DNA from: a virus
Reading direction: 5' to 3' (one strand)
DNA: 49,813 nucleotides
Virus record (IMG/VR): IMGVR_UViG_3300037245_003366
Location: 1 to 49,813 of that record
Shown: positions 1 through 49,813 of the stretch, in pieces
Position numbering within the stretch: position 1 is the first letter of the stretch
Layout of the letters: every line of letters begins with the position of its first letter
The notes under the pieces: model-generated
Told to the model about the DNA's origin: nothing
The model's database searches: none
What the model saw: the letters and a program-made list of their open reading frames with translations, nothing else
Made by a program: the position numbers and the translations under genes

Positions 1-127
1 TCTACTTGATTCTCCATAAGAAAAAGCCTCCCTTGTAAAATCACAGGCTCAAGACCGGTTCTTATTCGGAAATTCTTCTCTACATTTGTCGGTTGATATA
101 CGGGTATCATCTTTACTGTCCCGAGTT
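1..127. repeat. Terminal direct repeat, copy 1; identical to 49687..49813 (circular-closure overlap)
   Basis: Read base by base: window positions 1..127 equal 49687..49813. The repeat lies inside a coding sequence that reads through the junction. Confidence 0.95.
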
Positions 128-419
128 TAAGTTTAGCAGCTTCCCGGACAAGGTTGCCGAATAAAACCTGCATCCCATTTGCTTCTATCCCAAAAAGCCT
201 CGGAGAGTATATCTCCTGTGTTTCGATTATTTTATCTTTAAAATCGCTCGCTGTCAAGTGTCCGGCCCATATGAAGGGGAAGAACCACCTGTCATACCAG
301 TCTCGAGCCCCGAGGACTATTGCTTGACGTGCGCGGCGTTTCTTGCCTTTTGCGTCCTTTCCTGCCGCAGGATCGGCAAAGGCATATCGCTCAAGGGAGG
401 TTAGAGGGAGTTCTTCCAT
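1..419 (-). CDS. terL: Large terminase, RNaseH-like nuclease fragment (5' part; continues over the circular junction into 49464..49686)
   Basis: Minus-strand translation from ATG 419..417 gives MEELPLTSLERYAFADPAAGKDAKGKKRRARQAIVLGARDWYDRWFFPFIWAGH...LFGIEANGMQV...KMIPVYQP. The ..FADPA.. and ..GIEANG.. strands are typical of the terminase nuclease domain. The whole ORF is 642 nt (213 aa) across the junction. The SD motif is weak. Confidence 0.8.
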   Translation of the reverse strand, partial: MEELPLTSLERYAFADPAAGKDAKGKKRRARQAIVLGARDWYDRWFFPFIWAGHLTASDFKDKIIETQEIYSPRLFGIEANGMQVLFGNLVREAAKLKLGTVKMIPVYQPTNVEKNFRIRTGLEPVILQGRLFLMENQV

Positions 420-425
420 CTCAGA

Positions 426-554
426 TTAACCAAAAAGCGCATCAAGTGCTTTCATGGCATGATCGTCCCATTTCTTACTTGGATCATCTATTTTCTTTTT
501 AATCCAACCTCTTAGGAATGATTTGTATAAAAATTTCAAAAATAGTTTTTTCAT
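426..554 (-). CDS. Hypothetical 42-aa protein in the gap between the terminase halves
   Basis: ATG 554 is preceded by AAAGGA. Product MKKLFLKFLYKSFLRGWIKKKIDDPSKKWDDHAMKALDALFG. Too short for the supplied ORF track. Confidence 0.35.
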   Translation of the reverse strand: MKKLFLKFLYKSFLRGWIKKKIDDPSKKWDDHAMKALDALFG

Positions 555-555
555 T

Positions 556-720
556 TTATTTTCCTTTCTTCTCAAATACAATATCTCTTACACCTGTTAT
601 TAAATTCGTTCCCTGCGCGTACCATTTGTAATCAAATTTTTCGATACACTTTTTAAGGGCTTCATCCAATTTTGTATTTAACTCCCCGTTATACATAACT
701 TTCAATGTACCATCTTCCAT
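556..720 (-). CDS. Hypothetical 54-aa protein in the gap between the terminase halves
   Basis: ATG 720 is preceded by GAAGGAG. Product MEDGTLKVMYNGELNTKLDEALKKCIEKFDYKWYAQGTNLITGVRDIVFEKKGK. Confidence 0.4.
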   Translation of the reverse strand: MEDGTLKVMYNGELNTKLDEALKKCIEKFDYKWYAQGTNLITGVRDIVFEKKGK

Positions 721-723
721 CTC

Positions 724-912
724 TCAATCTCCTTCCATTTTATCATCACCTTTTACTCGCTCAGAGTCCTTTCGTTTTGGATTTTTGGTGTCTTTTTCTT
801 TCTTTCTTTCATAATATTCCATATCTCTCTCAAAATCAATACAAGGACACCTCTCACCCACCGCTAACTCTAATCTACAATATCCGCATGTGAAGAATGG
901 TTTTATTCTCAT
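724..912 (-). CDS. Small zinc-ribbon-like protein (62 aa) with an acidic/basic tail
   Basis: Cys pairs CGYC...CPC. The start overlaps the terL ATPase stop as ATGA, which suggests translational coupling. Confidence 0.45.
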   Translation of the reverse strand: MRIKPFFTCGYCRLELAVGERCPCIDFERDMEYYERKKEKDTKNPKRKDSERVKGDDKMEGD

Positions 913-2405
913 CCTCTCAACCTCATCCCTCCGCCACTCGCCTCAATCATCCTATTCAACAACGTCTTTGTCAAAAGCTCCCCTCTCTTTGGCTTTATGG
1001 GAGCCGCTTCTCCTGTCCCACTTAATTTCTCCATCCTATCCTTCAAAAAAGCATCCCTTGCATCTCCTTCGAACATGATCTTTCCATCTTCAAGCCAGAA
1101 GGTCCGAACCTGCTCCATGTCAAAATCTGTCAACTCAGGATCACTTGCATTATTCAAATAAAGTAAATAAAACATACTTCCATGCTCTCTCATCAACTGC
1201 TCAATATCCTCCTGCGTATATTTCTCAGGCCATAATATCTTTCCATCACTTACAATTTTCCTGTATTTCTCATCATTTGCTTCAACACTTGGATCTTCAA
1301 GTACATGAGAATAAAGATCAAAAACAGCCCACTTTGTTCCAATAATAAATTCTAAACTCTGCAATCCACTCTCCACTTCATATTTATCCAACAACGCTCG
1401 ACTTGCTTTATGCCACTCAATTGCCTCATCCATCACGACTTCAGAATTCGCCGCCTTAAAAGAAATTAAATCATCTTTTAATAAAACATTCGGCCTGGAA
1501 CCCGTAATTGCCCCTCCTACCCCTACCGCCCGAATTGTCGGATCAGGCCACTCATTTTCTCTCGGAATAATAATACTCTCCGTGGACCATTCCTTTGATT
1601 GTTGCTTCGGCTTATCCCATACTCTCTCAGGCCATAATGCCCGAAATACTTTATTCTCCTCAAATACATTTTTTACAACTCTCAAATTCTTCTTTGCCAT
1701 CTTTTCCGTTTCACCGGCTAACAATATCCTACATTCACTCCCCTCTAATCCTGGAAAATATCGATTTGTCTTTGCCGACTGGATTAAAATATGCCCCGGA
1801 ATTCCTCCCGCGACGATTCCGGTTTTACAATGCTCGCGTGGCATTAACACTAATTTCCTAAAAGGGGGACATTGTTGTAAAAAACGGCAAGTATCTAAAT
1901 GAAAATGATCCGTGAGGAAGAACCTTCCCATAATTCCTTTCAAAAATACAAAAAGACTCTCTTCAGCTCGTCGTCGGTATCTCTGAATAAACTCCCCTTC
2001 TCGGGTATCCGCCCCCGCCTGTCTCGCCTGACCATTCTTCCCCACCACAACTTCCCTATATTCAATCTCTTCATCTCCTTTCTGAATTAAGGAAGGCGGA
2101 GGGATTAACAAGGATTGGATAAGATCCTCTCCCCCTCCGCCAGGGGTGGTGGGTGGTGATTGTGTAAAGTCCGAGTTTTCACCTTCATCTACTCGGACCA
2201 AATGAGGCGCGTCACTTCCTCTTGTAGGAAATATAAATTTCTCTATGGAACCTTCCCGGCCGCCATAGTTATTTACTTGTTGCTTTGGTTCCCCAATTAT
2301 TTCAATTCTTTGCTTCTCTGCCAGTTCCCTCGCCTCATCACTATCATCTACCTCTTTATCTGATAGGTAACTATCGATTTTAGTAAGGGATTTTGGGATC
2401 ATCAC
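909..2405 (-). CDS. terL: Large terminase, ATPase fragment (no nuclease domain)
   Basis: Motifs appear in the expected order: Walker-A position LVLMPREHCKT (deviant from PRGhGK[ST]), ILLAGETEKMA, Walker B NVLLKDDL, coupling motif IIGTKW, then FYLLYLNNA. The ORF ends in TGA, followed by GAA TAA. The first codon is GTG at 2405; ATG at 2402 overlaps the terS stop (TGATG). Confidence 0.85.
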   Translation of the reverse strand: MMIPKSLTKIDSYLSDKEVDDSDEARELAEKQRIEIIGEPKQQVNNYGGREGSIEKFIFPTRGSDAPHLVRVDEGENSDFTQSPPTTPGGGGEDLIQSLLIPPPSLIQKGDEEIEYREVVVGKNGQARQAGADTREGEFIQRYRRRAEESLFVFLKGIMGRFFLTDHFHLDTCRFLQQCPPFRKLVLMPREHCKTGIVAGGIPGHILIQSAKTNRYFPGLEGSECRILLAGETEKMAKKNLRVVKNVFEENKVFRALWPERVWDKPKQQSKEWSTESIIIPRENEWPDPTIRAVGVGGAITGSRPNVLLKDDLISFKAANSEVVMDEAIEWHKASRALLDKYEVESGLQSLEFIIGTKWAVFDLYSHVLEDPSVEANDEKYRKIVSDGKILWPEKYTQEDIEQLMREHGSMFYLLYLNNASDPELTDFDMEQVRTFWLEDGKIMFEGDARDAFLKDRMEKLSGTGEAAPIKPKRGELLTKTLLNRMIEASGGGMRLRG

Positions 2406-3010
2406 ATCTCTCTGACTTTGATCATTTCTGCTTGTGCTACTATCATAGGAATTTCTTTTTCCGTTTTATTATCTGATGGCTCTTCCTTCTCTTCCTCCCA
2501 ATCCTTCCCCTCCACCAACTCCAATATCTCCTTATCCTCTTTAGTACCTTCTTCAAGTAAGGCTTGCTTCATCCCATCCATCGTACTTATGGGTATCGAG
2601 ATCACAATCCCCTGACTCTCCATTTCCCTCCTAGCCTTCGGAGCCTCCGGAGCTCTATCTAAAAACTCCTTACTTGCCTTTAACCTGTCCCCTGCCTTCT
2701 CCCCTCGATTATCCCTAATCTCAATCATAGTCGCCACCGAAGGCCCAATTTGCTCATTAAACAATCCCACCATATCTGTACTATTCTCCACGTACTTCCG
2801 GGCAATTTCCGCATGAAATTCTCCAACTAATTCCCTATATTCTTCCCTTTGCTTGAGCCTCCAGACATATCCACTTTTCATCTCCAATTTACTCTCTATC
2901 TCCGCTGGCCTAAGTCCGTTCGCCTCCAACAGCGCAGCCAATTTTGCCTTATAATCCAGACTCACCGCTGCCGGGATATCATTTATTCCTATTTCGATGT
3001 TGTTATCCAA
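2402..3010 (-). CDS. terS: Putative small terminase subunit (202 aa)
   Basis: It lies directly upstream of terL and overlaps it. The N-terminal part is helix-rich and the tail is acidic. TTG start with AGAGG about 10 nt upstream. The call rests on position only. Confidence 0.5.
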   Translation of the reverse strand: MDNNIEIGINDIPAAVSLDYKAKLAALLEANGLRPAEIESKLEMKSGYVWRLKQREEYRELVGEFHAEIARKYVENSTDMVGLFNEQIGPSVATMIEIRDNRGEKAGDRLKASKEFLDRAPEAPKARREMESQGIVISIPISTMDGMKQALLEEGTKEDKEILELVEGKDWEEEKEEPSDNKTEKEIPMIVAQAEMIKVREM

Positions 3011-3341
3011 TTTTCTGTAACCTCTTTTTTAACATACCTTCCAACAATATCAAATAATTAATATTATCACCTATTTTCTCATCAATCATCTCCGCTGTCA
3101 ACTTCTCAGGACAAGAATCAGCCCACTCTATTAAATCCATCACAGATACTTCATGCTTCAACATCATCCCTTTCAAAGCTTTCTCAGGTGTTGTATTTGC
3201 TATCCTCGCAGCAACATTAAAATTATGAAAACGATCTGAATCTTTAGCATATTCAAATGCTTTAGAAGATAAAATATTTCTAATTTTAATTAATCTTTGA
3301 TTTACAAGCCCATCGAAGAATGAAACGATCTTTATTCCCAT
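3003..3341 (-). CDS. All-alpha NTP-pyrophosphohydrolase-like protein (MazG/DUF1599-like), tentative
   Basis: Pattern ..YAKDSDRFHNFNVAARI..TPEKALKGMMLKHEVSVMDLI...EKIGDNINYLILLEGML resembles phage MazG-like/DUF1599 helical bundles. Not verified by search. Confidence 0.35.
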   Translation of the reverse strand: MGIKIVSFFDGLVNQRLIKIRNILSSKAFEYAKDSDRFHNFNVAARIANTTPEKALKGMMLKHEVSVMDLIEWADSCPEKLTAEMIDEKIGDNINYLILLEGMLKKRLQKIG

Positions 3342-3361
3342 ATCCCTATCCCCTTAAAAAT

Positions 3362-3390
3362 ATTTTAAAAAAAATTTATGAAAATGTCAA
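3362..3390 (-). promoter_or_regulatory. Sigma70-type promoter TTGACA-17 nt-TAAAAT driving the packaging operon
   Basis: Minus strand reads TTGACAttttcataaatttttttTAAAAT, about 20 nt upstream of ATG 3341. A 6-bp hairpin (aggaag/cttcct, 3390..3405) abuts the -35 box. Confidence 0.55.
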
Positions 3391-3403
3391 GGAAGATCAC
3401 TTC

Positions 3404-3583
3404 CTAATCCTTTAACGGTAATAAAGGATTGTATCGATGTATAAGTGTTTCTCCATTGGCGTAAGTAATTTTACAGTCTTCTTTTTTGTCCCTATGCATT
3501 GCTCTATGTCGTGCGATACCAAGATAATGGAAAGTTTTTACGCATGTATAACAAATACAGGTTTTAAATTTTGTTACTTTCAT
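3404..3583 (-). CDS. Small Cys/His-rich protein (59 aa)
   Basis: MKVTKFKTCICYTCVKTFHYLGIARHRAMHRDKKEDC... GGAGG lies 5 nt upstream of ATG 3583. The track start at 3601 is less likely. Confidence 0.5.
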   Translation of the reverse strand: MKVTKFKTCICYTCVKTFHYLGIARHRAMHRDKKEDCKITYANGETLIHRYNPLLPLKD

Positions 3584-3603
3584 ATCACTACCTCCTTCCA
3601 TAC

Positions 3604-3633
3604 AACCTAATCCCCTCCCCCCATGCTTGTCAA
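3604..3633 (-). promoter_or_regulatory. Candidate leftward promoter (TTGACA, 17-18 nt spacer, TAGGTT)
   Basis: Minus strand reads gcTTGACAagcatggggggaggggatTAGGTTgtatggaaGGAGGtagtgatATG. The -10 box is weak. Confidence 0.3.
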
Positions 3634-4423
3634 GCTAAAAATGCAATGCAAGTTCTCTCCAACCTACCGAAAAATTTTTGAGATTTCTCCCTCTCTTACT
3701 CCTATCGCTCTCACTCAGATGCAATGCACGTTGAAAAAATGGCAGGCGTATACAACGTGGTCTTCCATCTATATTACGAAACCGCAAAGGGGGTTGGGGG
3801 TGGTTCGGATATAGAAGAATAGAAGAGTTCTTCTGTTCTTCTAAGTGACTAACCTTGCGTCTTTAGGCATCACTCCATGACATTTGTTAGGATAGGTAGT
3901 TGATATCATTGGATGATGTAGTCTCCGTGTATGTTGTGAGAGTGTGTTACCTTATCATATCAGGTGGTTAGGTACGTGTCTCAAGATACAAGTGTATGAT
4001 ATGATTGAACTATCCTAATCTGGAACAAAACGCTGAGAGTGCATCGTGTTACAGGACTACTATCATTCAATGATATTAGTATGTTATCGTGTCTCAGGTT
4101 AGGATAACTATCTGATATCTATCGACTATCATGTCTCAGCGTATCTATGAGAGTCGTTAGTCTAATCATCCTGGGTAGTTAGAGGGAATGACATTCTATA
4201 ACCTATTGATATTATGACACTATCATGTTAGAGTGCTACGGTGAGACTTGAACGTATAACAATATCACTAAGTTAACTGTCACTTTGCACTCTCACAACA
4301 AATTGAGCTTGCCTTTTTTACTTTGCACTCTCATAACATCTGTGAGAAAGGATAGTGTCATTATATTAGATAGATAGCACTCTCACAACACCCCCAATAC
4401 TGACCTAGCTCCCATGTGTCGAT

Positions 4424-4455
4424 TGTTATCAGGTTTACATTGCATTCTGATAACA
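4424..4455. repeat. Perfect 9-bp inverted repeat TGTTATCAG-N14-CTGATAACA
   Basis: Read directly. GATAAC-type half-sites recur at 4459..4467, about 4082 and about 4818. Confidence 0.8.
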
Positions 4456-4554
4456 TTTCGATAACAGTTAACCTGCTGATATTATTGAATGAAGGTACTC
4501 TCAGCCCCAAGCGTGCATCAATCTGCACATTAACAGTCAACTATCTGTATATAC

Positions 4555-4588
4555 TATATATATATATCTATTATTATTATTATTATTA
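4555..4588. repeat. AT microsatellite (TA)6(TAT)6, followed by a polypyrimidine tract
   Basis: tatatatatatat c tattattattattattat, followed by ctttcgttttctttttttctctactttcctttctc (to about 4630). Candidate DNA-unwinding element. Confidence 0.85.
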
Positions 4589-4627
4589 CTTGTAGTCTTT
4601 CGTTTTCTTTTTTTCTCTACTTTCCTT

Positions 4628-4653
4628 TCTCACAACATCTTTTGTTATGAGAG
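4628..4653. repeat. Imperfect palindrome built from two inverted 14-mer cores
   Basis: TCTCACAACA-tcttt-TGTTATGAGA, with one mismatch between the arms. Confidence 0.7.
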
Positions 4654-5139
4654 TTACTTTACCTTCTCATAACATAGATGGATATTTAAGGAGAGATCGT
4701 CACAAATTCCCACTAACGATCATGGTATAAAAGGAGTTATATTAAATAGTTAAGTGTTATTCTTTGAAGGGATGCGAGTTGTAAGTATTTGATATGATAG
4801 GCTTATTTTCACTAACTTTCGATAACGATTAGGATTTAAAATAGGTGAGGCTCTAAGGTATTGATATTATTGATAGGGATATTTGATGTTTTGAGAGTAT
4901 AGTTATATCAAGGTGTTATTGATAAGGTATGTTGTGAGATGTGATTAGGGTGAAAAACGGGAAAATAAATGACATTCTACGTCACAATTAGGACTATTTT
5001 TGTCATTTGAGGGATTCTTTAAATACGGTGGTTTGTGATAGTTGTGTGATATTAGATAGATATGATATTTGGTGTTTTGGCATGGGTTATGCTATGTAGG
5101 ATAGTAATCAATAACCATTTAATTAAGGAGCTAAAGAAC

Positions 5140-5352
5140 ATGAACCAATTTCAAAAAAACATTATTAAAAGGATGCCTCAATTTTCAATAGAAGATTTTA
5201 TCTATTTTACAGAAGAGGCTGAGAACAAAGTCACTGAACTAAAAATAGATAAAACATGCAAAATCCATAATTATTTTCTTGATTGTACGGATATTAAATA
5301 TCATCAAAAAAGCTACTGTCTTTTAAATTGTGGTTTAAAGTGTAAACAATAA
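5140..5352 (+). CDS. Hypothetical Cys-rich protein (70 aa)
   Basis: AAGGAG lies 9 nt upstream of ATG 5140. The track start at 5062 lacks an SD motif. Confidence 0.5.
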   Translation: MNQFQKNIIKRMPQFSIEDFIYFTEEAENKVTELKIDKTCKIHNYFLDCTDIKYHQKSYCLLNCGLKCKQ

Positions 5353-5376
5353 CCATTTAAATAAGGAGATGAAATT

Positions 5377-5556
5377 ATGATGACTAATGCTGAATTTTCT
5401 CAGAAAGACAATTTGTTTCTTAAGGTTTGCAAAATGGCTGGTATCAAACCAACTATAAGACAAGCCGCAAAGTTTAGAATGGGTAAAGGTGCTGCGTTTA
5501 AGATTGTTGTTTGTTGTCAAAGTGACATTCATATTCCTGAACCTTCTAAAGTTTAA
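5377..5556 (+). CDS. Hypothetical protein (59 aa)
   Basis: MMTNAEFSQKDNLFLKVCKMAGIKPTIRQAAKFRMGKGAAFKIV... AAGGAG is upstream. Below the track size cutoff. Confidence 0.5.
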   Translation: MMTNAEFSQKDNLFLKVCKMAGIKPTIRQAAKFRMGKGAAFKIVVCCQSDIHIPEPSKV

Positions 5557-5568
5557 ATTATTATATTA

Positions 5569-5597
5569 CGAGTCAAGCCACTTCCAGGTTTGACTCG
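5569..5597 (+). other. Perfect 8-bp stem-loop (CGAGTCAA-N13-TTGACTCG) in a 145-bp intergenic gap
   Basis: Read directly. No U-tract follows. Possible RNA processing or attenuation site. Confidence 0.3.
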
Positions 5598-5701
5598 GTA
5601 TATTGGGGACGTGGCAAGTGAAGCGCATGGGGTGAATAAGGTTAGATTGCTGAAGGTTTATGATGGGCTAGAGGCTGAAAACTTATACAAGGAGTAATGA
5701 C

Positions 5702-5950
5702 ATGAAAACCATACAATACGCCATTGACAAAGACACTGGTCTGATTATCTCAAGAGTCGGCAGTGAAGTTGCAATACCCGTACTTGATTTTGAGCATATG
5801 AAACCAGAAAATCACTTTGAAACTGTGTATAACATAGAAAAATTTGGGATATTTGACACGATAGGTATGCGATTGACCTGGACTCGAAAAATACCAACAA
5901 ATTATAAAAATCTACATAGAAAGTTCTGGGATATGAAACCTTTAACATAA
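5702..5950 (+). CDS. Hypothetical protein (82 aa)
   Basis: ORF with AAGGAG upstream. Confidence 0.55.
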   Translation: MKTIQYAIDKDTGLIISRVGSEVAIPVLDFEHMKPENHFETVYNIEKFGIFDTIGMRLTWTRKIPTNYKNLHRKFWDMKPLT

Positions 5951-5963
5951 AAGGATTAATACT

Positions 5964-6254
5964 ATGAAAATATTCAAATCAAACATACTTAATTTCCATG
6001 AATTATCTGAAGAGTGGCAGGAAGAGGCTATAAGCAATTTAGATGAATTTGCACAAGAAGCATCCTATCTTGAACCGGATGAAAGTCATAACCCTGTTGA
6101 ACATGTTTTAATGGATCTCAATGAGGCTTGGAGGGCAGAGGGGGCGCATGAGAACGGGTTTGAATATAATGCTACAATAGGAATATCAAATAATTCTGCG
6201 ATGCTTCTTAATATATCGGAGTGTGGGACGCAGGCAACATATATTTATGTTTAA
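5964..6254 (+). CDS. Hypothetical strongly acidic protein (96 aa)
   Basis: ORF with AAAGGA upstream. Many D/E residues (..SEEWQEEAISNLDEFAQEASYLEPDESHNPVEH..). Confidence 0.55.
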   Translation: MKIFKSNILNFHELSEEWQEEAISNLDEFAQEASYLEPDESHNPVEHVLMDLNEAWRAEGAHENGFEYNATIGISNNSAMLLNISECGTQATYIYV

Positions 6255-6285
6255 CCGATAACCGTATAAATGGAGGTGTGAGAGG

Positions 6286-6525
6286 ATGCAAATAGACAAA
6301 TTTATGGAACGTGAAGGCATCAACACAATGAACAGTATAAACAGTTCTCAGGATGTTGATGAACCTTACTTCAGTCATTCAGGTTGTGAGGTATGTTCAA
6401 CCGGATTAGGTAATAATGTATATGATTGCCATGGATATAACCCAACTACAAAAAAGATACAGGCTGGTTATCGTGTATGCTTTGATTGTTTATATGAATA
6501 TGAGTATGGCGAACGTCCGGAATAG
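6286..6525 (+). CDS. Small Cys-rich (zinc-binding-like) protein (79 aa)
   Basis: ..FSHSGCEVCSTGLGNNVYDCHGY...VCFDCLYEY; SD motif GGAGG. Confidence 0.55.
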   Translation: MQIDKFMEREGINTMNSINSSQDVDEPYFSHSGCEVCSTGLGNNVYDCHGYNPTTKKIQAGYRVCFDCLYEYEYGERPE

Positions 6526-6568
6526 AGGCGCAAGTTAACAGTTAACAATTAAACTATGGAGATACAAA

Positions 6569-6697
6569 ATGATTAAAGAAAGATTTTATGCCAAAAGAAT
6601 GGGTAAAATACCCTGCACAAAAAAATGGGTATGTATAGCAATGTGGCGATGGATGCTTAAAAATCAAATACCTTGCAGAAAACTTTACTCAGAATAG
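6569..6697 (+). CDS. Hypothetical 42-aa protein
   Basis: MIKERFYAKRMGKIPCTKKWVCIAMWRWMLKNQIPCRKLYSE; GGAG is 7 nt upstream. Confidence 0.35.
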   Translation: MIKERFYAKRMGKIPCTKKWVCIAMWRWMLKNQIPCRKLYSE

Positions 6698-6746
6698 CTT
6701 CTTAACGTCCTGGGCATGACATAGAAACTGCCCGGAAGGATTTGAT

Positions 6747-6944
6747 ATGGCAATACATGCTAAATTAGCCAAAAAGGTTTTGACAAAAGCCGAGCAAAAG
6801 CACCTTACAGAGAGTGGGATTAATTCAATGGCTAAGATGAAAAATCAAATTGAATTTATGAAAAAACACAATCCTAAAAACCCAAGCCAAATGTGTTTTG
6901 ATTGTTGGAAAATAGCTCGTAAACTTGAATTAATTAAATTATGA
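6747..6944 (+). CDS. Hypothetical basic protein (65 aa)
   Basis: ORF with GGAAGGA upstream; CFDCW near the C-terminus. Confidence 0.5.
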   Translation: MAIHAKLAKKVLTKAEQKHLTESGINSMAKMKNQIEFMKKHNPKNPSQMCFDCWKIARKLELIKL

Positions 6945-7091
6945 AGGGGAGGGGGGATAGATAGACGTGTGTACTCGTAACAAAATAAAACCAGGTAACA
7001 GGGCTGCAATATGGCGCAAAATAGTATTGCCGGGGTTTGTGGATAGGGAGTTGAGACGACTTAATAAATTAAAGGATAGGAGACGCAAATA

Positions 7092-7499
7092 ATGAAACAA
7101 TCTCTAGAAGATAAAATAACAGCCTTGTGTAATGGCAAATACAATTATCCGGAATATCGCATTGAACAGGCACTTGATATATTACCGGCACTGAAAAAAG
7201 CGGTAGGCGGCAAAAATGGCAAGGTATATGCACAAGTTAACAAGGTTAGTCAATCGGGCATGAGTCGAACAGTTAGCCTGTTTATTGTGCGTAAAGGTGA
7301 AATTGTTAATCTGAATAATACAGTGTATCGTCATGTGTATGGAGACGACCACAAAGATAATAACCAGGGTAGTGATCCAGTACGCGTCAATGGTTGCGGT
7401 ATGGATATGCTGTTTGAATGTACGTATAGGCTGTATAATTTCCTATTTTCCCGAAGTCGGGCATATCAAAAGCATTTAAACAGATACGAGCAACTATAA
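7092..7499 (+). CDS. Hypothetical protein (135 aa)
   Basis: ORF with AGGAG upstream. Motifs SQSGMSRTV and GCGMDMLFE; family not recognised. Confidence 0.6.
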   Translation: MKQSLEDKITALCNGKYNYPEYRIEQALDILPALKKAVGGKNGKVYAQVNKVSQSGMSRTVSLFIVRKGEIVNLNNTVYRHVYGDDHKDNNQGSDPVRVNGCGMDMLFECTYRLYNFLFSRSRAYQKHLNRYEQL

Positions 7500-7517
7500 A
7501 AAAGGAGATATTAAACC

Positions 7518-7733
7518 ATGAAAATCGAAACAATACATGACAGTTTGATGAGCGGGCAAAGGCGACAAATGGTTAAACAGATAGACGAGTACGGGACTTA
7601 TGACTTTTGGTCTGATTATAAAGATTGGTTATTTGAAGCCGGATATTGTGATGATGTACATAAGGGGGTATCAAACTCTTATGAATATTTCACAGACGCA
7701 ACAATCTCATATTTCAGGACTAAGGGGAGGTAA
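7518..7733 (+). CDS. Hypothetical protein (71 aa)
   Basis: ORF with AAAGGAG upstream. Confidence 0.55.
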   Translation: MKIETIHDSLMSGQRRQMVKQIDEYGTYDFWSDYKDWLFEAGYCDDVHKGVSNSYEYFTDATISYFRTKGR

Positions 7734-7736
7734 GGA

Positions 7737-7880
7737 ATGACAATCTATAATCAATCAGACTTAGAAGATGAAGACCAGGCTTATACATTCTGTGACCTGG
7801 CAGGGGATTTTGTAAAGGTGGTGGTTATAATGTTTTGTGTTGTAAGTGGATTGTTTGCGTTCTTATTTATGGGAGGGTAA
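7737..7880 (+). CDS. Small membrane protein (47 aa, C-terminal TM helix)
   Basis: MTIYNQSDLEDEDQAYTFCDLAGDFVKVVVIMFCVVSGLFAFLFMGG; GGGGAGG upstream. Confidence 0.45.
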   Translation: MTIYNQSDLEDEDQAYTFCDLAGDFVKVVVIMFCVVSGLFAFLFMGG

Positions 7881-7884
7881 AGAA

Positions 7885-8154
7885 ATGATACAACTTGAAT
7901 GTGATGAATGCAAAGTTGAGGAGTTGAAGAGTCAAAAAGGGGAGATTGAAAGTCTTGAGTTTCTCCTCAATGAAAGTAATCAAATAATTGATAATTTGAA
8001 TGAGGAGATTAATTATTTGAATGGGGAAATTGAGGAGATTGAGAGTGTCCGAAATGATTTGAAGGCTGCGGATAAGAAGATTAACAGGTTGATGGAGCAA
8101 GTTGAGGAATTGAAGGATGAAATGAAAGCAGAGGCAGTTAGAGGAGATAATTAA
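7885..8154 (+). CDS. Coiled-coil protein (89 aa)
   Basis: Heptad-like E/L/N-rich sequence. ATG 7885 has GGGAGGG upstream; the track start at 7846 is less likely. Confidence 0.55.
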   Translation: MIQLECDECKVEELKSQKGEIESLEFLLNESNQIIDNLNEEINYLNGEIEEIESVRNDLKAADKKINRLMEQVEELKDEMKAEAVRGDN

Positions 8155-8156
8155 AA

Positions 8157-8321
8157 ATGGACATCATAATTTTAGATGAATATAACAAACAGGTGGAGTG
8201 GTTTGAGAGGGAACTGGCAGGGGAGAAGGATGAAAGGATGCGGATTTATCTTTCGGGAATGTTGGGAGTGTTGGTAGGGAATAGGGATTTGTTGGAAAGC
8301 AGCTTAGAATCTCCCTTATAA
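8157..8321 (+). CDS. Hypothetical protein (54 aa)
   Basis: MDIIILDEYNKQVEWFERELAGEKDERMRIYLSGMLGVLVGNRDLLESSLESPL; GAGGAG upstream. Confidence 0.4.
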   Translation: MDIIILDEYNKQVEWFERELAGEKDERMRIYLSGMLGVLVGNRDLLESSLESPL

Positions 8322-8404
8322 TCAAGGTTAAATTGGTATGGTAGGGTAGAGGGAGGGAGAAGTAGCTGAGAATCGACGTTTTAACACCTTAAAGGAGATT
8401 AACT

Positions 8405-8590
8405 ATGAATAAAGATAAGTCGCCATGTAAAGGATGTCAAAATGTATGGATGGATAAGGATTTATGTTTGTTGATTAAGTGTGAGGAGTTGAATGAATAT
8501 CAACAGGGGATTAAGAGTGTTGATTTGTTTATAGGGGATATTGAGACGTTTAGAGATGAAGTGAGAGTGAGGTTTGAGGTTAGGGAGTAA
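8405..8590 (+). CDS. Small Cys-containing protein (61 aa)
   Basis: CKGCQN...C..IKC; AAAGGAG upstream. Confidence 0.5.
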   Translation: MNKDKSPCKGCQNVWMDKDLCLLIKCEELNEYQQGIKSVDLFIGDIETFRDEVRVRFEVRE

Positions 8591-8613
8591 ATAATATAAA
8601 AGGAGACGATAAA

Positions 8614-8820
8614 ATGAAAAGCTTACAGGATTTTGAGGATAATTTGGCGAAGGAGTTGTATGGAGAGACTACTGAGGAAGCACAAGGTAAAGGGCTTTGT
8701 ATTCAATGTAAGGAAGAAGCGTTGCCTAAGTGTTATTCGGAAGCCGGGAGGTGGGAGTATCAAGTATCAGGGCTTTGTGAAATTTGTTTTGATGAGATAA
8801 CAGGGGAGGTAGAGGAATGA
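8614..8820 (+). CDS. Small zinc-ribbon-like protein (68 aa)
   Basis: CIQCKEEALPKC....CEICF; AAAGGAG upstream. Confidence 0.55.
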   Translation: MKSLQDFEDNLAKELYGETTEEAQGKGLCIQCKEEALPKCYSEAGRWEYQVSGLCEICFDEITGEVEE

Positions 8821-9053
8821 TTGAATTGATGGATTGGGAGATGGGAAAGTTGAGGGAGGCTTGTGGAGAGTTGAAGACGATAGGGAGGACAAGTATTTGT
8901 CCTTTTGGGAACTGTAAAAATTGTAAGGTGATGTTTCCGGAGATTGGGTTAGGTTGCCCTTGTGGTTGTGTTGCGAGAGGGGAGTTGAAATTGAAAGGCG
9001 TGATTAGGAAGGTGGAGGAGGTTCTTGAGAAGGGAGGGATAGAAGATGCATAA
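8817..9053 (+). CDS. Small Cys-rich protein (78 aa)
   Basis: CPFGNCKNCK...GCPCGC. The start overlaps the previous stop (ATGA). Confidence 0.5.
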   Translation: MIELMDWEMGKLREACGELKTIGRTSICPFGNCKNCKVMFPEIGLGCPCGCVARGELKLKGVIRKVEEVLEKGGIEDA

Positions 9054-9246
9054 AGATTACACAGAAAGGTTAGTTTGGAAAGGAGGGATCGAGCCGGAGG
9101 TGTTTCCATGTATGGTATGTGGGAAGAGGAAAGCCAGGTGGAGGAGTTTGCTGGTGGATGGGGATTTGAGGGTGAGGGTGTGTCATTGTGGGGATTGTGG
9201 GAGATTGGGGGGGATGGAAATGTGGCTTTTAATAGAGAGGGGGTAA
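9046..9246 (+). CDS. Small zinc-ribbon-like protein (66 aa)
   Basis: CMVCGKRKA....CHCGDCG; GGGAGGG upstream. Confidence 0.5.
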   Translation: MHKDYTERLVWKGGIEPEVFPCMVCGKRKARWRSLLVDGDLRVRVCHCGDCGRLGGMEMWLLIERG

Positions 9247-9251
9247 AAAAC

Positions 9252-9665
9252 ATGGGAGTTAATAAGTCGATAGAGAGAAGGGCATCATGGCAAACATTTT
9301 TTGATTTGTACGGTAATAAGGATATGAATGATTTCATGCCGATAGAAGATCCTTGGATAGGTTATCGAATAATAGAGGAATATGATACAGAAGAGGTTAA
9401 TTATTACTGGAATTTATTAAAGGGGAAAAGTATGTTTGTTGATAAATTGAGGGATATAACTAAGAATAGTTTGAAGAGGAGATTTGTAAACCACTTAAGA
9501 ACAGCTGCTCAAGCGGGAAGGTCTTTTGTATGTTTAACTGATATGAATGCGAGCCTTTTTAGATGGTTGGAAGAAAATAAAAGGAAACTGGAAAAAGCCG
9601 GTTTGAAAGTGAAAGCAAAAAAGGCGAAGTTTAGAAAAGTAGATTGTTATTATATTTCTTGGTAA
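9252..9665 (+). CDS. Hypothetical protein (137 aa)
   Basis: Internal ATG 9252 of track ORF 9075..9665 has AGAGGGGG upstream and does not overlap the 9046 ORF. Confidence 0.55.
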   Translation: MGVNKSIERRASWQTFFDLYGNKDMNDFMPIEDPWIGYRIIEEYDTEEVNYYWNLLKGKSMFVDKLRDITKNSLKRRFVNHLRTAAQAGRSFVCLTDMNASLFRWLEENKRKLEKAGLKVKAKKAKFRKVDCYYISW

Positions 9666-9699
9666 AATGTGGTTGAGGATTGAGAGGAGGTGATGGGGG

Positions 9700-9834
9700 A
9701 TGCAGAAAATAATATGCTACTTTTTTGGACATAAATTAATTGTTCTTACAAGAATAAATAATAATTGTAGTCAGTTCGGACATGCTATTTGTTCAAGGTG
9801 TGGACACGTAGAGAATTATCAATACGATTTTTAA
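9700..9834 (+). CDS. DUF1660-like zinc-ribbon minigene (44 aa), paralog of 13842..13985
   Basis: MQKIICYFFGHKLIV...CSRCGHVENYQYDF shares (I/L)C(Y/F)xFGH(K/N)..[n]..CSRCG(H/Y)xE..(Q/F)(Y/F)D with the 13842 ORF. GAGGAGG upstream. Confidence 0.5.
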   Translation: MQKIICYFFGHKLIVLTRINNNCSQFGHAICSRCGHVENYQYDF

Positions 9835-9844
9835 AAATAACCCC

Positions 9845-9883
9845 TTGACATTCTGCTTTGCATGATTTACATTACAATCATGC
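9845..9883 (+). promoter_or_regulatory. Sigma70-like promoter (TTGACA-17-TACATT) overlapped by a perfect 8-bp palindromic operator
   Basis: TTGACA at 9845..9850; -10-like TACATT at 9868..9873; palindrome GCATGATT-N8-AATCATGC at 9860..9883. It sits immediately upstream of the RHH gene. Confidence 0.5.
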
Positions 9884-9898
9884 TAAAGGAGGAAGGAA

Positions 9899-10072
9899 AT
9901 GGAAAGGGAAAAGAGATTAGAGTATAAGAGTTATTCGACTAGGAAGTTTAGGGTTGATCTGCATGAGAGGTTGAGGATAACGGCAGCGATGGAGAGGAAG
10001 ACTATTGAAGATATGTTGAATTTGGTGATTGAAAAAGGGTTGGGGTGGTATGAGAAGGGAGGGGAGGGATAA
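9899..10072 (+). CDS. Ribbon-helix-helix (CopG/Arc-like) transcriptional regulator (57 aa)
   Basis: ..STRKFRVDLHERLRITAAMERKTIEDMLNLVIEKGL.. fits the beta-alpha-alpha RHH pattern. AGGAGG upstream. Confidence 0.55.
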   Translation: MEREKRLEYKSYSTRKFRVDLHERLRITAAMERKTIEDMLNLVIEKGLGWYEKGGEG

Positions 10073-10270
10073 ATGACAAAACAATTTAAAGATGCACTTA
10101 GAGCAGGGTGTGTAATATGGAAAACATCGTGTGGTTGTGGAGGTCATTACGCATGGTTGACTCCAAGGAAAAGTGGAGCTTATACAATGTACGGGTGTAT
10201 TTGTCATAATAAACCTCCTAAAGTTAAAATAACGAAGAAGGTAATTATTTTTAAGAGAGGGGAAGAGTGA
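10073..10270 (+). CDS. Small Cys-rich protein (65 aa)
   Basis: ..GCVIWKTSCGCGGH...YGCICH.. Confidence 0.5.
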   Translation: MTKQFKDALRAGCVIWKTSCGCGGHYAWLTPRKSGAYTMYGCICHNKPPKVKITKKVIIFKRGEE

Positions 10271-10271
10271 G

Positions 10272-10517
10272 ATGAAAGAAAGAACTGAAAAGCAGAAGGT
10301 GGCGTATGCAAGGAACTTTGGGAAATTTAAGTTAAAAGGGGTTAAGGCTCTTTTGAAGAATTTATCAACGGAGAAGAATCTTACTCACGGGGAAGGATTT
10401 TCTTTGCTTATGGTTATAAAACAGATTGATAAGAATCTTTTGGATCATTGGGATTTGAATAATAAAGATTTTTTTGGATTAGGGAAGAGGAAGGAGTTTA
10501 AAAATGTTCAACTGTGA
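10272..10517 (+). CDS. Hypothetical basic protein (81 aa)
   Basis: ORF with GAGGGG upstream. Confidence 0.5.
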   Translation: MKERTEKQKVAYARNFGKFKLKGVKALLKNLSTEKNLTHGEGFSLLMVIKQIDKNLLDHWDLNNKDFFGLGKRKEFKNVQL

Positions 10518-11424
10518 TAATCAATTATTATGTGATGTGGAAACGTGCGACGCGGCAGGGATTGCAAGACATTGCTTGGGGGTAAGAGGGTTAGGGGAGA
10601 AGCTTGCGGCGGATATGGGGAATTGTTATCATGCTGCGTTGGAGGAGCATTTTCGAGGTAAGGGGAAGGCGAAGGTGATGCAGATTTTTGAGATTGAATA
10701 TGATAAGTTGGTGCCGATTGGGGAATTTCCGAGTGAGCCGAGGTTTGCGAAGCCAAATGTTATGATGATAATGGAAAGGTATGTGGATGTGCATCCTTTG
10801 GAGAAATTTCCTTTTGTGGCGTTGGAATGGGAGGAGACAAAGGGATTGAAGTTGAGTGAAGAGGTTATGTTCTGGGTTAAAAGGGATATGTTGGTGGAGG
10901 ATAGGATAAGTGGGTTAAGAGAGCCGCTGGATCATAAGACAACCGGGAAGGTGACAGATTGGTGGATAAAGAAATTTAGACATAGTAGTCAGTTTAGTGG
11001 GTATATTTATGTGACTGGAGAGTTGGAAAAGATGCCTTGTGAGAGTATTTACGTGAATGCCTTGGAGATAGGGAAGTTGCCGGATAGTACGAGAAAGTGT
11101 AAGACGCATGGAGTTAAGTATAGTGAGTGTAGTAAGGAACATGCGAAGTTTGATCTGTTGAGATATTCAAGGACGAGAAAGCAGTTGGATAAATGGAAAG
11201 AAGATGCGCTGGCGATTGCGAAGAAAGCAGAGATATTGTTTAAGATATTCGCGGATATTGATTTGTTGCAGTATGCAAGGAGGAATGGAAGTTTTAATAA
11301 TGGGTGTACGTTTTGTGAGTTTAAGGGATGGTGTTTGATGGGGTTTAAAAAGGAAGGGATGGAGGAGTTTGTTGTGGGGGAGAGGTGGGAGCCTTGGAAG
11401 GGAAAGGCGATTGAGGCTGTATGA
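10504..11424 (+). CDS. Cas4/RecB-like PD-(D/E)XK exonuclease with a putative Fe-S Cys cluster (306 aa)
   Basis: N-terminal Cys residues, LDHKTTGK, SSQFSGYIYV (QxxxY-like) and a C-terminal CTFCEFKGWC (CX2CX5C). Confidence 0.65.
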   Translation: MFNCDNQLLCDVETCDAAGIARHCLGVRGLGEKLAADMGNCYHAALEEHFRGKGKAKVMQIFEIEYDKLVPIGEFPSEPRFAKPNVMMIMERYVDVHPLEKFPFVALEWEETKGLKLSEEVMFWVKRDMLVEDRISGLREPLDHKTTGKVTDWWIKKFRHSSQFSGYIYVTGELEKMPCESIYVNALEIGKLPDSTRKCKTHGVKYSECSKEHAKFDLLRYSRTRKQLDKWKEDALAIAKKAEILFKIFADIDLLQYARRNGSFNNGCTFCEFKGWCLMGFKKEGMEEFVVGERWEPWKGKAIEAV

Positions 11425-11560
11425 GATAAGCAAAAGTCGGTAGTTGATCGTCGTAAGGATGTTGATAGGTATAAGAGTTTACATTGTGAGAGGCATAAGC
11501 AGGATTATTTTGAATATTTGAGGGAGTGTCCTATATGTATAGGAGAAAGGATGGTTTAGG

Positions 11561-11899
11561 ATGATTACATTTATGTTTGGAGTTTTAAGTTCAATTGTTT
11601 TTTGGATGCTTTGGTTTGGTGGAAGTTTTTTTATCGGAACTATTGTACTAAAATATTTCTCACCCAGAACCTTTAAGCATATAATTACAGGAAAAGATAG
11701 ATGGGGAGATAATGATACTGAAGACATGATAGCTGTGGGTATTATTGTCATCGTTGTTTATTTATTTTGGCCTGTGTTTCTGTTCGGGTGGATTCTTAAA
11801 CTCCTGTTTGTGAAGGTTTTATGGAGTATATTTCGTGCAGGAATTAAAGGTGTTGATGAAATGGTTCCTGAAATAAAAATTAAAAAGAAAGAAGAGTAA
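11561..11899 (+). CDS. Membrane protein (112 aa, about 3 TM helices)
   Basis: Hydrophobic segments FMFGVLSSIVFWMLWFGGSFFIGTIVL and IAVGIIVIVVYLFWPVFLFGWILKLLF. Confidence 0.6.
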   Translation: MITFMFGVLSSIVFWMLWFGGSFFIGTIVLKYFSPRTFKHIITGKDRWGDNDTEDMIAVGIIVIVVYLFWPVFLFGWILKLLFVKVLWSIFRAGIKGVDEMVPEIKIKKKEE

Positions 11900-11935
11900 G
11901 ATGCCCGGTATGTGAGGGCGAAAGGATGGTAGGGG

Positions 11936-12256
11936 GTGGGAGAATATAAAAGTGTTGTGTTAGTAAGTTGGTATAGTTGGGAAATTCCAGATACATTGGA
12001 TAAGTTGATTGAAGCGATACAGAGTATAAAAGCTTCGTTGCCTAAAGAGGTTAGAAATACGAAAGTCGAACTGGATATGGATTTTGATGGATGTGATTCA
12101 AATACGATTTTCAAAATTACTTGTGAAATTCCTATGACTGAAGCTGAGATATTAAAGAATGAGGAGTGGAAAAATCAGAACACTCTTGCGAGAGAAGGTA
12201 GAGAACGTCAGGAATATGAGAGATTGAGGGAGAAGTTTGGGGAGGAGGATAAATGA
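11936..12256 (+). CDS. Hypothetical protein (106 aa), GTG start
   Basis: There is no in-frame ATG near the 5' end. AAAGGA lies 10 nt upstream of the GTG. Confidence 0.5.
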   Translation: MGEYKSVVLVSWYSWEIPDTLDKLIEAIQSIKASLPKEVRNTKVELDMDFDGCDSNTIFKITCEIPMTEAEILKNEEWKNQNTLAREGRERQEYERLREKFGEEDK

Positions 12257-12495
12257 GTAATTACATTGAGAATCCGAACAGTTGTAGGGTTGATTTTTTT
12301 AAACAAGGCGGAAAATGGTATACGACGGAAGCGGTAATTTTTCAAAGTGAAGATTATTCAGGCACTCTAATCCATGATGCTTTTAAGAATGCTTTAAGAG
12401 AGGAAGTACCTAATCAATATTTAGGTATGAGGGCAATTTGTTTAGAACCTTATCATCAACATTGTCATCCAATAAGTTTAATTTGGGAAGGTTAA
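12253..12495 (+). CDS. Hypothetical protein (80 aa)
   Basis: ATGA overlap with the previous gene; GGAGGAGG upstream. Confidence 0.55.
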   Translation: MSNYIENPNSCRVDFFKQGGKWYTTEAVIFQSEDYSGTLIHDAFKNALREEVPNQYLGMRAICLEPYHQHCHPISLIWEG

Positions 12496-12636
12496 CCAGT
12501 TTCCCCAATATGTTGTTTTTTTTTGGCCGGGAAGTCAATTAAACATTAACTTTTTAGGAAAAAAGCGGAGATTAAGATGTAGGATCTCTTTTATCCTGGG
12601 AAGCGTGTTGGGGATTTTTATAAGGGGAGGTATGAA

Positions 12637-12852
12637 ATGAATGGGAGATTAAACGGGAAAGGTCATTTATTGATTGAAAGAGGAGGGAAGTTTAAAGTTC
12701 AAAGTTGTCCCTTTGATTCTGAAGATGATTGCGGCGATTGGTGTCCTTTGTTTGGGGAGCCTGTTAGGAATGCAAGAGGAGCCACGATAGAAACTTGTAA
12801 AAAAGATTTATATTTTAAAACTTTTTCGGATGATAGGAAGGGGGAGAGATGA
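12637..12852 (+). CDS. Small Cys-containing protein (71 aa)
   Basis: ..VQSCPFDSEDDCGDWCPLF..; GGGGAGG upstream. Confidence 0.5.
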   Translation: MNGRLNGKGHLLIERGGKFKVQSCPFDSEDDCGDWCPLFGEPVRNARGATIETCKKDLYFKTFSDDRKGER

Positions 12853-12865
12853 AGGAGGATAAGAT

Positions 12866-13036
12866 ATGATAATAACTACAGAACAAAGAGAAGAATTTGA
12901 AAAAGCCTCAAGACCTTTGATGAAATTTTTAGGTGATACTTTTCATCCGCATGTTAAGGTTATCGTTAATTATGCTTCTTCTGAAATATTAGAAAGTAGT
13001 GGAACGTTTAAAACTGAAGATTATGTAAAAGATTAA
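12866..13036 (+). CDS. Hypothetical protein (56 aa)
   Basis: MIITTEQREEFEKASRPLMKFLGDTFHPHVKVIVNYASSEILESSGTFKTEDYVKD; GAAGGAGG upstream. Confidence 0.45.
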   Translation: MIITTEQREEFEKASRPLMKFLGDTFHPHVKVIVNYASSEILESSGTFKTEDYVKD

Positions 13037-13048
13037 AGGAGGGATAAG

Positions 13049-13840
13049 ATGCAATTAAAAACAGGCCAAGTAGGGGAGATTCAGACATATAACATCGGAA
13101 AGCATGAGATACCATACAGGGATGTAATTCATCCGGATGGGGTAATTCGACTCGAATATTTCCACGAAAAAGGGATGGACAGCGCGGAGGCATATGGGAG
13201 GTTCAGGGCGAGGATGGTTTATTTTCAAAATGAGTATGCGAATTGGGCTACGGTAGGAATGGATAGTATGACGCTGGCAGAGTTGAGCGCGAGGAAGCAG
13301 GAGGAGTTGGTGTTGAATCCGAGTGCAAAGGATGCCCGGCAATGGTTTGCGGGGAGTACGTCAGCGATGGAGGATATGTTTATTGTGAGATTTGGCGGAT
13401 TGCCGATGAATGTTGGATTGATATGTCATGTTGATAAAGATCCTGTGATGATTGCAAATGAATGTGTGAGGAATGCGAATGCGAGAGGGAGATTGGGAAG
13501 TCAGGGAATGATTAATGCAGCTTATCAGGAGCAGTATTTCCTATACACTCAACGTGATCAAGAAGGAAATAGACAATTTGCCATGAAGACGGAGAATGAT
13601 GGAAGGCACCAGGCGACTACGCAGATTGGGGCTCCGCATCCCTGTTATCCAAGTTTTAATAGTATTTGGACAGAGTGGGATAAGGGAGATATACCAAGGA
13701 TGCCGATTCATTGTTTGATTTATGGGGATACAGGGACAGGGAAGAGTACGTTTTTAGCGACGTTTCCGAAACCGATGATTGTTTTTTTATTCGATCCTAA
13801 AGGCAAAGACATTCCATTTTGGCATCATTGGGAGGGTTAA
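13049..13840 (+). CDS. Sak4/AAA_24-like recombination ATPase with rotated (circularly permuted) motif order (263 aa)
   Basis: The Walker-B-like segment WATVGMDSMT, then GGLPMNVGLICHVDKD and the C-terminal-type segment PSFNSIWTEW all come before the Walker A block MPIHCLIYGDTGTGKSTFLATFPKPMIVFLFDPKGKD. That block lies at the very C-terminus. Confidence 0.6.
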   Translation: MQLKTGQVGEIQTYNIGKHEIPYRDVIHPDGVIRLEYFHEKGMDSAEAYGRFRARMVYFQNEYANWATVGMDSMTLAELSARKQEELVLNPSAKDARQWFAGSTSAMEDMFIVRFGGLPMNVGLICHVDKDPVMIANECVRNANARGRLGSQGMINAAYQEQYFLYTQRDQEGNRQFAMKTENDGRHQATTQIGAPHPCYPSFNSIWTEWDKGDIPRMPIHCLIYGDTGTGKSTFLATFPKPMIVFLFDPKGKDIPFWHHWEG

Positions 13841-13841
13841 G

Positions 13842-13985
13842 ATGGAAAAAATAAGAAAGTTAATTTGTTTTATTTTTGGGCATAATTTTATGGCGATTAA
13901 AGCAGATAATAATGACCAATCAGTTTGGGGGTGGTTTTATTGTTCAAGATGTGGCTATGAAGAATTTTTTCAATTTGATAAATAA
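13842..13985 (+). CDS. DUF1660-like zinc-ribbon minigene (47 aa), paralog of 9700..9834
   Basis: MEKIRKLICFIFGHNFMAIK....FYCSRCGYEEFFQFDK; GGGAGGG upstream. The start is 1 nt after the ATPase stop. Confidence 0.5.
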   Translation: MEKIRKLICFIFGHNFMAIKADNNDQSVWGWFYCSRCGYEEFFQFDK

Positions 13986-14092
13986 ATCTGCACAGGCAGG
14001 TAGGGAGGGGGGGTGATATTTGAGAGAGTAAGAAAGGATAGTAAAAGGTTAAAATCAAAGTAGTTAAATAACATTTAAAAAGGAGAAAAAGT

Positions 14093-14866
14093 ATGACAAC
14101 AGACGCGTATTTTCCGTGGGAAGAGACAAAAGAGGATAATATCTTCCCGACAGGTGTGTATCACTTCAAATGTGATAAAATGGAAGATGGGATGAGTTCG
14201 ACTCAGAAAAGGATGTTCAGAGCGCAGTTTACTTGTAAACAGCCGACTGATTATGCCGGGATGAGTTATTTTGATAACTATGTGGTCGGGACAGAGGAGA
14301 ATCCGACGGGTATCGTGCCGGGAAGTATGGGAACGAGGAGTTTTAAGAAGTTTTTAGTGGCTGCTCAGATTCCGCCGAATAATGATGTGAATCAGTTGAT
14401 GACAGCGGCAGCAGGGACGGAATTGTTGCTAGTGATTACGGCGTTTAAGGAGACAAAGGAAGGGCAGTATAAAGGGGATAACAGAAATAAGATCAATGAG
14501 TATTGTAAGGTTGGAGATAAGGAGATAGGGGTTGCACCTGGTCAGGGAGGGGAAAGTGCACCTGGGATGCCTGTGGCGGCGGCTCCTGTACCTGCGCCGG
14601 TTGCGCCACCTGTGGCTCCGACAGCTCCGGCTGGACCAGCGGCTCCTGAAACTCCTGCGGCTCCCGTTGCGCCGGTAGTTCCTGCGCCGGTAGTACCTGC
14701 ACAGCCAGCAACGAGTCCGGCTCCTGTAGCTCCAGCGGCACCTGCCGCACCGGCGGCTCCAGCAGCAGCTCCCGCAACAGCCTTGACACATAGATGTATG
14801 ATTTGTCAGGCTGATGTACCGGCAGCGGAGTTTGCAGCACATGCACAAGGACATGCGAATCAGTAG
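14093..14866 (+). CDS. DUF669-like ssDNA-binding protein with a long Pro/Ala-rich linker and a C-terminal CxxC..HxxxH finger (257 aa)
   Basis: The N-terminal ~140 aa fit the DUF669 pattern (..IFPTGVYHFKCDKME..RMFRAQFT..GTELLLVITAFKE..). An (A/P/V)-rich stretch of about 90 aa follows. The protein ends ..THRCMICQADVPAAEFAAHAQGHANQ. It sits next to the Sak4-like gene, as in known Sak4-SSB modules. Confidence 0.55.
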   Translation: MTTDAYFPWEETKEDNIFPTGVYHFKCDKMEDGMSSTQKRMFRAQFTCKQPTDYAGMSYFDNYVVGTEENPTGIVPGSMGTRSFKKFLVAAQIPPNNDVNQLMTAAAGTELLLVITAFKETKEGQYKGDNRNKINEYCKVGDKEIGVAPGQGGESAPGMPVAAAPVPAPVAPPVAPTAPAGPAAPETPAAPVAPVVPAPVVPAQPATSPAPVAPAAPAAPAAPAAAPATALTHRCMICQADVPAAEFAAHAQGHANQ

Positions 14867-14894
14867 AGGGTAGAGGGAAGTTAATCTAAAACAT

Positions 14895-14920
14895 GCCCCG
14901 GTGAGAGTCCGGGGTTTTTT
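14895..14920 (+). terminator. Intrinsic terminator (CCCCGG-tgagagt-CCGGGG, then T7)
   Basis: Perfect 6-bp GC stem followed by TTTTTTT, 29 nt after the SSB stop. Confidence 0.75.
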
Positions 14921-14939
14921 TAAGAAAGGATAATTAAAA

Positions 14940-15716
14940 ATGATTGAAGAAAGCAACGATCAATTCATACCAGTAGCAAAAATGGACAGTTTGGAAGTGA
15001 TGGCTAATATTGAATATGCAAAAGCGGCAGGTGATCCGGCTTTTTTAGAGTTTCTTCAGCTTCAAGTCAAATGGCAACCGATTGAAGGGAATTTGAAAAA
15101 GTTGGAAGGTGATGAAGATTTGAATAAAGCGGTTGATTTGTTTGATGAGATGAAAACATCAATTAAAAATCTGGATGATTTGAGATTACAGCATGTCGCG
15201 TTTCCTACGAAGGTTGTGAGTATGGTAAATGCGTTGTTTAAGCAAGTTAGGGATGGGATGTTGAAGAGTAAAGATCATGTGGGGAGGTTGATTGATGTGA
15301 GGAAGGGGGAAATTGAAAGAGAGTTTTTGAGGAAGAAAGCAGAAGCGGAAGAGCAGGAGAGGGAAAGGTTGGAGAAGATAAAGAAAGGGGAGAAACAAGA
15401 TGTCGTTACTGAAGAAGTTACGGAAGGTATTGAGAAAGTTCAAATGGAGATTAAGATTCCGGACGCGCCAGAGAATACGGTGGTCAGTACGAGAGGGGCG
15501 AAGGTACATACGAGACAAACGGAGAGTTTGGAAATTATCGATCTGGCGGCGTTTTTGAAGTTGTTAGTAAGTAAGGATAGGAGGAATGGTTGGTTAGTTG
15601 AGAAGAGAGGGGAGTTGGTAAAGATTGATACAGGGTTGTTACAGAAATTGATGAAGGAGAATAAGAAAGCGAAAGTTGGAGGAGTGAAGGTGGTGAAGGA
15701 TACGAAGACTGTTTAA
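14940..15716 (+). CDS. Gp157-like coiled-coil protein (258 aa), tentative
   Basis: Central E/K-rich coiled coil. The C-terminal part (..VVSTRGAKVHTRQTESLEIIDLAAF...GGVKVVKDTKTV) resembles the Sipho_Gp157 C-terminus. The gene lies in the recombination module. Confidence 0.4.
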   Translation: MIEESNDQFIPVAKMDSLEVMANIEYAKAAGDPAFLEFLQLQVKWQPIEGNLKKLEGDEDLNKAVDLFDEMKTSIKNLDDLRLQHVAFPTKVVSMVNALFKQVRDGMLKSKDHVGRLIDVRKGEIEREFLRKKAEAEEQERERLEKIKKGEKQDVVTEEVTEGIEKVQMEIKIPDAPENTVVSTRGAKVHTRQTESLEIIDLAAFLKLLVSKDRRNGWLVEKRGELVKIDTGLLQKLMKENKKAKVGGVKVVKDTKTV

Positions 15717-15741
15717 GGGGATTGGTATATAGGGAGATAGA

Positions 15742-15987
15742 ATGGAAATGCATATAGAGAAAGACTGGATTAAAAAATTTGACCCTAAAAAGGAAGAAAT
15801 TACACCCATTATTGGCCCTATAGAATCAGCCGGAGTGGGTAGAAAATGTCCAAATTGTGGCCTTGTGGCTCATTATAAAATCAAAGGTAGAAAAGTTCAG
15901 AAAGTAGAATGCCCCGAATGTGATTTTGAGTTTGAGGTTAGGAAATATGAGCGAAACAAAAAAAAAGAATGTTTAATAAATAATTGA
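15742..15987 (+). CDS. Zinc-ribbon protein (81 aa)
   Basis: CPNCG...[17]...CPECDFEF; GGGAG upstream. Confidence 0.55.
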   Translation: MEMHIEKDWIKKFDPKKEEITPIIGPIESAGVGRKCPNCGLVAHYKIKGRKVQKVECPECDFEFEVRKYERNKKKECLINN

Positions 15988-16031
15988 TATTATAGATTAC
16001 AATCAGGAGACTGGTACAGAATAATCACACA

Positions 16032-16613
16032 ATGGAGGAACCAATGGAACTTAATTGTGGAACATGCGAAAGCGACAATGCAAAGGCAAACCCATTTTGT
16101 GGAACTTGTATCACATATTCAAACTGGAAACCAAGGGAGGAACCAATGGGAAAGGAGCCAGTTATGAAAGACAGCGCAGGTAATTATAAAATATTGCGGG
16201 ATTGTACGCTTGATACATTGATTGAAGATGGGAATTGTTTTGAAGCGGTTAAGTTTTATAGAAAAGCTTCTTTCCAAACTATTAGTAAGCATTTTAAACT
16301 ATCAGTATTGTTTAAAGAATATCCAGAAATGGTAGAAAAAGCAATCCCTTATCTCACAGATGAAACACTACCAAAAGGCGCATATTTAAAAAAGATAGAG
16401 CGCAAGCCGGAACCGGGGGAGATTTGGAAGCTTGATGGTAATTTATGGTTTGTGGCTGAAAACGAGATTATGAAGTCAACGGCTGTAAAGTCAACAGGAT
16501 GGCTGTGTTATTGTGTTGCAGATAGCGATAAAACCTTTATGAATTTTCAAGCTAATGGTTGGGAATACATCGGCAAGCTAAAGGACATGCTAAAGAAAAC
16601 AGAAGCGGAATAG
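16032..16613 (+). CDS. Hypothetical protein with an N-terminal CxxC..CxxC knuckle (193 aa)
   Basis: ..CGTCESDNAKANPFCGTC.. The start may be ATG 16044 (GGAGGA upstream). The 14-mer GGAGGAACCAATGG recurs internally at 16135..16148. Confidence 0.55.
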   Translation: MEEPMELNCGTCESDNAKANPFCGTCITYSNWKPREEPMGKEPVMKDSAGNYKILRDCTLDTLIEDGNCFEAVKFYRKASFQTISKHFKLSVLFKEYPEMVEKAIPYLTDETLPKGAYLKKIERKPEPGEIWKLDGNLWFVAENEIMKSTAVKSTGWLCYCVADSDKTFMNFQANGWEYIGKLKDMLKKTEAE

Positions 16614-16622
16614 GGGGGAGGT

Positions 16623-16871
16623 ATGAACAAAGATGTCGAAGAATTTCAAAATACCCTCTGGGGAATTGAAGAAAAAGTAACGGAATATTACGGAGAGAAG
16701 AAATGGGATACGCCGAGGAGTATTACGTTTGGTGATAAGGGTACGAAGGAGAATGATATTTGCATCGGGAAAAAGTTATTTTTAGATGGAAGCGTGACGA
16801 TGAAGAAGATAAGTAACGGGTGGGAAGTTAAGATGCCGAGGTGGTTGGCGAGAAAGGAGGGGTTGGTGTGA
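16623..16871 (+). CDS. Hypothetical protein (82 aa)
   Basis: ORF with GGGGGGAGG upstream. Confidence 0.55.
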   Translation: MNKDVEEFQNTLWGIEEKVTEYYGEKKWDTPRSITFGDKGTKENDICIGKKLFLDGSVTMKKISNGWEVKMPRWLARKEGLV

Positions 16872-16956
16872 TATACTTATTTACAATAGATACGGCAGGG
16901 GGCAGTCTTTATTTTTATGATTGGTACTGCACGATAGCATAGGAGGGACTTATATA

Positions 16957-17250
16957 ATGAAATTAAACAAAAAACAATTTCAATTCTCCTGGATGGTTGG
17001 GCAGCTGATTATTTTCTATTATCAAAATGGATATACGATTCAGCTTGGGGATGCGAGAGCGAAGACAGGACATAAGAAGGGGAGCTTTCACGGGTTGAGT
17101 TTGGCGATTGATATTAATTTGTTTAAGGATGGGAAGTATTTGAAGGATACGAAGGATCATTTGCTTGGGGGGGAGTTTTGGATGTCGATAGGAGGAAGTT
17201 GGGGAGGTTTGTGGGATGACGGGAATCATTATAGCTTGGGGGAGGGATAG
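16957..17250 (+). CDS. Peptidase M15 (VanY / L-Ala-D-Glu peptidase-like) cell-wall hydrolase, probable endolysin (97 aa)
   Basis: Zn-ligand motifs SFHGLSLAIDINL and WDDGNHY. ATG 16957 is in frame within track ORF 16921..17250. Confidence 0.7.
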   Translation: MKLNKKQFQFSWMVGQLIIFYYQNGYTIQLGDARAKTGHKKGSFHGLSLAIDINLFKDGKYLKDTKDHLLGGEFWMSIGGSWGGLWDDGNHYSLGEG

Positions 17251-17253
17251 GAA

Positions 17254-17445
17254 ATGAGTTTATATGATTACGAAAAAAGCAGAGATATTAATCTTAAAGA
17301 TTACAGTTTTACAGCTTTAATTATGGCAGCTATGAGAAAAGCTGATGATTTTAATTTAGCTATGTTAAAAGCGGAATTTCCGGATATACTTAATGAATTA
17401 AAAGCACGTTATAATGCTCCAGGTGGAAAATTAGAGGGGGAATAA
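17254..17445 (+). CDS. Hypothetical protein (63 aa)
   Basis: ORF with GGGGGAGGG upstream. Confidence 0.5.
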   Translation: MSLYDYEKSRDINLKDYSFTALIMAAMRKADDFNLAMLKAEFPDILNELKARYNAPGGKLEGE

Positions 17446-17448
17446 AAA

Positions 17449-17619
17449 ATGAAAATAAAAATGTGGTGTTTGGTTAATAGGAAGACGGGTAAGATTGTGA
17501 ATGTTTAGGTAGAAGGTACTTCGTATGCAGTTGGGTTCGGTTCAAAAAAAGGATTGTTAGGTGTAATTGGTGAACCTGATCACGACGAAGAAATCCGGAA
17601 AATTGAGGTGGAGGTGTGA
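17449..17619 (+). pseudogene. Small ORF (56 codons) interrupted by one in-frame TAG at codon 20 (nonsense mutation or read-through candidate)
   Basis: MKIKMWCLVNRKTGKIVNV-TAG(17506..17508)-VEGTSYAVGFGSKKGLLGVIGEPDHDEEIRKIEVEV-TGA. Both parts share one frame. The downstream part has no ATG or GTG start, only a late TTG at 17554. Confidence 0.4.
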
Positions 17620-17622
17620 TGG

Positions 17623-18174
17623 ATGAAAAAATATAATATAATTTATGCTGATCCACCGTGGAGCTATAAAGATAAAAGAGATAAACATCCACGTATTTGT
17701 GGTGGTGCTTTATCACATTATCAAACAATGAATTTAGAAGATATTAAAAAACTAAATCTCCCAACAGATAATAATTGTATGCTATTTTTGTGGGCTACGT
17801 TTCCTAACATGCAAGAAGCATTAGATGTCATAAAAGCATGGGGTTTTACATATAAAACACTTGGTTTCAGTTGGATAAAAACAAATAAAAAGAACGGTAA
17901 ACCATTTTTCGGGATTGGGTATTATACAAAATCTAACTGCGAAGTTTGTTTGATAGGTGTTAAAGGCAAGCCAATAAAGATAAGTAATTATGTTAGTAGT
18001 GTGATAATAGCTCCGAAAGAAACACACAGCAAGAAACCAGATTGTGTCCGTGATAAGATTGTTGAATTGTGTGGTGATATACCAAGGTTAGAAATGTTTG
18101 CGCGTCAAAAAACGGAAGGATGGGATGTGTGGGGGAATGAAGTTAATTTTATTGAAGTAAAAGAGATTAAATAA
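17623..18174 (+). CDS. MT-A70 family N6-adenine DNA methyltransferase (183 aa)
   Basis: Catalytic DPPW motif (NIIYADPPWSYKD), ..MLFLWAT.., ..THSKKPD.., ..RLEMFAR....GWDVWGNE. Confidence 0.85.
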   Translation: MKKYNIIYADPPWSYKDKRDKHPRICGGALSHYQTMNLEDIKKLNLPTDNNCMLFLWATFPNMQEALDVIKAWGFTYKTLGFSWIKTNKKNGKPFFGIGYYTKSNCEVCLIGVKGKPIKISNYVSSVIIAPKETHSKKPDCVRDKIVELCGDIPRLEMFARQKTEGWDVWGNEVNFIEVKEIK

Positions 18175-20063
18175 TGACCTACCAAAAACAACACGTCCCT
18201 TCAGAGGGACCACTGGATGCAAAAGTCATCCTCATAGGAGAGAATCCCTGGGTGAATGAAGTGTCGAATGGGAGGCCATTTGCAGGACAAGCAGGGAATA
18301 AGTTAAAATTCTGGTGGCATGGGACCGGGTTGGATAGGACAAAGATGAGATTGATGAATTTATATCCTTACAAACCTCCGATAGATGATTTAGTATGTGT
18401 GGAAGTGGATGAATTGGGAGAGTGGGTTGGGAAGTTACATGAGAGGATTGGGAGGTTAGAGGAGCCGCATGTGCTTGTGCCGATGGGAAACTATGCTACA
18501 TGGGCGTTGACAGGAAAGGGAAAGGTCAAGGCGGCGTTAAGGAATAAATTCACGCAGGTGGATGATGTAGGAGCGACTGAGGCTGAGAAAAAGGCGGGAA
18601 TTGTTGATTTGCGCGGAAGTTTTTATCCTTATAAGGATGTGAATGGGAGAATTTTAAAAGTTATTCCAATGATTCATCCTAAAGAGGCGTTAAAATGGGA
18701 TAAATGGGATAAGAGATGTAAGAATGATTGGGATAAGGTGGATAGGGAGAAGGAGTTTGGAGAAATAAGGGCGTTGGATAGAAAGCATGTTATTGACCCG
18801 AGTGAGGAGGAGGTTAGGCAGTTTACTGAGACTGTGGAGTATTGGGGGGAAGATGTCATATTATCGATTGATATTGAGAGTTGGGGAAACCAGCTTACAT
18901 GCGTGGGATTTTCACATCGAAAGGATTGGAGTATTACGATTCCGACGTTCGGGAAGAAAGCAGATGTGTTCCTTCCTTATGTTAAGAGGTTGTGTGAGAG
19001 TGCGAGTGAGAAGGTGTTGTGTAATGGATTGTATGATTGGTATTGGTTGGATTATTATAATATACAACTTAGGAATTTCCGATGGGATGTGAGTTTGATG
19101 CATCATGCATTAGATGCGGCGGAGAGTCATAGTTTGAATTTCCTGGCGAGTATTTATTGTCCACATTATGTTTTTTGGAAGGATGAAGCGAAGGAAGCGG
19201 AAGAGATTATTAAATATGCGAAGAAATTGGATGCTCTTTGGGTGTATAATGGATTGGATTGTGTTTATACGAGGGAGTTGTATGATTTGTTGAAGGCGGA
19301 TTTGGAAAGAGAAGGGATGTTGAATTTTTATCTCCAACATTATGCGGGGATGTTGGAGCCGTTATTAAGGACGACACGGCATGGATTTAGGGTGGATAAA
19401 GAAGCTCAGAAGACATGGGCTAAGAAGTTGAAGGGTGAGATGAAGGGGATACATGCGGAATTGAATAAAGAAGCGGGAGAAGAGCTGTTTGCTACTGAGG
19501 AGAAGGGGTATTTGAGGGAGCCAACATTAGAAGAGTGGAAAAGGTTATTCAATTGGTCACAACCACAAAAAGACGCATTAGATATGCAATGGATGAAAGA
19601 TTTCTACTCTCAACCACCAAAAAGTAAAGAAATTGATCGTGAAGTTCGTAAGGAACTTGGATATATAATGTCCGGGAAGAATGCCGGGAAGATCCGGGAT
19701 AAAAAGACAATAGTGAAGAAAGATTTCTCCAATGCAAAGTTGATGGAGTTTTTCTATGAGACGTTGGAGTTGCCAAAGCAGTATAAGTTGAGAAATGGGA
19801 AGAGTGGGAGGAAAAGGACGGTATGTTTGGATGAGGGGGCGATTAGGAAGTTGACGGCAAAATGGCCTAATAAGATAGAAAATTGGGGGAATTTGTTATT
19901 AGCACATAGGGAGAAGAAGAAAGAAGCGGATTATTTAAAGGGGGCATGGGATAAGGATGGGAGGATCAGGTGCGGGTATGGGATGTTGACTGAGGCAGGG
20001 AGGTTGAAGAGTCATAAGAATCCTATGAGGAGAGGGTTTAATTTGCAGAATATTAAGAGGTGA
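18174..20063 (+). CDS. polA: Family A DNA polymerase, N-terminal fragment: UDG-like domain, 3'-5' exonuclease, and start of the polymerase domain (629 aa)
   Basis: UDG-fold motifs GENPWVNEVSNGRPFAGQAGNKL and MIHPKEAL. Exonuclease motifs SIDIESWG, NGLYDWYWL and YNGLDCVYTRELY. The ORF ends ..GRLKSHKNPMRRGFNLQNIKR-TGA, at the conserved NLQNIP box. Its start overlaps the methyltransferase stop. Confidence 0.85.
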   Translation: MTYQKQHVPSEGPLDAKVILIGENPWVNEVSNGRPFAGQAGNKLKFWWHGTGLDRTKMRLMNLYPYKPPIDDLVCVEVDELGEWVGKLHERIGRLEEPHVLVPMGNYATWALTGKGKVKAALRNKFTQVDDVGATEAEKKAGIVDLRGSFYPYKDVNGRILKVIPMIHPKEALKWDKWDKRCKNDWDKVDREKEFGEIRALDRKHVIDPSEEEVRQFTETVEYWGEDVILSIDIESWGNQLTCVGFSHRKDWSITIPTFGKKADVFLPYVKRLCESASEKVLCNGLYDWYWLDYYNIQLRNFRWDVSLMHHALDAAESHSLNFLASIYCPHYVFWKDEAKEAEEIIKYAKKLDALWVYNGLDCVYTRELYDLLKADLEREGMLNFYLQHYAGMLEPLLRTTRHGFRVDKEAQKTWAKKLKGEMKGIHAELNKEAGEELFATEEKGYLREPTLEEWKRLFNWSQPQKDALDMQWMKDFYSQPPKSKEIDREVRKELGYIMSGKNAGKIRDKKTIVKKDFSNAKLMEFFYETLELPKQYKLRNGKSGRKRTVCLDEGAIRKLTAKWPNKIENWGNLLLAHREKKKEADYLKGAWDKDGRIRCGYGMLTEAGRLKSHKNPMRRGFNLQNIKR

Positions 20064-20068
20064 TATTT

Positions 20069-20266
20069 ATGGGTACAATTACCGTACATACAACAGATGA
20101 AGCATTTATTTTAAGGGGGGTTAGAAAGATTATTAGGAAGGATGCAAGGTATAAAGGACTACTTTTTTCTTTAGTAGATATACACCAAAGTACAGAAAAC
20201 TATATAAAATATTTAAAGAAAACAAACAAAAGCTTAAAAAAACAAACTAAGGATCTTACAAGGTGA
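20069..20266 (+). CDS. Hypothetical basic protein (65 aa) inside the polA gap
   Basis: MGTITVHTTDEAFILRGVRKIIRKDARYKG...; AAGAGG is 8 nt upstream of ATG 20069. Confidence 0.45.
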   Translation: MGTITVHTTDEAFILRGVRKIIRKDARYKGLLFSLVDIHQSTENYIKYLKKTNKSLKKQTKDLTR

Positions 20267-20454
20267 TGGGGATGGACGATAAAGAAATCATAACCTTCAA
20301 CTGGTGTCCTGATTGTGGAATTGATATGGATAAGGAAGGGGTAGAGAGAGAGAAGTGCATCCATTGTGGGGAAGGGTATTGTGTGAGGTGTGTTAAGGAA
20401 CATGAGAGTATGTGTGTAGAGAATGCGAGGAATGATTGGACGAGGGGGTATTGA
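20266..20454 (+). CDS. Zinc-ribbon protein (62 aa) inside the polA gap
   Basis: ..WCPDCGIDMDKEGVEREKCIHCGEGYCVRCVKEHESMC..; TGATG overlap with the previous ORF. Confidence 0.5.
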   Translation: MGMDDKEIITFNWCPDCGIDMDKEGVEREKCIHCGEGYCVRCVKEHESMCVENARNDWTRGY

Positions 20455-20457
20455 AGG

Positions 20458-20598
20458 ATGTTTGATAAATGGATAGGATGGTTGATTGAAGCTTCCTTGG
20501 ATGAAGATAAGTGGTTAATATCAGTTGATAGTGTTTATATTCGTTCAAGGTTATGGTGGTCTGTTTATTGGAGAAAAAAGACGAGGAGTGATTATTGA
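20458..20598 (+). CDS. Hypothetical Trp-rich protein (46 aa) inside the polA gap
   Basis: MFDKWIGWLIEASLDEDKWLISVDSVYIRSRLWWSVYWRKKTRSDY; GAAGGATG context. Confidence 0.35.
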   Translation: MFDKWIGWLIEASLDEDKWLISVDSVYIRSRLWWSVYWRKKTRSDY

Positions 20599-20948
20599 TG
20601 AAAATATTAAGAGTATTAGAATATGAGGGAACCGAAGAGTTTATTTCAAGTTGTTTAAAGAATAGAGCTATACGTAATAGATATGAAGTTGGAAACGGAA
20701 TTATACGTGAAGCAATTCTTGGTGGTACTGATGAAGTTTTAAGTCAAATGGAGAATGAAAAAAGTATTATACCCTTAGATGAAAAAGTATTTTTTAGGTT
20801 TTTAAATGGAGAAAGACTTGTTAAAATTGCTAAAGATTTAGATGTATCTTTACCTGCTATAAGAAAAAGAGTATTGCGTTATTGTGGGAGAAAGGGGCTT
20901 AATTATGATAGAATTAAAATCAATTCGCGAAACCTTCCTCCCCGATGA
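20598..20948 (+). CDS. HTH protein (116 aa) inside the polA gap; its N-terminal half is paralogous to 22388..22609
   Basis: MKILRVLEYEGTEEFISSCLKNRAIRNRYEVGNGIIREAILG.. The C-terminal part ..GERLVKIAKDLDVSLPAIRKRVLRY.. looks like a sigma-r4/LuxR-type HTH. AGGAG upstream. Confidence 0.55.
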   Translation: MKILRVLEYEGTEEFISSCLKNRAIRNRYEVGNGIIREAILGGTDEVLSQMENEKSIIPLDEKVFFRFLNGERLVKIAKDLDVSLPAIRKRVLRYCGRKGLNYDRIKINSRNLPPR

Positions 20949-21753
20949 AGGCTGCGTTATGGTACGCTGTGACCTTGCACAAGTAGAGCATAGGATAGGT
21001 TTAATGTATTGTGGGACGGAAAGGTTGATACCTTTAGCGAATGTCCGGCCTGAGACATATGATGCTTTCACGGAAGGAGCGAAAGCGATTTTCGGGGTTG
21101 TGAAGGTTGAAAAGCAAATGAGATATCTGACGAAAAAGGTATTTCATGCGAGTTGGCGACAAATGGGCGGGGAGAAGATGAGTGAGAGTATTTCGAAGGA
21201 TACCGATGGAGGGTTGTTTGTTCCTGCCAGGAAATGTCAGACTTTGATAAATAAGCATTTACAGAATTTTCATGAGATTGAGGAAATTTTCTTTCCTTGG
21301 GTGAGGGAGAGGGTTAGAAATGATGGGGTGTTAGTGAATTCCTGGGGGAGAAGGATGGATTTGAAGCATTGGAGGATAGATGATGATCTTTATAGGAAAG
21401 CATATTCTTTTTATATGCAATCAGATGCGGCAGATTGGACTAATCAGTATGGATTTGTACCGGGGCATTGGTGGATGATGGAGAGGTATGGGAGGCCGTT
21501 GAATGCACAGGTTCATGATGAGGTGATTGCGAGTGTGCCTTTTGAGGATGCTTGGGAGTTTGCAGATTTTATTGTGAAAAGTATGGAGCAGAGAAGGGAA
21601 ATTCCAAAAGGAAGTGGGAATTATTTGACGGTTCCGGCAGGGATTACCGTGGGAAGAAGTTGGGGGGATCAGAAAGGAGTGGAGTTTAAGAGGTTAGAGG
21701 AGAGGGAGGAGTTTTATTTGAAATTATATAAGGAGGGGTTTTATGGATCTTAA
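20905..21753 (+). CDS. polA: Family A DNA polymerase, C-terminal fragment (palm and fingers, motifs A-C; 282 aa)
   Basis: MIELKSIRETFLPDEGCVMVRCDLAQVEHRI (motif A, cf. DYSQIELR), RYLTKKVFHASWRQMG (divergent motif B) and NAQVHDEVIASVP (motif C). ATG 20905 has AAGGGG upstream. An alternative GTG lies at 20884. Confidence 0.85.
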   Translation: MIELKSIRETFLPDEGCVMVRCDLAQVEHRIGLMYCGTERLIPLANVRPETYDAFTEGAKAIFGVVKVEKQMRYLTKKVFHASWRQMGGEKMSESISKDTDGGLFVPARKCQTLINKHLQNFHEIEEIFFPWVRERVRNDGVLVNSWGRRMDLKHWRIDDDLYRKAYSFYMQSDAADWTNQYGFVPGHWWMMERYGRPLNAQVHDEVIASVPFEDAWEFADFIVKSMEQRREIPKGSGNYLTVPAGITVGRSWGDQKGVEFKRLEEREEFYLKLYKEGFYGS

Positions 21754-21967
21754 TAGCAGGTGTACAGGACGAACAACAAAAATGTTAATTGAATTAGCTT
21801 CTTATATTCATGAAAACTGGAATACATATAAAATTATTAGTTTCAGTTCTCATAGTTTAGTGTATTCTTTTAAGCTTATAGAAAGAATCCTTCCTGTTTT
21901 ACCTGGATATAAAAGAATAAATAAATACCATTTTGAATTCGGTAAAGTTCATTTATTTATTTATTAA
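21743..21967 (+). CDS. Hypothetical protein (74 aa)
   Basis: ..CTGRTTKMLIELASYI..; AAGGAGG upstream. Confidence 0.45.
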   Translation: MDLNSRCTGRTTKMLIELASYIHENWNTYKIISFSSHSLVYSFKLIERILPVLPGYKRINKYHFEFGKVHLFIY

Positions 21968-22053
21968 AACAAGAGAAGATCAATGTCTCGGATCACCGAG
22001 AAAAAAACTTCTTGATATGGATTTTGACGATCATTATATAAGGGAGATTTTAA

Positions 22054-22383
22054 ATGGTGGCGATATTGGATAAAAAAGAAACAAACAAACAGGCACAGGA
22101 TATTTTGAAGAATTTCACTCCGGATGAGAAGGCATTTGCGGAGGCATTCGCAACAATGAAGATTGAAAATAAGATGCTGACAAGGCAGCTTGTAACTTTA
22201 AAAGAAGCGTATGAAGAAATATGGCAATTGGCGGTGGTTGTGTTGGATATTGTGCAGAAGGATGACCCGGAAGGATTAAGGTTGCATGTGAGTCAGTTGA
22301 AGAGGTTTAAGGAAGAGTATAGGATAGATAGGAAAGTGGATGGGGAGGATGTTGTTTTTAAATTACTGACTGTGGGGGATTAG
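22054..22383 (+). CDS. Hypothetical protein (109 aa)
   Basis: ORF with AAGGGAG upstream. Confidence 0.55.
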   Translation: MVAILDKKETNKQAQDILKNFTPDEKAFAEAFATMKIENKMLTRQLVTLKEAYEEIWQLAVVVLDIVQKDDPEGLRLHVSQLKRFKEEYRIDRKVDGEDVVFKLLTVGD

Positions 22384-22387
22384 GGAC

Positions 22388-22609
22388 ATGAAAATATTAA
22401 GAGTATTAGAATATGAGGGAACAGCAGAATTTATTGCAAATAGCCTTAAAAATCGGAGTGTGAAAGTTAGGTATGAAATACCTGATGGTGTAATACGGGA
22501 AGCAATTCTTGGAACTTTTGAGGATCTTTTTTTACAATTTACAAAAGAAAATTGTGATGTTTGTAATTATCCACATTCAATGTGTATTTGTGAAGGAGGT
22601 GGGATATGA
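22388..22609 (+). CDS. Paralog of the N-terminal half of 20598..20948, with a C-terminal Cys cluster instead of an HTH (73 aa)
   Basis: MKILRVLEYEGTAEFIANSLKNRSVKVRYEIPDGVIREAILG... then CDVCNYPHSMCICEGG. The first 35 nt are identical to 20598..20632. Confidence 0.55.
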   Translation: MKILRVLEYEGTAEFIANSLKNRSVKVRYEIPDGVIREAILGTFEDLFLQFTKENCDVCNYPHSMCICEGGGI

Positions 22610-22983
22610 AAGTATTAAAAGCTGCACAAGTTTTAAGGGATTTTTATGATAAGAATAGGGCTGTTGGACATACTCAATTACTCCAACAAGGTATTGAAAA
22701 AGGTATTGAAGATAAAGAGTTTTTAGTTTTAGGTGCTCATGAGCACCAAGCAAGAATGCTTTGTAAAAGTAATAAGGAGCGAGCAATTCCTGTTTCAATT
22801 GAAAACTTGGGTATGAAATTGAAAGCAAAGAAGCTCCCTCTTGCCATTGATAATTCTTTTATGCATCAGTTTACCAGAGAGGTTGCTAAAGAACTTGAAG
22901 AATATAAAGAATTAAAACGCGAAGTGGTAGAACTGATTAAAGTATTTCAACCTAAGTTTAAGGAGTTCGACAATGAGGATTAA
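22606..22983 (+). CDS. Hypothetical protein (125 aa)
   Basis: ORF with GGAGGTGGG upstream; ATGA overlap. Confidence 0.55.
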   Translation: MKVLKAAQVLRDFYDKNRAVGHTQLLQQGIEKGIEDKEFLVLGAHEHQARMLCKSNKERAIPVSIENLGMKLKAKKLPLAIDNSFMHQFTREVAKELEEYKELKREVVELIKVFQPKFKEFDNED

Positions 22984-22986
22984 AAA

Positions 22987-24201
22987 ATGCCAAAAATCAT
23001 CTACCCCGCTCTTCAACATACCACTGACTTCTTCGAACTCTATCAATACATCTGCGGAATTAGTGAGATTCCTTCCGAATATCACTTCTGGTCATCACTT
23101 AGCATAGTCGCTGCATTAGCGGAAGATCATATCTGGTTTGAAAAATTCAAAGGAGAAAAGTTATACCCTAATCTTTATATGATATTAGTTGGGCCGAGTG
23201 GGTTAGGTAAGGGGGGAGCAATTAGCCAGGCTATCCGAGTGGCAGATAGCGCGGTGTATGTTAATCGGTATAGAGGGAAGCTGACGTATGCTCATTTAAT
23301 AGATAAACTCGGGAAGGCCAGTAAGGATGAATGGGGGAGGTTGGTTATAGCGAATCCGAGATTGTTTCTGGTTGCAGATGAATTGAGGAATTCGGTTGGT
23401 ACGAATCAGCAGTTGGTTACGGAGTTGATTGCCTTGTTGACTGAGTTATATACAGCGAGTGGATATACTTTACAAACAGGAACCAGGACGCATGGAAGTA
23501 TTGATATTACAAATCCTGTGGTTAATTGTTTGTTTGGGAGTACGGAGGACTGGTTGAGGTTTGTTATTACAAAGGATATTGCTCAGTCAGGATTCACGGC
23601 AAGAACTTGTTTTGTGTTCGGGAAATATGATTTTGAAAAGAAATGTCCGAGGATTATTTATCCGGATGATTATGAGGAAGTGTATGAGCATATTAAATGG
23701 CGACTCTGGATGATGCAGAATATCCGGGGGAGATGCGTGATGACGAGTAAGGCGGAGGCATTGGAAGATGAGTGGTATATTACAAGGCCAAATCCGAGTG
23801 AGGAGGCGTTGTATTCTACATGGAAAAGAAATCATGATTTGATGTTGAAATTTGCTATGTTGATGTCGTTGGCTGATAAAGGGGATTTGGTAATATGTCA
23901 TAGGCATTTAAAGAATGCTAAAGATATGGTGGATGTGGTTAACGGGCATACGATGAAGTTGATTGAGATGGCAAATGAGACGTGGGAGACGAAGCCGAGT
24001 AATGATATTATAGATTATATAAAAGAGAAGGGGAAGGTTAAGCACTCGGATGCGCTAAGATATTTCAGAACAAAAAAGGGAATGAACGCGAGCAGGTTTA
24101 AGGCTGCGGTATGGGATTTGAAACAGGAAGGGTTGGTGGAATTTGGGAAGAGTAAGACAGGTGGTGTGGTTTATACTTTAGCTATGAGGGGGAGGTTTTA
24201 A
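22987..24201 (+). CDS. DUF3987-like P-loop ATPase (putative replicative helicase or loader) with a C-terminal winged helix (404 aa)
   Basis: Walker A LVGPSGLGKGG, Walker B LFLVADEL, ..VNCLFGST..; the C-terminal ..AVWDLKQEGLVEFGKSKTGGVVYTL looks wHTH-like. Confidence 0.5.
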   Translation: MPKIIYPALQHTTDFFELYQYICGISEIPSEYHFWSSLSIVAALAEDHIWFEKFKGEKLYPNLYMILVGPSGLGKGGAISQAIRVADSAVYVNRYRGKLTYAHLIDKLGKASKDEWGRLVIANPRLFLVADELRNSVGTNQQLVTELIALLTELYTASGYTLQTGTRTHGSIDITNPVVNCLFGSTEDWLRFVITKDIAQSGFTARTCFVFGKYDFEKKCPRIIYPDDYEEVYEHIKWRLWMMQNIRGRCVMTSKAEALEDEWYITRPNPSEEALYSTWKRNHDLMLKFAMLMSLADKGDLVICHRHLKNAKDMVDVVNGHTMKLIEMANETWETKPSNDIIDYIKEKGKVKHSDALRYFRTKKGMNASRFKAAVWDLKQEGLVEFGKSKTGGVVYTLAMRGRF

Positions 24202-24416
24202 GCAAATCCTGCTTTAACGGCGACTCCGAGGATTAGAGAAACAAGTACAGCAATAAACCACCAAGCGCGTTTTATAGAGGCTGTGTTAACAGAACATTGA
24301 GCAACAAGTCCGTCTTTGCCTCCTAAAATATTGAATATTTCTTTTACAGTACCTTTTATCTCCTTAATATCATCCTTACTTTCTTCTATTTTATACTCAT
24401 TGAGTTCCTTGTTCAT
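24198..24416 (-). CDS. Tail-anchored membrane protein (72 aa), holin-like candidate
   Basis: Single C-terminal TM helix AWWFIAVLVSLILGVAVKAGFA. It is the last gene of the late strand and overlaps the convergent helicase gene by 4 nt. Confidence 0.35.
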   Translation of the reverse strand: MNKELNEYKIEESKDDIKEIKGTVKEIFNILGGKDGLVAQCSVNTASIKRAWWFIAVLVSLILGVAVKAGFA

Positions 24417-24427
24417 GTGAGACTCCT

Positions 24428-27055
24428 TTAGAACATGAGAGGGTTAGGTCGGCGTGGTTCTTGTGGTACCTGCATGATATCAATTTCTTCTTTCGGATCT
24501 TCAAGAAAAGGTAATCCGAGTGCAAACATTCTTGCACCCATTCGTTTTGCTGTTTCTTCTGTAAATTGTTGATTGTTAAAGGACTTTGCAAAATCTCGTG
24601 CTATATCCGGATCATACAATGCCTCCCTCATCATATCATTCATATTTATACGAGCGCGTCCGTAGAGGATAGATTTACCCATCTCAAATACTAAATAAGA
24701 TTTTGAAAGTCGTCCTGTTTTAAGGGCATAAAGACGTGATCCTGCCTGGGGAAATCCCATCCCAAATGCAGCTTCGAGTTGTTCCAAAGGAGCAGGGATG
24801 TGGGCGATACCTTTTGGATGTTTTATTGTTTCTGTTATTGCTCGGGCGTAGACAACATCTCCCATGTGGGTGATATGTTCAGGAGTGAATACTTTTATGA
24901 GTGATTTTACGTTATCGGTGTAAAATTTCAATGTCTCAACAGATGTGCCGCTTGACATTTTATCCCATATGTTGCGTTGAAGTCCTGTGAGAGCTTCTTT
25001 ATCTCGGCGGATCGAATTTACTAGAGTGGACATTTTTTTAGGGTTTTTTAACGCGGCAGTTATAACTTGATCAGCTGTTTGATCTCCAATAGCGAATTTT
25101 TCCAGTTGTTTTGCAAGTGAGTTATTTTCAATTCGTCGAGCTCGTTTACCGAGTTGGATCTGGCGATCAGTTAAGATTCGTTGAGTGGATTCAAGTACGC
25201 CGACTTTTTGATTAATAGAGGGAAGTTCCTTCAATACCGGATCTTTTTTTCTTCTCCAGTTTGCGAGTTTTTTATCGTCAATTATCCCCTCTGGTGCGAC
25301 ATTAGCGCGGAGGTCGTCAAGGACAGAATTTTCTAAATTCGCCATCATGTTAGGATCATCAGCGAAGATTGTGTTGTATTGGCGAGCAGCGGATTGATTA
25401 TCGAGAAAGAGTTGGGCGGTTGATTCGTCGCGGGTGCGAAAGAATCCTGTACCGTCTTTGTTACGTGCTTGAAACATTGCACCGCTTTCGAAAGGAATAA
25501 TATACTCATCATAGTATGTTTTGCGGAAACTTTTCCAATCCTCTCCAAGTGTGCCTCCTACATCATCAAAAAAATCATCTACATCTTTTTTTAGGAGATT
25601 GAGAGTGCGAACTTTCCCTCTTTTGGGGTTGGAAGAAGCTAATTCATCCATGATATCATCGTTGATGTTTTCACGGATTGCTTTGATGTCTTGGAATGTG
25701 GTTAGGTCGGCTTCGTCATTGATTATTTGTTTTAAAATTTCCGGATAATTTTCTTTCGATCCACGGAAACGACTCTTTGGCGCATAGGCTTCTTCGAGTT
25801 GTTTTTGAAATACCTTGAATTCTCCGGTAAATTCTGCGTCGGCAATATTGAGGTCTTGGGCGTGGGCAGACATTTCAGCACTACGGACTGATCGAGCTTC
25901 TGAGATGCCATCTCGGAGAGCTTGTCCATTTTGGATTTTATCGATAGTTGGGAGGTTGTTTGCGAGGTCTTCCTTTTTTTGGACAACTTTGCCTGCGACT
26001 TTTTCTATTTTAGCTCCGATGGTGCGAAAGCGTTTATCGGACTCATTTACAACATATTCTATGCCGGTATCTACATCATTGAAAGGTTTACGAGCGAAGT
26101 CAGTTATTGCTTTGTCGTTTGTTTCTCTTCGGGCAATTGATTCATCGAGGAATTTCCCGGTTGCCTGGTCTTCTATGAATTCTTGTTGTAGGAGAAGAGC
26201 TTTATTCTTGGATGCCTCTGCTATTGAAGGTTTGAAGCCGGGGATTTTTTCGGAAAGGCGTTCCGCTTCTTGAATTTGCTGACGTGTTTTGTCGTCCATG
26301 TTGGAACCGATGATTTTACTCACAACGGCCTTGGATGCCTTTGTTTGACCTTTGGTTGAAAAGCGGCTCGTCAGGCGGCGGGTAAGTCGGGCGATCCAAG
26401 CTGTAGGAGTTTGGGCGAGGAGGGTTGGGGCGATGCCTCCAACGATTTGTCCTGTTGTTTCGGCTACTTGGGACTCAGGGAATTCTTCTTGGGCTATTCC
26501 GGCTCCAACACCTGCTCCAACTGCGGCTGCTGTCTCTCCTGCGGTTGTAGCAAGAGGGGCCTTTGAGATTGGGTCAAGAAGGGTTTTACGGACAAAACCT
26601 TTACCTGTTTCTGTGGCAACGACAGCACCTCGTGCGGCTCGGAGCATTCCTCCCATGATAGGGACGGTTGCACCGAGTTCTTGACCTGCTCGACTTACAA
26701 CGCGACCAACAGGGGTATCTGGGCCTTTAACGAATAAGTCACCTTTAATAGGGTAGTTACTTATAGGAAGTCTAAGAGGGCTTCCAGGTATCGTTGTAAG
26801 TTTACCTGCTTGACGTTGGAGCCATTTGCTTCCCATAAATTGTTCTTCTCTATCGAGACCGATAACGGAAAGAAGAGCATTAGTAAGATCAACAGGAGCC
26901 CCTATTGTTTGAGTAAGGCCGAGGTTGAAGCCGCCCCCGAAGCCGAATGTGAGGTCGGAAATATTTGATTTAGGCTCGGCATCTCCAAATTCAGCAAAAG
27001 AATCCGCTTCAGTTATAGGATCGTCTACATCTTTAAATTCGTTAAAGTCACCCAT
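24428..27055 (-). CDS. Large internal virion or ejection-like protein (875 aa)
   Basis: Size, position after the tail genes, Gly-rich N-terminus and long helical regions. No family recognised. Confidence 0.4.
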   Translation of the reverse strand: MGDFNEFKDVDDPITEADSFAEFGDAEPKSNISDLTFGFGGGFNLGLTQTIGAPVDLTNALLSVIGLDREEQFMGSKWLQRQAGKLTTIPGSPLRLPISNYPIKGDLFVKGPDTPVGRVVSRAGQELGATVPIMGGMLRAARGAVVATETGKGFVRKTLLDPISKAPLATTAGETAAAVGAGVGAGIAQEEFPESQVAETTGQIVGGIAPTLLAQTPTAWIARLTRRLTSRFSTKGQTKASKAVVSKIIGSNMDDKTRQQIQEAERLSEKIPGFKPSIAEASKNKALLLQQEFIEDQATGKFLDESIARRETNDKAITDFARKPFNDVDTGIEYVVNESDKRFRTIGAKIEKVAGKVVQKKEDLANNLPTIDKIQNGQALRDGISEARSVRSAEMSAHAQDLNIADAEFTGEFKVFQKQLEEAYAPKSRFRGSKENYPEILKQIINDEADLTTFQDIKAIRENINDDIMDELASSNPKRGKVRTLNLLKKDVDDFFDDVGGTLGEDWKSFRKTYYDEYIIPFESGAMFQARNKDGTGFFRTRDESTAQLFLDNQSAARQYNTIFADDPNMMANLENSVLDDLRANVAPEGIIDDKKLANWRRKKDPVLKELPSINQKVGVLESTQRILTDRQIQLGKRARRIENNSLAKQLEKFAIGDQTADQVITAALKNPKKMSTLVNSIRRDKEALTGLQRNIWDKMSSGTSVETLKFYTDNVKSLIKVFTPEHITHMGDVVYARAITETIKHPKGIAHIPAPLEQLEAAFGMGFPQAGSRLYALKTGRLSKSYLVFEMGKSILYGRARINMNDMMREALYDPDIARDFAKSFNNQQFTEETAKRMGARMFALGLPFLEDPKEEIDIMQVPQEPRRPNPLMF

Positions 27056-28596
27056 TATCTTACCTTTAATTTTCCATCAGGAGTGGTAAAGTGTGTTCCT
27101 GGTTTGAGGGCTCGGGCCTCCTCTACGGATTGAACGCGGATTGGTGCGCCGAGAGTTACAAGGAAGTTTTCTATGTTATTTGACGCTTCGAGTGCGTCTT
27201 GTCGGGCGGTTACAGGGAGGGAGGTGTCTCGGGAAGCGCGGCGTTCATCAAGAACGCGTTGGCGTAGGAAGCCGTCGATTGCAATTATACGATTACGCAT
27301 GAGCTTTGGGTTATCGAAGATAGCTGGTGCGAGTTGAATCTCATCTCGAAGGCGGTTGATTTCACCTACCGGAAAACGGGGGTTGATGGAGAGGGCTCGG
27401 ATTAGGTTATTTTGGGCGGCTGTGACGAATTGACGTGCCTGAGCTGTGGCTTCAGCGACGGGGAGTCCGACGGCTCCTGTAACGGTTGAGATAGCTTGCA
27501 TAGCAGCGGATTTCGGGCCGGTAGCGAGATCGGTTAGGTTCCAGACTGTTATTGGAGGACGGGCAGGGTTAGGTTTTTCATCGGTGGCCCCTGCTTGCGC
27601 TGAAAGTGCTTTTTCTGTGTTGTTTACGGTGTCTACGATTGTTTTTTCTCCTGTGACGGGACTTTGCATTATTTTTAAAGTACCAAGAGCAATTCCAGTG
27701 GCATCTTCAGTTGTTATGCTTGGGAAAGTGCTTTGGAGAGTGTCGATTGTACGTTGGTGCTCAGAGATTTTCTCTGCTTCCTGGGCGGCTTTAACTTTAC
27801 CTGCCTGGGATACTTCTTCAGCTGGTGTAAGTTGAGTTTGACCGAGAGTGTGTGTGCCGATTTCCTTTCCAAGAGCATCAATTCCAGTGATTTTCGTGAT
27901 TCCTGTTTTGACATTGGTGGAGGTTTTGAAGGTGTTGGCTCCAAGGGTTATAAGGATGGCAGCTTGCTTTTTGTCTTCTTTAGGAAGATTGTCGAATGTT
28001 TTGAGTTTAAGGTCATCAAGAGTCCGACGTGCTATATGGAGACTTGGTTTGCCGGTGCTGCCGATTGTGATGTCCCGGACGATAAAATCTCCTTCACGGC
28101 GTGGTTCTGATATGGGGGTGGGGGATAGATTTGGTGAAGGTTGAGGAGGACCGCCATCTTTAGGAAGCATTACATTTGGTTCATCAAGTACAGTTTTATC
28201 ACCAAAGATATCAGCATCAACTGGTAAAGTTTCTTTTTGAGGGGTGGAAATAGGTGGCATACCAGGAGAAGCTCCAACAGGTGCAGGAGCGTTTCCGCTT
28301 CCTGCCATCATGGTACCCATTATATTATTAACAAAATCAGCCTGTTGCTTTTCTCTCTTTTCTGTCTCTGTTTCTATTCCTGCCGCTGCATCATACACAT
28401 CCATACCAATACCGAGGCGTTTAGCAATTGGACGATATCTATTAAGGCTTTCAGTATCGTTTTCTTTAGCTGCCGCTTCAATAAATTTAGTAACTGCGGT
28501 GATTTCTCTTTTTGTGGCAGGGTCTTCTTGCTCTTTTCCGCCTCCTTGCCTCGCCCCACTCATCGCAGAAGATAATAATTGTTGTAACATTGACAT
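27055..28596 (-). CDS. Internal virion-like protein (513 aa)
   Basis: Low-complexity P/G/T segments and coiled regions; adjacent to the other internal-type proteins. Confidence 0.35.
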   Translation of the reverse strand: MSMLQQLLSSAMSGARQGGGKEQEDPATKREITAVTKFIEAAAKENDTESLNRYRPIAKRLGIGMDVYDAAAGIETETEKREKQQADFVNNIMGTMMAGSGNAPAPVGASPGMPPISTPQKETLPVDADIFGDKTVLDEPNVMLPKDGGPPQPSPNLSPTPISEPRREGDFIVRDITIGSTGKPSLHIARRTLDDLKLKTFDNLPKEDKKQAAILITLGANTFKTSTNVKTGITKITGIDALGKEIGTHTLGQTQLTPAEEVSQAGKVKAAQEAEKISEHQRTIDTLQSTFPSITTEDATGIALGTLKIMQSPVTGEKTIVDTVNNTEKALSAQAGATDEKPNPARPPITVWNLTDLATGPKSAAMQAISTVTGAVGLPVAEATAQARQFVTAAQNNLIRALSINPRFPVGEINRLRDEIQLAPAIFDNPKLMRNRIIAIDGFLRQRVLDERRASRDTSLPVTARQDALEASNNIENFLVTLGAPIRVQSVEEARALKPGTHFTTPDGKLKVR

Positions 28597-28614
28597 TTTT
28601 TAGGCTCCTTGTTA

Positions 28615-29112
28615 TTAAGAACTTATCCCTAAAGCTCCACCTTTTTCTTTGCCTTTTGAACGAGTTGTAGTTGATCCTGGAATAGCTCCTGCATAGGCAC
28701 CCGCAGTTGTTTTTGTCTGTTCTTGAAGAAACCCTGAAATTAAATCCATAAAAGCTTGCATCATTTGAGATTGTGTATCTGAAGCTGCAATATTACCTTC
28801 AAGGCCGGTTTGTGCAAGTATCATTTCACCGAAGGGGGTTCCTGCCAGGCCGGTTTGAGCAAGGCGTTCTGTTGTTCCTGTTAAAGCGGTGCTTCCTGCT
28901 CGACGAGTTTGTTCGACTGCCTGAGACATGATAGGGATATTCGCACCTCTTCCCATAAGAGCTTCAAAGAGTTGGGCTATGAAACTTGTTCTTAATGGTG
29001 TGGTTTCATGTTGCAGTTGGTCTGCAAAAGTTGTAAGTCCACTTGCAGCGGGGCTAGTTGTTTCTTCCTTACCGCTGGAACCTGTGCTTCCGAGTGATAT
29101 TCCAACACCCAT
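28615..29112 (-). CDS. Gly/Thr/Ala-rich virion-like protein (165 aa)
   Basis: ORF in the late array; compositionally like podovirus internal proteins. Confidence 0.35.
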   Translation of the reverse strand: MGVGISLGSTGSSGKEETTSPAASGLTTFADQLQHETTPLRTSFIAQLFEALMGRGANIPIMSQAVEQTRRAGSTALTGTTERLAQTGLAGTPFGEMILAQTGLEGNIAASDTQSQMMQAFMDLISGFLQEQTKTTAGAYAGAIPGSTTTRSKGKEKGGALGISS

Positions 29113-29194
29113 ATTTTTTCTCCTTTTTTATATGTTTTTTGTAATATTGTATTCTATTTTCCTGTGAAAGTCAAGAATCTCAAGTTGTTCTAAA

Positions 29195-31147
29195 TTATCC
29201 ATTATCGAGTCCTTTTGGTATATGTTTTTCTATTATTATTTCATGTAATTCGAAGGGTGCTGTGCAATTTCCTTCTATTCGGATGCCGATTTTGTTCGCG
29301 GTGATGCCTATGGGGATTTCGATGAGGGATCTAGAAGCTGATTGGACTTTTCCTATGACAGTTTCAGTATTATCATGGATGAGAGTGATAGTGTATATTA
29401 CTGAAGTTGTTAGAATATCAAGAATTATATATTGAAGAATACTGCTTTTATGATCATCTGGTTTAAAATGAGGAAATTCAAGAGAGATAGGGAAGGAGGA
29501 GTTATTATCTTTAAGAATTCCTTCTTTCTCATATTCTACCATTTCAGAAGAGAGGGTTGTGGCAATTTGTTTTGTCTCTTTATTATAGAATATTGCGTTG
29601 AATCCTACACCAAGATCACGCCAACGGTTGCGGCCTGTGTCGAAGGCAATAGATTGGGAGCCGTCTGTTATGATATACTCATCCCGGCAGTAGGCAGCGA
29701 CTGTTGATGTGAAGGAGGTAAGATCGCCTCGGGATTCCCCGCGAAAGATACGCTCAACGGAACCAGGTTTTACGATTGTGGATTGGGTTCCGTTGAAGAG
29801 GCGGATACCGTCAGAAGCTTCATAGAAGATACCATTAGGGGTTGGGACTACTGAATCGGGGTTGGTAGTTCCAGGGCATCCTTTTATACGGCGAGAGATG
29901 TAGGGGTTTGTGCCGTTTATGAGAAATATGCCGGACTCTGAAAAGGCACAAAGTTGAGTTTGAAAAGCTGTTATAGTCTGTATAGGATCGTCGTCTGAAG
30001 ATACTTCCACAAAACCTTGGATAGATTCAGCGCGGCCTATTGGGGAGTAGAAGACACGACCACGTTGGCCTGATTGAGAGGATGTGATCCAAAACATTGA
30101 AGCGTTATGAGGACCGAAACATTTTGTGAGGTAGTCAAAGGGTTGGAGGTTGTCAGTGGGGAGTTCAACGGAAGAAAGGGAGTCAGTTCCGTCGTCTGTG
30201 TAAGTCCCTGTTCCTGTATCTATTTCAGTAAGGAGAAAAAAAGCATTCCCATCTACAACTGTACGCCAGATTTCTATTTTATCTATTTGAGAGTCAATTC
30301 CTGAACCATCAGGCATTCCAGTAATTACGTTATATTGGAAAAAAGTTGTAGCTGAAACAGTTGTACTTCCGTTTGATCGGTGGCCTGTTGTGGAATTTTT
30401 GTATGTTATTTTATATTGATAAGTTCCATTTGTAAGGAGGTCAGTTGAGGCAGTATATTGAACGTAGCCAGCAGCTTTTGTATCAGGATCGGTTCCGTCT
30501 GTAAGTCGTACATAGATTGTATTATAACCAAGGGTGTCGTTATCCCCGTATCCATAACCGGGAACGGGCAAGGAACTAAGAGCTCCAAAAGCTATTGAGA
30601 TGGAATTTTCAAGTACATTTGTAGGGGTGGGAAGTGATGGATCTCCACCAGCTGCAAGTTCACAATAATACTCATCTGTTCCAAGAGCTGAAAGTGTCCA
30701 TTTATAAGTTGCACTTCGAATTGAAATATATACAGGATTGGTTGCTGTTACGTTAAAAAATCCAGAAACAGGGGGGAGAAATCCCCAATCTGTGACGTTT
30801 CCGGAAGAATCGGATTTGAAAAGTTCTCCGCCTCCAGCGACGAAGAGATAATCGGGAATTCCGGCAGTGGGGGGCATTTTTGAGAAGGAAAGGCGGTTTC
30901 CGTTGAGGCCAGTTTTTATTGACGCAGCTGCTCGGTATAATTTAGTAGATACACCTGAAAAATAAACATCACCGAAATAGAAGATAGAATGGGCATCGAG
31001 ATCAAAGAGAAGTGATGAACCATCTCGAGAACGTACAGAGCCGAGAGAAAGAGGGTGAATGCCCCGGTAACGGAAGCAGGAGCCTTCCGGGAGTTTGTCG
31101 AGGGAAGGTCCGAGGATAAGGCCGGTGTCGAAGTTATTTATATTCAT
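29195..31147 (-). CDS. Large tail structural protein (650 aa; nozzle or tubular-B-like by position)
   Basis: All-beta-looking sequence lying between the fibre and the internal proteins. Confidence 0.4.
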   Translation of the reverse strand: MNINNFDTGLILGPSLDKLPEGSCFRYRGIHPLSLGSVRSRDGSSLLFDLDAHSIFYFGDVYFSGVSTKLYRAAASIKTGLNGNRLSFSKMPPTAGIPDYLFVAGGGELFKSDSSGNVTDWGFLPPVSGFFNVTATNPVYISIRSATYKWTLSALGTDEYYCELAAGGDPSLPTPTNVLENSISIAFGALSSLPVPGYGYGDNDTLGYNTIYVRLTDGTDPDTKAAGYVQYTASTDLLTNGTYQYKITYKNSTTGHRSNGSTTVSATTFFQYNVITGMPDGSGIDSQIDKIEIWRTVVDGNAFFLLTEIDTGTGTYTDDGTDSLSSVELPTDNLQPFDYLTKCFGPHNASMFWITSSQSGQRGRVFYSPIGRAESIQGFVEVSSDDDPIQTITAFQTQLCAFSESGIFLINGTNPYISRRIKGCPGTTNPDSVVPTPNGIFYEASDGIRLFNGTQSTIVKPGSVERIFRGESRGDLTSFTSTVAAYCRDEYIITDGSQSIAFDTGRNRWRDLGVGFNAIFYNKETKQIATTLSSEMVEYEKEGILKDNNSSFPISLEFPHFKPDDHKSSILQYIILDILTTSVIYTITLIHDNTETVIGKVQSASRSLIEIPIGITANKIGIRIEGNCTAPFELHEIIIEKHIPKGLDNG

Positions 31148-31188
31148 TTTTTACCTTTATGCATAAAAATCAAGTGTTTTATCTTTTT

Positions 31189-32379
31189 TTATATTCTATT
31201 TATTCTTATGTTAGTTCCCGCTGATGTGAAGTTGTTTGTGTTTGATAAATTCTGTGCGACAAAAGATAGTTTTTGTCCTGCCGTTAAGCTTAGGTAAAAT
31301 CCTCCCCCCATATTTCCTCTGTCTGTTGTATTAGCGAATTTTCTTGATGGTTTTCCTTTATTAACTAATTGGTCGTCTATAACTGCTGTAAATTCAAATG
31401 AAGCAGATCCTACTGACCCATTCCCAGAAAACCAGCCGTTAAAATTATATATCCCATCGACTGGTACTTCTAGATTATCTCCTACAATAGCAAAACCTGT
31501 ACCATCTCCGGTAAACGCGGCTGTTACATCAAAATGAGTGGTGTCGGCTACTGCTGTTATCATGTGCTGTATATCATATCCGGTTCCACCCACAAATGAA
31601 GTCGGGTCGCCTACATCAAACCCATGTGGTGCATCTGTTTCAATGGTAATATCCGATCCATTTTGAACAATTGAGATAATTGTTGCTATCCCTCCCTCAT
31701 CTCTAATAAAATCGCTACATTCCCCCTCAGTTAACCCAAACGCAGGATGCCAAACATCTTTTGTAATTATTGTAATCGTTCTTTCTTCATCAATATATGC
31801 TTCACAATAGTATTTTTGATTACGGACACCACTTACAGTTGAATCGCCTGTTATAGTAGTATCTTGATTAAGCCTAATCCCTATATCTGCATCAAAATCA
31901 AGATATCCATCATCTTTAGATTGAATAAATATGTCGGCATCTCTAAATATTATTTTGCCACTTGTCGGTATAAAAAGATTTGCAAAAATAGGACTTGCAC
32001 CAGTGTGAATATCTTGAGGAAGTGAGAGTTTTACCTTTCCTCCTGAGATGCTTGCTACTAAAACTTGATTTAATGTTTGAGTAATAAAATTTGTTAAATC
32101 AAGAACTGAAGCGAGTTTGATATCATCATCTGTCTGGACAATCCGGTTTACAACTAAATCTGCTTCACCTTTTTCAACAATTTGATCGAAGTTTGGAGCA
32201 TCTAAACCATCTGAGGCCGTTTTGACGTTCGTGAGTTTTGTGTTATTAAGAGAGATATCATCTCCATCATTTGACATATGATTCAAACGGATAGAGAGGT
32301 CTTGAAAAATATTATTAAGCTCGGTAATTACACTTTTAAGATCAGGAGATTGGGATATTTCGTAGAATTCTCTTGGCAT
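31189..32379 (-). CDS. Tail fibre protein (396 aa)
   Basis: The N-terminal ..ISLNNTKLTNVKTASDGLDAPNFDQIV.. matches the common fibre motif (N.kI.nv..p....DAvN..q). The C-terminus is beta-rich and jelly-roll-like. Confidence 0.6.
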   Translation of the reverse strand: MPREFYEISQSPDLKSVITELNNIFQDLSIRLNHMSNDGDDISLNNTKLTNVKTASDGLDAPNFDQIVEKGEADLVVNRIVQTDDDIKLASVLDLTNFITQTLNQVLVASISGGKVKLSLPQDIHTGASPIFANLFIPTSGKIIFRDADIFIQSKDDGYLDFDADIGIRLNQDTTITGDSTVSGVRNQKYYCEAYIDEERTITIITKDVWHPAFGLTEGECSDFIRDEGGIATIISIVQNGSDITIETDAPHGFDVGDPTSFVGGTGYDIQHMITAVADTTHFDVTAAFTGDGTGFAIVGDNLEVPVDGIYNFNGWFSGNGSVGSASFEFTAVIDDQLVNKGKPSRKFANTTDRGNMGGGFYLSLTAGQKLSFVAQNLSNTNNFTSAGTNIRINRI

Positions 32380-32975
32380 TAGGAACCTGCGAAAGCATAT
32401 AGAAGTTTAGAAAGTTCCTGGCAGATAGCGGAGAATTCTTGATCTTCATGGTCAGAGGGGTAGGAGAATTCTCGAAATAAGGTGTCGAAAGATATCGGAA
32501 GGGAGTAGAATTCCGGGATATGGGATTCTCGATTATCAGAGTAGATAAGGACAAGAGAGTCATCAGGGAAGTCCTCTCCCCAGGGTTCGCCATGGATAGG
32601 TATAAGAGGGTCAGATGTGAAATCAGGTTCAGGGTAGAGACGGTATGAGCGGGCTGTTATGATGTCTTGGGTATATGCAAGAGGATCACCGGAATCTGTT
32701 CGCCATGTTTTCGAGTATGCTTCGAGGTCGATTTCCGAGGCTTGAGAAAGAAGTTCATCAAACATTATAAGATAGATGGCTTTAAGCATATCAGTTTCAA
32801 AGGTATATTCAGATGTCCCGGAGGTAATTGCTTTAATTTTAGATTGAACAAAAGGAGGCGAAGGACGAATACCGAGTTCGTAAAATACATCATTTATAAA
32901 AGTATCAATAGTATCAGTTTCACTTAACTGAAGAGCGAGAGATTTCGCGAGTGTGAGTATTTCATCTCTTGTCAT
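32379..32975 (-). CDS. Virion neck/adaptor-like protein, member 3 of a loose paralog trio (198 aa)
   Basis: Signature ..YSKTWRTDSGDPLAYTQ....YRLYPEPD.. Confidence 0.35.
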   Translation of the reverse strand: MTRDEILTLAKSLALQLSETDTIDTFINDVFYELGIRPSPPFVQSKIKAITSGTSEYTFETDMLKAIYLIMFDELLSQASEIDLEAYSKTWRTDSGDPLAYTQDIITARSYRLYPEPDFTSDPLIPIHGEPWGEDFPDDSLVLIYSDNRESHIPEFYSLPISFDTLFREFSYPSDHEDQEFSAICQELSKLLYAFAGS

Positions 32976-33574
32976 GATAAGATACCTCGTTTTTGGAAGA
33001 GTTGGATTATTTCCTTGAGGCGTTTTGGAGAGGTCTTAACCTGACGGAAACGAGCGAGGAGGACAAGTTCAGCGAGATTAAGAGCTACATCGATGTCCTC
33101 AGAAGGGAGTTCGGAGGCAGTGTTGTAAGAAGCTTCGAAGTCAGTTTGGAGAGTGAGGAGTTTGACATATCGGATAGTAACGGAGGATGCAGCCGCCTGG
33201 CCTGGATAGAGGATTAGGATATCATGACCAATTTGATGCCATGCTTCGAAGCGAGTGCCTGTTATGTTGCGGAACCAGGTAGGCTCGAAGGCTGAAAGGT
33301 CGCCAAGAGTTTTACAAAGAAAGAGTTCGCGGTTGGATTCGAGGACTGAGACTATATTTGCTGCGTCGGGGATCTCATCTCGATAGTTGAAAAGTAGTTT
33401 TTCTTTTGGGGTTGTAAGGGAGGTAGAGGATATTACTTTACGGAGCTTGATGTTGGTGAGTTGTTCACAATAAGTGTATATTTTTGTAGCGAAATCCGGA
33501 TTAATAGCAAGGCCACCTTCCTGGCGTACTCGCCGCATGAGGATTTCGACTGTTGGGCCGATTTTTCTGGACAT
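32972..33574 (-). CDS. Virion neck/adaptor-like protein, member 2 (200 aa)
   Basis: Signature ..FEPTWFRNITGTRFEAWHQIGHDILILYPGQ.. Confidence 0.35.
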   Translation of the reverse strand: MSRKIGPTVEILMRRVRQEGGLAINPDFATKIYTYCEQLTNIKLRKVISSTSLTTPKEKLLFNYRDEIPDAANIVSVLESNRELFLCKTLGDLSAFEPTWFRNITGTRFEAWHQIGHDILILYPGQAAASSVTIRYVKLLTLQTDFEASYNTASELPSEDIDVALNLAELVLLARFRQVKTSPKRLKEIIQLFQKRGILS

Positions 33575-33591
33575 TTTTTCATCTCTTTTCT

Positions 33592-34542
33592 TTAAAGACT
33601 TCTATAATTATCAAATACATAATCATGTGCTGTTCGTTGATCACGTCTACGACCTTGAGAAGTTCGGAACATTGTAAGGATGAAGGTTATATCATCGGAG
33701 CCCCGAGAGGTACGGATCGCGTCTTTTATTACCTTTTTCCAAATGGTTCGTTGTCGAGCTTCATCGTTTGACCAGGAGTTTGCGGCTTCTATTTGGAGGT
33801 TACGTCGAGCAGCTGCTTTTTCATATCGATAGAGGTCAATCAGGACCCCTTCCTTGAGAGTGTAAGGATCAATTACAGCAGGGATAGTTGAGTTAGCCGT
33901 TAAAGTCGATGGCAAATTCCAATAGATATAATGAATAATCTCACTCTCTTCAGGTGGAGGGTAGATTTCGTATATGAGATTGTTGGAGGAGTCCGTACCG
34001 ACCTGGGCAACGTGAGTTGGAATGTTACCTACAAGTGTTCTACCTGGAAACATCAGAGAAAGGGAGTCATAATCAATCAATGCAAGAGATTCTCGAAGAC
34101 GTGTATGGTAGAAATCGCCTACCCAACGGGCGTTTGAGATGAGAGGATGGTGGCGTTTTACAATTTTGTAGGAACCTTCGGATATATCATCTTCTGCGAA
34201 TTCAGATTCAAGTACAAGGTTAGTTTCGTCAGTTATTGAGGCAATTTGATACCAAGCTGATTGAGCGCGGAAATAGTAATATTCTTGATCTCCAGAAGAT
34301 ATCTCTGTCTCGAAGGTTGTTCCGACACCGACAACAGCTGTCGAGCCGCGAGTTACTGTGATTGTGCCGGAATCTATTGGGGCAGGAAGGGACAACTCAC
34401 CAAGTTGGCGAAGGTGACGGAATTTGACTCTGGCAACCATTTCTTTATAACGATTATCGACCCATTTCCAAACGGCAGGTGCACCGGAGTCCGTAGCGAT
34501 TGAAGCGATTATGTCTCGGGTAAGCTCGTCTACGGTTGCCAT
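33592..34542 (-). CDS. Virion neck/adaptor-like protein, member 1 (316 aa)
   Basis: Signature ..GNIPTHVAQVG....LIYEIYPPPE.. Confidence 0.35.
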   Translation of the reverse strand: MATVDELTRDIIASIATDSGAPAVWKWVDNRYKEMVARVKFRHLRQLGELSLPAPIDSGTITVTRGSTAVVGVGTTFETEISSGDQEYYYFRAQSAWYQIASITDETNLVLESEFAEDDISEGSYKIVKRHHPLISNARWVGDFYHTRLRESLALIDYDSLSLMFPGRTLVGNIPTHVAQVGTDSSNNLIYEIYPPPEESEIIHYIYWNLPSTLTANSTIPAVIDPYTLKEGVLIDLYRYEKAAARRNLQIEAANSWSNDEARQRTIWKKVIKDAIRTSRGSDDITFILTMFRTSQGRRRDQRTAHDYVFDNYRSL

Positions 34543-34839
34543 TTAGTTGCCTTCAAGTTTTCGTAGCTTGTCTAACTGCTTCCTTAACGCCCTACTTCCT
34601 TTAATTTTTTTAGAGGCTATGTCTTTCATTCCTGTTCTTCCCCTTGTTTTTTTAAGTCTTTTCTTAATATCTTTTATGGGGTCTTCTGCACTCGCATATT
34701 TTTTAAGTTTTTTATTTCTCCGTTCACGTTTAAATTTCTTAATCCTACTTTCAGTAGACTCTCCAGGCATACCGTTCTTTTTATCTTTCCCTTCAGAAAG
34801 ATCCATTGAGGATTTTAATAACCGTTTCAGCATAGCCAT
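34543..34839 (-). CDS. Extremely Lys/Arg-rich protein (98 aa)
   Basis: ..RIKKFKRERRNKKLKKYASAEDPIKDIKKRLKKTRGRTGMKDIASKKIKGSRALRKQLDKLRKLEGN. Confidence 0.5.
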   Translation of the reverse strand: MAMLKRLLKSSMDLSEGKDKKNGMPGESTESRIKKFKRERRNKKLKKYASAEDPIKDIKKRLKKTRGRTGMKDIASKKIKGSRALRKQLDKLRKLEGN

Positions 34840-34840
34840 T

Positions 34841-35059
34841 TTATCGCCTTTTATTCATTCGATGCGTTTGAATCCCTACTTTACGTGGTATTTCCTCCCG
34901 ATCCGTCGAAGCATAACCTTCAAGTTGGGAAGTTGAGAGAGTCTTATCATTAAAAAGAAGTCTCGAAGCTCCCTTTAAATCCTCCTTTGGAATCTTACCT
35001 TTTCGAGCTTCAAGAGCAATTTCGAAAGCTGTTTGCTGTTTTTCACTTTTTTCCGGCAT
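34841..35059 (-). CDS. DUF3008-like small protein (72 aa), tentative
   Basis: ..QQTAFEIALEARKGKIPKEDLKGASRLLFNDKTLSTSQLEGYASTDREEIPRKV. Confidence 0.35.
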   Translation of the reverse strand: MPEKSEKQQTAFEIALEARKGKIPKEDLKGASRLLFNDKTLSTSQLEGYASTDREEIPRKVGIQTHRMNKRR

Positions 35060-35249
35060 CTTTGGTTTTTCCTTTCTTTTTCACTTCCACCGTATCATCA
35101 GGATCACCAATCAAACCATCCGGATCTTTCAATTGAGCAACAAAAATTGCAACCGTACTACGATTTTTCGTTGGAACTTCATCGAGTTGTAAACTACCCG
35201 ACATGACCATATTTGCTAATTTCTTTGGATCTTCATTAAGTAAATTCAC
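35043..35249 (-). CDS. Hypothetical protein (68 aa)
   Basis: ORF in the late array. Confidence 0.45.
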   Translation of the reverse strand: MNLLNEDPKKLANMVMSGSLQLDEVPTKNRSTVAIFVAQLKDPDGLIGDPDDTVEVKKKGKTKDAGKK

Positions 35250-35262
35250 TTTAATTCCCCCT

Positions 35263-35472
35263 TTATCTTACACCGCTTATTAAATTAGCTTTAACCATAC
35301 TGTTATCAGAACCATGAACCTTTTTTATCTTCCGTTCCAAAAAGGCTGCTTTATCAGCATCTTCTTCGTTTCTGAAGGAAGTCGTACCCCATTTGTCTTG
35401 AATTACTCTATCAACACGAGTACGGGTTTTGCCTTTTGGTTTGGCATCTTTTATGATTACCGTAATTCCCAT
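35263..35472 (-). CDS. Hypothetical basic protein (69 aa)
   Basis: ORF in the late array. Confidence 0.45.
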   Translation of the reverse strand: MGITVIIKDAKPKGKTRTRVDRVIQDKWGTTSFRNEEDADKAAFLERKIKKVHGSDNSMVKANLISGVR

Positions 35473-35681
35473 TAAGCTTCCTCTCCAGGCATCGTTTCTT
35501 CTTTCTCATCGCGTAACCATCCCCAAGGTGCAATTCCCAATCCCACACAAGAAGGACAATCAATCTGAGTACTATCAGGCCGGTTATTTTGACTTTGAAT
35601 TGAACCAGAAGGATCTCGATACTGAATACCTGTACCAGAACAGTCCCGACAATCTCGGTATATTCTCTGGCCTGCTTGCAT
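35472..35681 (-). CDS. DnaJ-type zinc-finger protein (69 aa)
   Basis: Two CxxCxGxG units: CRDCSGTG and CPSCVGLG. Confidence 0.55.
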   Translation of the reverse strand: MQAGQRIYRDCRDCSGTGIQYRDPSGSIQSQNNRPDSTQIDCPSCVGLGIAPWGWLRDEKEETMPGEEA

Positions 35682-35693
35682 AACAGCCTCCTT

Positions 35694-36638
35694 TTAAGTC
35701 AGTATTGTATCAGCACCATAACAATTTGAGTTAAGTACTGTACCAACTAAACCCATACAAACGGCTTCGTCAGCAGTATCATGTGCGAATCTACAATCTG
35801 AAACAATACCTGTACCAGCAGTACCAACAAATTGAATAAAAATATTAGGTGCTCCGCCAGTAGGTAATGCATGATTGAATCTGCAATTGTCAATTACTAT
35901 GTTTTTACAATCAGAGACTCGAATATCATTGGCCCAATCGGATGCCTGACCCCAAAAGTCACAGTCACGAATCATAGACGCTCTTATTGCCTGTAAAGCA
36001 GAGCCTAATACGACCCCAACCCCACCTTCCTGAAAGATGCAATGTTGAATTGTCGCCCAATGAACCGAATCAAGATGGACGGAACCATAAGGAGCGGCAG
36101 TATCGACAAAATCCTTAAAGCCGCAGTTACTTATCGTGAGTCCGTAAACTTCATTATTAGCAGCATTGGTTGCTCCGATACCGCCTCCGAGTGAGCCCGT
36201 GATAGCTTTCACCATTACGTTCTCGATAGAAACTCCAGGAGCCTGAACTAGAATCGTTGCAGCCGTACTCCCCACATCAGGTTCAATAGCGCATTGAATA
36301 TTCGCGCCCCATCCTCTTCTACCTCCGCCGCCTGTACCAATTAAACTCAAACCAAGCAAGGCATTATCGATAATCACACTACCGGAATAATACCCATGCG
36401 TGTGATATGCACCAACTGCGATTGCGCGAGGTCGTAAGAAGATAGTATCTTGAAGTCCAGCAGCATCAACAGCTTCTTGAATTGTTTTTTTCGCTTTCTC
36501 TGGGGCATTCCCTTCATTGCCCGCCAATCCTTCAATATCATCAACATACCACACATCATTGCCAAACCAACCAGCATATCTGTTGTTCGAAACTGGTACG
36601 CCACCAAACTCTTTTACTTGATCACCAAAAGTCGTCAT
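35694..36638 (-). CDS. Right-handed beta-helix (pectate-lyase-fold-like) protein without a signal peptide (314 aa)
   Basis: ..AKKTIQEAVDAAGLQDTIFLRP.. is followed by repetitive G/N/I/V-rich coils (..ISNCGFKDF.., ..IQHCIFQEG.., ..IRDCDFWGQ.., ..IDNCRFNHA.., ..VSDCRFAHD..). Confidence 0.55.
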   Translation of the reverse strand: MTTFGDQVKEFGGVPVSNNRYAGWFGNDVWYVDDIEGLAGNEGNAPEKAKKTIQEAVDAAGLQDTIFLRPRAIAVGAYHTHGYYSGSVIIDNALLGLSLIGTGGGGRRGWGANIQCAIEPDVGSTAATILVQAPGVSIENVMVKAITGSLGGGIGATNAANNEVYGLTISNCGFKDFVDTAAPYGSVHLDSVHWATIQHCIFQEGGVGVVLGSALQAIRASMIRDCDFWGQASDWANDIRVSDCKNIVIDNCRFNHALPTGGAPNIFIQFVGTAGTGIVSDCRFAHDTADEAVCMGLVGTVLNSNCYGADTILT

Positions 36639-36710
36639 GATACTTTTCTCCTTTGCCCTGTCCCTTTCGGTTCACCGATACGAGGATTCAGCAACAGCGG
36701 CACTTTTATG

Positions 36711-36747
36711 GCGTAGGAAGTTACGCCCTCGTAAAAAGCTCCTACGC
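36711..36747 (-). other. Long compound stem-loop just downstream of the major capsid gene
   Basis: Outer stem GCGTAGGA/TCCTACGC, inner stem TTACG/CGTAA. No U-tract. Possible attenuator or RNA-stability element. Confidence 0.4.
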
Positions 36748-36759
36748 AAATAAGATTAA

Positions 36760-37656
36760 TTAACCTGTTGAACCATCTGCACCCCTCCATGCGCCGTAAC
36801 CGGATACGTGGCGTTGGTAGGTGGTGGCAATTGCGTTTTTGGTAAAAGGGTCATCAAACATATCGAAGATCGGATAATCTCTCCAAAGGAAATTCAAGTC
36901 ATGGACACCTTTCGCACCTAAAAGAAACCAATACGTTGAAGTAGTAAGATAATGAGATACCATAAAGGAAAGATCATCATCTACCAGAGCATTGATTTCG
37001 TTATTCGCTGTATAAGGTTTCCCGGAACTTCCAAGGATTTCCCGAGCTGTAAATTTATTAGCGGATGCAACAACCGCCATCACAGGGGCCATGAGCCGCG
37101 GGAGGTTACGTTCATCTGTCTGATCTTCGAAACGGGTTATGGAATTCTGAATACCCGTAATTGACAAACCAATATCAGGATTCGGACGGTTTGCGCGATC
37201 TGTACCGTCGAGACCGGTATGGCCTGTTGAGCAAAGAGATTCAGCAGATGTAAAACCGACGAATGAAGTAGAAAAAGCATTATTAAGAACACTCCACGCA
37301 GATACTTCTTCCCGGTTACGTCCGGCTGTTGCGAGGCAACGAACCATTTCCTGCATTACACCATAAAGCTCATCCCGCCATGCTTCCCAGGTTATCTCGA
37401 CTGCAAGACCATAGGGAGTTGCGGTGTATGTTTTCGTTCCGCCTGTGATTATTTGGTCGAAGGTAAACTGAGTTCCTTCCGGTTTTTCCGGTTGTGTACC
37501 AAGTCCGGATACCTGATAATCAGAGACAGGGTTCCATTCCATATCTTGTACATTAAATACCAAAGGATATTCTTTTGGCCTTTCTTTTCCTTTCTCAATA
37601 TATACCTGTCGAAGATCGGGAGCGAGTAAGGCTGCAATTGAACCTCTTGTGATCAT
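36760..37656 (-). CDS. Major capsid protein (HK97-fold type, 298 aa)
   Basis: Size, strong SD (AAAGGAGG) and position after the scaffold and decoration genes. The pattern ..GTKTYTATPYGLAVEITWEAWRDELYG....REEVSAWSVLNNAF.. is typical of HK97-like coat proteins. Confidence 0.75.
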   Translation of the reverse strand: MITRGSIAALLAPDLRQVYIEKGKERPKEYPLVFNVQDMEWNPVSDYQVSGLGTQPEKPEGTQFTFDQIITGGTKTYTATPYGLAVEITWEAWRDELYGVMQEMVRCLATAGRNREEVSAWSVLNNAFSTSFVGFTSAESLCSTGHTGLDGTDRANRPNPDIGLSITGIQNSITRFEDQTDERNLPRLMAPVMAVVASANKFTAREILGSSGKPYTANNEINALVDDDLSFMVSHYLTTSTYWFLLGAKGVHDLNFLWRDYPIFDMFDDPFTKNAIATTYQRHVSGYGAWRGADGSTG

Positions 37657-37684
37657 TTGTAATTCCTCCTTTTAAATTAACGAC

Positions 37685-38167
37685 TTAAGTCTGTGCGCCG
37701 TATACACTATCGATGAAAGTAACTTCAACCAATGCGAGATTATCGCCGATAGTATCAATGAATCTCGTTATGAGAACTGCAACATCAGATGTATCAGCCT
37801 GGTTGATGTACCAGGTTCCTGAAGTTCCTTCCAGTGATATACCATAAGCAAGATAACGATCAGTGATAGCACTGGTATAATCACCACCTGTATCACCGGT
37901 TCCTAATCTCATACTGAAAAGGACCCCTGGTAAAACTGGATGAATTAAAGCAGTTAATTTACCACTTACGGCGGCTTCCATAGCTATTCCTACAATTGTC
38001 CCTGTTGTTGGGCCGTCAGCAGCTTCAACAGCAAGACCGCTTGTCATGATAATAACAGCACCTTTTAACCAGGTTGTTCCGGTGGCTTTAACAACCTCTA
38101 TAATTGGAATAGGATTTCCATTGATCATTCCAATTGCTTTAATATGGTCGTTGACAGTTAATGCCAT
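37685..38167 (-). CDS. Head decoration-like protein (DUF2190 / gpD-like pattern, 160 aa)
   Basis: ..LKGAVIIMTSGLAVEAADGPTTGTIVGIAMEAAVSGK..; immediately upstream of the capsid gene. Confidence 0.5.
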   Translation of the reverse strand: MALTVNDHIKAIGMINGNPIPIIEVVKATGTTWLKGAVIIMTSGLAVEAADGPTTGTIVGIAMEAAVSGKLTALIHPVLPGVLFSMRLGTGDTGGDYTSAITDRYLAYGISLEGTSGTWYINQADTSDVAVLITRFIDTIGDNLALVEVTFIDSVYGAQT

Positions 38168-38223
38168 TTTTTACTTCCTCCTTTTTTGTTGTTAAATAAC
38201 ATCAATAATTCTCTTTCTACCGT

Positions 38224-38252
38224 ATTTTAAAGCTAATATACCTAAAAAGCAA
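38224..38252 (-). promoter_or_regulatory. Candidate promoter TTGCTT-17-TAAAAT upstream of the decoration and capsid genes
   Basis: Minus strand reads cTTGCTTtttaggtatattagctttTAAAATacgg, in the 88-bp gap 38168..38255. Confidence 0.35.
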
Positions 38253-38255
38253 GTT

Positions 38256-38960
38256 TTATTTAATTGGTACTCCTGGGATGGTATCTCCTTGTGCGAGTTT
38301 GTTGCCAAGAGTATGCCGGGCGGTTGATTTGGCTGCTTTACGCATTGCAGCGGCATTGATTGCGCTAGATTCAACACGTTTTTGGATATTGGGTGGAAGC
38401 CCTCCGGATGATTCCGTGTGTACCTTTGGGAATATATCAGGATGTTTTGCGGCAATTTCATGAATTTCAGCTTCTACGCCGTATTGCTGTCGGAGACGTT
38501 TAGTTTTCTCGCGTTCCATGAGAAGGACATATTCATCCATACGAAGGTGCATGAGAATTACATCACCTACACGGATGGTATTGTCTTCCTTACGGAGGTG
38601 AACAGCGTCGGGGAAATCTTTGACATTGGATACCTGCCAACCGTCAGCTTTTGCTTCCCACACTTTTGTTCCGTGTTGGTTTATATAATTCACCCATTTT
38701 GTTTTGTAAACAGGATGGTCTACGCCAATTGAAAGGAAGTCTTTCCGTATCATTCCTTGAATCTCACGGTCAGGTTTGAAAGCTTCAGGATTTACGGCTT
38801 CTTTATCAGGGCTGATTGTCTCGGCCTTTTCCTGGAGATTATCTTCACGGATTGCCAGTTCTTCTTCACGTTTGTAACCGGCAGGTGGGAGATTTGGTTG
38901 AATTGTTCCGTTTACCGTTCCCTTATTTAATTCTTCCGTTGTAAATACTTGATCATCCAT
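38256..38960 (-). CDS. Hypothetical head-module protein (234 aa)
   Basis: ORF between the scaffold-like and decoration genes. Family not recognised. Confidence 0.5.
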   Translation of the reverse strand: MDDQVFTTEELNKGTVNGTIQPNLPPAGYKREEELAIREDNLQEKAETISPDKEAVNPEAFKPDREIQGMIRKDFLSIGVDHPVYKTKWVNYINQHGTKVWEAKADGWQVSNVKDFPDAVHLRKEDNTIRVGDVILMHLRMDEYVLLMEREKTKRLRQQYGVEAEIHEIAAKHPDIFPKVHTESSGGLPPNIQKRVESSAINAAAMRKAAKSTARHTLGNKLAQGDTIPGVPIK

Positions 38961-39766
38961 TATTCATCTCCTCCTTCAAAATATCCTTTTCCGGTTTTTT
39001 CGTAAAAATCATCCCATCCTTTGTATCCGATACTTTTATAATGTTCATCAGGAGTTCTACCTGCCATTTTAAGAGCCGCCATTGTGTCTTTGCCGAGGAC
39101 ATCTACAGGTTTAGGGGTGTCAGGGTTGCCGGTATCGACTGTTCGGGAATTGGTATTTCCCGGAATAAGAGTAGGATCATCAGCAGCACTTCGAAGGATC
39201 TCTTCTTTTTTGAGGTCGGTTATTTTGTCGATGTTTTTACCGACTGCCATTTCATATGCAAGTTTCCGAGTGGCAGGTTGCATACGTGATTCAGCAGGAA
39301 GGTTTGTAAGAGACGCTTCGTAATCCTCCTTTACCGTATCATAATAAGGCATATTACCTCGGGTCATTTCAGCAGAAAGCTGGTCAATTGTCTGGACTCC
39401 AGCAGACATAGCAGGATCGATGTCTTCTGATTTAATGACAAGACGTGTCCGGGATGATGTAAGAGAGTCGCGTTTTGAAAGAAGTCCGGATATAGGCTTT
39501 TCGTCTTTAATTGCTGTATCTATCTCGACTCCTAATGCATTGATTTTAGTATCGAATTCTGATACTTGCTCGGCGAGGGTAGGACCAGCGGGTATAACCG
39601 GCGCAACAGGAGCTTGAGGCTGAAATTGTCCTCCTCCTCCGCCTTTATCAAATGCATCAAGTTTGGATTTAACGGCATCCCAATCCTCTTGTTTGATTAC
39701 GATTCCTTCTGGGGCAGGTGTTACAACCGGTTCTCCTGTCGTAGGATCAATTACGGGTTCTGGCAT
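38960..39766 (-). CDS. Scaffolding-like protein (268 aa)
   Basis: Position after the portal; helical, charged, low-complexity N-terminus. Confidence 0.45.
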   Translation of the reverse strand: MPEPVIDPTTGEPVVTPAPEGIVIKQEDWDAVKSKLDAFDKGGGGGQFQPQAPVAPVIPAGPTLAEQVSEFDTKINALGVEIDTAIKDEKPISGLLSKRDSLTSSRTRLVIKSEDIDPAMSAGVQTIDQLSAEMTRGNMPYYDTVKEDYEASLTNLPAESRMQPATRKLAYEMAVGKNIDKITDLKKEEILRSAADDPTLIPGNTNSRTVDTGNPDTPKPVDVLGKDTMAALKMAGRTPDEHYKSIGYKGWDDFYEKTGKGYFEGGDE

Positions 39767-39769
39767 TTA

Positions 39770-40018
39770 CTACTCCTTTCTTGACTCGTCAAAGCCAATT
39801 TGTGATTGTTTTTCTTTCATTTCTACCATTAATTTTTGTCTTATTTTATCATATGCTCCCATCTCAACACCTATTTCATATATTCGATCTTTTCCTTCTC
39901 CTTTATTAACAGCTTTTAAAAGAGCTTTTACAAGGCTTTTCTCAACTCCCACAAAGTAATTCTCAAAATCCTGAAATGCTTGAGCATTTGTTGAGAGATA
40001 TTCTATCCAAAAGCGCAT
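39770..40018 (-). CDS. Hypothetical protein (82 aa)
   Basis: ORF directly after the portal gene. Confidence 0.5.
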   Translation of the reverse strand: MRFWIEYLSTNAQAFQDFENYFVGVEKSLVKALLKAVNKGEGKDRIYEIGVEMGAYDKIRQKLMVEMKEKQSQIGFDESRKE

Positions 40019-40030
40019 GGTTTATCCTTT

Positions 40031-41899
40031 CTATTGCATTAATCTTGGTGTTAATTCTGCTGGCGGTGGACCGCCTTGTCCAAGAAGACCGAGAAGTTGC
40101 ATAATAGCCTGTTGATCTCCGCCACCCTCTGAGAGGGAATTAAGCTCCTGGTCCATTTCTATTATAAAGGTTGCAGGATCTCGCATTTGATCGAAGGTAC
40201 GAATTGTCCGATCTATCATCTCTCCTGCGCTATTTGCTATTTTCCGAGCTACATCACGAACTTCCGGAGGAGTTTCCGGATTAGCTGCGAGAGTTACAAG
40301 TTCAATTGTTCGTTGGTAGTATTGTGCGAGTATGTTTGTGAGTAAGACAGCATTTTGACGGTCAGCTTCACGGTTGAGAGAAGCGGAAGCAGCTGTTATT
40401 TCTGTTGTAACTTGCTCGTCGAAAGATGGATTTTTGAGAAGGGTGATTACTTTCATTCCATCATCATATCCAAGAATGTTCATTATTGTGGCTTCTGCTT
40501 GTTCTCCTTGTTGTCCACCTTTGAGAAGAATTTCCTGGTAGCGGTAGAGAGCTTGTGAGAGAGAATTAGATATACATATCCTCATACCATCAAAAGCCGG
40601 AACAAATCGTCTATTCACTTGTTGAAGAAAGGAAGTAGCTGTCACGCCAGGAGTACGAGAGGGAATTTTATTTGGTTGAGAGATGTCATTTATCCCTACA
40701 CGCTGGTTTGCGAGTTGCATTGTGATCATTTGATCCTGCCAGATGGAGGAATATACATCACCCATTTCGAGAGCTTTAAGGTCTTCAGAAGGATTAGGAG
40801 TCTGAATATACTTCCCAGGCCACATTTTCATGGTTTCCGGGAGTCCCTCAGAACCTACCCATACACGAGAATTTGCAAGGAGGATGTTGAGAGTTGCGAA
40901 ATTATGGACATCCGATAACTTATCCTCATAAGGAGCCATCATTTGCATTACACCGAGGCCGTAGAACATGTGAGCCCGGAGTTGGTAGACCATTTTTTCA
41001 AGCGGCCGACGATCCATTGGGTTGTATTGGATGGATACTATCTTACGGCCTGAGTGGTTCCAGACTATTTTAAGGTCTTCGTTTATTCCATCACCATCGA
41101 TGTCATAAAAGCAATATACATCTATCAAATCATAAAGTGTATTCTTACGATTTCCCGGTTCTGAATACCTTCCGAGACGTTCACGTTCCGATCTCACCCA
41201 ATCCTTCGCGCCTATTGGTTGAATTCCTTCGATGTTCCATTTGTTTACGGAAGCGAGAGCCTGGATTTCGTTGAGGGTTTTGTAAAAGCGTATCCCAACA
41301 AGAGGGAGTTCTTCTATATTATCTACGCTGCCAACTGTTACAATGCAATCTTCTACCGGGATGCAATAGAAACGTGGACCGGCTGAGAGGACTTTGGCGG
41401 TTTTTGTCTTCTTGGTCTTCTGGACATATGGGGTGTATATGAGGGCTGTTCCGAGTTGGATATCTTCTAGGATTGCAGTCTCAGCAGCTTGGCGGAGGTT
41501 TGCATCCTTTGAACCTGCTATCCAATTGACGAAGCGTTGGAGGGCTTTTCCTTGCTCTACAACGGTATCATCGTCTTTTAATTTCGGAACAGGCCGGACG
41601 GTAGCCAAAGGGGTTGTGTTAAAGATAAGATCAATTGCCTGGGCGTAGATGGTATCGGTTGCGATTGCTCCAACTGTGACTTCAATATTCGGGGCATTTT
41701 CTACAGGGATATCTCGGGAGGTGAGTTTAGGAACTCCCTCATACATACGAAGAGATTCTCTCCAAATTGCTTCAAGAGGTTTGCGAGCCGATGAATAATC
41801 TTCAATTTCGGTGTAAATCCAATCAGAGAGAAATTGCATGGTATCTCCGGGGATTTGGAGAATTTGCTTTTGCTGGTGTTTTTGAAGATATTGAGGCAT
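40031..41899 (-). CDS. Portal protein (622 aa)
   Basis: Size and position at the head of the scaffold-capsid module; N-terminal ..LEAIWRESLRMYEGVP.. An alternative start is M21. Confidence 0.7.
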   Translation of the reverse strand: MPQYLQKHQQKQILQIPGDTMQFLSDWIYTEIEDYSSARKPLEAIWRESLRMYEGVPKLTSRDIPVENAPNIEVTVGAIATDTIYAQAIDLIFNTTPLATVRPVPKLKDDDTVVEQGKALQRFVNWIAGSKDANLRQAAETAILEDIQLGTALIYTPYVQKTKKTKTAKVLSAGPRFYCIPVEDCIVTVGSVDNIEELPLVGIRFYKTLNEIQALASVNKWNIEGIQPIGAKDWVRSERERLGRYSEPGNRKNTLYDLIDVYCFYDIDGDGINEDLKIVWNHSGRKIVSIQYNPMDRRPLEKMVYQLRAHMFYGLGVMQMMAPYEDKLSDVHNFATLNILLANSRVWVGSEGLPETMKMWPGKYIQTPNPSEDLKALEMGDVYSSIWQDQMITMQLANQRVGINDISQPNKIPSRTPGVTATSFLQQVNRRFVPAFDGMRICISNSLSQALYRYQEILLKGGQQGEQAEATIMNILGYDDGMKVITLLKNPSFDEQVTTEITAASASLNREADRQNAVLLTNILAQYYQRTIELVTLAANPETPPEVRDVARKIANSAGEMIDRTIRTFDQMRDPATFIIEMDQELNSLSEGGGDQQAIMQLLGLLGQGGPPPAELTPRLMQ

Positions 41900-41926
41900 T
41901 TAATTATCCTTTAAAAGCTATACGTT

Positions 41927-41950
41927 TTAAAACAAGGCTGCCACTCAGCC
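41927..41950 (-). terminator. Candidate intrinsic terminator after the signal-peptide gene block
   Basis: Minus strand reads GGCTG-agtgg-CAGCC then TTGTTTT, 16 nt after the stop of the 818-aa gene. Confidence 0.35.
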
Positions 41951-41965
41951 ATTATCGAACTATTT

Positions 41966-44422
41966 TTACCAATCAACCTCAGTTTCGTCGGTTACATGCA
42001 TTTTCTTTGATGTCCATAACTGCATTCCGTAAAAAGAAAAAGTAGCATTAGATGCATCTCCCGCTGCAACATCATCTCGAGCAATCACAGCTTTTATCAA
42101 CCCTTGCCTTGGGACTGTTCCTGTCCAATCTGCATGAGTCCACCTGTCAATTTGATTCTCAACACCGGTTTCAAGTATTGTTGTCTTATATGATATAGAT
42201 GGTATAACCGTTGCCAAAGTAGTCCCGAATACGATATTTGAAAATCCAACCCCTATTTTAAACGCATCTGTGTCAGTGGTTAAATTACTATACATTACAG
42301 TTGCATAAAAACTTTCATCCCCTGACCAATCCATCGGGACTCCGAAAGTGGCATATGCGTAAGCGATAGAACTGTCAGCCGCAAAATCAATCACATTTAT
42401 TTCTGATCCAGAGGCACCGATTTGTGCTGCTGCCGCCGTTGCTTCAGGTGTCCAAGAAACTGCCGGAATAAACAAGCTTTTACGAAGTACCTGTAATCCT
42501 GTACTATCACCAGATACATTTGGTTCTCTGTATTCTTGCACCAACCCCATTTCAGGTTTAAAAGAAACAGTATCATATAACTTAACAAACTTGGCATCAG
42601 AAGTCATTTTAAAGTGATTCACTGTTCCGGCTGTAATATCAGCTTTCAAAGTACAATTTTCAATAGTGAAATTCTCTACATAATCAAGGTCAAATATATT
42701 GGCTGTATAAGCTCCTCCATTGGTATGCCCCCATCCACACTTTGTATTTCGCACCACTGTATTTCTAACTGGATCTACGGTGCTGTCACCCTCAGCTTTA
42801 ATTAGATACCAATCTGTAGGATAAGCCACTGTTACAAATAAATTAGGTTCAAAATATAACCCATCAAGGGTTGTGCCTAAAGACCCACCAGAAATAAAAA
42901 CACCATTCATTACGTTTTTAATTGTACTTCCAGAAATTTCAGTATTGTCAGAGTTGCCAAGGAAAAATCCTATCGTATCATCACTACCGTTTGAAAGCCC
43001 TTGAATATTAAAGTTTTTAAACTGAATATTATTACAGGCCTCTTTTACATAAACACCATACTGCGTACCGCTTACAGTGTCATCTCTATCGTCTATATTT
43101 ACATCTCTAATACCAAGCCCATTCCAAGCTCCATCGATATAAATTCCAGCCGTTACAAAATTCATTAACACTAATTTCTCAAAATACATACCCTGTAACT
43201 GGGCGTTTTCTATTTGGAGGGCATAAGTAGTATTTGTACTATCTCCTTCTATTGACATATTTGAAACTGTCGTACCCTGTATGAATCCTACTGGTCCTTT
43301 TACGTAAACAATTGCACCTGTGGCAGTTGACCGGATAACTGTCTTTGCCGGACCTGCGCCTTTAAAGCTTATGAAACTATCTTCTATTTCAAGTGGGCTT
43401 GATGTAATATAAACACCTGGCAATAATTGAACGGTCACGCCTCCATAAAGAGGCAAGTTATCACCGTCCACATCTGACACCACTTCTGCTGCATTTATAG
43501 CCGCCTGAATAGCTGCGGTATTATCAGTAGAAGCATCAGGTGCGCCATCAGGCCACCATCCAGGATGAAGCACCCCCGGCCTTGCAAAAGCTATCGTTCC
43601 CGAACCTGTTTTTATATTTTGTCTCTCTCCTGCTATTATATTCTCAGGAACATAAAAAGTAAGTGTTTTTGAAGTATCAGGAGAAACCCTTGCGCCGGGT
43701 TGGAATTTATACGTGACATTTGTATAAGCTGAAGCATCAAGTGAGGTGGAAATAATATAATCTGTATTAGTTTTTGTTCCTTTATGAGAGAATTCAACAG
43801 TATATTTTTTAGTCGTCCCGTAGGTTGTTAGGATATTTAAAAGTGAATTTGTTGTATCTGCTCCTTGGTCTACTTGAATATAATCTACTTGGTAAGTGTT
43901 ATAAAAAGGAAGGATAATTGTCCCAAGAACGCGATAATCTGTAACGGTTGTGATGGCTGTTCCATCTGTCACAGCCTCGAATAAAAGAATCGTCCCTGTT
44001 GGAGCATCCGGTGTATCAGTTGAATTCGCCATCTCAGCGAAGACGAAGTAATCATTGTAGGTTATCACCGCGCTGGCTATTGTGATTACACGATCATCAT
44101 CATCCCGGACGAAAACAAAGGTATCTGTTGAAGCTGTGTAGGTACGAGATACAGATGCTTGGAGTACATAATATTGATTCGGATAAGCTATACATTGAGA
44201 AATTGTGTGCGTAAGGGAAGCATCTGTCGCGCCAATTCCACCTGACTTCACAACCACTCCCCTATCCTGATCACGTTCAGGTTCTTCGTTTTCAAGGAAG
44301 TTTGCATTATCGGTTATAAAAGTATTATTCGCACTCGGAAGAGTGTTTATTGTTTGGGTATCTGAGAAGGATGTAGAAAAAGTAAAAAGAACAATAAGTA
44401 ATAATAATAAATATTTATACAT
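41966..44422 (-). CDS. Signal-peptide-bearing beta-helix (pectate_lyase_3 / tailspike-like) protein (818 aa)
   Basis: N-terminus MYKYLLLLLIVLFTFSTSFS|DT. ..GAPDASTDNTAAIQAAINAAEV....VQLLPGVYITSSPLEI..FKGAGPAKTVI.. is the classic N-cap of pectate-lyase-superfamily depolymerases. Confidence 0.65.
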   Translation of the reverse strand: MYKYLLLLLIVLFTFSTSFSDTQTINTLPSANNTFITDNANFLENEEPERDQDRGVVVKSGGIGATDASLTHTISQCIAYPNQYYVLQASVSRTYTASTDTFVFVRDDDDRVITIASAVITYNDYFVFAEMANSTDTPDAPTGTILLFEAVTDGTAITTVTDYRVLGTIILPFYNTYQVDYIQVDQGADTTNSLLNILTTYGTTKKYTVEFSHKGTKTNTDYIISTSLDASAYTNVTYKFQPGARVSPDTSKTLTFYVPENIIAGERQNIKTGSGTIAFARPGVLHPGWWPDGAPDASTDNTAAIQAAINAAEVVSDVDGDNLPLYGGVTVQLLPGVYITSSPLEIEDSFISFKGAGPAKTVIRSTATGAIVYVKGPVGFIQGTTVSNMSIEGDSTNTTYALQIENAQLQGMYFEKLVLMNFVTAGIYIDGAWNGLGIRDVNIDDRDDTVSGTQYGVYVKEACNNIQFKNFNIQGLSNGSDDTIGFFLGNSDNTEISGSTIKNVMNGVFISGGSLGTTLDGLYFEPNLFVTVAYPTDWYLIKAEGDSTVDPVRNTVVRNTKCGWGHTNGGAYTANIFDLDYVENFTIENCTLKADITAGTVNHFKMTSDAKFVKLYDTVSFKPEMGLVQEYREPNVSGDSTGLQVLRKSLFIPAVSWTPEATAAAAQIGASGSEINVIDFAADSSIAYAYATFGVPMDWSGDESFYATVMYSNLTTDTDAFKIGVGFSNIVFGTTLATVIPSISYKTTILETGVENQIDRWTHADWTGTVPRQGLIKAVIARDDVAAGDASNATFSFYGMQLWTSKKMHVTDETEVDW

Positions 44423-44437
44423 GATTTTCTCCTATAA

Positions 44438-46237
44438 TCAATTAAAATAGCCCCCAGTTATTGTTGAGCCTTTGATGTTGGGGGTGGATGCTGCTTCTTC
44501 TTCTGCGCCTTCAATCCAAGTTGGATCATCATTACCGTCTCTGTCCGCTGTGCCTCGGAGCCATGCTGTTGATGCTAAGTCAGTGAGCACACCGTCTACC
44601 CAATCGTTATCGCTTGGATTTGTTGCACCGATATAAGATGGCATTGTAACTCCAGATAAGTATGGATGATTACCCCCGACTCCACCATCAGCTATTGTAA
44701 CAGCACCTTCTACAACATGCGCCCCTCTTGTAATATAATTATTTGCGCCACCCCCACCTACCATGATATTATCTGCCCCCTCAGATGACACCTTAATATA
44801 CGTTTGTCCGCCGTACTCCGTCTCAACTTCTGCCCCTGTTAGGTGTCCATACTCGGTGCCAAGACCAGCTATAGGGTTTCCAATTGAAAACGGCGTAGCA
44901 GGGTTTGAACTGCTGCGATAAAAATAATTACTATCGAACACCAAACTGTTAACAACATATGATAATGTAACAGGAACTTCAGCACCAATAACCACTTGAT
45001 AGGTATTGCCAGAGACACCTGCAAAATTATCCACAAGGTTACTGTAATACCCATCCCAAAAATCAAAGGGCGGTGCTGTCCCGTCGCAGTAATCTGTGCA
45101 TACAGGAGCACAACTTCCTGTGCAAGATGTCTCTTGGCTGCTTCTAAAATTAACACCTATAAGAGTGTTATTATATATGTTTACTCTTAATCTCCGCCAA
45201 CCCCCAAACTGAGATTGTGCAACCCTTGCATCTTCAACAATATTATTATAGAATTGTGCATAATCTTGACGAAGGATAACGGATTCCTCTGTATGGTTGA
45301 TAAAAATGTTATGGTGTATTTTGTCACCGTATTCTTCATAAGTAGTGCTTGATCCATCAGATGGCCCAAGTATTTGCGAAGCCTTGTGTTTAAGGCCATT
45401 CTCAGATAGTGTGCCAGAGCCACCGTCAAAAAAATTGTAATGAAAAACATTACTATTTTGAGCAATATCAATACTTACGATATCAGTGCATCCACCAGAT
45501 TCATCTTTATAATCTGAGTACATATCTACTTGTTGGCCATTTACACCTTCTGACCCATTATGATAAAAATAACAATATTCGACCGTTGAATTTCGTAAAC
45601 GATATGTAGTAAGCCCCGAGGGATTGTTTAGATAAGAATCATCCCAACAGTCATTAAAATACACATATCGAATTTTTACTGGCCCTCCTGCCACCCAAAG
45701 ACCAGCCCCTCCCTCTCCATCAGCACCAGGGGATGCCCCCCTATACAACTCAAATCTCTCAAACATCCAGTATGCTATTTCGCTGGATGCTGGTGTGTCG
45801 TTCACACAAGCCTGACTGCTCCCCATTGTTTTGTGGCCTAAAATTACACCCCTCGGAGCAGATCCGTCACCGTCAAGAATCGCCCATTCCGTTGGAAAAG
45901 ATGTTAATTTACTGTAGTTTCCTTCTGTCCAAGCAGTACCATTCTTTGACACAGGGATATCAATCATTGATTCACCGTAGGCGTCATTGTCAGTATATAC
46001 GCCTTCTCGCATATATACTATATCACCAGCAGCCATTCCGGCTATCCCATCTGATATCGTAACGTAACCTGTCCCTGCCCCTGGAAAACTTTCATGCGAA
46101 GATGTGTATGATTCACCATCAACGCCTGACCATGTTGCGTCTGATTCTATAGCGCCATTATCAATATAAATATAAGCTGCCCATGATTTAGAGATTAAGC
46201 ATATAAAAATAAAAATAAAAAATAAATACCGCTTCAT
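44438..46237 (-). CDS. Signal-peptide-bearing right-handed beta-helix protein (599 aa)
   Basis: N-terminus MKRYLFFIFIFICLISKSWA|AY. ..ISDGIAGMAAGDIVYMREGVYTD.. followed by N/H/Y-rich helical coils (..YCYFYHNGSEG.., ..HHNIFINHTEE.., ..FYNNIVEDA.., ..IYNNTLIG..). Confidence 0.6.
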   Translation of the reverse strand: MKRYLFFIFIFICLISKSWAAYIYIDNGAIESDATWSGVDGESYTSSHESFPGAGTGYVTISDGIAGMAAGDIVYMREGVYTDNDAYGESMIDIPVSKNGTAWTEGNYSKLTSFPTEWAILDGDGSAPRGVILGHKTMGSSQACVNDTPASSEIAYWMFERFELYRGASPGADGEGGAGLWVAGGPVKIRYVYFNDCWDDSYLNNPSGLTTYRLRNSTVEYCYFYHNGSEGVNGQQVDMYSDYKDESGGCTDIVSIDIAQNSNVFHYNFFDGGSGTLSENGLKHKASQILGPSDGSSTTYEEYGDKIHHNIFINHTEESVILRQDYAQFYNNIVEDARVAQSQFGGWRRLRVNIYNNTLIGVNFRSSQETSCTGSCAPVCTDYCDGTAPPFDFWDGYYSNLVDNFAGVSGNTYQVVIGAEVPVTLSYVVNSLVFDSNYFYRSSSNPATPFSIGNPIAGLGTEYGHLTGAEVETEYGGQTYIKVSSEGADNIMVGGGGANNYITRGAHVVEGAVTIADGGVGGNHPYLSGVTMPSYIGATNPSDNDWVDGVLTDLASTAWLRGTADRDGNDDPTWIEGAEEEAASTPNIKGSTITGGYFN

Positions 46238-46246
46238 GATTCTCCT

Positions 46247-46957
46247 CTATAATGGCTTAATTGCAACTGCTGTAATGTTTGCTTGTACTGATCCAGTCCA
46301 AGTCCACCCCATCGTTACCGATGCTGCCCCCGGTTCTGTTGACATTCCAAGGGAAACAGCAGTCCCTTCAGCGATATTTGCTCTCTCTGTTTGACCTGCA
46401 ATAACTGTTGGAGCAGCTCCACTTCTAATCGCTATAACATCGACACACCAGTCATTAGTAGCCCCTGATATAGTAGTAGAAAGGGTTTCTGCTGTTGCGG
46501 CATTATTTACAGGAGTGCCAAACGTAGAAGATTGAGCCACGCCAGTAAATGAAATAGCACCAGTAGCGCACGACATATTTTCAGAGAAAGATGCAACGAT
46601 ATCATGCGTACCAGTATCAGGGGATAGAATGTAATAAAGACTTGTGTACAGGATACTGCCATCCTCATCAAGCAAAGTCATGGTATCCCCATTCCAAGTC
46701 ACACCAGTTGGCCCAGATGAAAACCGTGTGGCAACCCCGACAACCAAAAGCCTATTATCTCCAGCTATCGTATGGCTCCATGTTCGTGATGTTCCATAAC
46801 CCTCAGATTCTGAAGTTGCATCAAGAGCAATCTCACCACCACCGGGAGCAGCCACATTCAAAGCAGCAATCACAGCCAGATGCTTTTGCTGCACTGGCCC
46901 GGCAGCAACCAAGAAAGGGATAAGAAGGATTAAAAGGGTTAGTTTTAGTTTTTTCAT
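46247..46957 (-). CDS. Signal-peptide-bearing beta-rich protein (236 aa)
   Basis: N-terminus MKKLKLTLLILLIPFLVAAG. The remainder is T/S/G/A-rich and all-beta-looking. Confidence 0.55.
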   Translation of the reverse strand: MKKLKLTLLILLIPFLVAAGPVQQKHLAVIAALNVAAPGGGEIALDATSESEGYGTSRTWSHTIAGDNRLLVVGVATRFSSGPTGVTWNGDTMTLLDEDGSILYTSLYYILSPDTGTHDIVASFSENMSCATGAISFTGVAQSSTFGTPVNNAATAETLSTTISGATNDWCVDVIAIRSGAAPTVIAGQTERANIAEGTAVSLGMSTEPGAASVTMGWTWTGSVQANITAVAIKPL

Positions 46958-46968
46958 TATAGTATCCT

Positions 46969-48639
46969 TTAATCTGTAACTTCTGTCCAGCCGTTAGATT
47001 CCGCCAACCATCCGTCAACATCGTCAAACTGAATTACTATAATATCACCGGCAGATGAACCATTTAATGCATCGTGGTTATCATCTAACTGCACACCATC
47101 CAATATTAAATCATCACCTGCATCAGGAAGAATAGAAACTGCAATATCACCAAAAGTGATAACTGTAAAATTCATTCCGGATACTGGGGCTGGTAAGTCT
47201 ACATCGCCAGTTCCGTTTGCTACAAAAGTTCCTCCATATAGATTAGCTCCTGTGAAGTTAGCAGCAAAATTATCAGCATCATCATGAACGGGAGTTAGAG
47301 CTTTGACACTACCTGTCGTATTATCATAATCCACTGAATCTGTAGTCAGCGTTAAAGTTCCATCATTAGCAAGTGTTCCAGCACCAGACATAACAACAAA
47401 TGCCCCTGAGTCAGCACCATCACCCACAAAAAACTCAGTATCAGCTATCCCGGTTATCGTTGTTTCAAGACTGTTTGTTTCTGCTCCTGGACTTCCCCAT
47501 GATATCTGACTCACGGCAGGATCACCAGCAGGAGCACCAAATTGCCAAATTTCATTAGCTTCAGGGAGATCACTTGGGAACTTAAACCGCAGGGTGGCGG
47601 CTATACTTGCCGGACCTTCGAAACCTATCATTAAAATATCTGTACTATTACCTTCATGTACTCCCATGAAACCAGGAACACCTGATTCTTTTAAAAACGA
47701 TATAGAACCAACATCTTCAAGATCATCACCACTTGTTATTTTTATAGTGGATTCCTTTACTCCTTTGGCTCCATCGTCACCAATTACAATAGCATCGGCA
47801 GTAATTGCGGCAGCAGCAGTTACATCTCCACCACCGCCAAGAGTCTCTATCTTATCCCGTATTGCATTTTTAGTAGCAGCTTCGGTGTTGTTATCCCACG
47901 ATGTTGCGTTGTACGCAGTATCATCTATCTTAGCATCAATCAAAGTATTGATATCAGAGGCTTTTACATCTTGATCCATTTCGTATAGTTCATAAGCACC
48001 CTGTCCTGTGTTAAGCGTTAGGACAACAGTATCCCCATCATCATCAACCGTGAAACCATCTGCCCCGGCTGTCATTGTGCCGGCAACAAGAAGATTTTGC
48101 ATCCGCTTATCTGGTATCACCCATGCGCCAGTCCCTGAAACATTATCATCAGGGATTATGATATAAGGTACAGATTCGCCACCGGCTTCAGAAGCGCTGT
48201 AAATATGAAATGTTTCTACTGTACCTTCATACCCAAAAGCAATATCTCCATCACTTATCGTTGCCACTGCTTTAAGGTCAAGATCACCAGCAGCCCCACC
48301 TACCCATCCTGTGTAATTATAAGGCAAAGATAAATCATCACGAACCTCTACATAATTCCTACCCTCAATAGTATTAACATCAGTAAAACGAGCAAAGTCA
48401 TTAGCTACTGGAGTTCCACTTGTATTAACCGTACCTCCTCCACCAGCTTCAGTAAAAGTAAGTACTCCATTTGTAATCGAAATTGTCCCATTAGGCCATA
48501 CGACCTTATAAGCATAAACATCTCCTGGGGAACCATCACCTTCTGAGTTCATTATTCCCAATCGGGCAGCTTGAGAAGGCGATGCATAGATAAAGATAAC
48601 CAATAAAATGAAGAATAACCTTCTAAGCAATGTAAACAT
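46969..48639 (-). CDS. Signal-peptide-bearing fibre/adhesin-like protein (556 aa)
   Basis: N-terminus MFTLLRRLFFILLVIFIYASPSQA|A. It has recurring fibre-like units (GGGGTVNTSGTPVANDFARFTDVNTIEG; GGGGDVTAAAAITADAIVIGDDGAKGVKES) and is D/G/T-rich. Confidence 0.55.
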   Translation of the reverse strand: MFTLLRRLFFILLVIFIYASPSQAARLGIMNSEGDGSPGDVYAYKVVWPNGTISITNGVLTFTEAGGGGTVNTSGTPVANDFARFTDVNTIEGRNYVEVRDDLSLPYNYTGWVGGAAGDLDLKAVATISDGDIAFGYEGTVETFHIYSASEAGGESVPYIIIPDDNVSGTGAWVIPDKRMQNLLVAGTMTAGADGFTVDDDGDTVVLTLNTGQGAYELYEMDQDVKASDINTLIDAKIDDTAYNATSWDNNTEAATKNAIRDKIETLGGGGDVTAAAAITADAIVIGDDGAKGVKESTIKITSGDDLEDVGSISFLKESGVPGFMGVHEGNSTDILMIGFEGPASIAATLRFKFPSDLPEANEIWQFGAPAGDPAVSQISWGSPGAETNSLETTITGIADTEFFVGDGADSGAFVVMSGAGTLANDGTLTLTTDSVDYDNTTGSVKALTPVHDDADNFAANFTGANLYGGTFVANGTGDVDLPAPVSGMNFTVITFGDIAVSILPDAGDDLILDGVQLDDNHDALNGSSAGDIIVIQFDDVDGWLAESNGWTEVTD

Positions 48640-48901
48640 AAAGCGTTCCTCCTTGAGTAATTGCTAAAATGAATCCAAGGAAATCCTGCGGAGGATTGAA
48701 GTAAATTGTTTCAAGTCCCGCCCGACCTCCCGTAAGTGCATCCGTTACTGTCCAGATTTCTTCTCCGTTATTATCTGTAATCGCAAGGTCATCACCTGCG
48801 GCATTCGGGACATATTCCATTCGTTTTACTCGAATTTTGTCAGTGGATATTGTACCAGCTGTATCCAAAACCCATTGTAAGTGACCATATTCATTTGCCA
48901 T
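48623..48901 (-). CDS. Hypothetical protein (92 aa) that overlaps and precedes the signal-peptide block
   Basis: ORF overlapping the next gene by 17 nt. Confidence 0.5.
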   Translation of the reverse strand: MANEYGHLQWVLDTAGTISTDKIRVKRMEYVPNAAGDDLAITDNNGEEIWTVTDALTGGRAGLETIYFNPPQDFLGFILAITQGGTLYVYIA

Positions 48902-48914
48902 TTTTTGTTCTCCT

Positions 48915-49052
48915 TTACCTCTTCATCCAATTTCCAAAAACCTGCCCTTTTTTGGTAGGAGCATTGTCAGGTTTGCGTTTTGTTGGGAGAGGTTTCCTAA
49001 CAGGCCCAACATTCGGACTCTTCGGTATCTTACTTGCGGCTGATTTTGCCAT
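48915..49052 (-). CDS. Tiny highly basic protein (45 aa)
   Basis: MAKSAASKIPKSPNVGPVRKPLPTKRKPDNAPTKKGQVFGNWMKR; AAGGAG upstream. Confidence 0.45.
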   Translation of the reverse strand: MAKSAASKIPKSPNVGPVRKPLPTKRKPDNAPTKKGQVFGNWMKR

Positions 49053-49053
49053 C

Positions 49054-49239
49054 TTATTTCTCCTTTTTCTTTCTCTTTCTTTTCTTTGAAAGCTCCTTAT
49101 CCAAATCGGCCATCTTTCGAGCTCTTGTTTTAACGGCTTTGGCCCCTGTTGGATTGGTTGCCTTCAAAAACTTCCCGGCAAGCTTCTGAGCCCGTACTAT
49201 TCCCTTTGGCCTTTTAGATATTTTAGGCTTCAATGGCAT
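49054..49239 (-). CDS. Tiny highly basic protein (61 aa)
   Basis: MPLKPKISKRPKGIVRAQKLAGKFLK...KKRKRKKKEK; AAAGGAG upstream. Confidence 0.5.
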   Translation of the reverse strand: MPLKPKISKRPKGIVRAQKLAGKFLKATNPTGAKAVKTRARKMADLDKELSKKRKRKKKEK

Positions 49240-49271
49240 TTTGGAGTCTCCTTTCTTAATAGGCTGTTTTT

Positions 49272-49445
49272 TTAATAATTACTCCCGCTCTTTGTTGGCC
49301 TGTATATCCCACCTTTCTTTGTAGGATTCACAATTCCACGCCTTCCTTTTGCAGGTCCAGGATTCTTCTTCGTACCACTTCCTGATCTTCCCTGGGAATA
49401 GTTGTTTTTCTCTCCGTGAGATACTCTTCCAACTGGCTGTGTCAT
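49272..49445 (-). CDS. Tiny basic Gly-rich protein (57 aa)
   Basis: MTQPVGRVSHGEKNNYSQGRSGSGTKKNPGPAKGRRGIVNPTKKGGIYRPTKSGSNY; AAGGAG upstream. Confidence 0.45.
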   Translation of the reverse strand: MTQPVGRVSHGEKNNYSQGRSGSGTKKNPGPAKGRRGIVNPTKKGGIYRPTKSGSNY

Positions 49446-49463
49446 GATAATTCTCCTTTTTGG

Positions 49464-49813
49464 TTAATGAACTGTCTGACCTCTTTCAGATTGAAAATCG
49501 GCCAATTTGCGCTCAATTAAATGAGCAGGGGTTCTTGTTTTACGGAGGTATGCAGCATATGCCTCCTTTTCTTTGTTCTTTCGATGTTTTAGGGGTCGCT
49601 TCGGAGCAATCCGGATACAAGTCTCCATTGCGTCTACAATATCTTTCGTTACCGCTGTCGGGAATCCTTGCATTTCTGATCTTGCTTCTACTTGATTCTC
49701 CATAAGAAAAAGCCTCCCTTGTAAAATCACAGGCTCAAGACCGGTTCTTATTCGGAAATTCTTCTCTACATTTGTCGGTTGATATACGGGTATCATCTTT
49801 ACTGTCCCGAGTT
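49464..49813 (-). CDS. terL: Large terminase nuclease fragment, 3' part (the same ORF as 1..419; 49687..49813 duplicates 1..127)
   Basis: ..MIPVYQPTNVEKNFRIRTGLEPVILQGRLFLMEN....GFPTAVTKDIVDAMETCIRIA.. has the C-terminal Asp motif (D..DA) of terminase nucleases, followed by a basic tail. Confidence 0.8.
   Translation of the reverse strand, partial: LGTVKMIPVYQPTNVEKNFRIRTGLEPVILQGRLFLMENQVEARSEMQGFPTAVTKDIVDAMETCIRIAPKRPLKHRKNKEKEAYAAYLRKTRTPAHLIERKLADFQSERGQTVH
49687..49813. repeat. Terminal direct repeat, copy 2 (identical to 1..127)
   Basis: Identical over all 127 nt. Confidence 0.95.

Follow-up and report, generated by a model that had tools for sequence, protein, structure and literature searches.

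The window, by which we mean the whole stretch of viral DNA analysed here (49,813 nt), is a circularly closed assembly with an exact terminal overlap of 127 bp and corresponds to a complete genome of ~49.7 kb. It carries a gene for a 263-residue ATPase, preceded by a Shine-Dalgarno sequence and embedded in a recombination module (Table 1). In every locus compared, a PD-(D/E)XK nuclease gene precedes that of the ATPase. The SSB-like protein encoded downstream, whose profile match covers aa 12-136 and whose C-terminus has no acidic SSB tail, is likely the partner of the ATPase. A DUF3987 primase/helicase-type protein and PolA are encoded in the same module. As noted in the first-pass annotation, a Cys/His minigene begins 1 nt past the ATPase stop codon, at 13842. 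Its label of DUF1660-like could not be sustained, the match being below threshold (E 0.007; 17.2 bits, cut-off 21.4). The minigene gives weak zinc-ribbon matches and hits PHROGs of unknown function at E ~1e-3, has no homologue at the equivalent place in related loci and is probably not part of the ATPase system.

Table 1. Features of the permuted ATPase gene and its neighbours in the window.
Feature	Position (nt)	Strand	Basis or remark
PD-(D/E)XK nuclease, same recombination module	10504..11424	+	Pfam PDDEXK_1, E 1e-9
Shine-Dalgarno GGAGG	13038..13042	+	6 nt before ATG; read from sequence
Circularly permuted AAA_24/Sak4-like ATPase, complete ORF, ATG start, 263 aa plus stop	13049..13840	+	
Segment B, aa 1-210 (residues ~48-265 of normal-order homologues)	13049..13678	+	
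Three-stranded beta-meander, aa 12-37 (QTYNI / HEIPYRDVIH / VIRLEYF), includes E36	13082..13159	+	model strands
Walker B region W66-T75 (TVGMD72-S-M-T)	13244..13273	+	model strand E68-72; profile column 120
Strand N121-H127 (NVGLICH), equivalent of AAA_24 'NVIhhaH' motif	13409..13429	+	conservation
Linker D211-R217, former C-terminus fused to former N-terminus	13679..13699	+	gap between profile matches (aa 212, 217)
Segment A, aa 218-263 (residues ~1-47 of normal-order homologues)	13700..13837	+	profile, tblastn
Walker A / P-loop G226-D-T-G-T-G-K232-S-T234	13724..13750	+	read from sequence
47-aa Cys/His minigene	13842..13985	+	begins 1 nt past ATPase stop
SSB-like protein	14093..14866	+	phrog_378 'single strand DNA binding protein', E 6e-7

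The ATPase consists of two segments joined by a short linker. Segment B, which comes first in the chain, contains the beta-meander insertion, a helix, the Walker B strand, the sensor strand and the C-terminal core, and segment A contains strand beta1, the P-loop, helix alpha1, strand beta2 and a 'P-F/Y-W' turn. From the N- to the C-terminus the motifs run Walker B (66-75), sensor strand (121-127), old C-terminal end (200-210) and Walker A (226-234), the last placed 30 residues from the C-terminus; the order normal for AAA_24/Sak4-like proteins, that is Walker A, Walker B, sensor strand and C-terminal end, is not kept. The four motif blocks from which a permutation had been proposed do lie where they were put, at W66-L79, G116-D131, Y200-W210 and M218-D254, the first being the Walker B region with D72 within it and the last, the Walker A block, ending 9 residues before the stop.

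Both Walker A (GxxGxGK[ST]) and the acidic residue of Walker B, D72, are intact, and both columns are conserved throughout the family. N121 and H127 are invariant in the first 24 sequences, and the histidine is 99-100% conserved family-wide. The strands of the beta-meander (E12-16, E19-28 and E31-37) have pLDDT values >90 in the AF2 model of the window protein, and E36 within them is invariant in the first 24 sequences and ~90% conserved among 249 (profile column 84). The new termini of the protein lie in the surface loop between the 'PYWK' turn and this meander.

Order of the chain and family membership

To examine the order of the chain we used a profile built from 83 normal-order homologues and containing no permuted sequences. 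On the native protein this profile yields two swapped, non-colinear matches, profile positions 46-252 aligning with aa 3-212 (239.5 bits) and positions 5-47 with aa 217-259 (69.3 bits). A single colinear match (316 bits, E 7e-99) is obtained only upon rotating the protein at residue 217, and a doubled-sequence test agrees with the swapped order. Likewise, tblastn with the normal-order homologue P0010 as query detected two matches in the window, both in one frame but in swapped order: its residues 55-263 lie at 13073-13669 (E 3e-58) and its residues 5-43 at 13703-13819 (E 1e-15). With the permuted sequences rotated, the 24 homologues of the first round can all be aligned over their whole length. 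Judged by these alignments, the swapped motif order is far beyond chance, and ORF 13049-13840 is confirmed as a real circular permutant with a single breakpoint. The breakpoint had been expected near 13690, which agrees with the junction of the old termini at aa 211-217 (nt 13679-13699).

The family assignment rests on the normal-order homologues, as the window protein itself scores below the AAA_24 cut-off. Pfam AAA_24 and PHROG 124 (Sak4-like) match only aa 215-249, at the start of their profiles; for AAA_24 the score is 23.6 bits (cut-off 27), with aa 219-245 aligned to profile positions 2-28, and no threshold match reaches past the P-loop. Searching Pfam and PHROGs with the rotated protein or with its first 215 aa brought no gain over the native order and returned the P-loop only. 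The poor match is due to permutation plus divergence, and since generic profiles see only the P-loop, family-specific profiles are needed.

The normal-order homologues, which are 40-48% identical to the window protein, carry the AAA_24/Sak4-type identity that had been proposed for it: 83 of 83 match Pfam AAA_24 (best E-value 2.5e-16), and five match phrog_124 'Sak4-like' over nearly their full length (E 1e-11 to 1e-16). For P0010 the AAA_24 score is 32.1 bits (cut-off 27), with aa 7-193 aligned to profile positions 4-140, and BLAST shows 48% identity to P0001 over 209 aa and 72% over 39 aa. The normal-order profile, applied to the rotated protein, and BLAST both indicate homology by descent to AAA_24/Sak4-like members, which supports the view that the window protein descends from this family, other members of which have kept the normal order. 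The window subfamily is a divergent branch, in which the box following beta2, usually 'D-x-E-g-G' in AAA_24, reads FDPxGKD, without a conserved Glu. A PDB sequence search with the family profile returned trivial P-loop matches only, NCBIfam has no model for the family, and neither tblastn against the isolated phage genomes of INPHARED nor a scan of IMG/VR with the single protein gave a match.

The AF2 model of P0010 has a pLDDT of 95.1 and a pTM of 0.92. Foldseek against the PDB relates it at probability 1.0 to FlaH, RAD51 paralogues, KaiC, RecA, Dmc1, T7 gp4 and F1, TM-scores to the solved-structure neighbours RadB, KaiC, FlaH and RAD51 paralogues being only 0.35-0.48; small GTPases appear as poor matches only (TM 0.17-0.19). 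Against BFVD the model finds phage proteins annotated 'AAA domain', 'Phage_P_loop' and 'RecA-like recombinase' (E 1e-13 to 1e-8, TM 0.55-0.64). P0010 is thus modelled with a RecA/KaiC/RAD51-paralogue-like core fold. The window protein's own AF2 model is mediocre (pLDDT 73), with low confidence at beta1 and the P-loop (aa 221-229), and a Foldseek search with it gave nothing significant. Because this model is unsure at beta1 and the P-loop, we rely on homology for the position of the C-terminal strand, which together with the P-loop would insert mid-sheet, beside the Walker B strand bearing D72.

Recurrence and origin of the permutation

Permuted proteins make up 67 of the 260 members of the family, their breakpoints fall at five or more different loop positions, and every breakpoint class maps to loops of the confident P0010 model. 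In class cpA, to which the window protein belongs, the chain is broken after the PYWK motif, and in class cpB within the beta-meander. Class cpA is represented by 34 protein clusters, on independent ~50-kb contigs of phages obtained from other samples. The order nuclease, ATPase, SSB-like is syntenic around normal-order, cpA and cpB genes, with SSB-like homologues downstream of the ATPase gene in all three and flanking genes that are homologous.

This recurrence speaks against an assembly chimera, in which a misjoin near 13690 or a circular wrap-around would have moved the start of the gene behind its end. Wrap-around effects are possible in principle in an assembly closed through a 127-bp overlap, yet 13 kb separate the gene from the contig ends, the reading frame runs on through the junction, where the linker has a conserved length, and the flanks of the gene are syntenic with normal-order loci. 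Moreover, the same arrangement is present in the 34 clusters, which have diverged to 42-61% identity and come from other samples and assemblers, and an identical permuted protein (P0009) is carried by 12 independent contigs from JGI, ENA and Logan samples. As the junction recurs in independent assemblies, the chance that it is an artefact is close to nil.

A second alternative is that the ORF is the decaying remnant of a tandem duplication, its first 215 aa being a dead copy without Walker A and its last 48 aa a fragment of the second copy, with no functional ATPase left. Duplication followed by truncation is the expected route to a permutant, intermediates on that route would resemble this ORF, and the AF2 model has low confidence at beta1 and the P-loop. 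Nevertheless, the arrangement persists across lineages diverged to 42% identity, and the key residues Walker A Lys, Walker B Asp, His127, Gly147 and Glu161 are equally conserved in permuted and normal-order members (Walker A Lys, 100% and 99%, respectively; Walker B Asp, profile column 120, 93% and 94%; the conserved His, 100% and 99%). The length of the linker is tightly constrained, the spacing from Trp to His across it having a median of 12 residues (IQR 11-13) in the 67 permutants. In addition, tblastn with P0010 detected no second ATPase copy or relic in the window, and as there is no intact second copy in this complete ~49.7-kb genome, the phage depends on the permuted one, if the function is needed. 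A dead remnant is therefore very improbable, and the conservation pattern indicates that the permuted ATPase is still under selection.

The window's arrangement is, by sequence comparison within the family, one of many independent permutations, although counts of these events are biased upward. The tree requires at least nine changes of arrangement after collapsing all nodes with bootstrap below 90%, a number that is likewise an upper-biased one because P0004 is a mosaic by segment-wise identities, which reveals intragenic recombination in the family. For the same reason the pair P0010 (normal) and P0004 (permuted), 66% identical, was rejected as a recent independent permutation. The nearest relatives of P0075 and P0086 are normal-order proteins in every segment, and the identity between permuted and normal-order forms can exceed 50-60% over aligned segments.

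As to how the permutations arose, the first-pass annotation suggested a tandem duplication with loss of both outer ends. In-frame tandem duplication and subsequent trimming of both ends remains a plausible route, and of the two kinds of relative that were sought, orthologues in canonical order were found; a tandem-duplicated orthologue was not, nor any intermediate or relic that would show the route. None of 281 family proteins is duplicated or partly duplicated, and no relics of the lost ends lie beside the gene in the window or in nine related loci. A doubled-profile search for an intermediate was also negative among the best 8000 candidates by shared words, a weak negative as only these candidates, which share most words, were scored. 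'Partial' proteins devoid of Walker A were considered as split genes and rejected; P0256, the one inspected, has a mis-called start, its true ORF encoding a 270-aa protein in normal order.

It is tempting to think that repeated permutation is driven or selected rather than neutral, or that a gene-specific mechanism of in-frame head-to-tail duplication produces it in these ~50-kb phages, but we consider this doubtful. Termini that moved, always on the face of the beta-meander and the 'PYWK' turn, could alter a partner surface such as that binding the SSB, or equally a surface by which defences, such as anti-recombinase factors of the host or of satellites, recognise the protein. If true, circular permutation would here be seen for the first time in nature as a recurrent and fast evolutionary move.

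Proposed function

We propose, with a probability of roughly 0.8, that the product of ORF 13049-13840 is the single-domain RecA-superfamily ATPase of this phage, of the AAA_24/Sak4-like type and with a circularly permuted chain. The opening unit of ~47 residues, comprising beta1, the P-loop with Walker A, alpha1 and beta2, is encoded last, as aa 218-263, and the three-dimensional fold and the ATP site would be unchanged. Such a protein may act like Sak4, by ATP-dependent ssDNA binding and annealing, and may cooperate with its neighbours, the PD-(D/E)XK nuclease and the SSB-like protein, in replication or repair that depends on recombination. Both activities are known only for the Sak4 of HK620 (PMC5928155), and annealase activity of the window subfamily is an extrapolation.

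Alternatively, the permuted protein may be a true RecA-fold ATPase and yet work as something other than a Sak4-type annealase, such as a helicase loader, a replication-initiation ATPase or a mediator; several of its features would fit this. AAA_24 is a broad family of which the window branch is divergent, scores against AAA_24 and phrog_124 are modest (32-61 bits), conservation of the catalytic Glu usually found after beta2 is lost, and the chain carries a beta-meander insertion specific to the family; neither an NCBIfam model nor a PDB sequence homologue was found, and the module includes the DUF3987 primase/helicase-type protein and PolA. On the other hand, the gene lies between those for a PD-(D/E)XK nuclease and an SSB-like protein, as in the classic layout of exonuclease, annealase and SSB. 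The best viral structural neighbours are annotated as AAA_24 or RecA-like recombinases, and no other recombinase was noticed among the ORFs scanned in part of the window, namely those of the replication module and the large structural ones. Adjacency of Sak4 and SSB genes is documented (PMC5928155). Taken together, a role other than that of an annealase is unlikely, and we favour the Sak4-like reading.

A permuted ATPase of this kind offers a natural experiment, as permuted and normal-order versions share the same gene slot in related phages. It bears on how folding can proceed when a central beta-strand and the nucleotide-binding loop come last, on which loops of the RecA core tolerate chain termini, and on how fast proteins can be rewired by duplication and truncation. 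It also exposes an annotation gap: about four fifths of such proteins are missed by linear profile models, Pfam seeing 27 residues here, so that permuted recombinases are probably labelled hypothetical proteins in phage genomes. Recombineering is a field in which Sak4-type proteins attract interest, and fusions could make use of the new termini that permutants provide.

Comparison with known systems

The closest known proteins are the Sak4 recombinases of phages HK620, PA73 and 80alpha (PF13479; PHROG 124), likewise single-domain, core-only RecA-type ATPases of ~250 aa with Walker A and B. A RecA homologue made up of the core only, Sak4 anneals in an ATP-dependent manner, and its gene is adjacent to that of an SSB in the phage recombination module, as in the window (PMC5928155). 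Unlike Sak4, in which Walker A is ~10 residues from the N-terminus, the window protein carries it 30 residues from the C-terminus, and its subfamily has the extra three-stranded beta-meander after beta2 and is without the conserved 'D-x-E-g-G' Glu. The core-only RecA-superfamily proteins RadB, KaiC, FlaH and RAD51 paralogues, the best solved-structure neighbours of the P0010 model, have no detectable sequence similarity to it past the P-loop, and as far as we know all are in normal order.

To our knowledge, natural circular permutants of P-loop NTPases have been known only among GTPases. The permuted GTPases YlqF/YawG/RsgA/YqeH (G4-G5-G1-G2-G3) and cpRAS (G3-G4-G5-G1-G2) are also P-loop NTPases with a late P-loop and a fold that is kept; a survey had taken one permuted pattern as the sole possibility before the second was described (PMC2430557). 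These belong to the TRAFAC class, whereas the profile and fold matches of the window family are to AAA_24 and RecA-class ATPases (ASCE/RecA) and not to a TRAFAC GTPase fold with permuted G1-G5; the likeness is an analogy only. Furthermore, each GTPase permutation is ancient and fixed in a whole family, whereas close relatives here show at least five breakpoints alongside the normal order, in the same gene slot.

Permutants are likewise found among DNA methyltransferases, saposin/swaposin and lectins, where they are usually explained by duplication and then truncation (review PMC3320104). The DNA methyltransferases resemble the present case in having several motif orders in one superfamily; their fold is different and their permutation classes are old and deep, unlike the forms described here, which can be more than 50-60% identical over aligned segments. 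A search of PMC and bioRxiv full text found no published report of a RecA/ASCE-class ATPase with a C-terminal P-loop strand. The permuted Sak4-like ATPase is a new topological variant of a known family and, as far as we have found, the first for its enzyme class.

Chain order of the window ATPase

The first-pass annotation had described the motif blocks of this protein as rotated relative to Sak4/AAA_24-type ATPases, and the residue positions that it gave for them are exact. The cleanest test of permutation was an HMM built from 83 normal-order sequences only, that is, sequences with an N-terminal Walker A. On the native window protein this HMM gave two non-colinear matches, profile positions 46-252 aligning with aa 3-212 (239.5 bits) and positions 5-47 with aa 217-259 (69.3 bits), and rotating the protein at residue 217 converted them into a single colinear match of 316.5 bits (E 7e-99), bearing out the rotated order. 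Likewise, tblastn of P0010, a normal-order homologue, gave two same-frame matches in swapped order, residues 55-263 to nucleotides 13073-13669 (E 3e-58) and residues 5-43 to 13703-13819 (E 1e-15), and none elsewhere in the 49.8 kb window. The former termini are fused via aa 211-217 (nt 13679-13699), and the new termini correspond to the loop between the PYWK turn and the beta-meander of normal-order proteins.

A search of a 5.8-billion-protein collection returned 24 homologues of 260-280 aa in three arrangements: normal order (12 proteins), the window-like arrangement cpA with Walker A near the C-terminus (10) and cpB, cut about 25 residues further on (2). Unrotated, their alignment places the Walker A block before or after a common core; rotating the permuted members brings all 24 into one alignment over their full length, with no rearrangement.

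Only the last fifth of the window protein is visible to library profiles. Pfam AAA_24 aligns its positions 2-28 with aa 219-245 at 23.6 bits, under the 27-bit cut-off, PHROG 124 ('Sak4-like ssDNA annealing protein') aligns with aa 215-249 (E 4e-7), and aa 1-215 match no library family; rotation by hand gave generic library matches no better than the native order. AAA_24 is matched by all 83 normal-order homologues (best E-value 2.5e-16), including P0010, which lies above the gathering threshold with aa 7-193 covering profile positions 4-140, Walker A through sensor strand. Against phrog_124 'Sak4-like', five normal-order homologues gave matches along almost their entire length (E 1e-11 to 1e-16).

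Gene neighbourhood and integrity of the contig

The permuted arrangement is not an assembly artefact. As window bases 1-127 are identical to 49687-49813, an exact terminal overlap, the contig represents a complete genome of ~49.7 kb (40.8% GC) assembled into a closed circle, and the ATPase gene lies 13 kb away from the contig ends. The cpA arrangement occurs in 34 clusters at 42-61% identity, and one identical cpA protein (P0009) was found on 12 contigs, two of them 42.9 and 50.6 kb long, that come from JGI, ENA and Logan samples. The neighbourhood is the same around normal-order genes (loci L004, L007, L009, L010), cpA genes (window, L001-3, L008, L011) and a cpB gene (L006): a PD-(D/E)XK nuclease, at least one small ORF, the ATPase, small ORFs, an SSB-like gene and, further on, UDG-exonuclease-PolA. 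Since the neighbourhood is shared and the flanking proteins are homologous across all three kinds of locus, the ATPase genes are orthologous by position and differ in the topology of the encoded chain.

Features of the window
Feature	Position	Strand	Remarks
PD-(D/E)XK nuclease	10504-11424		PDDEXK_1, E 1e-9
Permuted ATPase ORF	13049-13840	+	ATG start, GGAGG 6 nt upstream, TAA stop, 263 aa
Cys/His minigene	13842-13985		47 aa, begins 1 nt past ATPase stop
SSB-like protein	14093-14866		phrog_378, E 6e-7
MT-A70 adenine methyltransferase	17623-18174		E 1e-28
Family-A DNA polymerase, whole region	18174-21753		split into two ORFs
Polymerase, first ORF	18174-20063		UDG, 3'-5' exonuclease, polymerase up to '...NLQNIKR'
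Small ORF	20263-20454		several CxxC pairs
Small ORF	20595-20948		HTH-like by eye
Polymerase, second ORF	20884-21753		from motif A ('DLAQVEHR') onward
DUF3987 primase/helicase-type protein	22987-24201
SU10-type portal	40031-41899	minus

The minigene directly downstream, previously called DUF1660-like, lies where it was placed, though its matches to DUF1660, Zn-ribbons and three PHROGs of unknown function are all sub-threshold; the related loci compared have no homologue of it at the corresponding position. The polymerase parts are separated by ~820 bp with small ORFs in them; the gene is also split in cpA loci L001, L008 and L011 and is a single ORF of 830-901 aa in L004, L006 and L007. A mobile element may have inserted into the gene, or the polymerase may be split naturally. 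Seven of ten large minus-strand ORFs had no match in a Pfam scan.

Breakpoints and recurrence

We tested 260 family members, drawn from two homologue searches and the best 150 representatives of a further search, with the family profile as single and doubled sequences; 182 were normal-order, 67 permuted, 9 apparently truncated and 2 carried an insertion. One seemingly truncated, Walker-A-less member (P0256, 239 aa) was rejected as such: the deposited call starts at an internal ATG and the real ORF (L009 1322-2134) encodes a 270-aa protein whose Walker A stands at the N-terminus as usual. Gene-calling errors of this kind may also explain other 'partial' members that lack Walker A.

The permuted members have at least five different breakpoints: between helix alpha1 and strand beta2 (P0074), after PYWK (cpA, the window's class, 34 clusters), just before the YRDV strand (P0085, P0107, P0096, P0109), at the hairpin turn between YRDV and IRIEYYH (cpB, 29 clusters) and between the long helix and the Walker B strand (P0036, P0078, P0120). 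On the P0010 model all lie between secondary-structure elements or at the start of the YRDV-motif strand. The spacing of the fused termini is kept within narrow limits (median 12 residues, IQR 11-13), and at conserved columns the degree of conservation is the same in permuted as in normal-order members.

Five distinct breakpoints cannot be the product of a single event. A neighbour-joining tree of the rotated alignment requires 39 arrangement changes, of which at least 15, 11 and 9 are left when nodes below 50, 70 and 90% bootstrap are collapsed to soft polytomies. Recombination inflates such tree-based counts, as cpA protein P0004 (L011 1893-2708) is a mosaic, 91% identical to normal-order P0010 (L010 4311-5120) over profile columns 171-215 and, over columns 48-85, 36% identical to P0010 versus 71% to cpA P0002, and as the flanking nucleases of four cpA loci cluster together. 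P0075 (cpA) and P0086 (cpB) have normal-order nearest relatives in every segment with 100% bootstrap. Within a clade of ~50-kb phages carrying an SU10-type portal, the window's own arrangement was probably passed on by descent.

In the usual model, also put forward in the first-pass annotation, an in-frame tandem duplication would be followed by loss of the outer ends. The head-to-tail linker fits such a putative origin. Some related loci carry canonical-order orthologues; no relics of the lost ends flank the gene in the window or in nine related loci, and none of 281 family proteins matches a profile region twice. A doubled-profile search found no protein matching both copies, a negative of little weight because only the 8000 candidates with the highest number of shared words were scored.

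Predicted fold and known relatives

A sequence search for solved structures detected no homologue of the family. The AlphaFold2 model of P0010 (83-sequence alignment; pLDDT 95.1, pTM 0.92) matched FlaH, a RAD51-paralogue complex, KaiC, RecA, Dmc1, T7 gp4 and F1/InvC in the PDB by Foldseek, all with probability 1.0 and TM 0.35-0.48, and, among predicted viral structures, phage 'AAA domain', 'Phage_P_loop' and 'RecA-like recombinase' proteins (E 1e-13 to 1e-8, TM 0.55-0.64); as modelled, P0010 belongs to the RecA superfamily. The window protein model (24 sequences; pLDDT 73, pTM 0.74) is confident at aa 1 to ~130 and 240 to 262 and runs beta-meander, long helix, Walker B strand, two helices, sensor strand, hairpin, two strands and, at the C-terminal end, helix alpha1 and strand beta2, an order that matches P0010 after rotation. 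Because its beta1/P-loop (aa 221-229) has pLDDT below 50 and Foldseek with this model found nothing, we infer from 40-48% identity to a confidently modelled homologue that the C-terminal strand inserts into the sheet.

The Glu of the AAA_24 'D-x-E-g-G' box after beta2 is not conserved in the window subfamily, which has FDPxGKD instead (F248-D254, 13790-13810). E36 in 'IRLEYFH' of the inserted beta-meander (13154-13156) is ~90% conserved family-wide and invariant in the first 24 sequences; possibly the catalytic Glu has relocated there.

Full-text literature searches turned up no account of a Sak4, AAA_24 or RecA-like ATPase with permuted order; circularly permuted GTPases are a known parallel (PMC2430557), and permutation has a general literature (PMC3320104). 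We regard the window protein as a member of a known family with a new topology; the recurrence of permutation among close relatives is a further unusual feature. In the SSB-like protein, an OB-type N-terminal part (phrog_378) is followed by a long low-complexity stretch rich in Pro and Ala and by a C-terminal C-x2-C ... H-x3-H motif, without the acidic tail of HK620 SSB, which is the route of Sak4 stimulation (PMC5928155). HK620 Sak4 itself, a core-only RecA homologue, binds and anneals ssDNA in an ATP-dependent manner and is stimulated by the SSB whose gene adjoins its own (PMC5928155), and the window module resembles that system in its SSB-like gene, together with a nuclease.

Follow-up and report, generated by a model that had tools for sequence, protein, structure and literature searches.

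The free-standing HNH gene mobE divides nrdA, a ribonucleotide reductase gene of Aeromonas phage Aeh1 (Friedrich et al., 2007; Crona et al., 2010), and gp43, which encodes a family B polymerase, is split in some T4-like phages (Petrov et al., 2006), as recounted in PMC2677866 and PMC3045599. Among family A DNA polymerases (PolA) of phages, group I introns with HNH endonucleases interrupt the gene at E. coli codon 674, as represented by I-HmuI (SPO1), I-HmuII (SP82), I-BasI (Bastille), and I-PfoP3I (Pf-WMP3); the group I intron in the PolA gene of phiL7 is located at codon 676 (PMC3428280, PMC11878797). T7-like cyanophages of the S-SBP1 and S-TIP37 type (clade B) carry an exonuclease/polymerase split that was reported as the first PolA gene split (PMC10201439, PMC12695635). 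PolA is distributed over three ORFs with an HNH gene between them in Aeromonas phage MQM1 (PMC10410586), and a small ORF lies between the PolA halves of the OM43 phages MEP401 and MEP402 (PMC10580990). For fractured genes, the model in Dassa et al. (2009) predicts that the endonuclease is lost later and that the halves drift apart (PMC2677866).

The window analyzed here, the entire 49,813-nucleotide stretch of the viral record IMGVR_UViG_3300037245_003366, encodes its family A DNA polymerase as two separate ORFs in different frames of the plus strand (18174-20063 and 20905-21753); the ORF list agrees with the initial annotation, which had the N-terminal fragment ending with TGA at 20063 and the C-terminal fragment restarting in another frame at 20905. 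All features discussed below are on this strand. The upstream gene, polA-N (629 aa), comprises a UDG-like domain, a 3'-5' exonuclease, the thumb, and the TGR and NLQN motifs, and ends with GFNLQNIKR and TGA; it covers positions 478-985 of PHROG_17 and also matches the profiles TIGR00758 and PRK05755. Its UDG-like (family 4) domain (18198-18722, aa 9-183; Pfam PF03167, E = 6.7e-16) contains the UDG motif-like segments GENPW (18237-18251) and IHPKEA (18672-18689); the match of this domain to TIGR00758 (E = 1.1e-16) falls under the curated cut-off of that model. The exonuclease domain (DNA_pol_A_exo1, PF01612; aa 263-377, E = 5.2e-8) has its motifs within 18864-19271, namely Exo I (SIDIES, 18864-18881), Exo II (NGLYDWYW, 19023-19046), and Exo III (YNGLDCVYT, 19245-19271), with columns that are invariant or nearly so among relatives.

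The downstream gene, polA-C (282 aa), starts with ATG behind its own Shine-Dalgarno sequence, AGAAAGGGG, and resumes the polymerase with IRETFLPDEG; the other candidate start, GTG at 20884, is without a Shine-Dalgarno sequence. It matches positions 139-380 of the 381 in DNA_pol_A (PF00476; E = 8.9e-21) and positions 995-1253 of PHROG_17, and aligns with Klentaq residues 301-512. Motif A (CDLAQVEHR, 20968-20994), motif B (RYLTKKVFHASWR, 21121-21159), and motif C (QVHDEV, 21508-21525) are present, so that a complete set of exonuclease and polymerase catalytic motifs is kept across both halves. In the alignment of motif B to Klentaq, H and R occupy the positions of E. coli F762 and Y766, as first noted from the sequence; in this polymerase family the H is found in 49 of 49 sequences, and the Y766 position holds R in 39 and Y in 10. 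The UDG-like::exo::pol architecture proposed at the outset is borne out by the Pfam and other profile matches, and its description as known but uncommon in phages fits the N4-like, SPO1-like, and SP15-like polymerases that share it (PMC10201439; bioRxiv 10.1101/2025.03.26.645540).

The break point, NLQNIKR and TGA at 20040-20063, corresponds approximately to codons 675-681 of E. coli Pol I and is situated within the polymerase domain, with the NLQN box on one side and motif A on the other. The reading frame of polA-N closes again 16 codons past the TGA, not 19 as initially counted. The initial annotation had further stated that nothing conserved is lost here and that such a site is typical of those targeted by mobile elements. 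Both statements hold: in PHROG_17 coordinates polA-N stops at 985 and polA-C begins at 995 with no conserved residue missing; unsplit relatives, the intact state with which comparison had been suggested, continue NLQNVKR/GDxRKTF uninterrupted through the site (slash at the break); and the same stretch receives PolA introns at codons 674 and 676 (PMC3428280) as well as HNH genes in the gaps of relatives. AlphaFold models place the break in a surface coil that leads from the NLQN motif to the beta-strand bearing the motif A aspartate. The AlphaFold2 model of an unsplit relative (P0026; pLDDT 93.6), with Klenow, Klentaq, and Pol theta as its best structural matches (target-normalised TM-scores 0.65-0.81), has the break site in coil 604-618; the window halves, modeled as an artificial fusion and not as a heterodimer prediction (pLDDT 91.3, pTM 0.89), have junction 629/630 in coil 627-635, where local confidence is lowest (74-80). 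Since the break sits in a loop, the two halves are presumably able to assemble into a single Klenow-like fold without covalent linkage.

The gap between the polymerase genes (20064-20904, 841 bp; G+C approximately 0.30-0.37, compared to 0.40-0.45 in the polymerase genes) is filled entirely by four small, closely spaced ORFs, all of which follow a Shine-Dalgarno-like sequence; consistent with the first reading of the sequence, searches of Pfam, PHROGs, and NCBIfam returned no HNH, LAGLIDADG, or GIY-YIG match in any of them. Gap ORF 1 (20060-20266; 68 aa from GTG 20060, with a likelier start at ATG 20070 after GAGGTGA) and gap ORF 3 (20458-20598; 46 aa) have no significant family match in these three databases and no homologue in related loci. 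Gap ORF 2 (20263-20454; 63 aa) is cysteine-rich and zinc ribbon-like (CPDCG...CIHCG...CVRC...C), with weak IBR and zinc-finger matches that are all under curated cut-offs; it has no homologue in related loci, and small zinc-ribbon ORFs are frequent in the gaps of relatives. Gap ORF 4 (20595-20948; 117 aa, likely start ATG 20598) overlaps the start of polA-C by 44 nt and combines an N-terminal 55-aa "ILRVLEYxGT" domain with a C-terminal helix-turn-helix similar to resolvase, HTH_7, and HTH_23-type repeats; it has approximately 45 small remote relatives that are without a Pfam family. A paralogue of its N-terminal domain is encoded downstream by a 73-aa ORF (P0122; 22388-22609), the first 66 nt of which are 85% identical to 20598-20663. 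No terminator-like site was found on the plus strand of the gap, and the four genes are probably co-transcribed with both polymerase halves.

The split is shared by 62 distinct relatives, independent proteins from JGI, ENA, NCBI, and Logan assemblies with 41-59% identity, which have their stop codon at the same position, following N[LM]QN[ILV]KR as TGA, TAA, or TAG; by this comparison, the split is far beyond chance or error. The halves are approximately 56% (N) and 61% (C) identical to those of one such locus (L001), with every catalytic motif retained. Each C fragment has its own start codon, frequently overlapping the stop of the preceding ORF, and an N-terminal extension of approximately 1-13 residues ahead of [IL]R[EQS]TFLPD that differs among relatives. 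Gap lengths lie between 185 bp and 8.7 kb, the largest gap having approximately 29 genes, and gap content is unrelated between loci; none of the four window gap genes has a homologue in the gap of any relative. HNH homing-endonuclease genes occur in six of 19 distinct gaps by our own tally over the gaps examined. PHROG_5200-type HNH genes (E = 1e-44 to 1e-49) are found in three gaps (L001, L054, and L056), an HNH_3 gene in that of L061, and an HNH gene in that of L093, whereas the closest relative, L137, has two HNH_3 genes, one adjoining each polymerase half. The gap is a variable cargo slot, and the split is clade-wide and apparently recurrent.

The best explanation, to which we assign a probability of roughly 0.7, is a non-spliced family A polymerase in pieces that probably originated from free-standing homing endonucleases, and whose halves, a UDG-exonuclease-thumb polypeptide and a palm-fingers polypeptide carrying motifs A, B, and C, presumably reassemble non-covalently; the initial annotation had committed itself to no mechanism. 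Most likely, a free-standing HNH homing-endonuclease gene would have inserted at the conserved target and supplied a stop codon and a translation restart; the split would then have been inherited, and apparently re-created or spread more than once, while the space between the halves would have become a slot for gene turnover. In the window, the endonuclease would have been lost and the four small genes left behind. Since this gap contains neither an endonuclease nor a detectable remnant, we infer the homing origin from the relatives only; non-covalent assembly, enzymatic activity, and co-transcription are likewise inferred. The split codon is most likely the scar of selfish nuclease genes.

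The alternative that survives best, although it is doubtful, is a functional split of single, non-homing origin, with HNH genes as later arrivals in a permissive intergenic spot. The absence of endonucleases from the window gap and from 13 of the 19 distinct gaps speaks for it, and the three HNH types (PHROG_5200, HNH_3, and HNH) suggest repeated arrival instead of one founder. The phylogeny can be read in its favor as well, since the backbone of the bootstrapped neighbor-joining trees, calculated from the N-terminal part only, is weak (approximately 50% support for the main split clade); one old split followed by re-fusions or recombination may account for the distribution. Yet the split sequences form a single clade in 0 of 100 replicates, and three groups have the break at the same codon, with strong support for unsplit sisters in two of them: split P0080/90/93/94 with unsplit P0006, and split P0109 with unsplit P0010 and P0026 (200/200 replicates each). 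P0109/L093, where the break is shifted by one codon (KKG and stop), has an HNH gene. Moreover, the PHROG_5200-type HNH is confined to the polymerase gap across 1.28 Mb of related DNA, HNH genes directly adjoin polymerase halves in L137, L001, and L054, and the same PolA stretch is a documented HNH target in other phages (PMC3428280).

An improbable reading is that of a dead polymerase pseudogene broken by insertion, in a phage dependent on the polymerase of its host or on another one; a stop codon within a catalytic domain has the look of gene inactivation, and some phage lineages lack DNA polymerase altogether (PMC12695635). However, the halves persist without further stops in at least 62 lineages that have diverged to 41-59% identity, all catalytic residues of exonuclease and polymerase are retained, ribosome-binding sites and start codons are still present in the C fragments, and a scan of the 20 larger ORFs in the window found no other DNA polymerase.

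Slightly less probable still is a self-splicing group I (or group II) intron of 841 bp that restores a single mRNA, as in SPO1, Bastille, and Pf-WMP3. The site is suggestive, given that published phage PolA introns at E. coli codons 674 and 676 lie just 5-7 codons upstream of the break (PMC3428280), and so is the size, with phage PolA introns averaging 802 +/- 342 nt (PMC11878797). PolA introns start with a stop codon and cause ORF callers to report two genes, as in the SP8 annotation, and the loop length of unsplit relatives fits splicing of KR onto (K)S-IRETF. The covariance-model scan that the initial annotation had proposed nevertheless found no Intron_gpI or group II match at E<=10 (Rfam, 19800-21200), whereas the SP8 intron, a positive control of the same search mode and length, was detected (RF00028, 27.1 bits, E = 1.6e-4); the gathering threshold alone would miss this control, and a very divergent ribozyme could escape the models. 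Five relatives gave no intron match in E-value mode. The gap RNA folds no better than shuffled sequence (z = +1.27), and the four ORFs leave no space for a non-coding ribozyme core; since the gaps of relatives share no sequence, they have no common RNA. The individual start codons and variable N-terminal extensions of the C fragments also speak against splicing at the RNA level.

Protein trans-splicing of a split intein, which would make this a "fractured gene" as Dassa et al. (2009) use the term, is very unlikely, and the sequence itself already contradicts it. Environmental phage-like DNA does contain fractured genes whose halves flank a free-standing endonuclease (PMC2677866), and ordinary inteins are found in this polymerase family at motif A (L019, L138), at motif B (P0071), in the exonuclease (P0111), and in the UDG domain (P0110). 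But polA-N ends at KR, residues aligned with unsplit relatives, without an N-intein of approximately 100 aa; the C fragment begins 1-13 residues before IRETF without a C-intein of approximately 35 aa; the +1 position has no conserved Cys, Ser, or Thr; and neither half has an intein match in Pfam, which answers the caution in the initial annotation about trans-splicing elements. An assembly or sequencing artefact (frameshift or chimeric join), a general possibility in metagenomic contigs and nothing more, is hardly conceivable, because the stop is conserved in the 62 independent relatives, and also in view of the 841 bp of coherent ORFs that separate the halves and the closure of the contig by an exact 127-nt terminal repeat; the frameshift errors considered at the outset thus do not account for the split.

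The preferred reading, a polymerase in pieces of homing-endonuclease origin, resembles Aeh1 nrdA and T4-like gp43 in that two separately translated genes encode an essential replication enzyme, with the cut in a conserved catalytic region, without intron or intein, and with a homing-endonuclease gene between the halves, here in relatives. In nrdA and gp43, the published fragments reassemble into active enzyme, whereas the present case is known from sequence and models. It differs further in concerning a family A polymerase, in the replacement of the endonuclease in the window by genes that are absent from the gaps of relatives, and in a split that is common to a large, diverse metagenomic clade with at least three lineages and a gap of up to 8.7 kb. 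With the PolA group I introns it shares the NLQNIP box stretch, HNH endonucleases, and a similar insert size, and the SPO1-type polymerases are also UDG-PolA fusions; in contrast to these introns, no ribozyme was detected here while the control was, the break is displaced downstream by approximately 5-7 codons, the second half carries a translation start of its own, and the inserts of relatives share no RNA or sequence. The fractured genes of environmental phage-like DNA (PMC2677866) have the same order of N-part, endonuclease, and C-part, but the fragment ends here carry no intein halves. As in the cyanophages, where the two products are considered to make up a two-subunit enzyme, two genes encode a family A phage polymerase; the cyanophage split, however, coincides with the exonuclease/polymerase domain boundary, while here it falls within the polymerase domain, between the NLQN motif and motif A, and comes with intervening genes and an HNH association. 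The PolA genes of MQM1, MEP401, MEP402, and Caulobacter phage Kuura, the last of these identified in the present analysis and broken between Exo II and Exo III, have similar interruptions, which consist of an HNH gene or of one or two small ORFs, without demonstration of splicing, at break points that differ from that of the window or go unreported; beyond the single-genome reports on MQM1 and the MEP phages, the present analysis addresses clade-wide conservation, recurrence at one codon, and turnover of the gap content.

The family A DNA polymerase of this phage is encoded in two separate open reading frames on the plus strand that differ in frame and together retain all catalytic residues of the exonuclease and the polymerase. 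The upstream gene, polA-N (18174-20063; 629 aa, ending in GRLKSHKNPMRRGFNLQNIKR and TGA), begins with a UDG-like domain of family 4 (Pfam UDG, aa 9-183, E 6.7e-16; TIGR00758, E 1.1e-16, below the model's full-length cut-off) and is matched over aa 3-325 by the SPO1-like Bacillus phage polymerases. A 3'-5' exonuclease domain (PF01612) with the Exo I, II and III motifs (DIE, NGLYDWYW, YNGLDC) follows; these motifs are kept in relatives, and the corresponding activity is predicted. The downstream gene, polA-C (20905-21753; 282 aa), carries motif A (CDLAQVEHR), motif B (RYLTKKVFHASWR) and motif C (QVHDEV), corresponds to the C-terminal two thirds of Pfam DNA_pol_A (PF00476, positions 139-380 of 381, E 8.9e-21), and aligns by phmmer with Klentaq residues 301-512, including the D, E and HDE residues. 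Taken together, the Pfam matches, the Klentaq alignment and AlphaFold models characterize the protein as a predicted Klenow-like family A polymerase; a second polymerase was not found among the 20 larger ORFs of the window that were scanned. The break lies at aa 629, past the thumb and the NLQN motif, within the polymerase domain. On the PHROG_17 polymerase profile polA-N stops at position 985 and polA-C begins at 995, so that no conserved part is missing. The initial annotation had described this two-ORF layout, the break between the NLQN box and motif A with nothing conserved lost, the motifs, the N-terminal UDG fold and a four-ORF insert; these observations were correct, and the profile alignment recommended there gave a clean breakpoint.

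The window starts and ends with an exact 127-nt direct repeat (1-127 and 49687-49813), and therefore represents a complete phage genome of ~49.7 kb that is terminally redundant or circularly assembled. Genes for the large terminase subunit, the portal protein and an internal virion protein are located on the minus strand; the plus-strand replication block contains a PD-(D/E)XK nuclease, an AAA_24 protein, an MT-A70 methyltransferase, the polymerase genes and a DUF3987 primase/helicase-like protein. The MT-A70-type DNA methyltransferase gene (17623-18174; DPPW motif, Pfam E 1.3e-28) shares its last base, 18174, with the start of polA-N. The coding strand of the replication block (~8000-24200) contains 10.8% C vs. 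28.7% G, with a GC skew of +0.37 to +0.61, and G and C are equal (21% each) on the coding strand of the minus-strand structural block (24400-48600); this skew is regional, lacks strand symmetry, and is stronger than that of relatives (0.03-0.35).

A search of 5.8 billion proteins with the joined polA-N and polA-C as a single query yielded 120 relatives. Sixty-two of these (600-660 aa, 41-59% identical to the window protein) stop at the break point of the window, nearly all with the ending N[LM]QN[ILV]KR and a stop codon, and a few with one residue changed or one added; they come from JGI, ENA, NCBI and Logan assemblies, many of them on contigs of ~50 kb. The split is clade-wide and not an error, and the frameshift artifact that the initial annotation had considered is contradicted by the same break in 62 relatives from separate assemblies. 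The intact state, for which a comparison with related polA genes had been suggested, exists in 49 unsplit relatives of 810-895 aa, the nearest of which run uninterrupted across the site as NLQNVKR|GD(V/M)RKTF. Wherever enough 3' DNA is present, the C-terminal half is found downstream on the same strand, with its own start codon (ATG, GTG or TTG) that in many cases overlaps the stop codon of the ORF before it, and with an N-terminal extension of ~1-13 residues ahead of [IL]R[EQS]TFLPD that differs among relatives. These starts and variable extensions point to independent, probably coupled translation, unlike a conserved splice junction.

Bootstrapped neighbour-joining trees (546 aligned columns, N-terminal part only) did not recover the split sequences as a single clade in any of 100 replicates. 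Four split sequences (P0080, P0090, P0093, P0094) grouped with the unsplit P0006 in 200 of 200 replicates, and the split P0109 grouped with the unsplit P0010 and P0026 (200/200; with P0010 alone, 86/100); the main split clade, which includes the window, was supported by ~50%. P0109 stops one codon later, with KKG and a stop, and its locus has an HNH gene in the gap between the polymerase halves. The simplest reading of these sequences would be at least three insertions at essentially one codon. Alternatively, one old split could have been followed by several re-fusions, or by recombination between lineages; this possibility draws on the fact that the distance trees cover one half of the protein and leave the backbone joining the split groups unresolved, and has against it that a single origin was never recovered as one clade. 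Under either reading – repeated insertion, or an old split with later re-fusion or recombination – the codon at the break is one that was hit repeatedly.

Since this stretch of PolA is a classic intron target, and the introns found there are similar in size to the gap, the intron hypothesis deserved a real test. As described in PMC3428280, HNH-carrying group I introns interrupt PolA at E. coli codon 674 (SPO1, SP82, Bastille, Pf-WMP3) or 676 (phiL7); the introns of Bastille-like phages average ~800 nt (PMC11878797). At the Rfam gathering threshold no match was obtained in the whole window or in seven related loci. This threshold also missed the intron of the positive control, Bacillus phage SP8, whose polymerase locus is annotated as carrying one (L136; 5800-6670): the intron scores 27.1 bits, and the gathering score is 50; gathering-mode negatives for phage introns should not be trusted alone, and E-value mode was relied on instead. 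In E-value mode, the SP8 intron was recovered from 1401 nt as RF00028 (27.1 bits, E 1.6e-4); at the same length no RF00028 was detected in the window at E<=10, and none appeared in 69 kb from five relatives. The insert RNA of the window folds no better than shuffled sequence (z = +1.27), and the gap is filled by four ORFs that would leave a non-coding ribozyme core no room. With the covariance-model scan that the initial annotation had proposed thus negative and its control positive, an intron in the window gap is rejected.

A split intein is excluded as well, since the fragments end flush with the unsplit relatives and show neither N- or C-intein segments nor a +1 nucleophile; Pfam found no intein domain in either polymerase half. 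Stop-codon recoding or readthrough is not the explanation, since the fetched relatives use TGA, TAA or TAG at the break, and the polA-N frame closes again 16 codons on (the closure itself had been noted before, with a count of 19 codons that did not hold).

In a confident AlphaFold2 model of P0026, an unsplit relative (pLDDT 93.6, pTM 0.90), a coil (604-618) ends at the site, R617|G618, and is followed by a short helix and then the strand of motif A (630-637); TM-scores against Klenow, Klentaq and Pol theta, normalised to the target, range from 0.65 to 0.81. The artificially joined halves of the window are likewise modeled as Klenow-like (pLDDT 91.3, pTM 0.89), with the junction 629|630 in a nine-residue coil that has the lowest local confidence (74-80). 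No terminator-like site was found on the plus strand between the polymerase halves. From the confident joined model, the retained catalytic residues, and the lack of a terminator, or of another polymerase among the 20 ORFs scanned, we infer that polA-N, the four small genes and polA-C would be co-transcribed, that the two polypeptides (~73 and ~33 kDa) would associate via the large interface left by the palm cut, and that this two-chain complex would act as the replicative polymerase of the phage. The break represents a naturally tolerated split point in the palm of a Klenow-like polymerase, and a candidate site for split-enzyme designs.

The window gap (20064-20904, 841 bp) contains four closely spaced small ORFs (20060..20266, 20263..20454, 20458..20598 and 20595..20948), each preceded by a Shine-Dalgarno-like sequence. 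As noted in the initial annotation, none of them shows a recognizable homing-endonuclease motif: no nuclease family matched in Pfam, PHROGs or NCBIfam, tblastn searches of the gap with the HNH proteins of relatives gave only noise instead of an HNH remnant, and no homing-endonuclease gene separates the halves in the window. The four ORFs had no homolog in the gaps of relatives and no significant match in ~140 related loci; a word-indexed search of 5.8 billion proteins returned ORF 4 itself only, and an exhaustive search added only remote small relatives of the ORF 4 N-terminal domain and generic helix-turn-helix repeats. No relatives were found in these searches for ORFs 1 and 3, and the small, Cys-rich, zinc-ribbon-like ORF 2 has weak family matches below curated cut-offs. 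ORF 4 combines a 55-aa N-terminal domain (20595-20760; consensus ILRVLEYTGT..F....R.VKG....G.IREA.LGD) with a C-terminal resolvase-type helix-turn-helix; the N-terminal domain belongs to a family of small proteins (P0126-P0178; 53-160 aa, ~45 representatives at 50% identity clustering) that has no Pfam family. A paralog of this domain, a 73-aa ORF (22388-22609), is located 1.8 kb downstream. The 5' ends of both paralogs form a 66-nt direct repeat (20598-20663 and 22388-22453, 85% identical) that encloses the remainder of ORF 4, polA-C and two more ORFs; since the nucleotide identity exceeds that predicted from the protein identity, recent gene conversion between the copies is suggested. The closest relative of the window (L137) has HNH_3 proteins with a DNA-binding tail, from which the helix-turn-helix of ORF 4 might have been left over; this idea was dropped, as BLASTP matches were not significant (E 0.61 and 5.2).

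The gaps of related loci vary widely in length: ~185 bp in L133, ~187 bp in L134, ~220 bp in L138, 332 bp in L059, 347 bp in L004, 463 bp in L053, 498 bp in L066, 734 bp in L093, 941 bp in L063, 944 bp in L057, 963 bp in L056, 1276 bp in L061, 1326 bp in L003, 1340 bp in L054, ~1.6 kb in L137, 2.7 kb in L001, 4.9 kb in L005, and 8.7 kb with ~29 genes in L131 and L132. In L131 (protein P0101; gap at 11860-20545) and likewise in L132, the gap includes genes for a PAPS reductase and a DUF7167 protein. Gap contents are mostly unrelated from locus to locus; they include a ParB-like protein, YspA/SLOG proteins, PAPS reductase and many small zinc-ribbon ORFs. HNH genes occur in 6 of the 19 distinct gaps tallied over the loci examined: a PHROG_5200-type HNH in L001, L054 and L056 (E 1e-44 to 1e-49), located directly behind polA-N in L001 (at 7876-8607) and L054; an HNH_3 gene in L061; an HNH gene in L093; and two HNH_3 genes in L137 (7387-7905 and 8497-9012), one adjoining each polymerase half. 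Across 1.28 Mb of related DNA, the PHROG_5200-type HNH is confined to the polymerase gap.

The split probably arose when a free-standing HNH gene cleaved an unsplit allele in the conserved stretch that encodes NLQNxKR|G and was copied in at repair, bringing a stop codon and a restart; later, the endonuclease would be lost and the halves would drift apart. The HNH mechanism has been documented in phage Aeh1 (mobE in nrdA) and suggested for T4-like gp43 (PMC2677866, PMC3045599). The model of Dassa et al. (PMC2677866) predicts that the endonuclease is subsequently lost and that the halves separate, which fits the window, without an endonuclease, and L131, with its widely separated halves. A speculative extension, which we consider rather unlikely, would treat the halves of this essential gene as fixed homology arms around a landing pad, where HNH cuts at NLQNxKR|G, in alleles that have no split or hold other cargo, would promote recombination among phages infecting the same cell, repeatedly recreating the split and swapping its contents; the gap would serve as a locus of 0.19-8.7 kb for the exchange of accessory genes, and could not be lost because it lies inside an indispensable gene.

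The wider polymerase family is heavily parasitised. Between NLQN and motif A, more distant relatives are interrupted independently and at different codons: in L015 (7872-8978; identical to L129) past RELRNIYVAG, with an insert of ~1 kb; in L122 (P0120) past YVPDLFDY at ~1295; and in L118 a short interruption of 96 nt (1526-1623). A candidate dCTP-deaminase-like reading frame was seen by eye in the L015/L129 insert. Inteins, several with HNH domains, occupy four sites: motif A (L019, ~990-1750; L138, 8126-9850), motif B (P0071, 634-941), the UDG domain (P0110, 59-320) and the exonuclease domain (P0111, 300-562); L138 combines the split with an intein within its C-terminal half. In the cultured Caulobacter phage Kuura (L135, OQ067476.1; 2977-6381) the UDG-PolA is cut between Exo II and Exo III, into Kuura_029 (UDG, Exo I-II; "hypothetical protein"), two small ORFs, and Kuura_026 ("DNA polymerase", from Exo III onwards); the annotation of this genome does not show the split. 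One codon broken recurrently, three further break sites nearby, the exonuclease-domain break of the distant phage Kuura, inteins at four sites, and a gap turned cargo slot would make the family an illustration of the lasting changes that selfish nucleases can impose on an essential gene.

Motif B (window 21121-21159; P0026 residues 686-698) is atypical for family A, with H at B3, equivalent to E. coli F762, and R at the position of Y766. The histidine is present in all 49 family sequences, and also in Kuura; at the Y766-equivalent position, 39 of these 49 have Arg and the other 10 Tyr. Cluster descriptions within the 2023 PolA reclassification name only Phe, Tyr and Leu at B3, and the N4-like polymerases described there have Phe, in contrast to the His of the window family (PMC10201439). 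The window polymerase shares only 23-30% identity with every GenBank phage polymerase. His at B3 may affect nucleotide selectivity, and the family with this invariant residue possibly constitutes a distinct, so far unclassified UDG-PolA subfamily of altered selectivity. The N-terminal halves (P0001, P0008, P0028 and others) are named "uracil-DNA glycosylase family 4" or assigned to a Candidatus Omnitrophota MAG in databases, and the polymerase is therefore mis-annotated; under this label, or as "hypothetical protein", the clade would be missed or truncated in polymerase phylogenies and marker surveys.

Among known systems, the window compares most directly with the nrdA/mobE genes-in-pieces: a conserved gene is cut into two separately translated ORFs without loss of a residue and, judging from the negative intron and intein tests, without splicing; active assembly of the fragments is predicted. 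An endonuclease gene between the halves, as in nrdA/mobE, is absent in the window, yet present in six of the 19 gaps including that of the closest relative. The covariance-model-detectable core of group I introns (RF00028) has no counterpart in the window. The order of a family-4 UDG fold N-terminal to exonuclease and polymerase is shared with the N4-like, SPO1-like and SP15-like UDG-PolA fusions, as far as these are described in PMC10201439 and bioRxiv 10.1101/2025.03.26.645540. In the split PolA of T7-like cyanophages, as portrayed in PMC10201439 and PMC12695635, the break falls at the boundary of exonuclease and polymerase, whereas the PolA of the window is broken inside the polymerase domain. 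Single-genome reports describe PolA genes with an HNH gene or a small ORF between the pieces (PMC10410586, PMC10580990), and genes-in-pieces that arise via homing endonucleases are an established concept; the interpretation given in the initial annotation is supported overall. New in the window case are a palm-internal break just downstream of the classic intron site, its fixation in a large uncultured clade, its recurrence at one codon, and a gap that has become a variable cargo slot.

What the first reader, a model, noticed from the sequence alone, without database searches (positions are those of the whole stretch)
41966..48901. Block of four consecutive Sec-signal-bearing proteins (two beta-helix enzymes) inserted between terminase and portal
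Four consecutive late-strand genes encode proteins of 556, 236, 599 and 818 aa (46969..48639, 46247..46957, 44438..46237, 41966..44422). Each begins with a textbook n-h-c signal peptide: MFTLLRRLFFILLVIFIYASPSQA|A, MKKLKLTLLILLIPFLVAAG, MKRYLFFIFIFICLISKSWA|A and MYKYLLLLLIVLFTFSTSFS|D.

I read the N-termini of the other roughly 20 late-strand proteins of about 70 aa or more, and none has such a segment.

Two of the four carry right-handed beta-helix / pectate-lyase-superfamily signatures (TDNTAAIQAAINAA...VQLLPGVYITSSPLEI in the 818-aa protein; GDIVYMREGVYTD plus N/H-rich coils in the 599-aa protein). The 556-aa protein has fibre-like G-rich repeat units.

The block splits the usually adjacent terL-portal pair. 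A small 92-aa ORF overlaps and precedes it, and a hairpin plus T-tract (41927..41950) closes it just before the portal gene.

Virion proteins assemble in the cytoplasm and should not carry cleavable export signals. Possible explanations are a phage-encoded exported glycan-degrading and adhesin set (surface or matrix remodelling, superinfection exclusion, release), or an unconventional envelope-routed way of maturing receptor-binding proteins.
Basis: partly seen in the sequence, partly recalled or inferred. Interest (0 to 1): 0.78.

Follow-up and report, generated by a model that had tools for sequence, protein, structure and literature searches.

The report
Export-signal-bearing tailspike cassette in a phage
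A circular 49.7-kb phage genome, like its uncultured relatives, carries between its DNA-packaging and portal genes a swappable block of tail-fibre- and tailspike-like sugar-cutting proteins that all start with secretion signals, so proteins normally built into the virus particle inside the cell appear to be sent outside the cytoplasm.

Summary
**Observation: confirmed.** The four ORFs are at the stated coordinates. Each starts at a Shine-Dalgarno-preceded ATG with an n-h-c leader. These are the four most hydrophobic N-termini of all ORFs in the window.

**Not a one-off.**
- In ten related podophage genomes, 28 of 35 large ORFs in the terL-portal interval carry such leaders, against 2 of 100 elsewhere (p = 4e-20).
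- The cassette varies from 1 to 7 leader-bearing genes.

**The 818-aa protein has full tailspike architecture:** leader, then an RBP-type beta-sandwich N-domain, then a beta-helix.
- Orthologues exist without the leader, and they begin exactly at the predicted cleavage site.
- One leaderless orthologue lies inside the tail module.
- The N-domain is equally conserved with or without the leader (59% versus 54-59% identity). The leader itself is only 22% identical.

**The other three proteins:**
- The 599-aa protein belongs to an always-leader-bearing, probably Pel9A-like beta-helix family, with one relative in a cellular EPS locus.
- The 556-aa and 236-aa proteins are built from fibre and lectin-like modules that occur both with and without leaders.

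**Best reading (about 0.5):** a Sec-exported accessory set, derived from receptor-binding proteins, that acts on host envelope glycans late in infection.

**Main rival (about 0.25):** the spikes are exported and join virions at lysis.

No SignalP was available, the host is unknown, and I found no description in the literature searched.

The parts
48623..48901 (-). p92: small leaderless ORF that opens the cassette and overlaps the 556-aa gene by 17 nt. Function unknown.
   Evidence: SD-preceded ATG. Homologues at the head of the cassette in L008 (58%), L013 and L006/L014 (40%). No Pfam, PHROG or NCBIfam hit at or above a family threshold.
46969..48639 (-). 556-aa exported mosaic fibre-like protein. 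Leader is residues 1-24 (48568..48639), predicted cleavage SQA|A.
   Evidence: Of 72 homologues, 49 have leader-like or lipoprotein-like N-termini and 23 have none. Similarity comes in short modules (q23-105, q228-272, q383-437, q431-556). P0057 shares 83% identity over residues 1-72, leader included. Leaderless P0069 aligns from q23.
46247..46957 (-). 236-aa exported protein. Leader about residues 1-19/20 (46898..46957), a 20-residue linker, then a roughly 195-aa lectin/adhesin-like domain (residues 43-235).
   Evidence: phrog_2106 minor tail protein, E = 1.4e-6. 6354 representative proteins carry the domain. It occurs as leaderless 'MAIAFDAAS...' proteins, as leader-bearing 'A|AIAFDAAS...' proteins, as repeats in giant proteins and behind type IV pilin-like N-termini.
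44438..46237 (-). 599-aa exported enzyme, probably a Pel9A-like right-handed beta-helix glycan lyase or hydrolase. Leader is residues 1-20 (46178..46237), cleavage SWA|A.
   Evidence: All 12 homologues read carry leaders, followed by a conserved 'IYVD' start. PF22842 Pel9A-like_beta_helix is precomputed on 8 of 15 homologues. One homologue hits Beta_helix and DUF1565. P0030 has a weak PelN hit. Eight Cys in the mature part, including CxxxCxxxCxxxC.
41966..44422 (-). 818-aa tailspike-architecture protein with a leader.
   Evidence: Sub-parts are listed in the next three rows.
44363..44422 (-). Signal peptide of the 818-aa protein (residues 1-20, MYKYLLLLLIVLFTFSTSFS|D).
   Evidence: Twelve of 16 aligned homologues have a leader ending right before (A/D)TQTINT. 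Four start M(A/T)(K/T)QTIN. Leader identity is 22% against 59% for the mature domain.
43913..44362 (-). Conserved N-domain (residues 21-170, 'TQTINTLPS...GGIGATDASLTHTIS'): a beta-sandwich of the receptor-binding-protein shoulder type.
   Evidence: 31 invariant columns. AF2 model of the first 191 residues has pLDDT 81, above 90 over residues 70-160. Foldseek finds the cyanophage A-1(L) tail fiber 8kec at E = 2e-3 and lactococcal p2 RBP lower down. In BFVD it finds 'Receptor Binding Protein sandwich domain', haloarchaeal tailed-virus proteins and the Mtd N-terminal domain at E = 4e-5 to 1e-3.
42833..43438 (-). Right-handed beta-helix (residues about 329-530) of the 818-aa protein. The C-terminal 285 residues are unmodelled.
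   Evidence: Pfam NosD E = 1.9e-4, below the family cut-off. AF2 pLDDT 75-95 in this stretch. Foldseek against PDB finds Geobacillus virus E2 ORF18 (1.9e-6), AlgE4 epimerase, the P22, CBA120 and Sf6 tailspikes, and RbmB lyase.
41936..41950 (-). Weak hairpin plus T-rich tail in the 66-nt gap before the portal gene. Doubtful terminator.
   Evidence: 5-bp stem. The count of such sites in the region is not above shuffled controls.
40031..41899 (-). Portal gene (SU10 type): downstream boundary of the cassette.
   Evidence: PF23899, E = 7.7e-20.
49464..49813 (-). 3' part of the terL nuclease-domain ORF (419..1 joined to 49686..49464 on the circle): upstream boundary of the interval.
   Evidence: Homologous to separate nuclease-domain ORFs in L002, L003, L006, L007 and L012.

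Best explanation
The block is a hypervariable cassette of Sec-exported proteins built from tail-fibre and tailspike modules. It is specific to a clade of uncultured podophages with an SU10-type portal.

**Proposed mechanism:**
1. Each protein is translated from its own SD-preceded ATG with a type-I signal peptide.
2. The host Sec machinery translocates it.
3. It is cut directly in front of a conserved mature N-terminus.
4. It folds outside the cytoplasm.
5. There the beta-helix enzymes (818 aa, 599 aa) cleave an envelope polysaccharide (capsule, EPS, O-antigen or S-layer glycan), and the fibre-like (556 aa) and lectin-like (236 aa) proteins bind one.
6. The likely benefit is a receptor-destroying or receptor-masking and matrix-loosening action from the infected cell. 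Progeny would then escape and would not be lost on debris, and late superinfection would be blocked.

**Shown:** the leaders, their restriction to this interval across the clade, the module homologies and the folds.

**Inferred:** export itself (I put it at about 0.85), cleavage, timing, substrate and benefit.
For: **Leaders**
- Four leaders with n/h/c anatomy sit at SD-preceded starts.
- Across the clade, 28/35 large ORFs in the terL-portal interval have leaders versus 2/100 elsewhere, p = 4e-20.
- Leader sequence is free to vary (22% identity) while the mature domain is 59% identical.
- Leaderless homologues of three of the four proteins start or align at the cleavage site.
- Other signal types occur in the same cassettes. 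L003 3153..3749 has a Tat-like leader (MNRREALKRIG...PKAHA|F) and homologues have lipoboxes. This suggests that export as such is what selection keeps.
- Mature parts contain 0, 2, 8 and 4 Cys, all even numbers (weak evidence).

**Cellular and accessory context**
- Every homologue of the 599-aa protein that I read carries a leader. One relative (35% identity) lies in a cellular EPS/PEP-CTERM locus.
- The 236-aa domain also occurs behind pilin-like N-termini and in giant surface proteins.
- The virion module keeps leaderless fibre candidates: fib316 with a tail-fibre N-terminal domain (phrog_1980), bh314 with a Beta_helix domain, and p396, whose N-terminus is conserved and whose remainder varies.
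- In relatives, lysis genes share the interval: a GH24-like protein in L015/L011, an amidase-like protein in L008 and small TM proteins in L010.
Against: - The 818-aa protein has the anatomy of a virion-attached receptor-binding protein. Its conserved N-terminal docking-type domain is under the same constraint with and without the leader. A free enzyme would not obviously need that domain.
- Most genomes of the clade have only the leader-bearing copy of this spike.
- The cassette lies in the late strand among structural genes.
- In an unrelated sipho-type phage (L019), three leader-bearing proteins, one of them 50% identical to the 599-aa protein, sit where tail fibres normally are.
- There is no expression, localisation or activity data.
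- The signal-peptide call rests on my own heuristic.
- The host is unknown. Whole-phage contigs were binned into both a Dehalococcoidales and a Sulfurimonas MAG.
Confidence: 0.5

Rival explanations
1. **Extracytoplasmic maturation of receptor-binding proteins.** The spikes and fibres are exported, fold and trimerise in the periplasm or on the cell surface, and dock onto tail-complete but spike-less particles. Docking would use the conserved N-domain and would happen when holin lesions or lysis mix the compartments.
For: - The N-domain has an RBP-shoulder fold.
- It is as conserved in leader-bearing as in leaderless orthologues.
- Signal cleavage would produce the same mature N-terminus, (A/D)TQTINT, that leaderless proteins have after Met removal.
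- Leaderless orthologue P0011 lies between the fib316 homologue and the p200/adaptor genes. fib316 stays conserved in genomes whose only such spike has a leader.
- L019 has leader-bearing proteins at the tail-fibre position.
- From my own knowledge: P22 heads accept purified tailspikes in vitro, so post-assembly docking is physically possible.
Against: - I know of no precedent in tailed phages and found none in the papers searched.
- Dilution at lysis would make docking inefficient.
- The 599-aa family has a cellular secreted relative with no virion link.
- Leaderless fibre candidates exist in the tail module.
- No interaction was tested.
Confidence: 0.25
2. **The hydrophobic N-termini are not cleaved export signals.** They would be uncleaved signal-anchors or assembly helices that tether the proteins to the cytoplasmic membrane or to another phage protein.
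For: - The cleavage sites of the 236-aa protein and of some homologues are non-canonical (for example P0002 ...NAYP|A).
- P0006 and the L007 spike have a long cytoplasmic N-extension before the hydrophobic segment, like a type II anchor.
- No predictor or experiment was available.
Against: - The h-regions are only 11-14 residues.
- Ala or another small residue at position -1 directly precedes the conserved mature start in most homologues.
- Leaderless orthologues start exactly there.
- With a positive n-region the bulk of the protein would still face outside the cytoplasm.
Confidence: 0.1
3. **Host-derived auxiliary carbohydrate-active enzymes.** The genes would be secreted cellular glycanases picked up with their signals. 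They would serve nutrient or biofilm metabolism and not the infection cycle.
For: - A relative of the 599-aa protein lies in a cellular EPS locus.
- Signal peptides occur in 5% of prophage-encoded CAZymes (PMC13507307).
Against: - Three of the four proteins are made of phage fibre or RBP modules.
- The cassette is conserved in position and variable in content, as host-range loci are.
- No integrase was seen among the ORFs scanned, although the scan was incomplete.
Confidence: 0.1

Closest known systems
Podophage tailspike depolymerases (P22 gp9, Sf6, CBA120 TSP2; Geobacillus virus E2 ORF18)
   Same: The 818-aa protein has an N-terminal docking-type domain followed by a right-handed beta-helix, with a variable C-terminal part. 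These structures are the top fold matches.
   Different: From my own knowledge, the known tailspikes have no signal peptide and assemble in the cytoplasm. Here a leader precedes the docking domain, and the gene sits in a terL-portal cassette, not in the tail module.
Pantoea stewartii WceF, a bacterial Tat-exported glycanase with a tailspike-like fold (PMC7949094)
   Same: An exported beta-helix protein of tailspike fold that acts on the producer's own exopolysaccharide.
   Different: WceF is chromosomal, lies in an EPS biosynthesis cluster and uses a Tat signal. The proteins here are phage-encoded, mostly Sec-type, and one retains an RBP N-domain.
Secreted and signal-anchor-release phage endolysins (fOg44 Lys44, SAR endolysins; review PMC6116005)
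   Same: Phage late proteins that use the host Sec system and accumulate outside the cytoplasm before lysis.
   Different: Those are muralytic enzymes. None of the four proteins has a muralytic domain. The endolysin candidate of this phage (weak M15_4 hit) lies elsewhere, at 16921..17250.
Exported exclusion or conversion proteins encoded next to RBP genes (T5 Llp, T1/phi80 Cor, lambda Lom). Cited from my own knowledge, not checked here.
   Same: Signal-bearing phage proteins genetically linked to receptor recognition, acting at the envelope of the infected cell.
   Different: Those are small lipoproteins or outer-membrane proteins that block a protein receptor. Here the proteins are large enzyme- and fibre-like and have no lipobox in the window.
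Inovirus coat proteins g3p and g8p. Cited from my own knowledge.
   Same: Virion proteins with cleavable Sec signals that assemble outside the cytoplasm. This is the only well-known precedent for the rival reading.
   Different: Filamentous ssDNA phages extrude through the envelope. This genome has terminase, portal and an HK97-type capsid protein, so it is a tailed phage that assembles in the cytoplasm.
Signal-bearing prophage CAZymes (PMC13507307)
   Same: Phage-encoded glycan-active enzymes with SignalP-positive leaders exist: 5% of 64,678.
   Different: That survey removed tail fibres and other structural or infection-related proteins. It describes scattered auxiliary genes and not a cassette of RBP-derived proteins.

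Membership tests
Sec-type (signal peptidase I) cleavable signal peptide | Positively charged n-region within the first residues | tested here: met
   K3 (818 aa); K2 and R3 (599 aa); K2, K3 and K5 (236 aa); R6 and R7 (556 aa).
Sec-type (signal peptidase I) cleavable signal peptide | Uninterrupted hydrophobic h-region of about 7-15 residues, shorter than a TM helix | tested here: met
   The h-regions are 11-14 residues. They give the top four hydrophobicity scores of all ORFs.
Sec-type (signal peptidase I) cleavable signal peptide | c-region with small residues at positions -3 and -1 | tested here: inconclusive
   SFS|D, SWA|A and SQA|A fit the rule. The 236-aa protein (VAA|G or AAG|P) and some homologues are non-canonical. 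No trained predictor was available.
Sec-type (signal peptidase I) cleavable signal peptide | Actual translocation and cleavage | not testable with these tools
   Indirect support only: leaderless homologues begin at the predicted site.
Twin-arginine (Tat) signal | Invariant RR in an S/T-R-R-x-F-L-K motif, a weakly hydrophobic h-region and often a basic c-region | tested here: not met
   The 556-aa leader has RRLFF, but its h-region is very hydrophobic, and homologue P0072 has KK at that place. A convincing Tat-like leader occurs only in a relative's cassette, at L003 3153..3749.
Lipoprotein (signal peptidase II) signal | Lipobox L-[AS]-[GA]-C at the end of the h-region | tested here: not met
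   None of the four window leaders has a Cys at the cleavage region. Several homologues of the 556-aa protein do.
Phage tailspike / receptor-binding protein | Conserved N-terminal virion-docking domain with a variable distal part | tested here: met
   The N-domain is 42-60% identical across 16 homologues while the remainder is replaced. Its fold matches RBP shoulder domains.
Phage tailspike / receptor-binding protein | Right-handed parallel beta-helix enzymatic domain | tested here: met
   AF2 model plus Foldseek matches to tailspikes and glycan lyases or epimerases. The Pfam NosD hit is below its cut-off.
Phage tailspike / receptor-binding protein | Gene in the tail module and product present in the virion | tested here: not met
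   In the window the gene lies between terL and portal and carries a leader. Only the leaderless orthologue P0011 lies in the tail module. Virion presence cannot be tested here.
Phage tailspike / receptor-binding protein | Homotrimer | not tested
   Only monomer models were made.
Polysaccharide lyase family 9 / Pel9A-like beta-helix (599-aa protein) | Match to PF22842 or to PL9 catalytic residues | tested here: inconclusive
   PF22842 is precomputed on 8 of 15 homologues. My own hmmscan gave no hit for the window protein, and only Beta_helix and DUF1565 for one homologue. P0030 has a weak PelN hit. No structure model was made.
Secreted or SAR endolysin | Muralytic catalytic domain behind the signal | tested here: not met
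   No lysozyme, amidase or peptidase domain in any of the four proteins.

The most novel reading that the evidence does not exclude
In this clade of tailed phages the variable receptor-binding spikes and fibres do not assemble in the cytoplasm. They are routed through the host Sec (and sometimes Tat or lipoprotein) pathways, mature outside the cytoplasmic membrane, and are picked up by tail-complete particles at or after lysis through the conserved N-domain. This would be an extracytoplasmic branch of Caudoviricetes assembly.
Probability: 0.22. Interest if true: 0.9.

Novelty: new variant of a known kind. Interest (0 to 1): 0.68.

Why it matters
Tailspikes and tail fibres are the textbook example of proteins that join the virion in the cytoplasm. 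Here a protein with full tailspike anatomy, and leaderless orthologues in a tail module, carries an export signal. It sits in a clade-wide, rapidly changing cassette in which nearly every large protein has one.

Either reading would be new for tailed phages:
- **Receptor-binding modules are repeatedly recruited as secreted tools** that remodel the infected cell's surface glycans. That would be a receptor-destroying or release function not yet described for tailed phages.
- **Part of virion assembly takes place outside the cytoplasm.**

Both readings are testable with simple export fusions and virion proteomics once a host or an expression system is available.

There is also a practical consequence for annotation. 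'Tail fibre' calls made from homology alone may include exported non-virion proteins. Surveys of viral auxiliary genes that discard tail-like proteins may miss this class.

Tried and rejected
- **GenBank phages.** Megablast of half the genome found nothing. tblastn of each of the four proteins found nothing. The portal's best hit is 23% identical, to a predicted Methanomicrobiales virus in which terL and portal are adjacent.
- **Archaeal host.** Rejected as unsupported. The window has a weak M15 peptidase-like hit and relatives have SleB-like, GH24-like and amidase-like proteins, which points to a peptidoglycan-bearing host.
- **Host from MAG binning.** Contradictory: Dehalococcoidales versus Sulfurimonas, both on whole-phage contigs.
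- **Sequence searches of PDB.** Single proteins and family profiles gave nothing significant.
- **NCBIfam.** No hit for any of the four proteins.
- **Two isoforms from an internal start** (one exported, one cytoplasmic). No SD-preceded in-frame start follows any leader.
- **Tat signal for the 556-aa protein.** Rejected, because a homologue has KK at the RR position.
- **Terminator closing the block.** The hairpin is weak and such sites are not enriched.
- **Homology between the Tat-like L003 198-aa protein and the Sec-type L010 200-aa protein.** Only 19 residues match (E = 0.002), too weak to claim a signal swap.
- **Exact-sequence look-up of the 818-aa protein.** Found no record. The 599-aa and 556-aa proteins are on record on a 49,813-bp JGI contig.
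- **Context of leaderless P0069.** Uninformative.
- **Literature.** Five searches found no description of signal-bearing tailspikes.

Full report
**1. What is in the sequence**

The window is a circular assembly. Bases 1..127 repeat at 49687..49813, giving a 49,686-bp genome (my earlier reading of 128 nt was an indexing slip).

On the - strand the gene order is:
- terS-like ORF (3010..2402)
- terL ATPase ORF (2405..909; phrog_38, 4e-38)
- a 62-aa ORF
- terL nuclease-domain ORF, which runs over the window ends (419..1 joined to 49686..49464)
- two small basic ORFs
- p92 (48901..48623)
- the four ORFs of the finding
- an SU10-type portal (41899..40031; PF23899, 8e-20)

The four ORFs are exactly as described.
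- Their N-termini are the four most hydrophobic of all ORFs of 60 aa or more in six frames.
- A simple n/h/c rule flags them and no other plausible gene.
- Each ATG has an AGGAG-type ribosome-binding site. No SD-preceded internal start would give a leaderless isoform.
- The h-regions are 11-14 residues, which is signal-peptide length and not transmembrane length.
- If exactly four of 60-71 genes carry leaders, the chance that all four are adjacent is about 1e-4.

The hairpin before the portal gene is a 5-bp stem and is not convincing.

**2. The phage**

Beyond the portal, the late genes include:
- a Phage_capsid_4 major capsid protein
- a weak SU10-type adaptor hit (below the Pfam cut-off)
- a 650-aa protein with a weak internal-virion-protein PHROG hit
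- a conserved 316-aa protein whose residues 58-130 match the N-terminus of tail fibres (phrog_1980, 1e-11)
- a 314-aa Beta_helix protein next to the capsid gene

None of these has a leader.

The + strand carries replication genes: a split family-A DNA polymerase whose first ORF also carries a UDG-superfamily domain, a PD-(D/E)XK nuclease, a DUF3987 protein and an MT-A70 methylase. It also carries a weak M15 peptidase-like hit that may be the endolysin.

Nothing similar exists in GenBank phages at the DNA level or for the four proteins.

**3. The leaders are a clade-wide property of one genomic interval**

Homologues of the 818-aa protein led to related genomes of 43-53 kb, with portal 44-64% and capsid 53-85% identical. 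In all of them the terL-portal interval holds a different set of leader-bearing proteins.

| Genome | Leader-bearing proteins in the interval |
|---|---|
| L006, L009, L012 | 1 |
| L002, L008, L010, L013 | 3-4 |
| L022 | 5 |
| L003 | 7 |

Counting ORFs of 150 aa or more in ten genomes, 28 of 35 in the interval have a leader, against 2 of 100 elsewhere (Fisher p = 4e-20).

The distant relative vir526 has terL and portal adjacent, so the cassette is an insertion hot spot.

Other kinds of signal occur in the same cassettes. L003 3153..3749 begins MNRREALKRIGIIAGFGILPSGLWVPKAHA|F, a Tat-like leader. Several homologues of the 556-aa protein have lipoboxes.

In some relatives, lysis-type genes lie in the same interval: a GH24-like protein plus a TM protein in L015/L011, an amidase-like protein in L008, and two small TM proteins in L010.

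**4. The 818-aa protein is a tailspike with a leader**

Sixteen homologues share a 150-residue N-domain that begins (A/D)TQTINTLPS and has 31 invariant columns. Behind it the sequence is replaced by unrelated beta-helix regions.

- **Leader on or off.** Twelve homologues have a leader that ends immediately before this motif. Four start M-A/T-K/T-QTIN, exactly at the predicted cleavage site. In L003 and L021 the leaderless ORFs cannot be extended upstream.
- **N-domain fold.** The AF2 model has pLDDT 81. It is a beta-sandwich whose best matches are all phage fibre or receptor-binding proteins: cyanophage A-1(L) tail fiber at E = 2e-3 in PDB, and 'RBP sandwich domain', haloarchaeal tailed-virus proteins, the Mtd N-terminal domain and lactococcal p2 RBP in BFVD or lower in the PDB list. 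These scores are modest.
- **Beta-helix.** Residues 329-530 match the depolymerase of Geobacillus virus E2, AlgE4 epimerase, the P22, CBA120 and Sf6 tailspikes, and RbmB lyase. The last 285 residues could not be modelled.

Where the gene lies tracks whether it has a leader.

| Location of the spike gene | Leader | Genomes |
|---|---|---|
| Last gene of the pre-portal cassette | yes | window, L002, L006, L008-L010, L012, L013 |
| Directly after the portal gene | no | L003, L022 |
| In the tail module, between the fib316 homologue and the p200/adaptor genes | no | L021 |

Constraint on the N-domain does not depend on the leader.

| Comparison | Mean identity |
|---|---|
| N-domain, leader-bearing vs leader-bearing | 59% |
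| N-domain, leaderless vs leaderless | 59% |
| N-domain, leader-bearing vs leaderless | 54% |
| Leader region, among leader-bearing | 22% |

The leaderless P0011 is most similar to leader-bearing sequences. The leader was therefore gained or lost at least twice.

**5. The other three proteins**

*599 aa.* All twelve homologues I read have leaders followed by a conserved '(A)xIYVD' start.
- Eight of fifteen carry a precomputed PF22842 hit, named Pel9A-like_beta_helix.
- My own scans gave no hit for the window protein. They gave only Beta_helix and DUF1565 for one homologue and a weak PelN hit for another. The fold assignment is therefore probable, not shown.
- P0020 (50% identical) ends a sipho-type tail module: tape measure, tail proteins, then three leader-bearing proteins of 914, 232 and 598 aa.
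- P0028 (35% identical) lies in a cellular EPS/PEP-CTERM locus.

*556 aa.* The protein is a mosaic.
- Homologues share short modules at 40-86% identity.
- 49 of 72 homologues have leader-like or lipoprotein-like N-termini and 23 have none.
- P0057 shares the leader itself (83% identity over residues 1-72).
- Leaderless P0069 aligns from residue 23.

*236 aa.* Residues 43-235 form a domain found in 6354 representative proteins. It occurs in several forms:
- leaderless 'MAIAFDAAS...' proteins
- leader-bearing 'A|AIAFDAAS...' proteins
- repeats within giant proteins
- behind type IV pilin-like N-termini
- in a PHROG annotated as minor tail protein

It behaves as an extracellular binding module.

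*Cysteines.* The mature parts of the four proteins have 0, 2, 8 and 4 Cys. This is weakly consistent with disulfide formation outside the cytoplasm.

**6. Interpretation**

I put the probability that these proteins are really exported at about 0.85. The reasons are:
- the canonical anatomy at true start codons
- the confinement of leaders to one interval across a clade
- free variation of leader sequence with conserved physico-chemistry
- leaderless homologues that begin at the cleavage site
- the presence of Tat-like and lipoprotein-type signals in the same cassettes

What the proteins do after export is inferred.

*Best reading (0.5).* An accessory exported set derived from receptor-binding modules, which cuts or binds envelope glycans of the infected cell late in infection. 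Possible benefits are release from capsule or matrix, destruction or masking of the receptor on debris, and exclusion of superinfecting phages. In its favour:
- the virion module keeps leaderless fibre candidates
- the 599-aa family is always leader-bearing and has a relative in a cellular EPS locus
- lysis genes share the interval in relatives
- the cassette varies as host-specificity loci do

*Main rival (0.25).* The spikes are still virion parts and dock after export. In its favour:
- the N-domain has a docking-type fold
- that domain is as constrained with a leader as without
- most genomes have only the leader-bearing copy
- fib316 stays conserved and lies next to the leaderless spike in L021. 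From my own knowledge, this resembles adapter-plus-spike systems of SP6/K1-5-like phages
- an unrelated siphophage has leader-bearing proteins at the fibre position

*Lesser rivals.* Uncleaved anchors (0.1) and host-derived auxiliary CAZymes (0.1).

**7. Comparison with what is known**

Phage proteins that use host export are known. A review describes secreted and SAR endolysins and the T4 RI antiholin (PMC6116005). From my own knowledge the list also includes spanins, the exclusion lipoproteins Llp and Cor, and inovirus coat proteins.

A bacterial Tat-exported glycanase of tailspike fold is known: WceF (PMC7949094).

About 5% of prophage CAZymes have signal peptides, in a survey that set tail proteins aside (PMC13507307).

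I found no description of signal-bearing tailspikes or of a cassette like this one in five full-text searches. The library is incomplete, so this is absence of evidence only.

I class the finding as a new variant of a known kind. If the docking rival is right, it would be categorically new.

**8. Limits**

- No trained signal-peptide predictor was available.
- No multimer modelling was done.
- There is no structure model for the 599-, 556- or 236-aa proteins.
- The 818-aa full-length model has pLDDT 59, with the C-terminal third unmodelled.
- The host is unknown.
- All relatives are metagenomic contigs, some of them partial.
- ORF starts in relatives were taken as the longest ORF, or a nearby Met.

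Noticed in passing
window 1..127 and 49687..49813: The two ends are identical over 127 nt, so the window is a circular assembly of 49,686 bp. The overlap length suggests a k = 127 assembler (my inference).
   Followed up: yes
window 909..2405, 724..912, and 419..1 joined to 49686..49464 (- strand): The large terminase is encoded as two ORFs: an ATPase ORF of 498 aa and a nuclease-domain ORF of 213 aa. They are separated by about 490 nt that hold a 62-aa CxxC-rich ORF. The same split occurs in L002, L006, L007 and L012, sometimes with several small genes in between.
   Followed up: partly
window 5000..24200 (+ strand genes), extreme at 8000..12000: The early/replication half is strongly purine-loaded and C-poor on the coding strand: A 33%, G 28%, T 28%, C 11%. 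GC skew is +0.43 overall and reaches +0.59 with C = 8% at 8000..12000. The late half has GC skew 0.00. I have no explanation.
   Followed up: partly
window 18174..20063 and 20884..21753: The family-A DNA polymerase appears split. A UDG-superfamily domain plus the 3'-5' exonuclease lie in one ORF, and the polymerase domain lies in another about 800 nt downstream.
   Followed up: no
window 16921..17250: A 109-aa ORF has a weak Peptidase_M15_4 match (E = 1e-4, below the Pfam cut-off). It is the only endolysin candidate seen and lies among early-strand genes, not near the cassette.
   Followed up: no
L003 3153..3749: A cassette protein of a related phage starts with a Tat-like leader, MNRREALKRIGIIAGFGILPSGLWVPKAHA|F. 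Its neighbours have Sec-type leaders.
   Followed up: partly
L019 6562..11797 (ENA ERZ27271454 k119_4013): An unrelated phage with a tape-measure-type tail module ends that module with three leader-bearing proteins of 914, 232 and 598 aa. The last is 50% identical to the window's 599-aa protein. A 107-aa C-terminally anchored protein follows.
   Followed up: partly
L018 1..20288 (IMGVR_UViG_3300020045_003268): A 35-kb viral contig in which about 10 of 17 large ORFs have signal-like N-termini. One of them is a 256-aa protein whose domain matches baseplate-wedge and giant virion structural proteins (phrog_13163, 3e-38).
   Followed up: partly
homologues of the 556-aa protein (P0036, P0053, P0056, P0059, P0076, P0081, P0084, P0088, P0101) and L002 7254..8459: Many leader-bearing homologues have Gln near the predicted cleavage site (...A|Q, ...S|Q). 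From my own knowledge this pattern is typical of Bacteroidota exported proteins. The four window proteins do not show it.
   Followed up: no
L002 18458..20374: In one relative, the beta-helix protein encoded just after the capsid gene is 638 aa and carries a leader (MKRFYLIAACIVALLFSPAPVALA|G). It shares 28% identity over 174 aa with the window's leaderless 314-aa protein at 35694..36638. Leader gain is therefore not strictly limited to the terL-portal interval.
   Followed up: no
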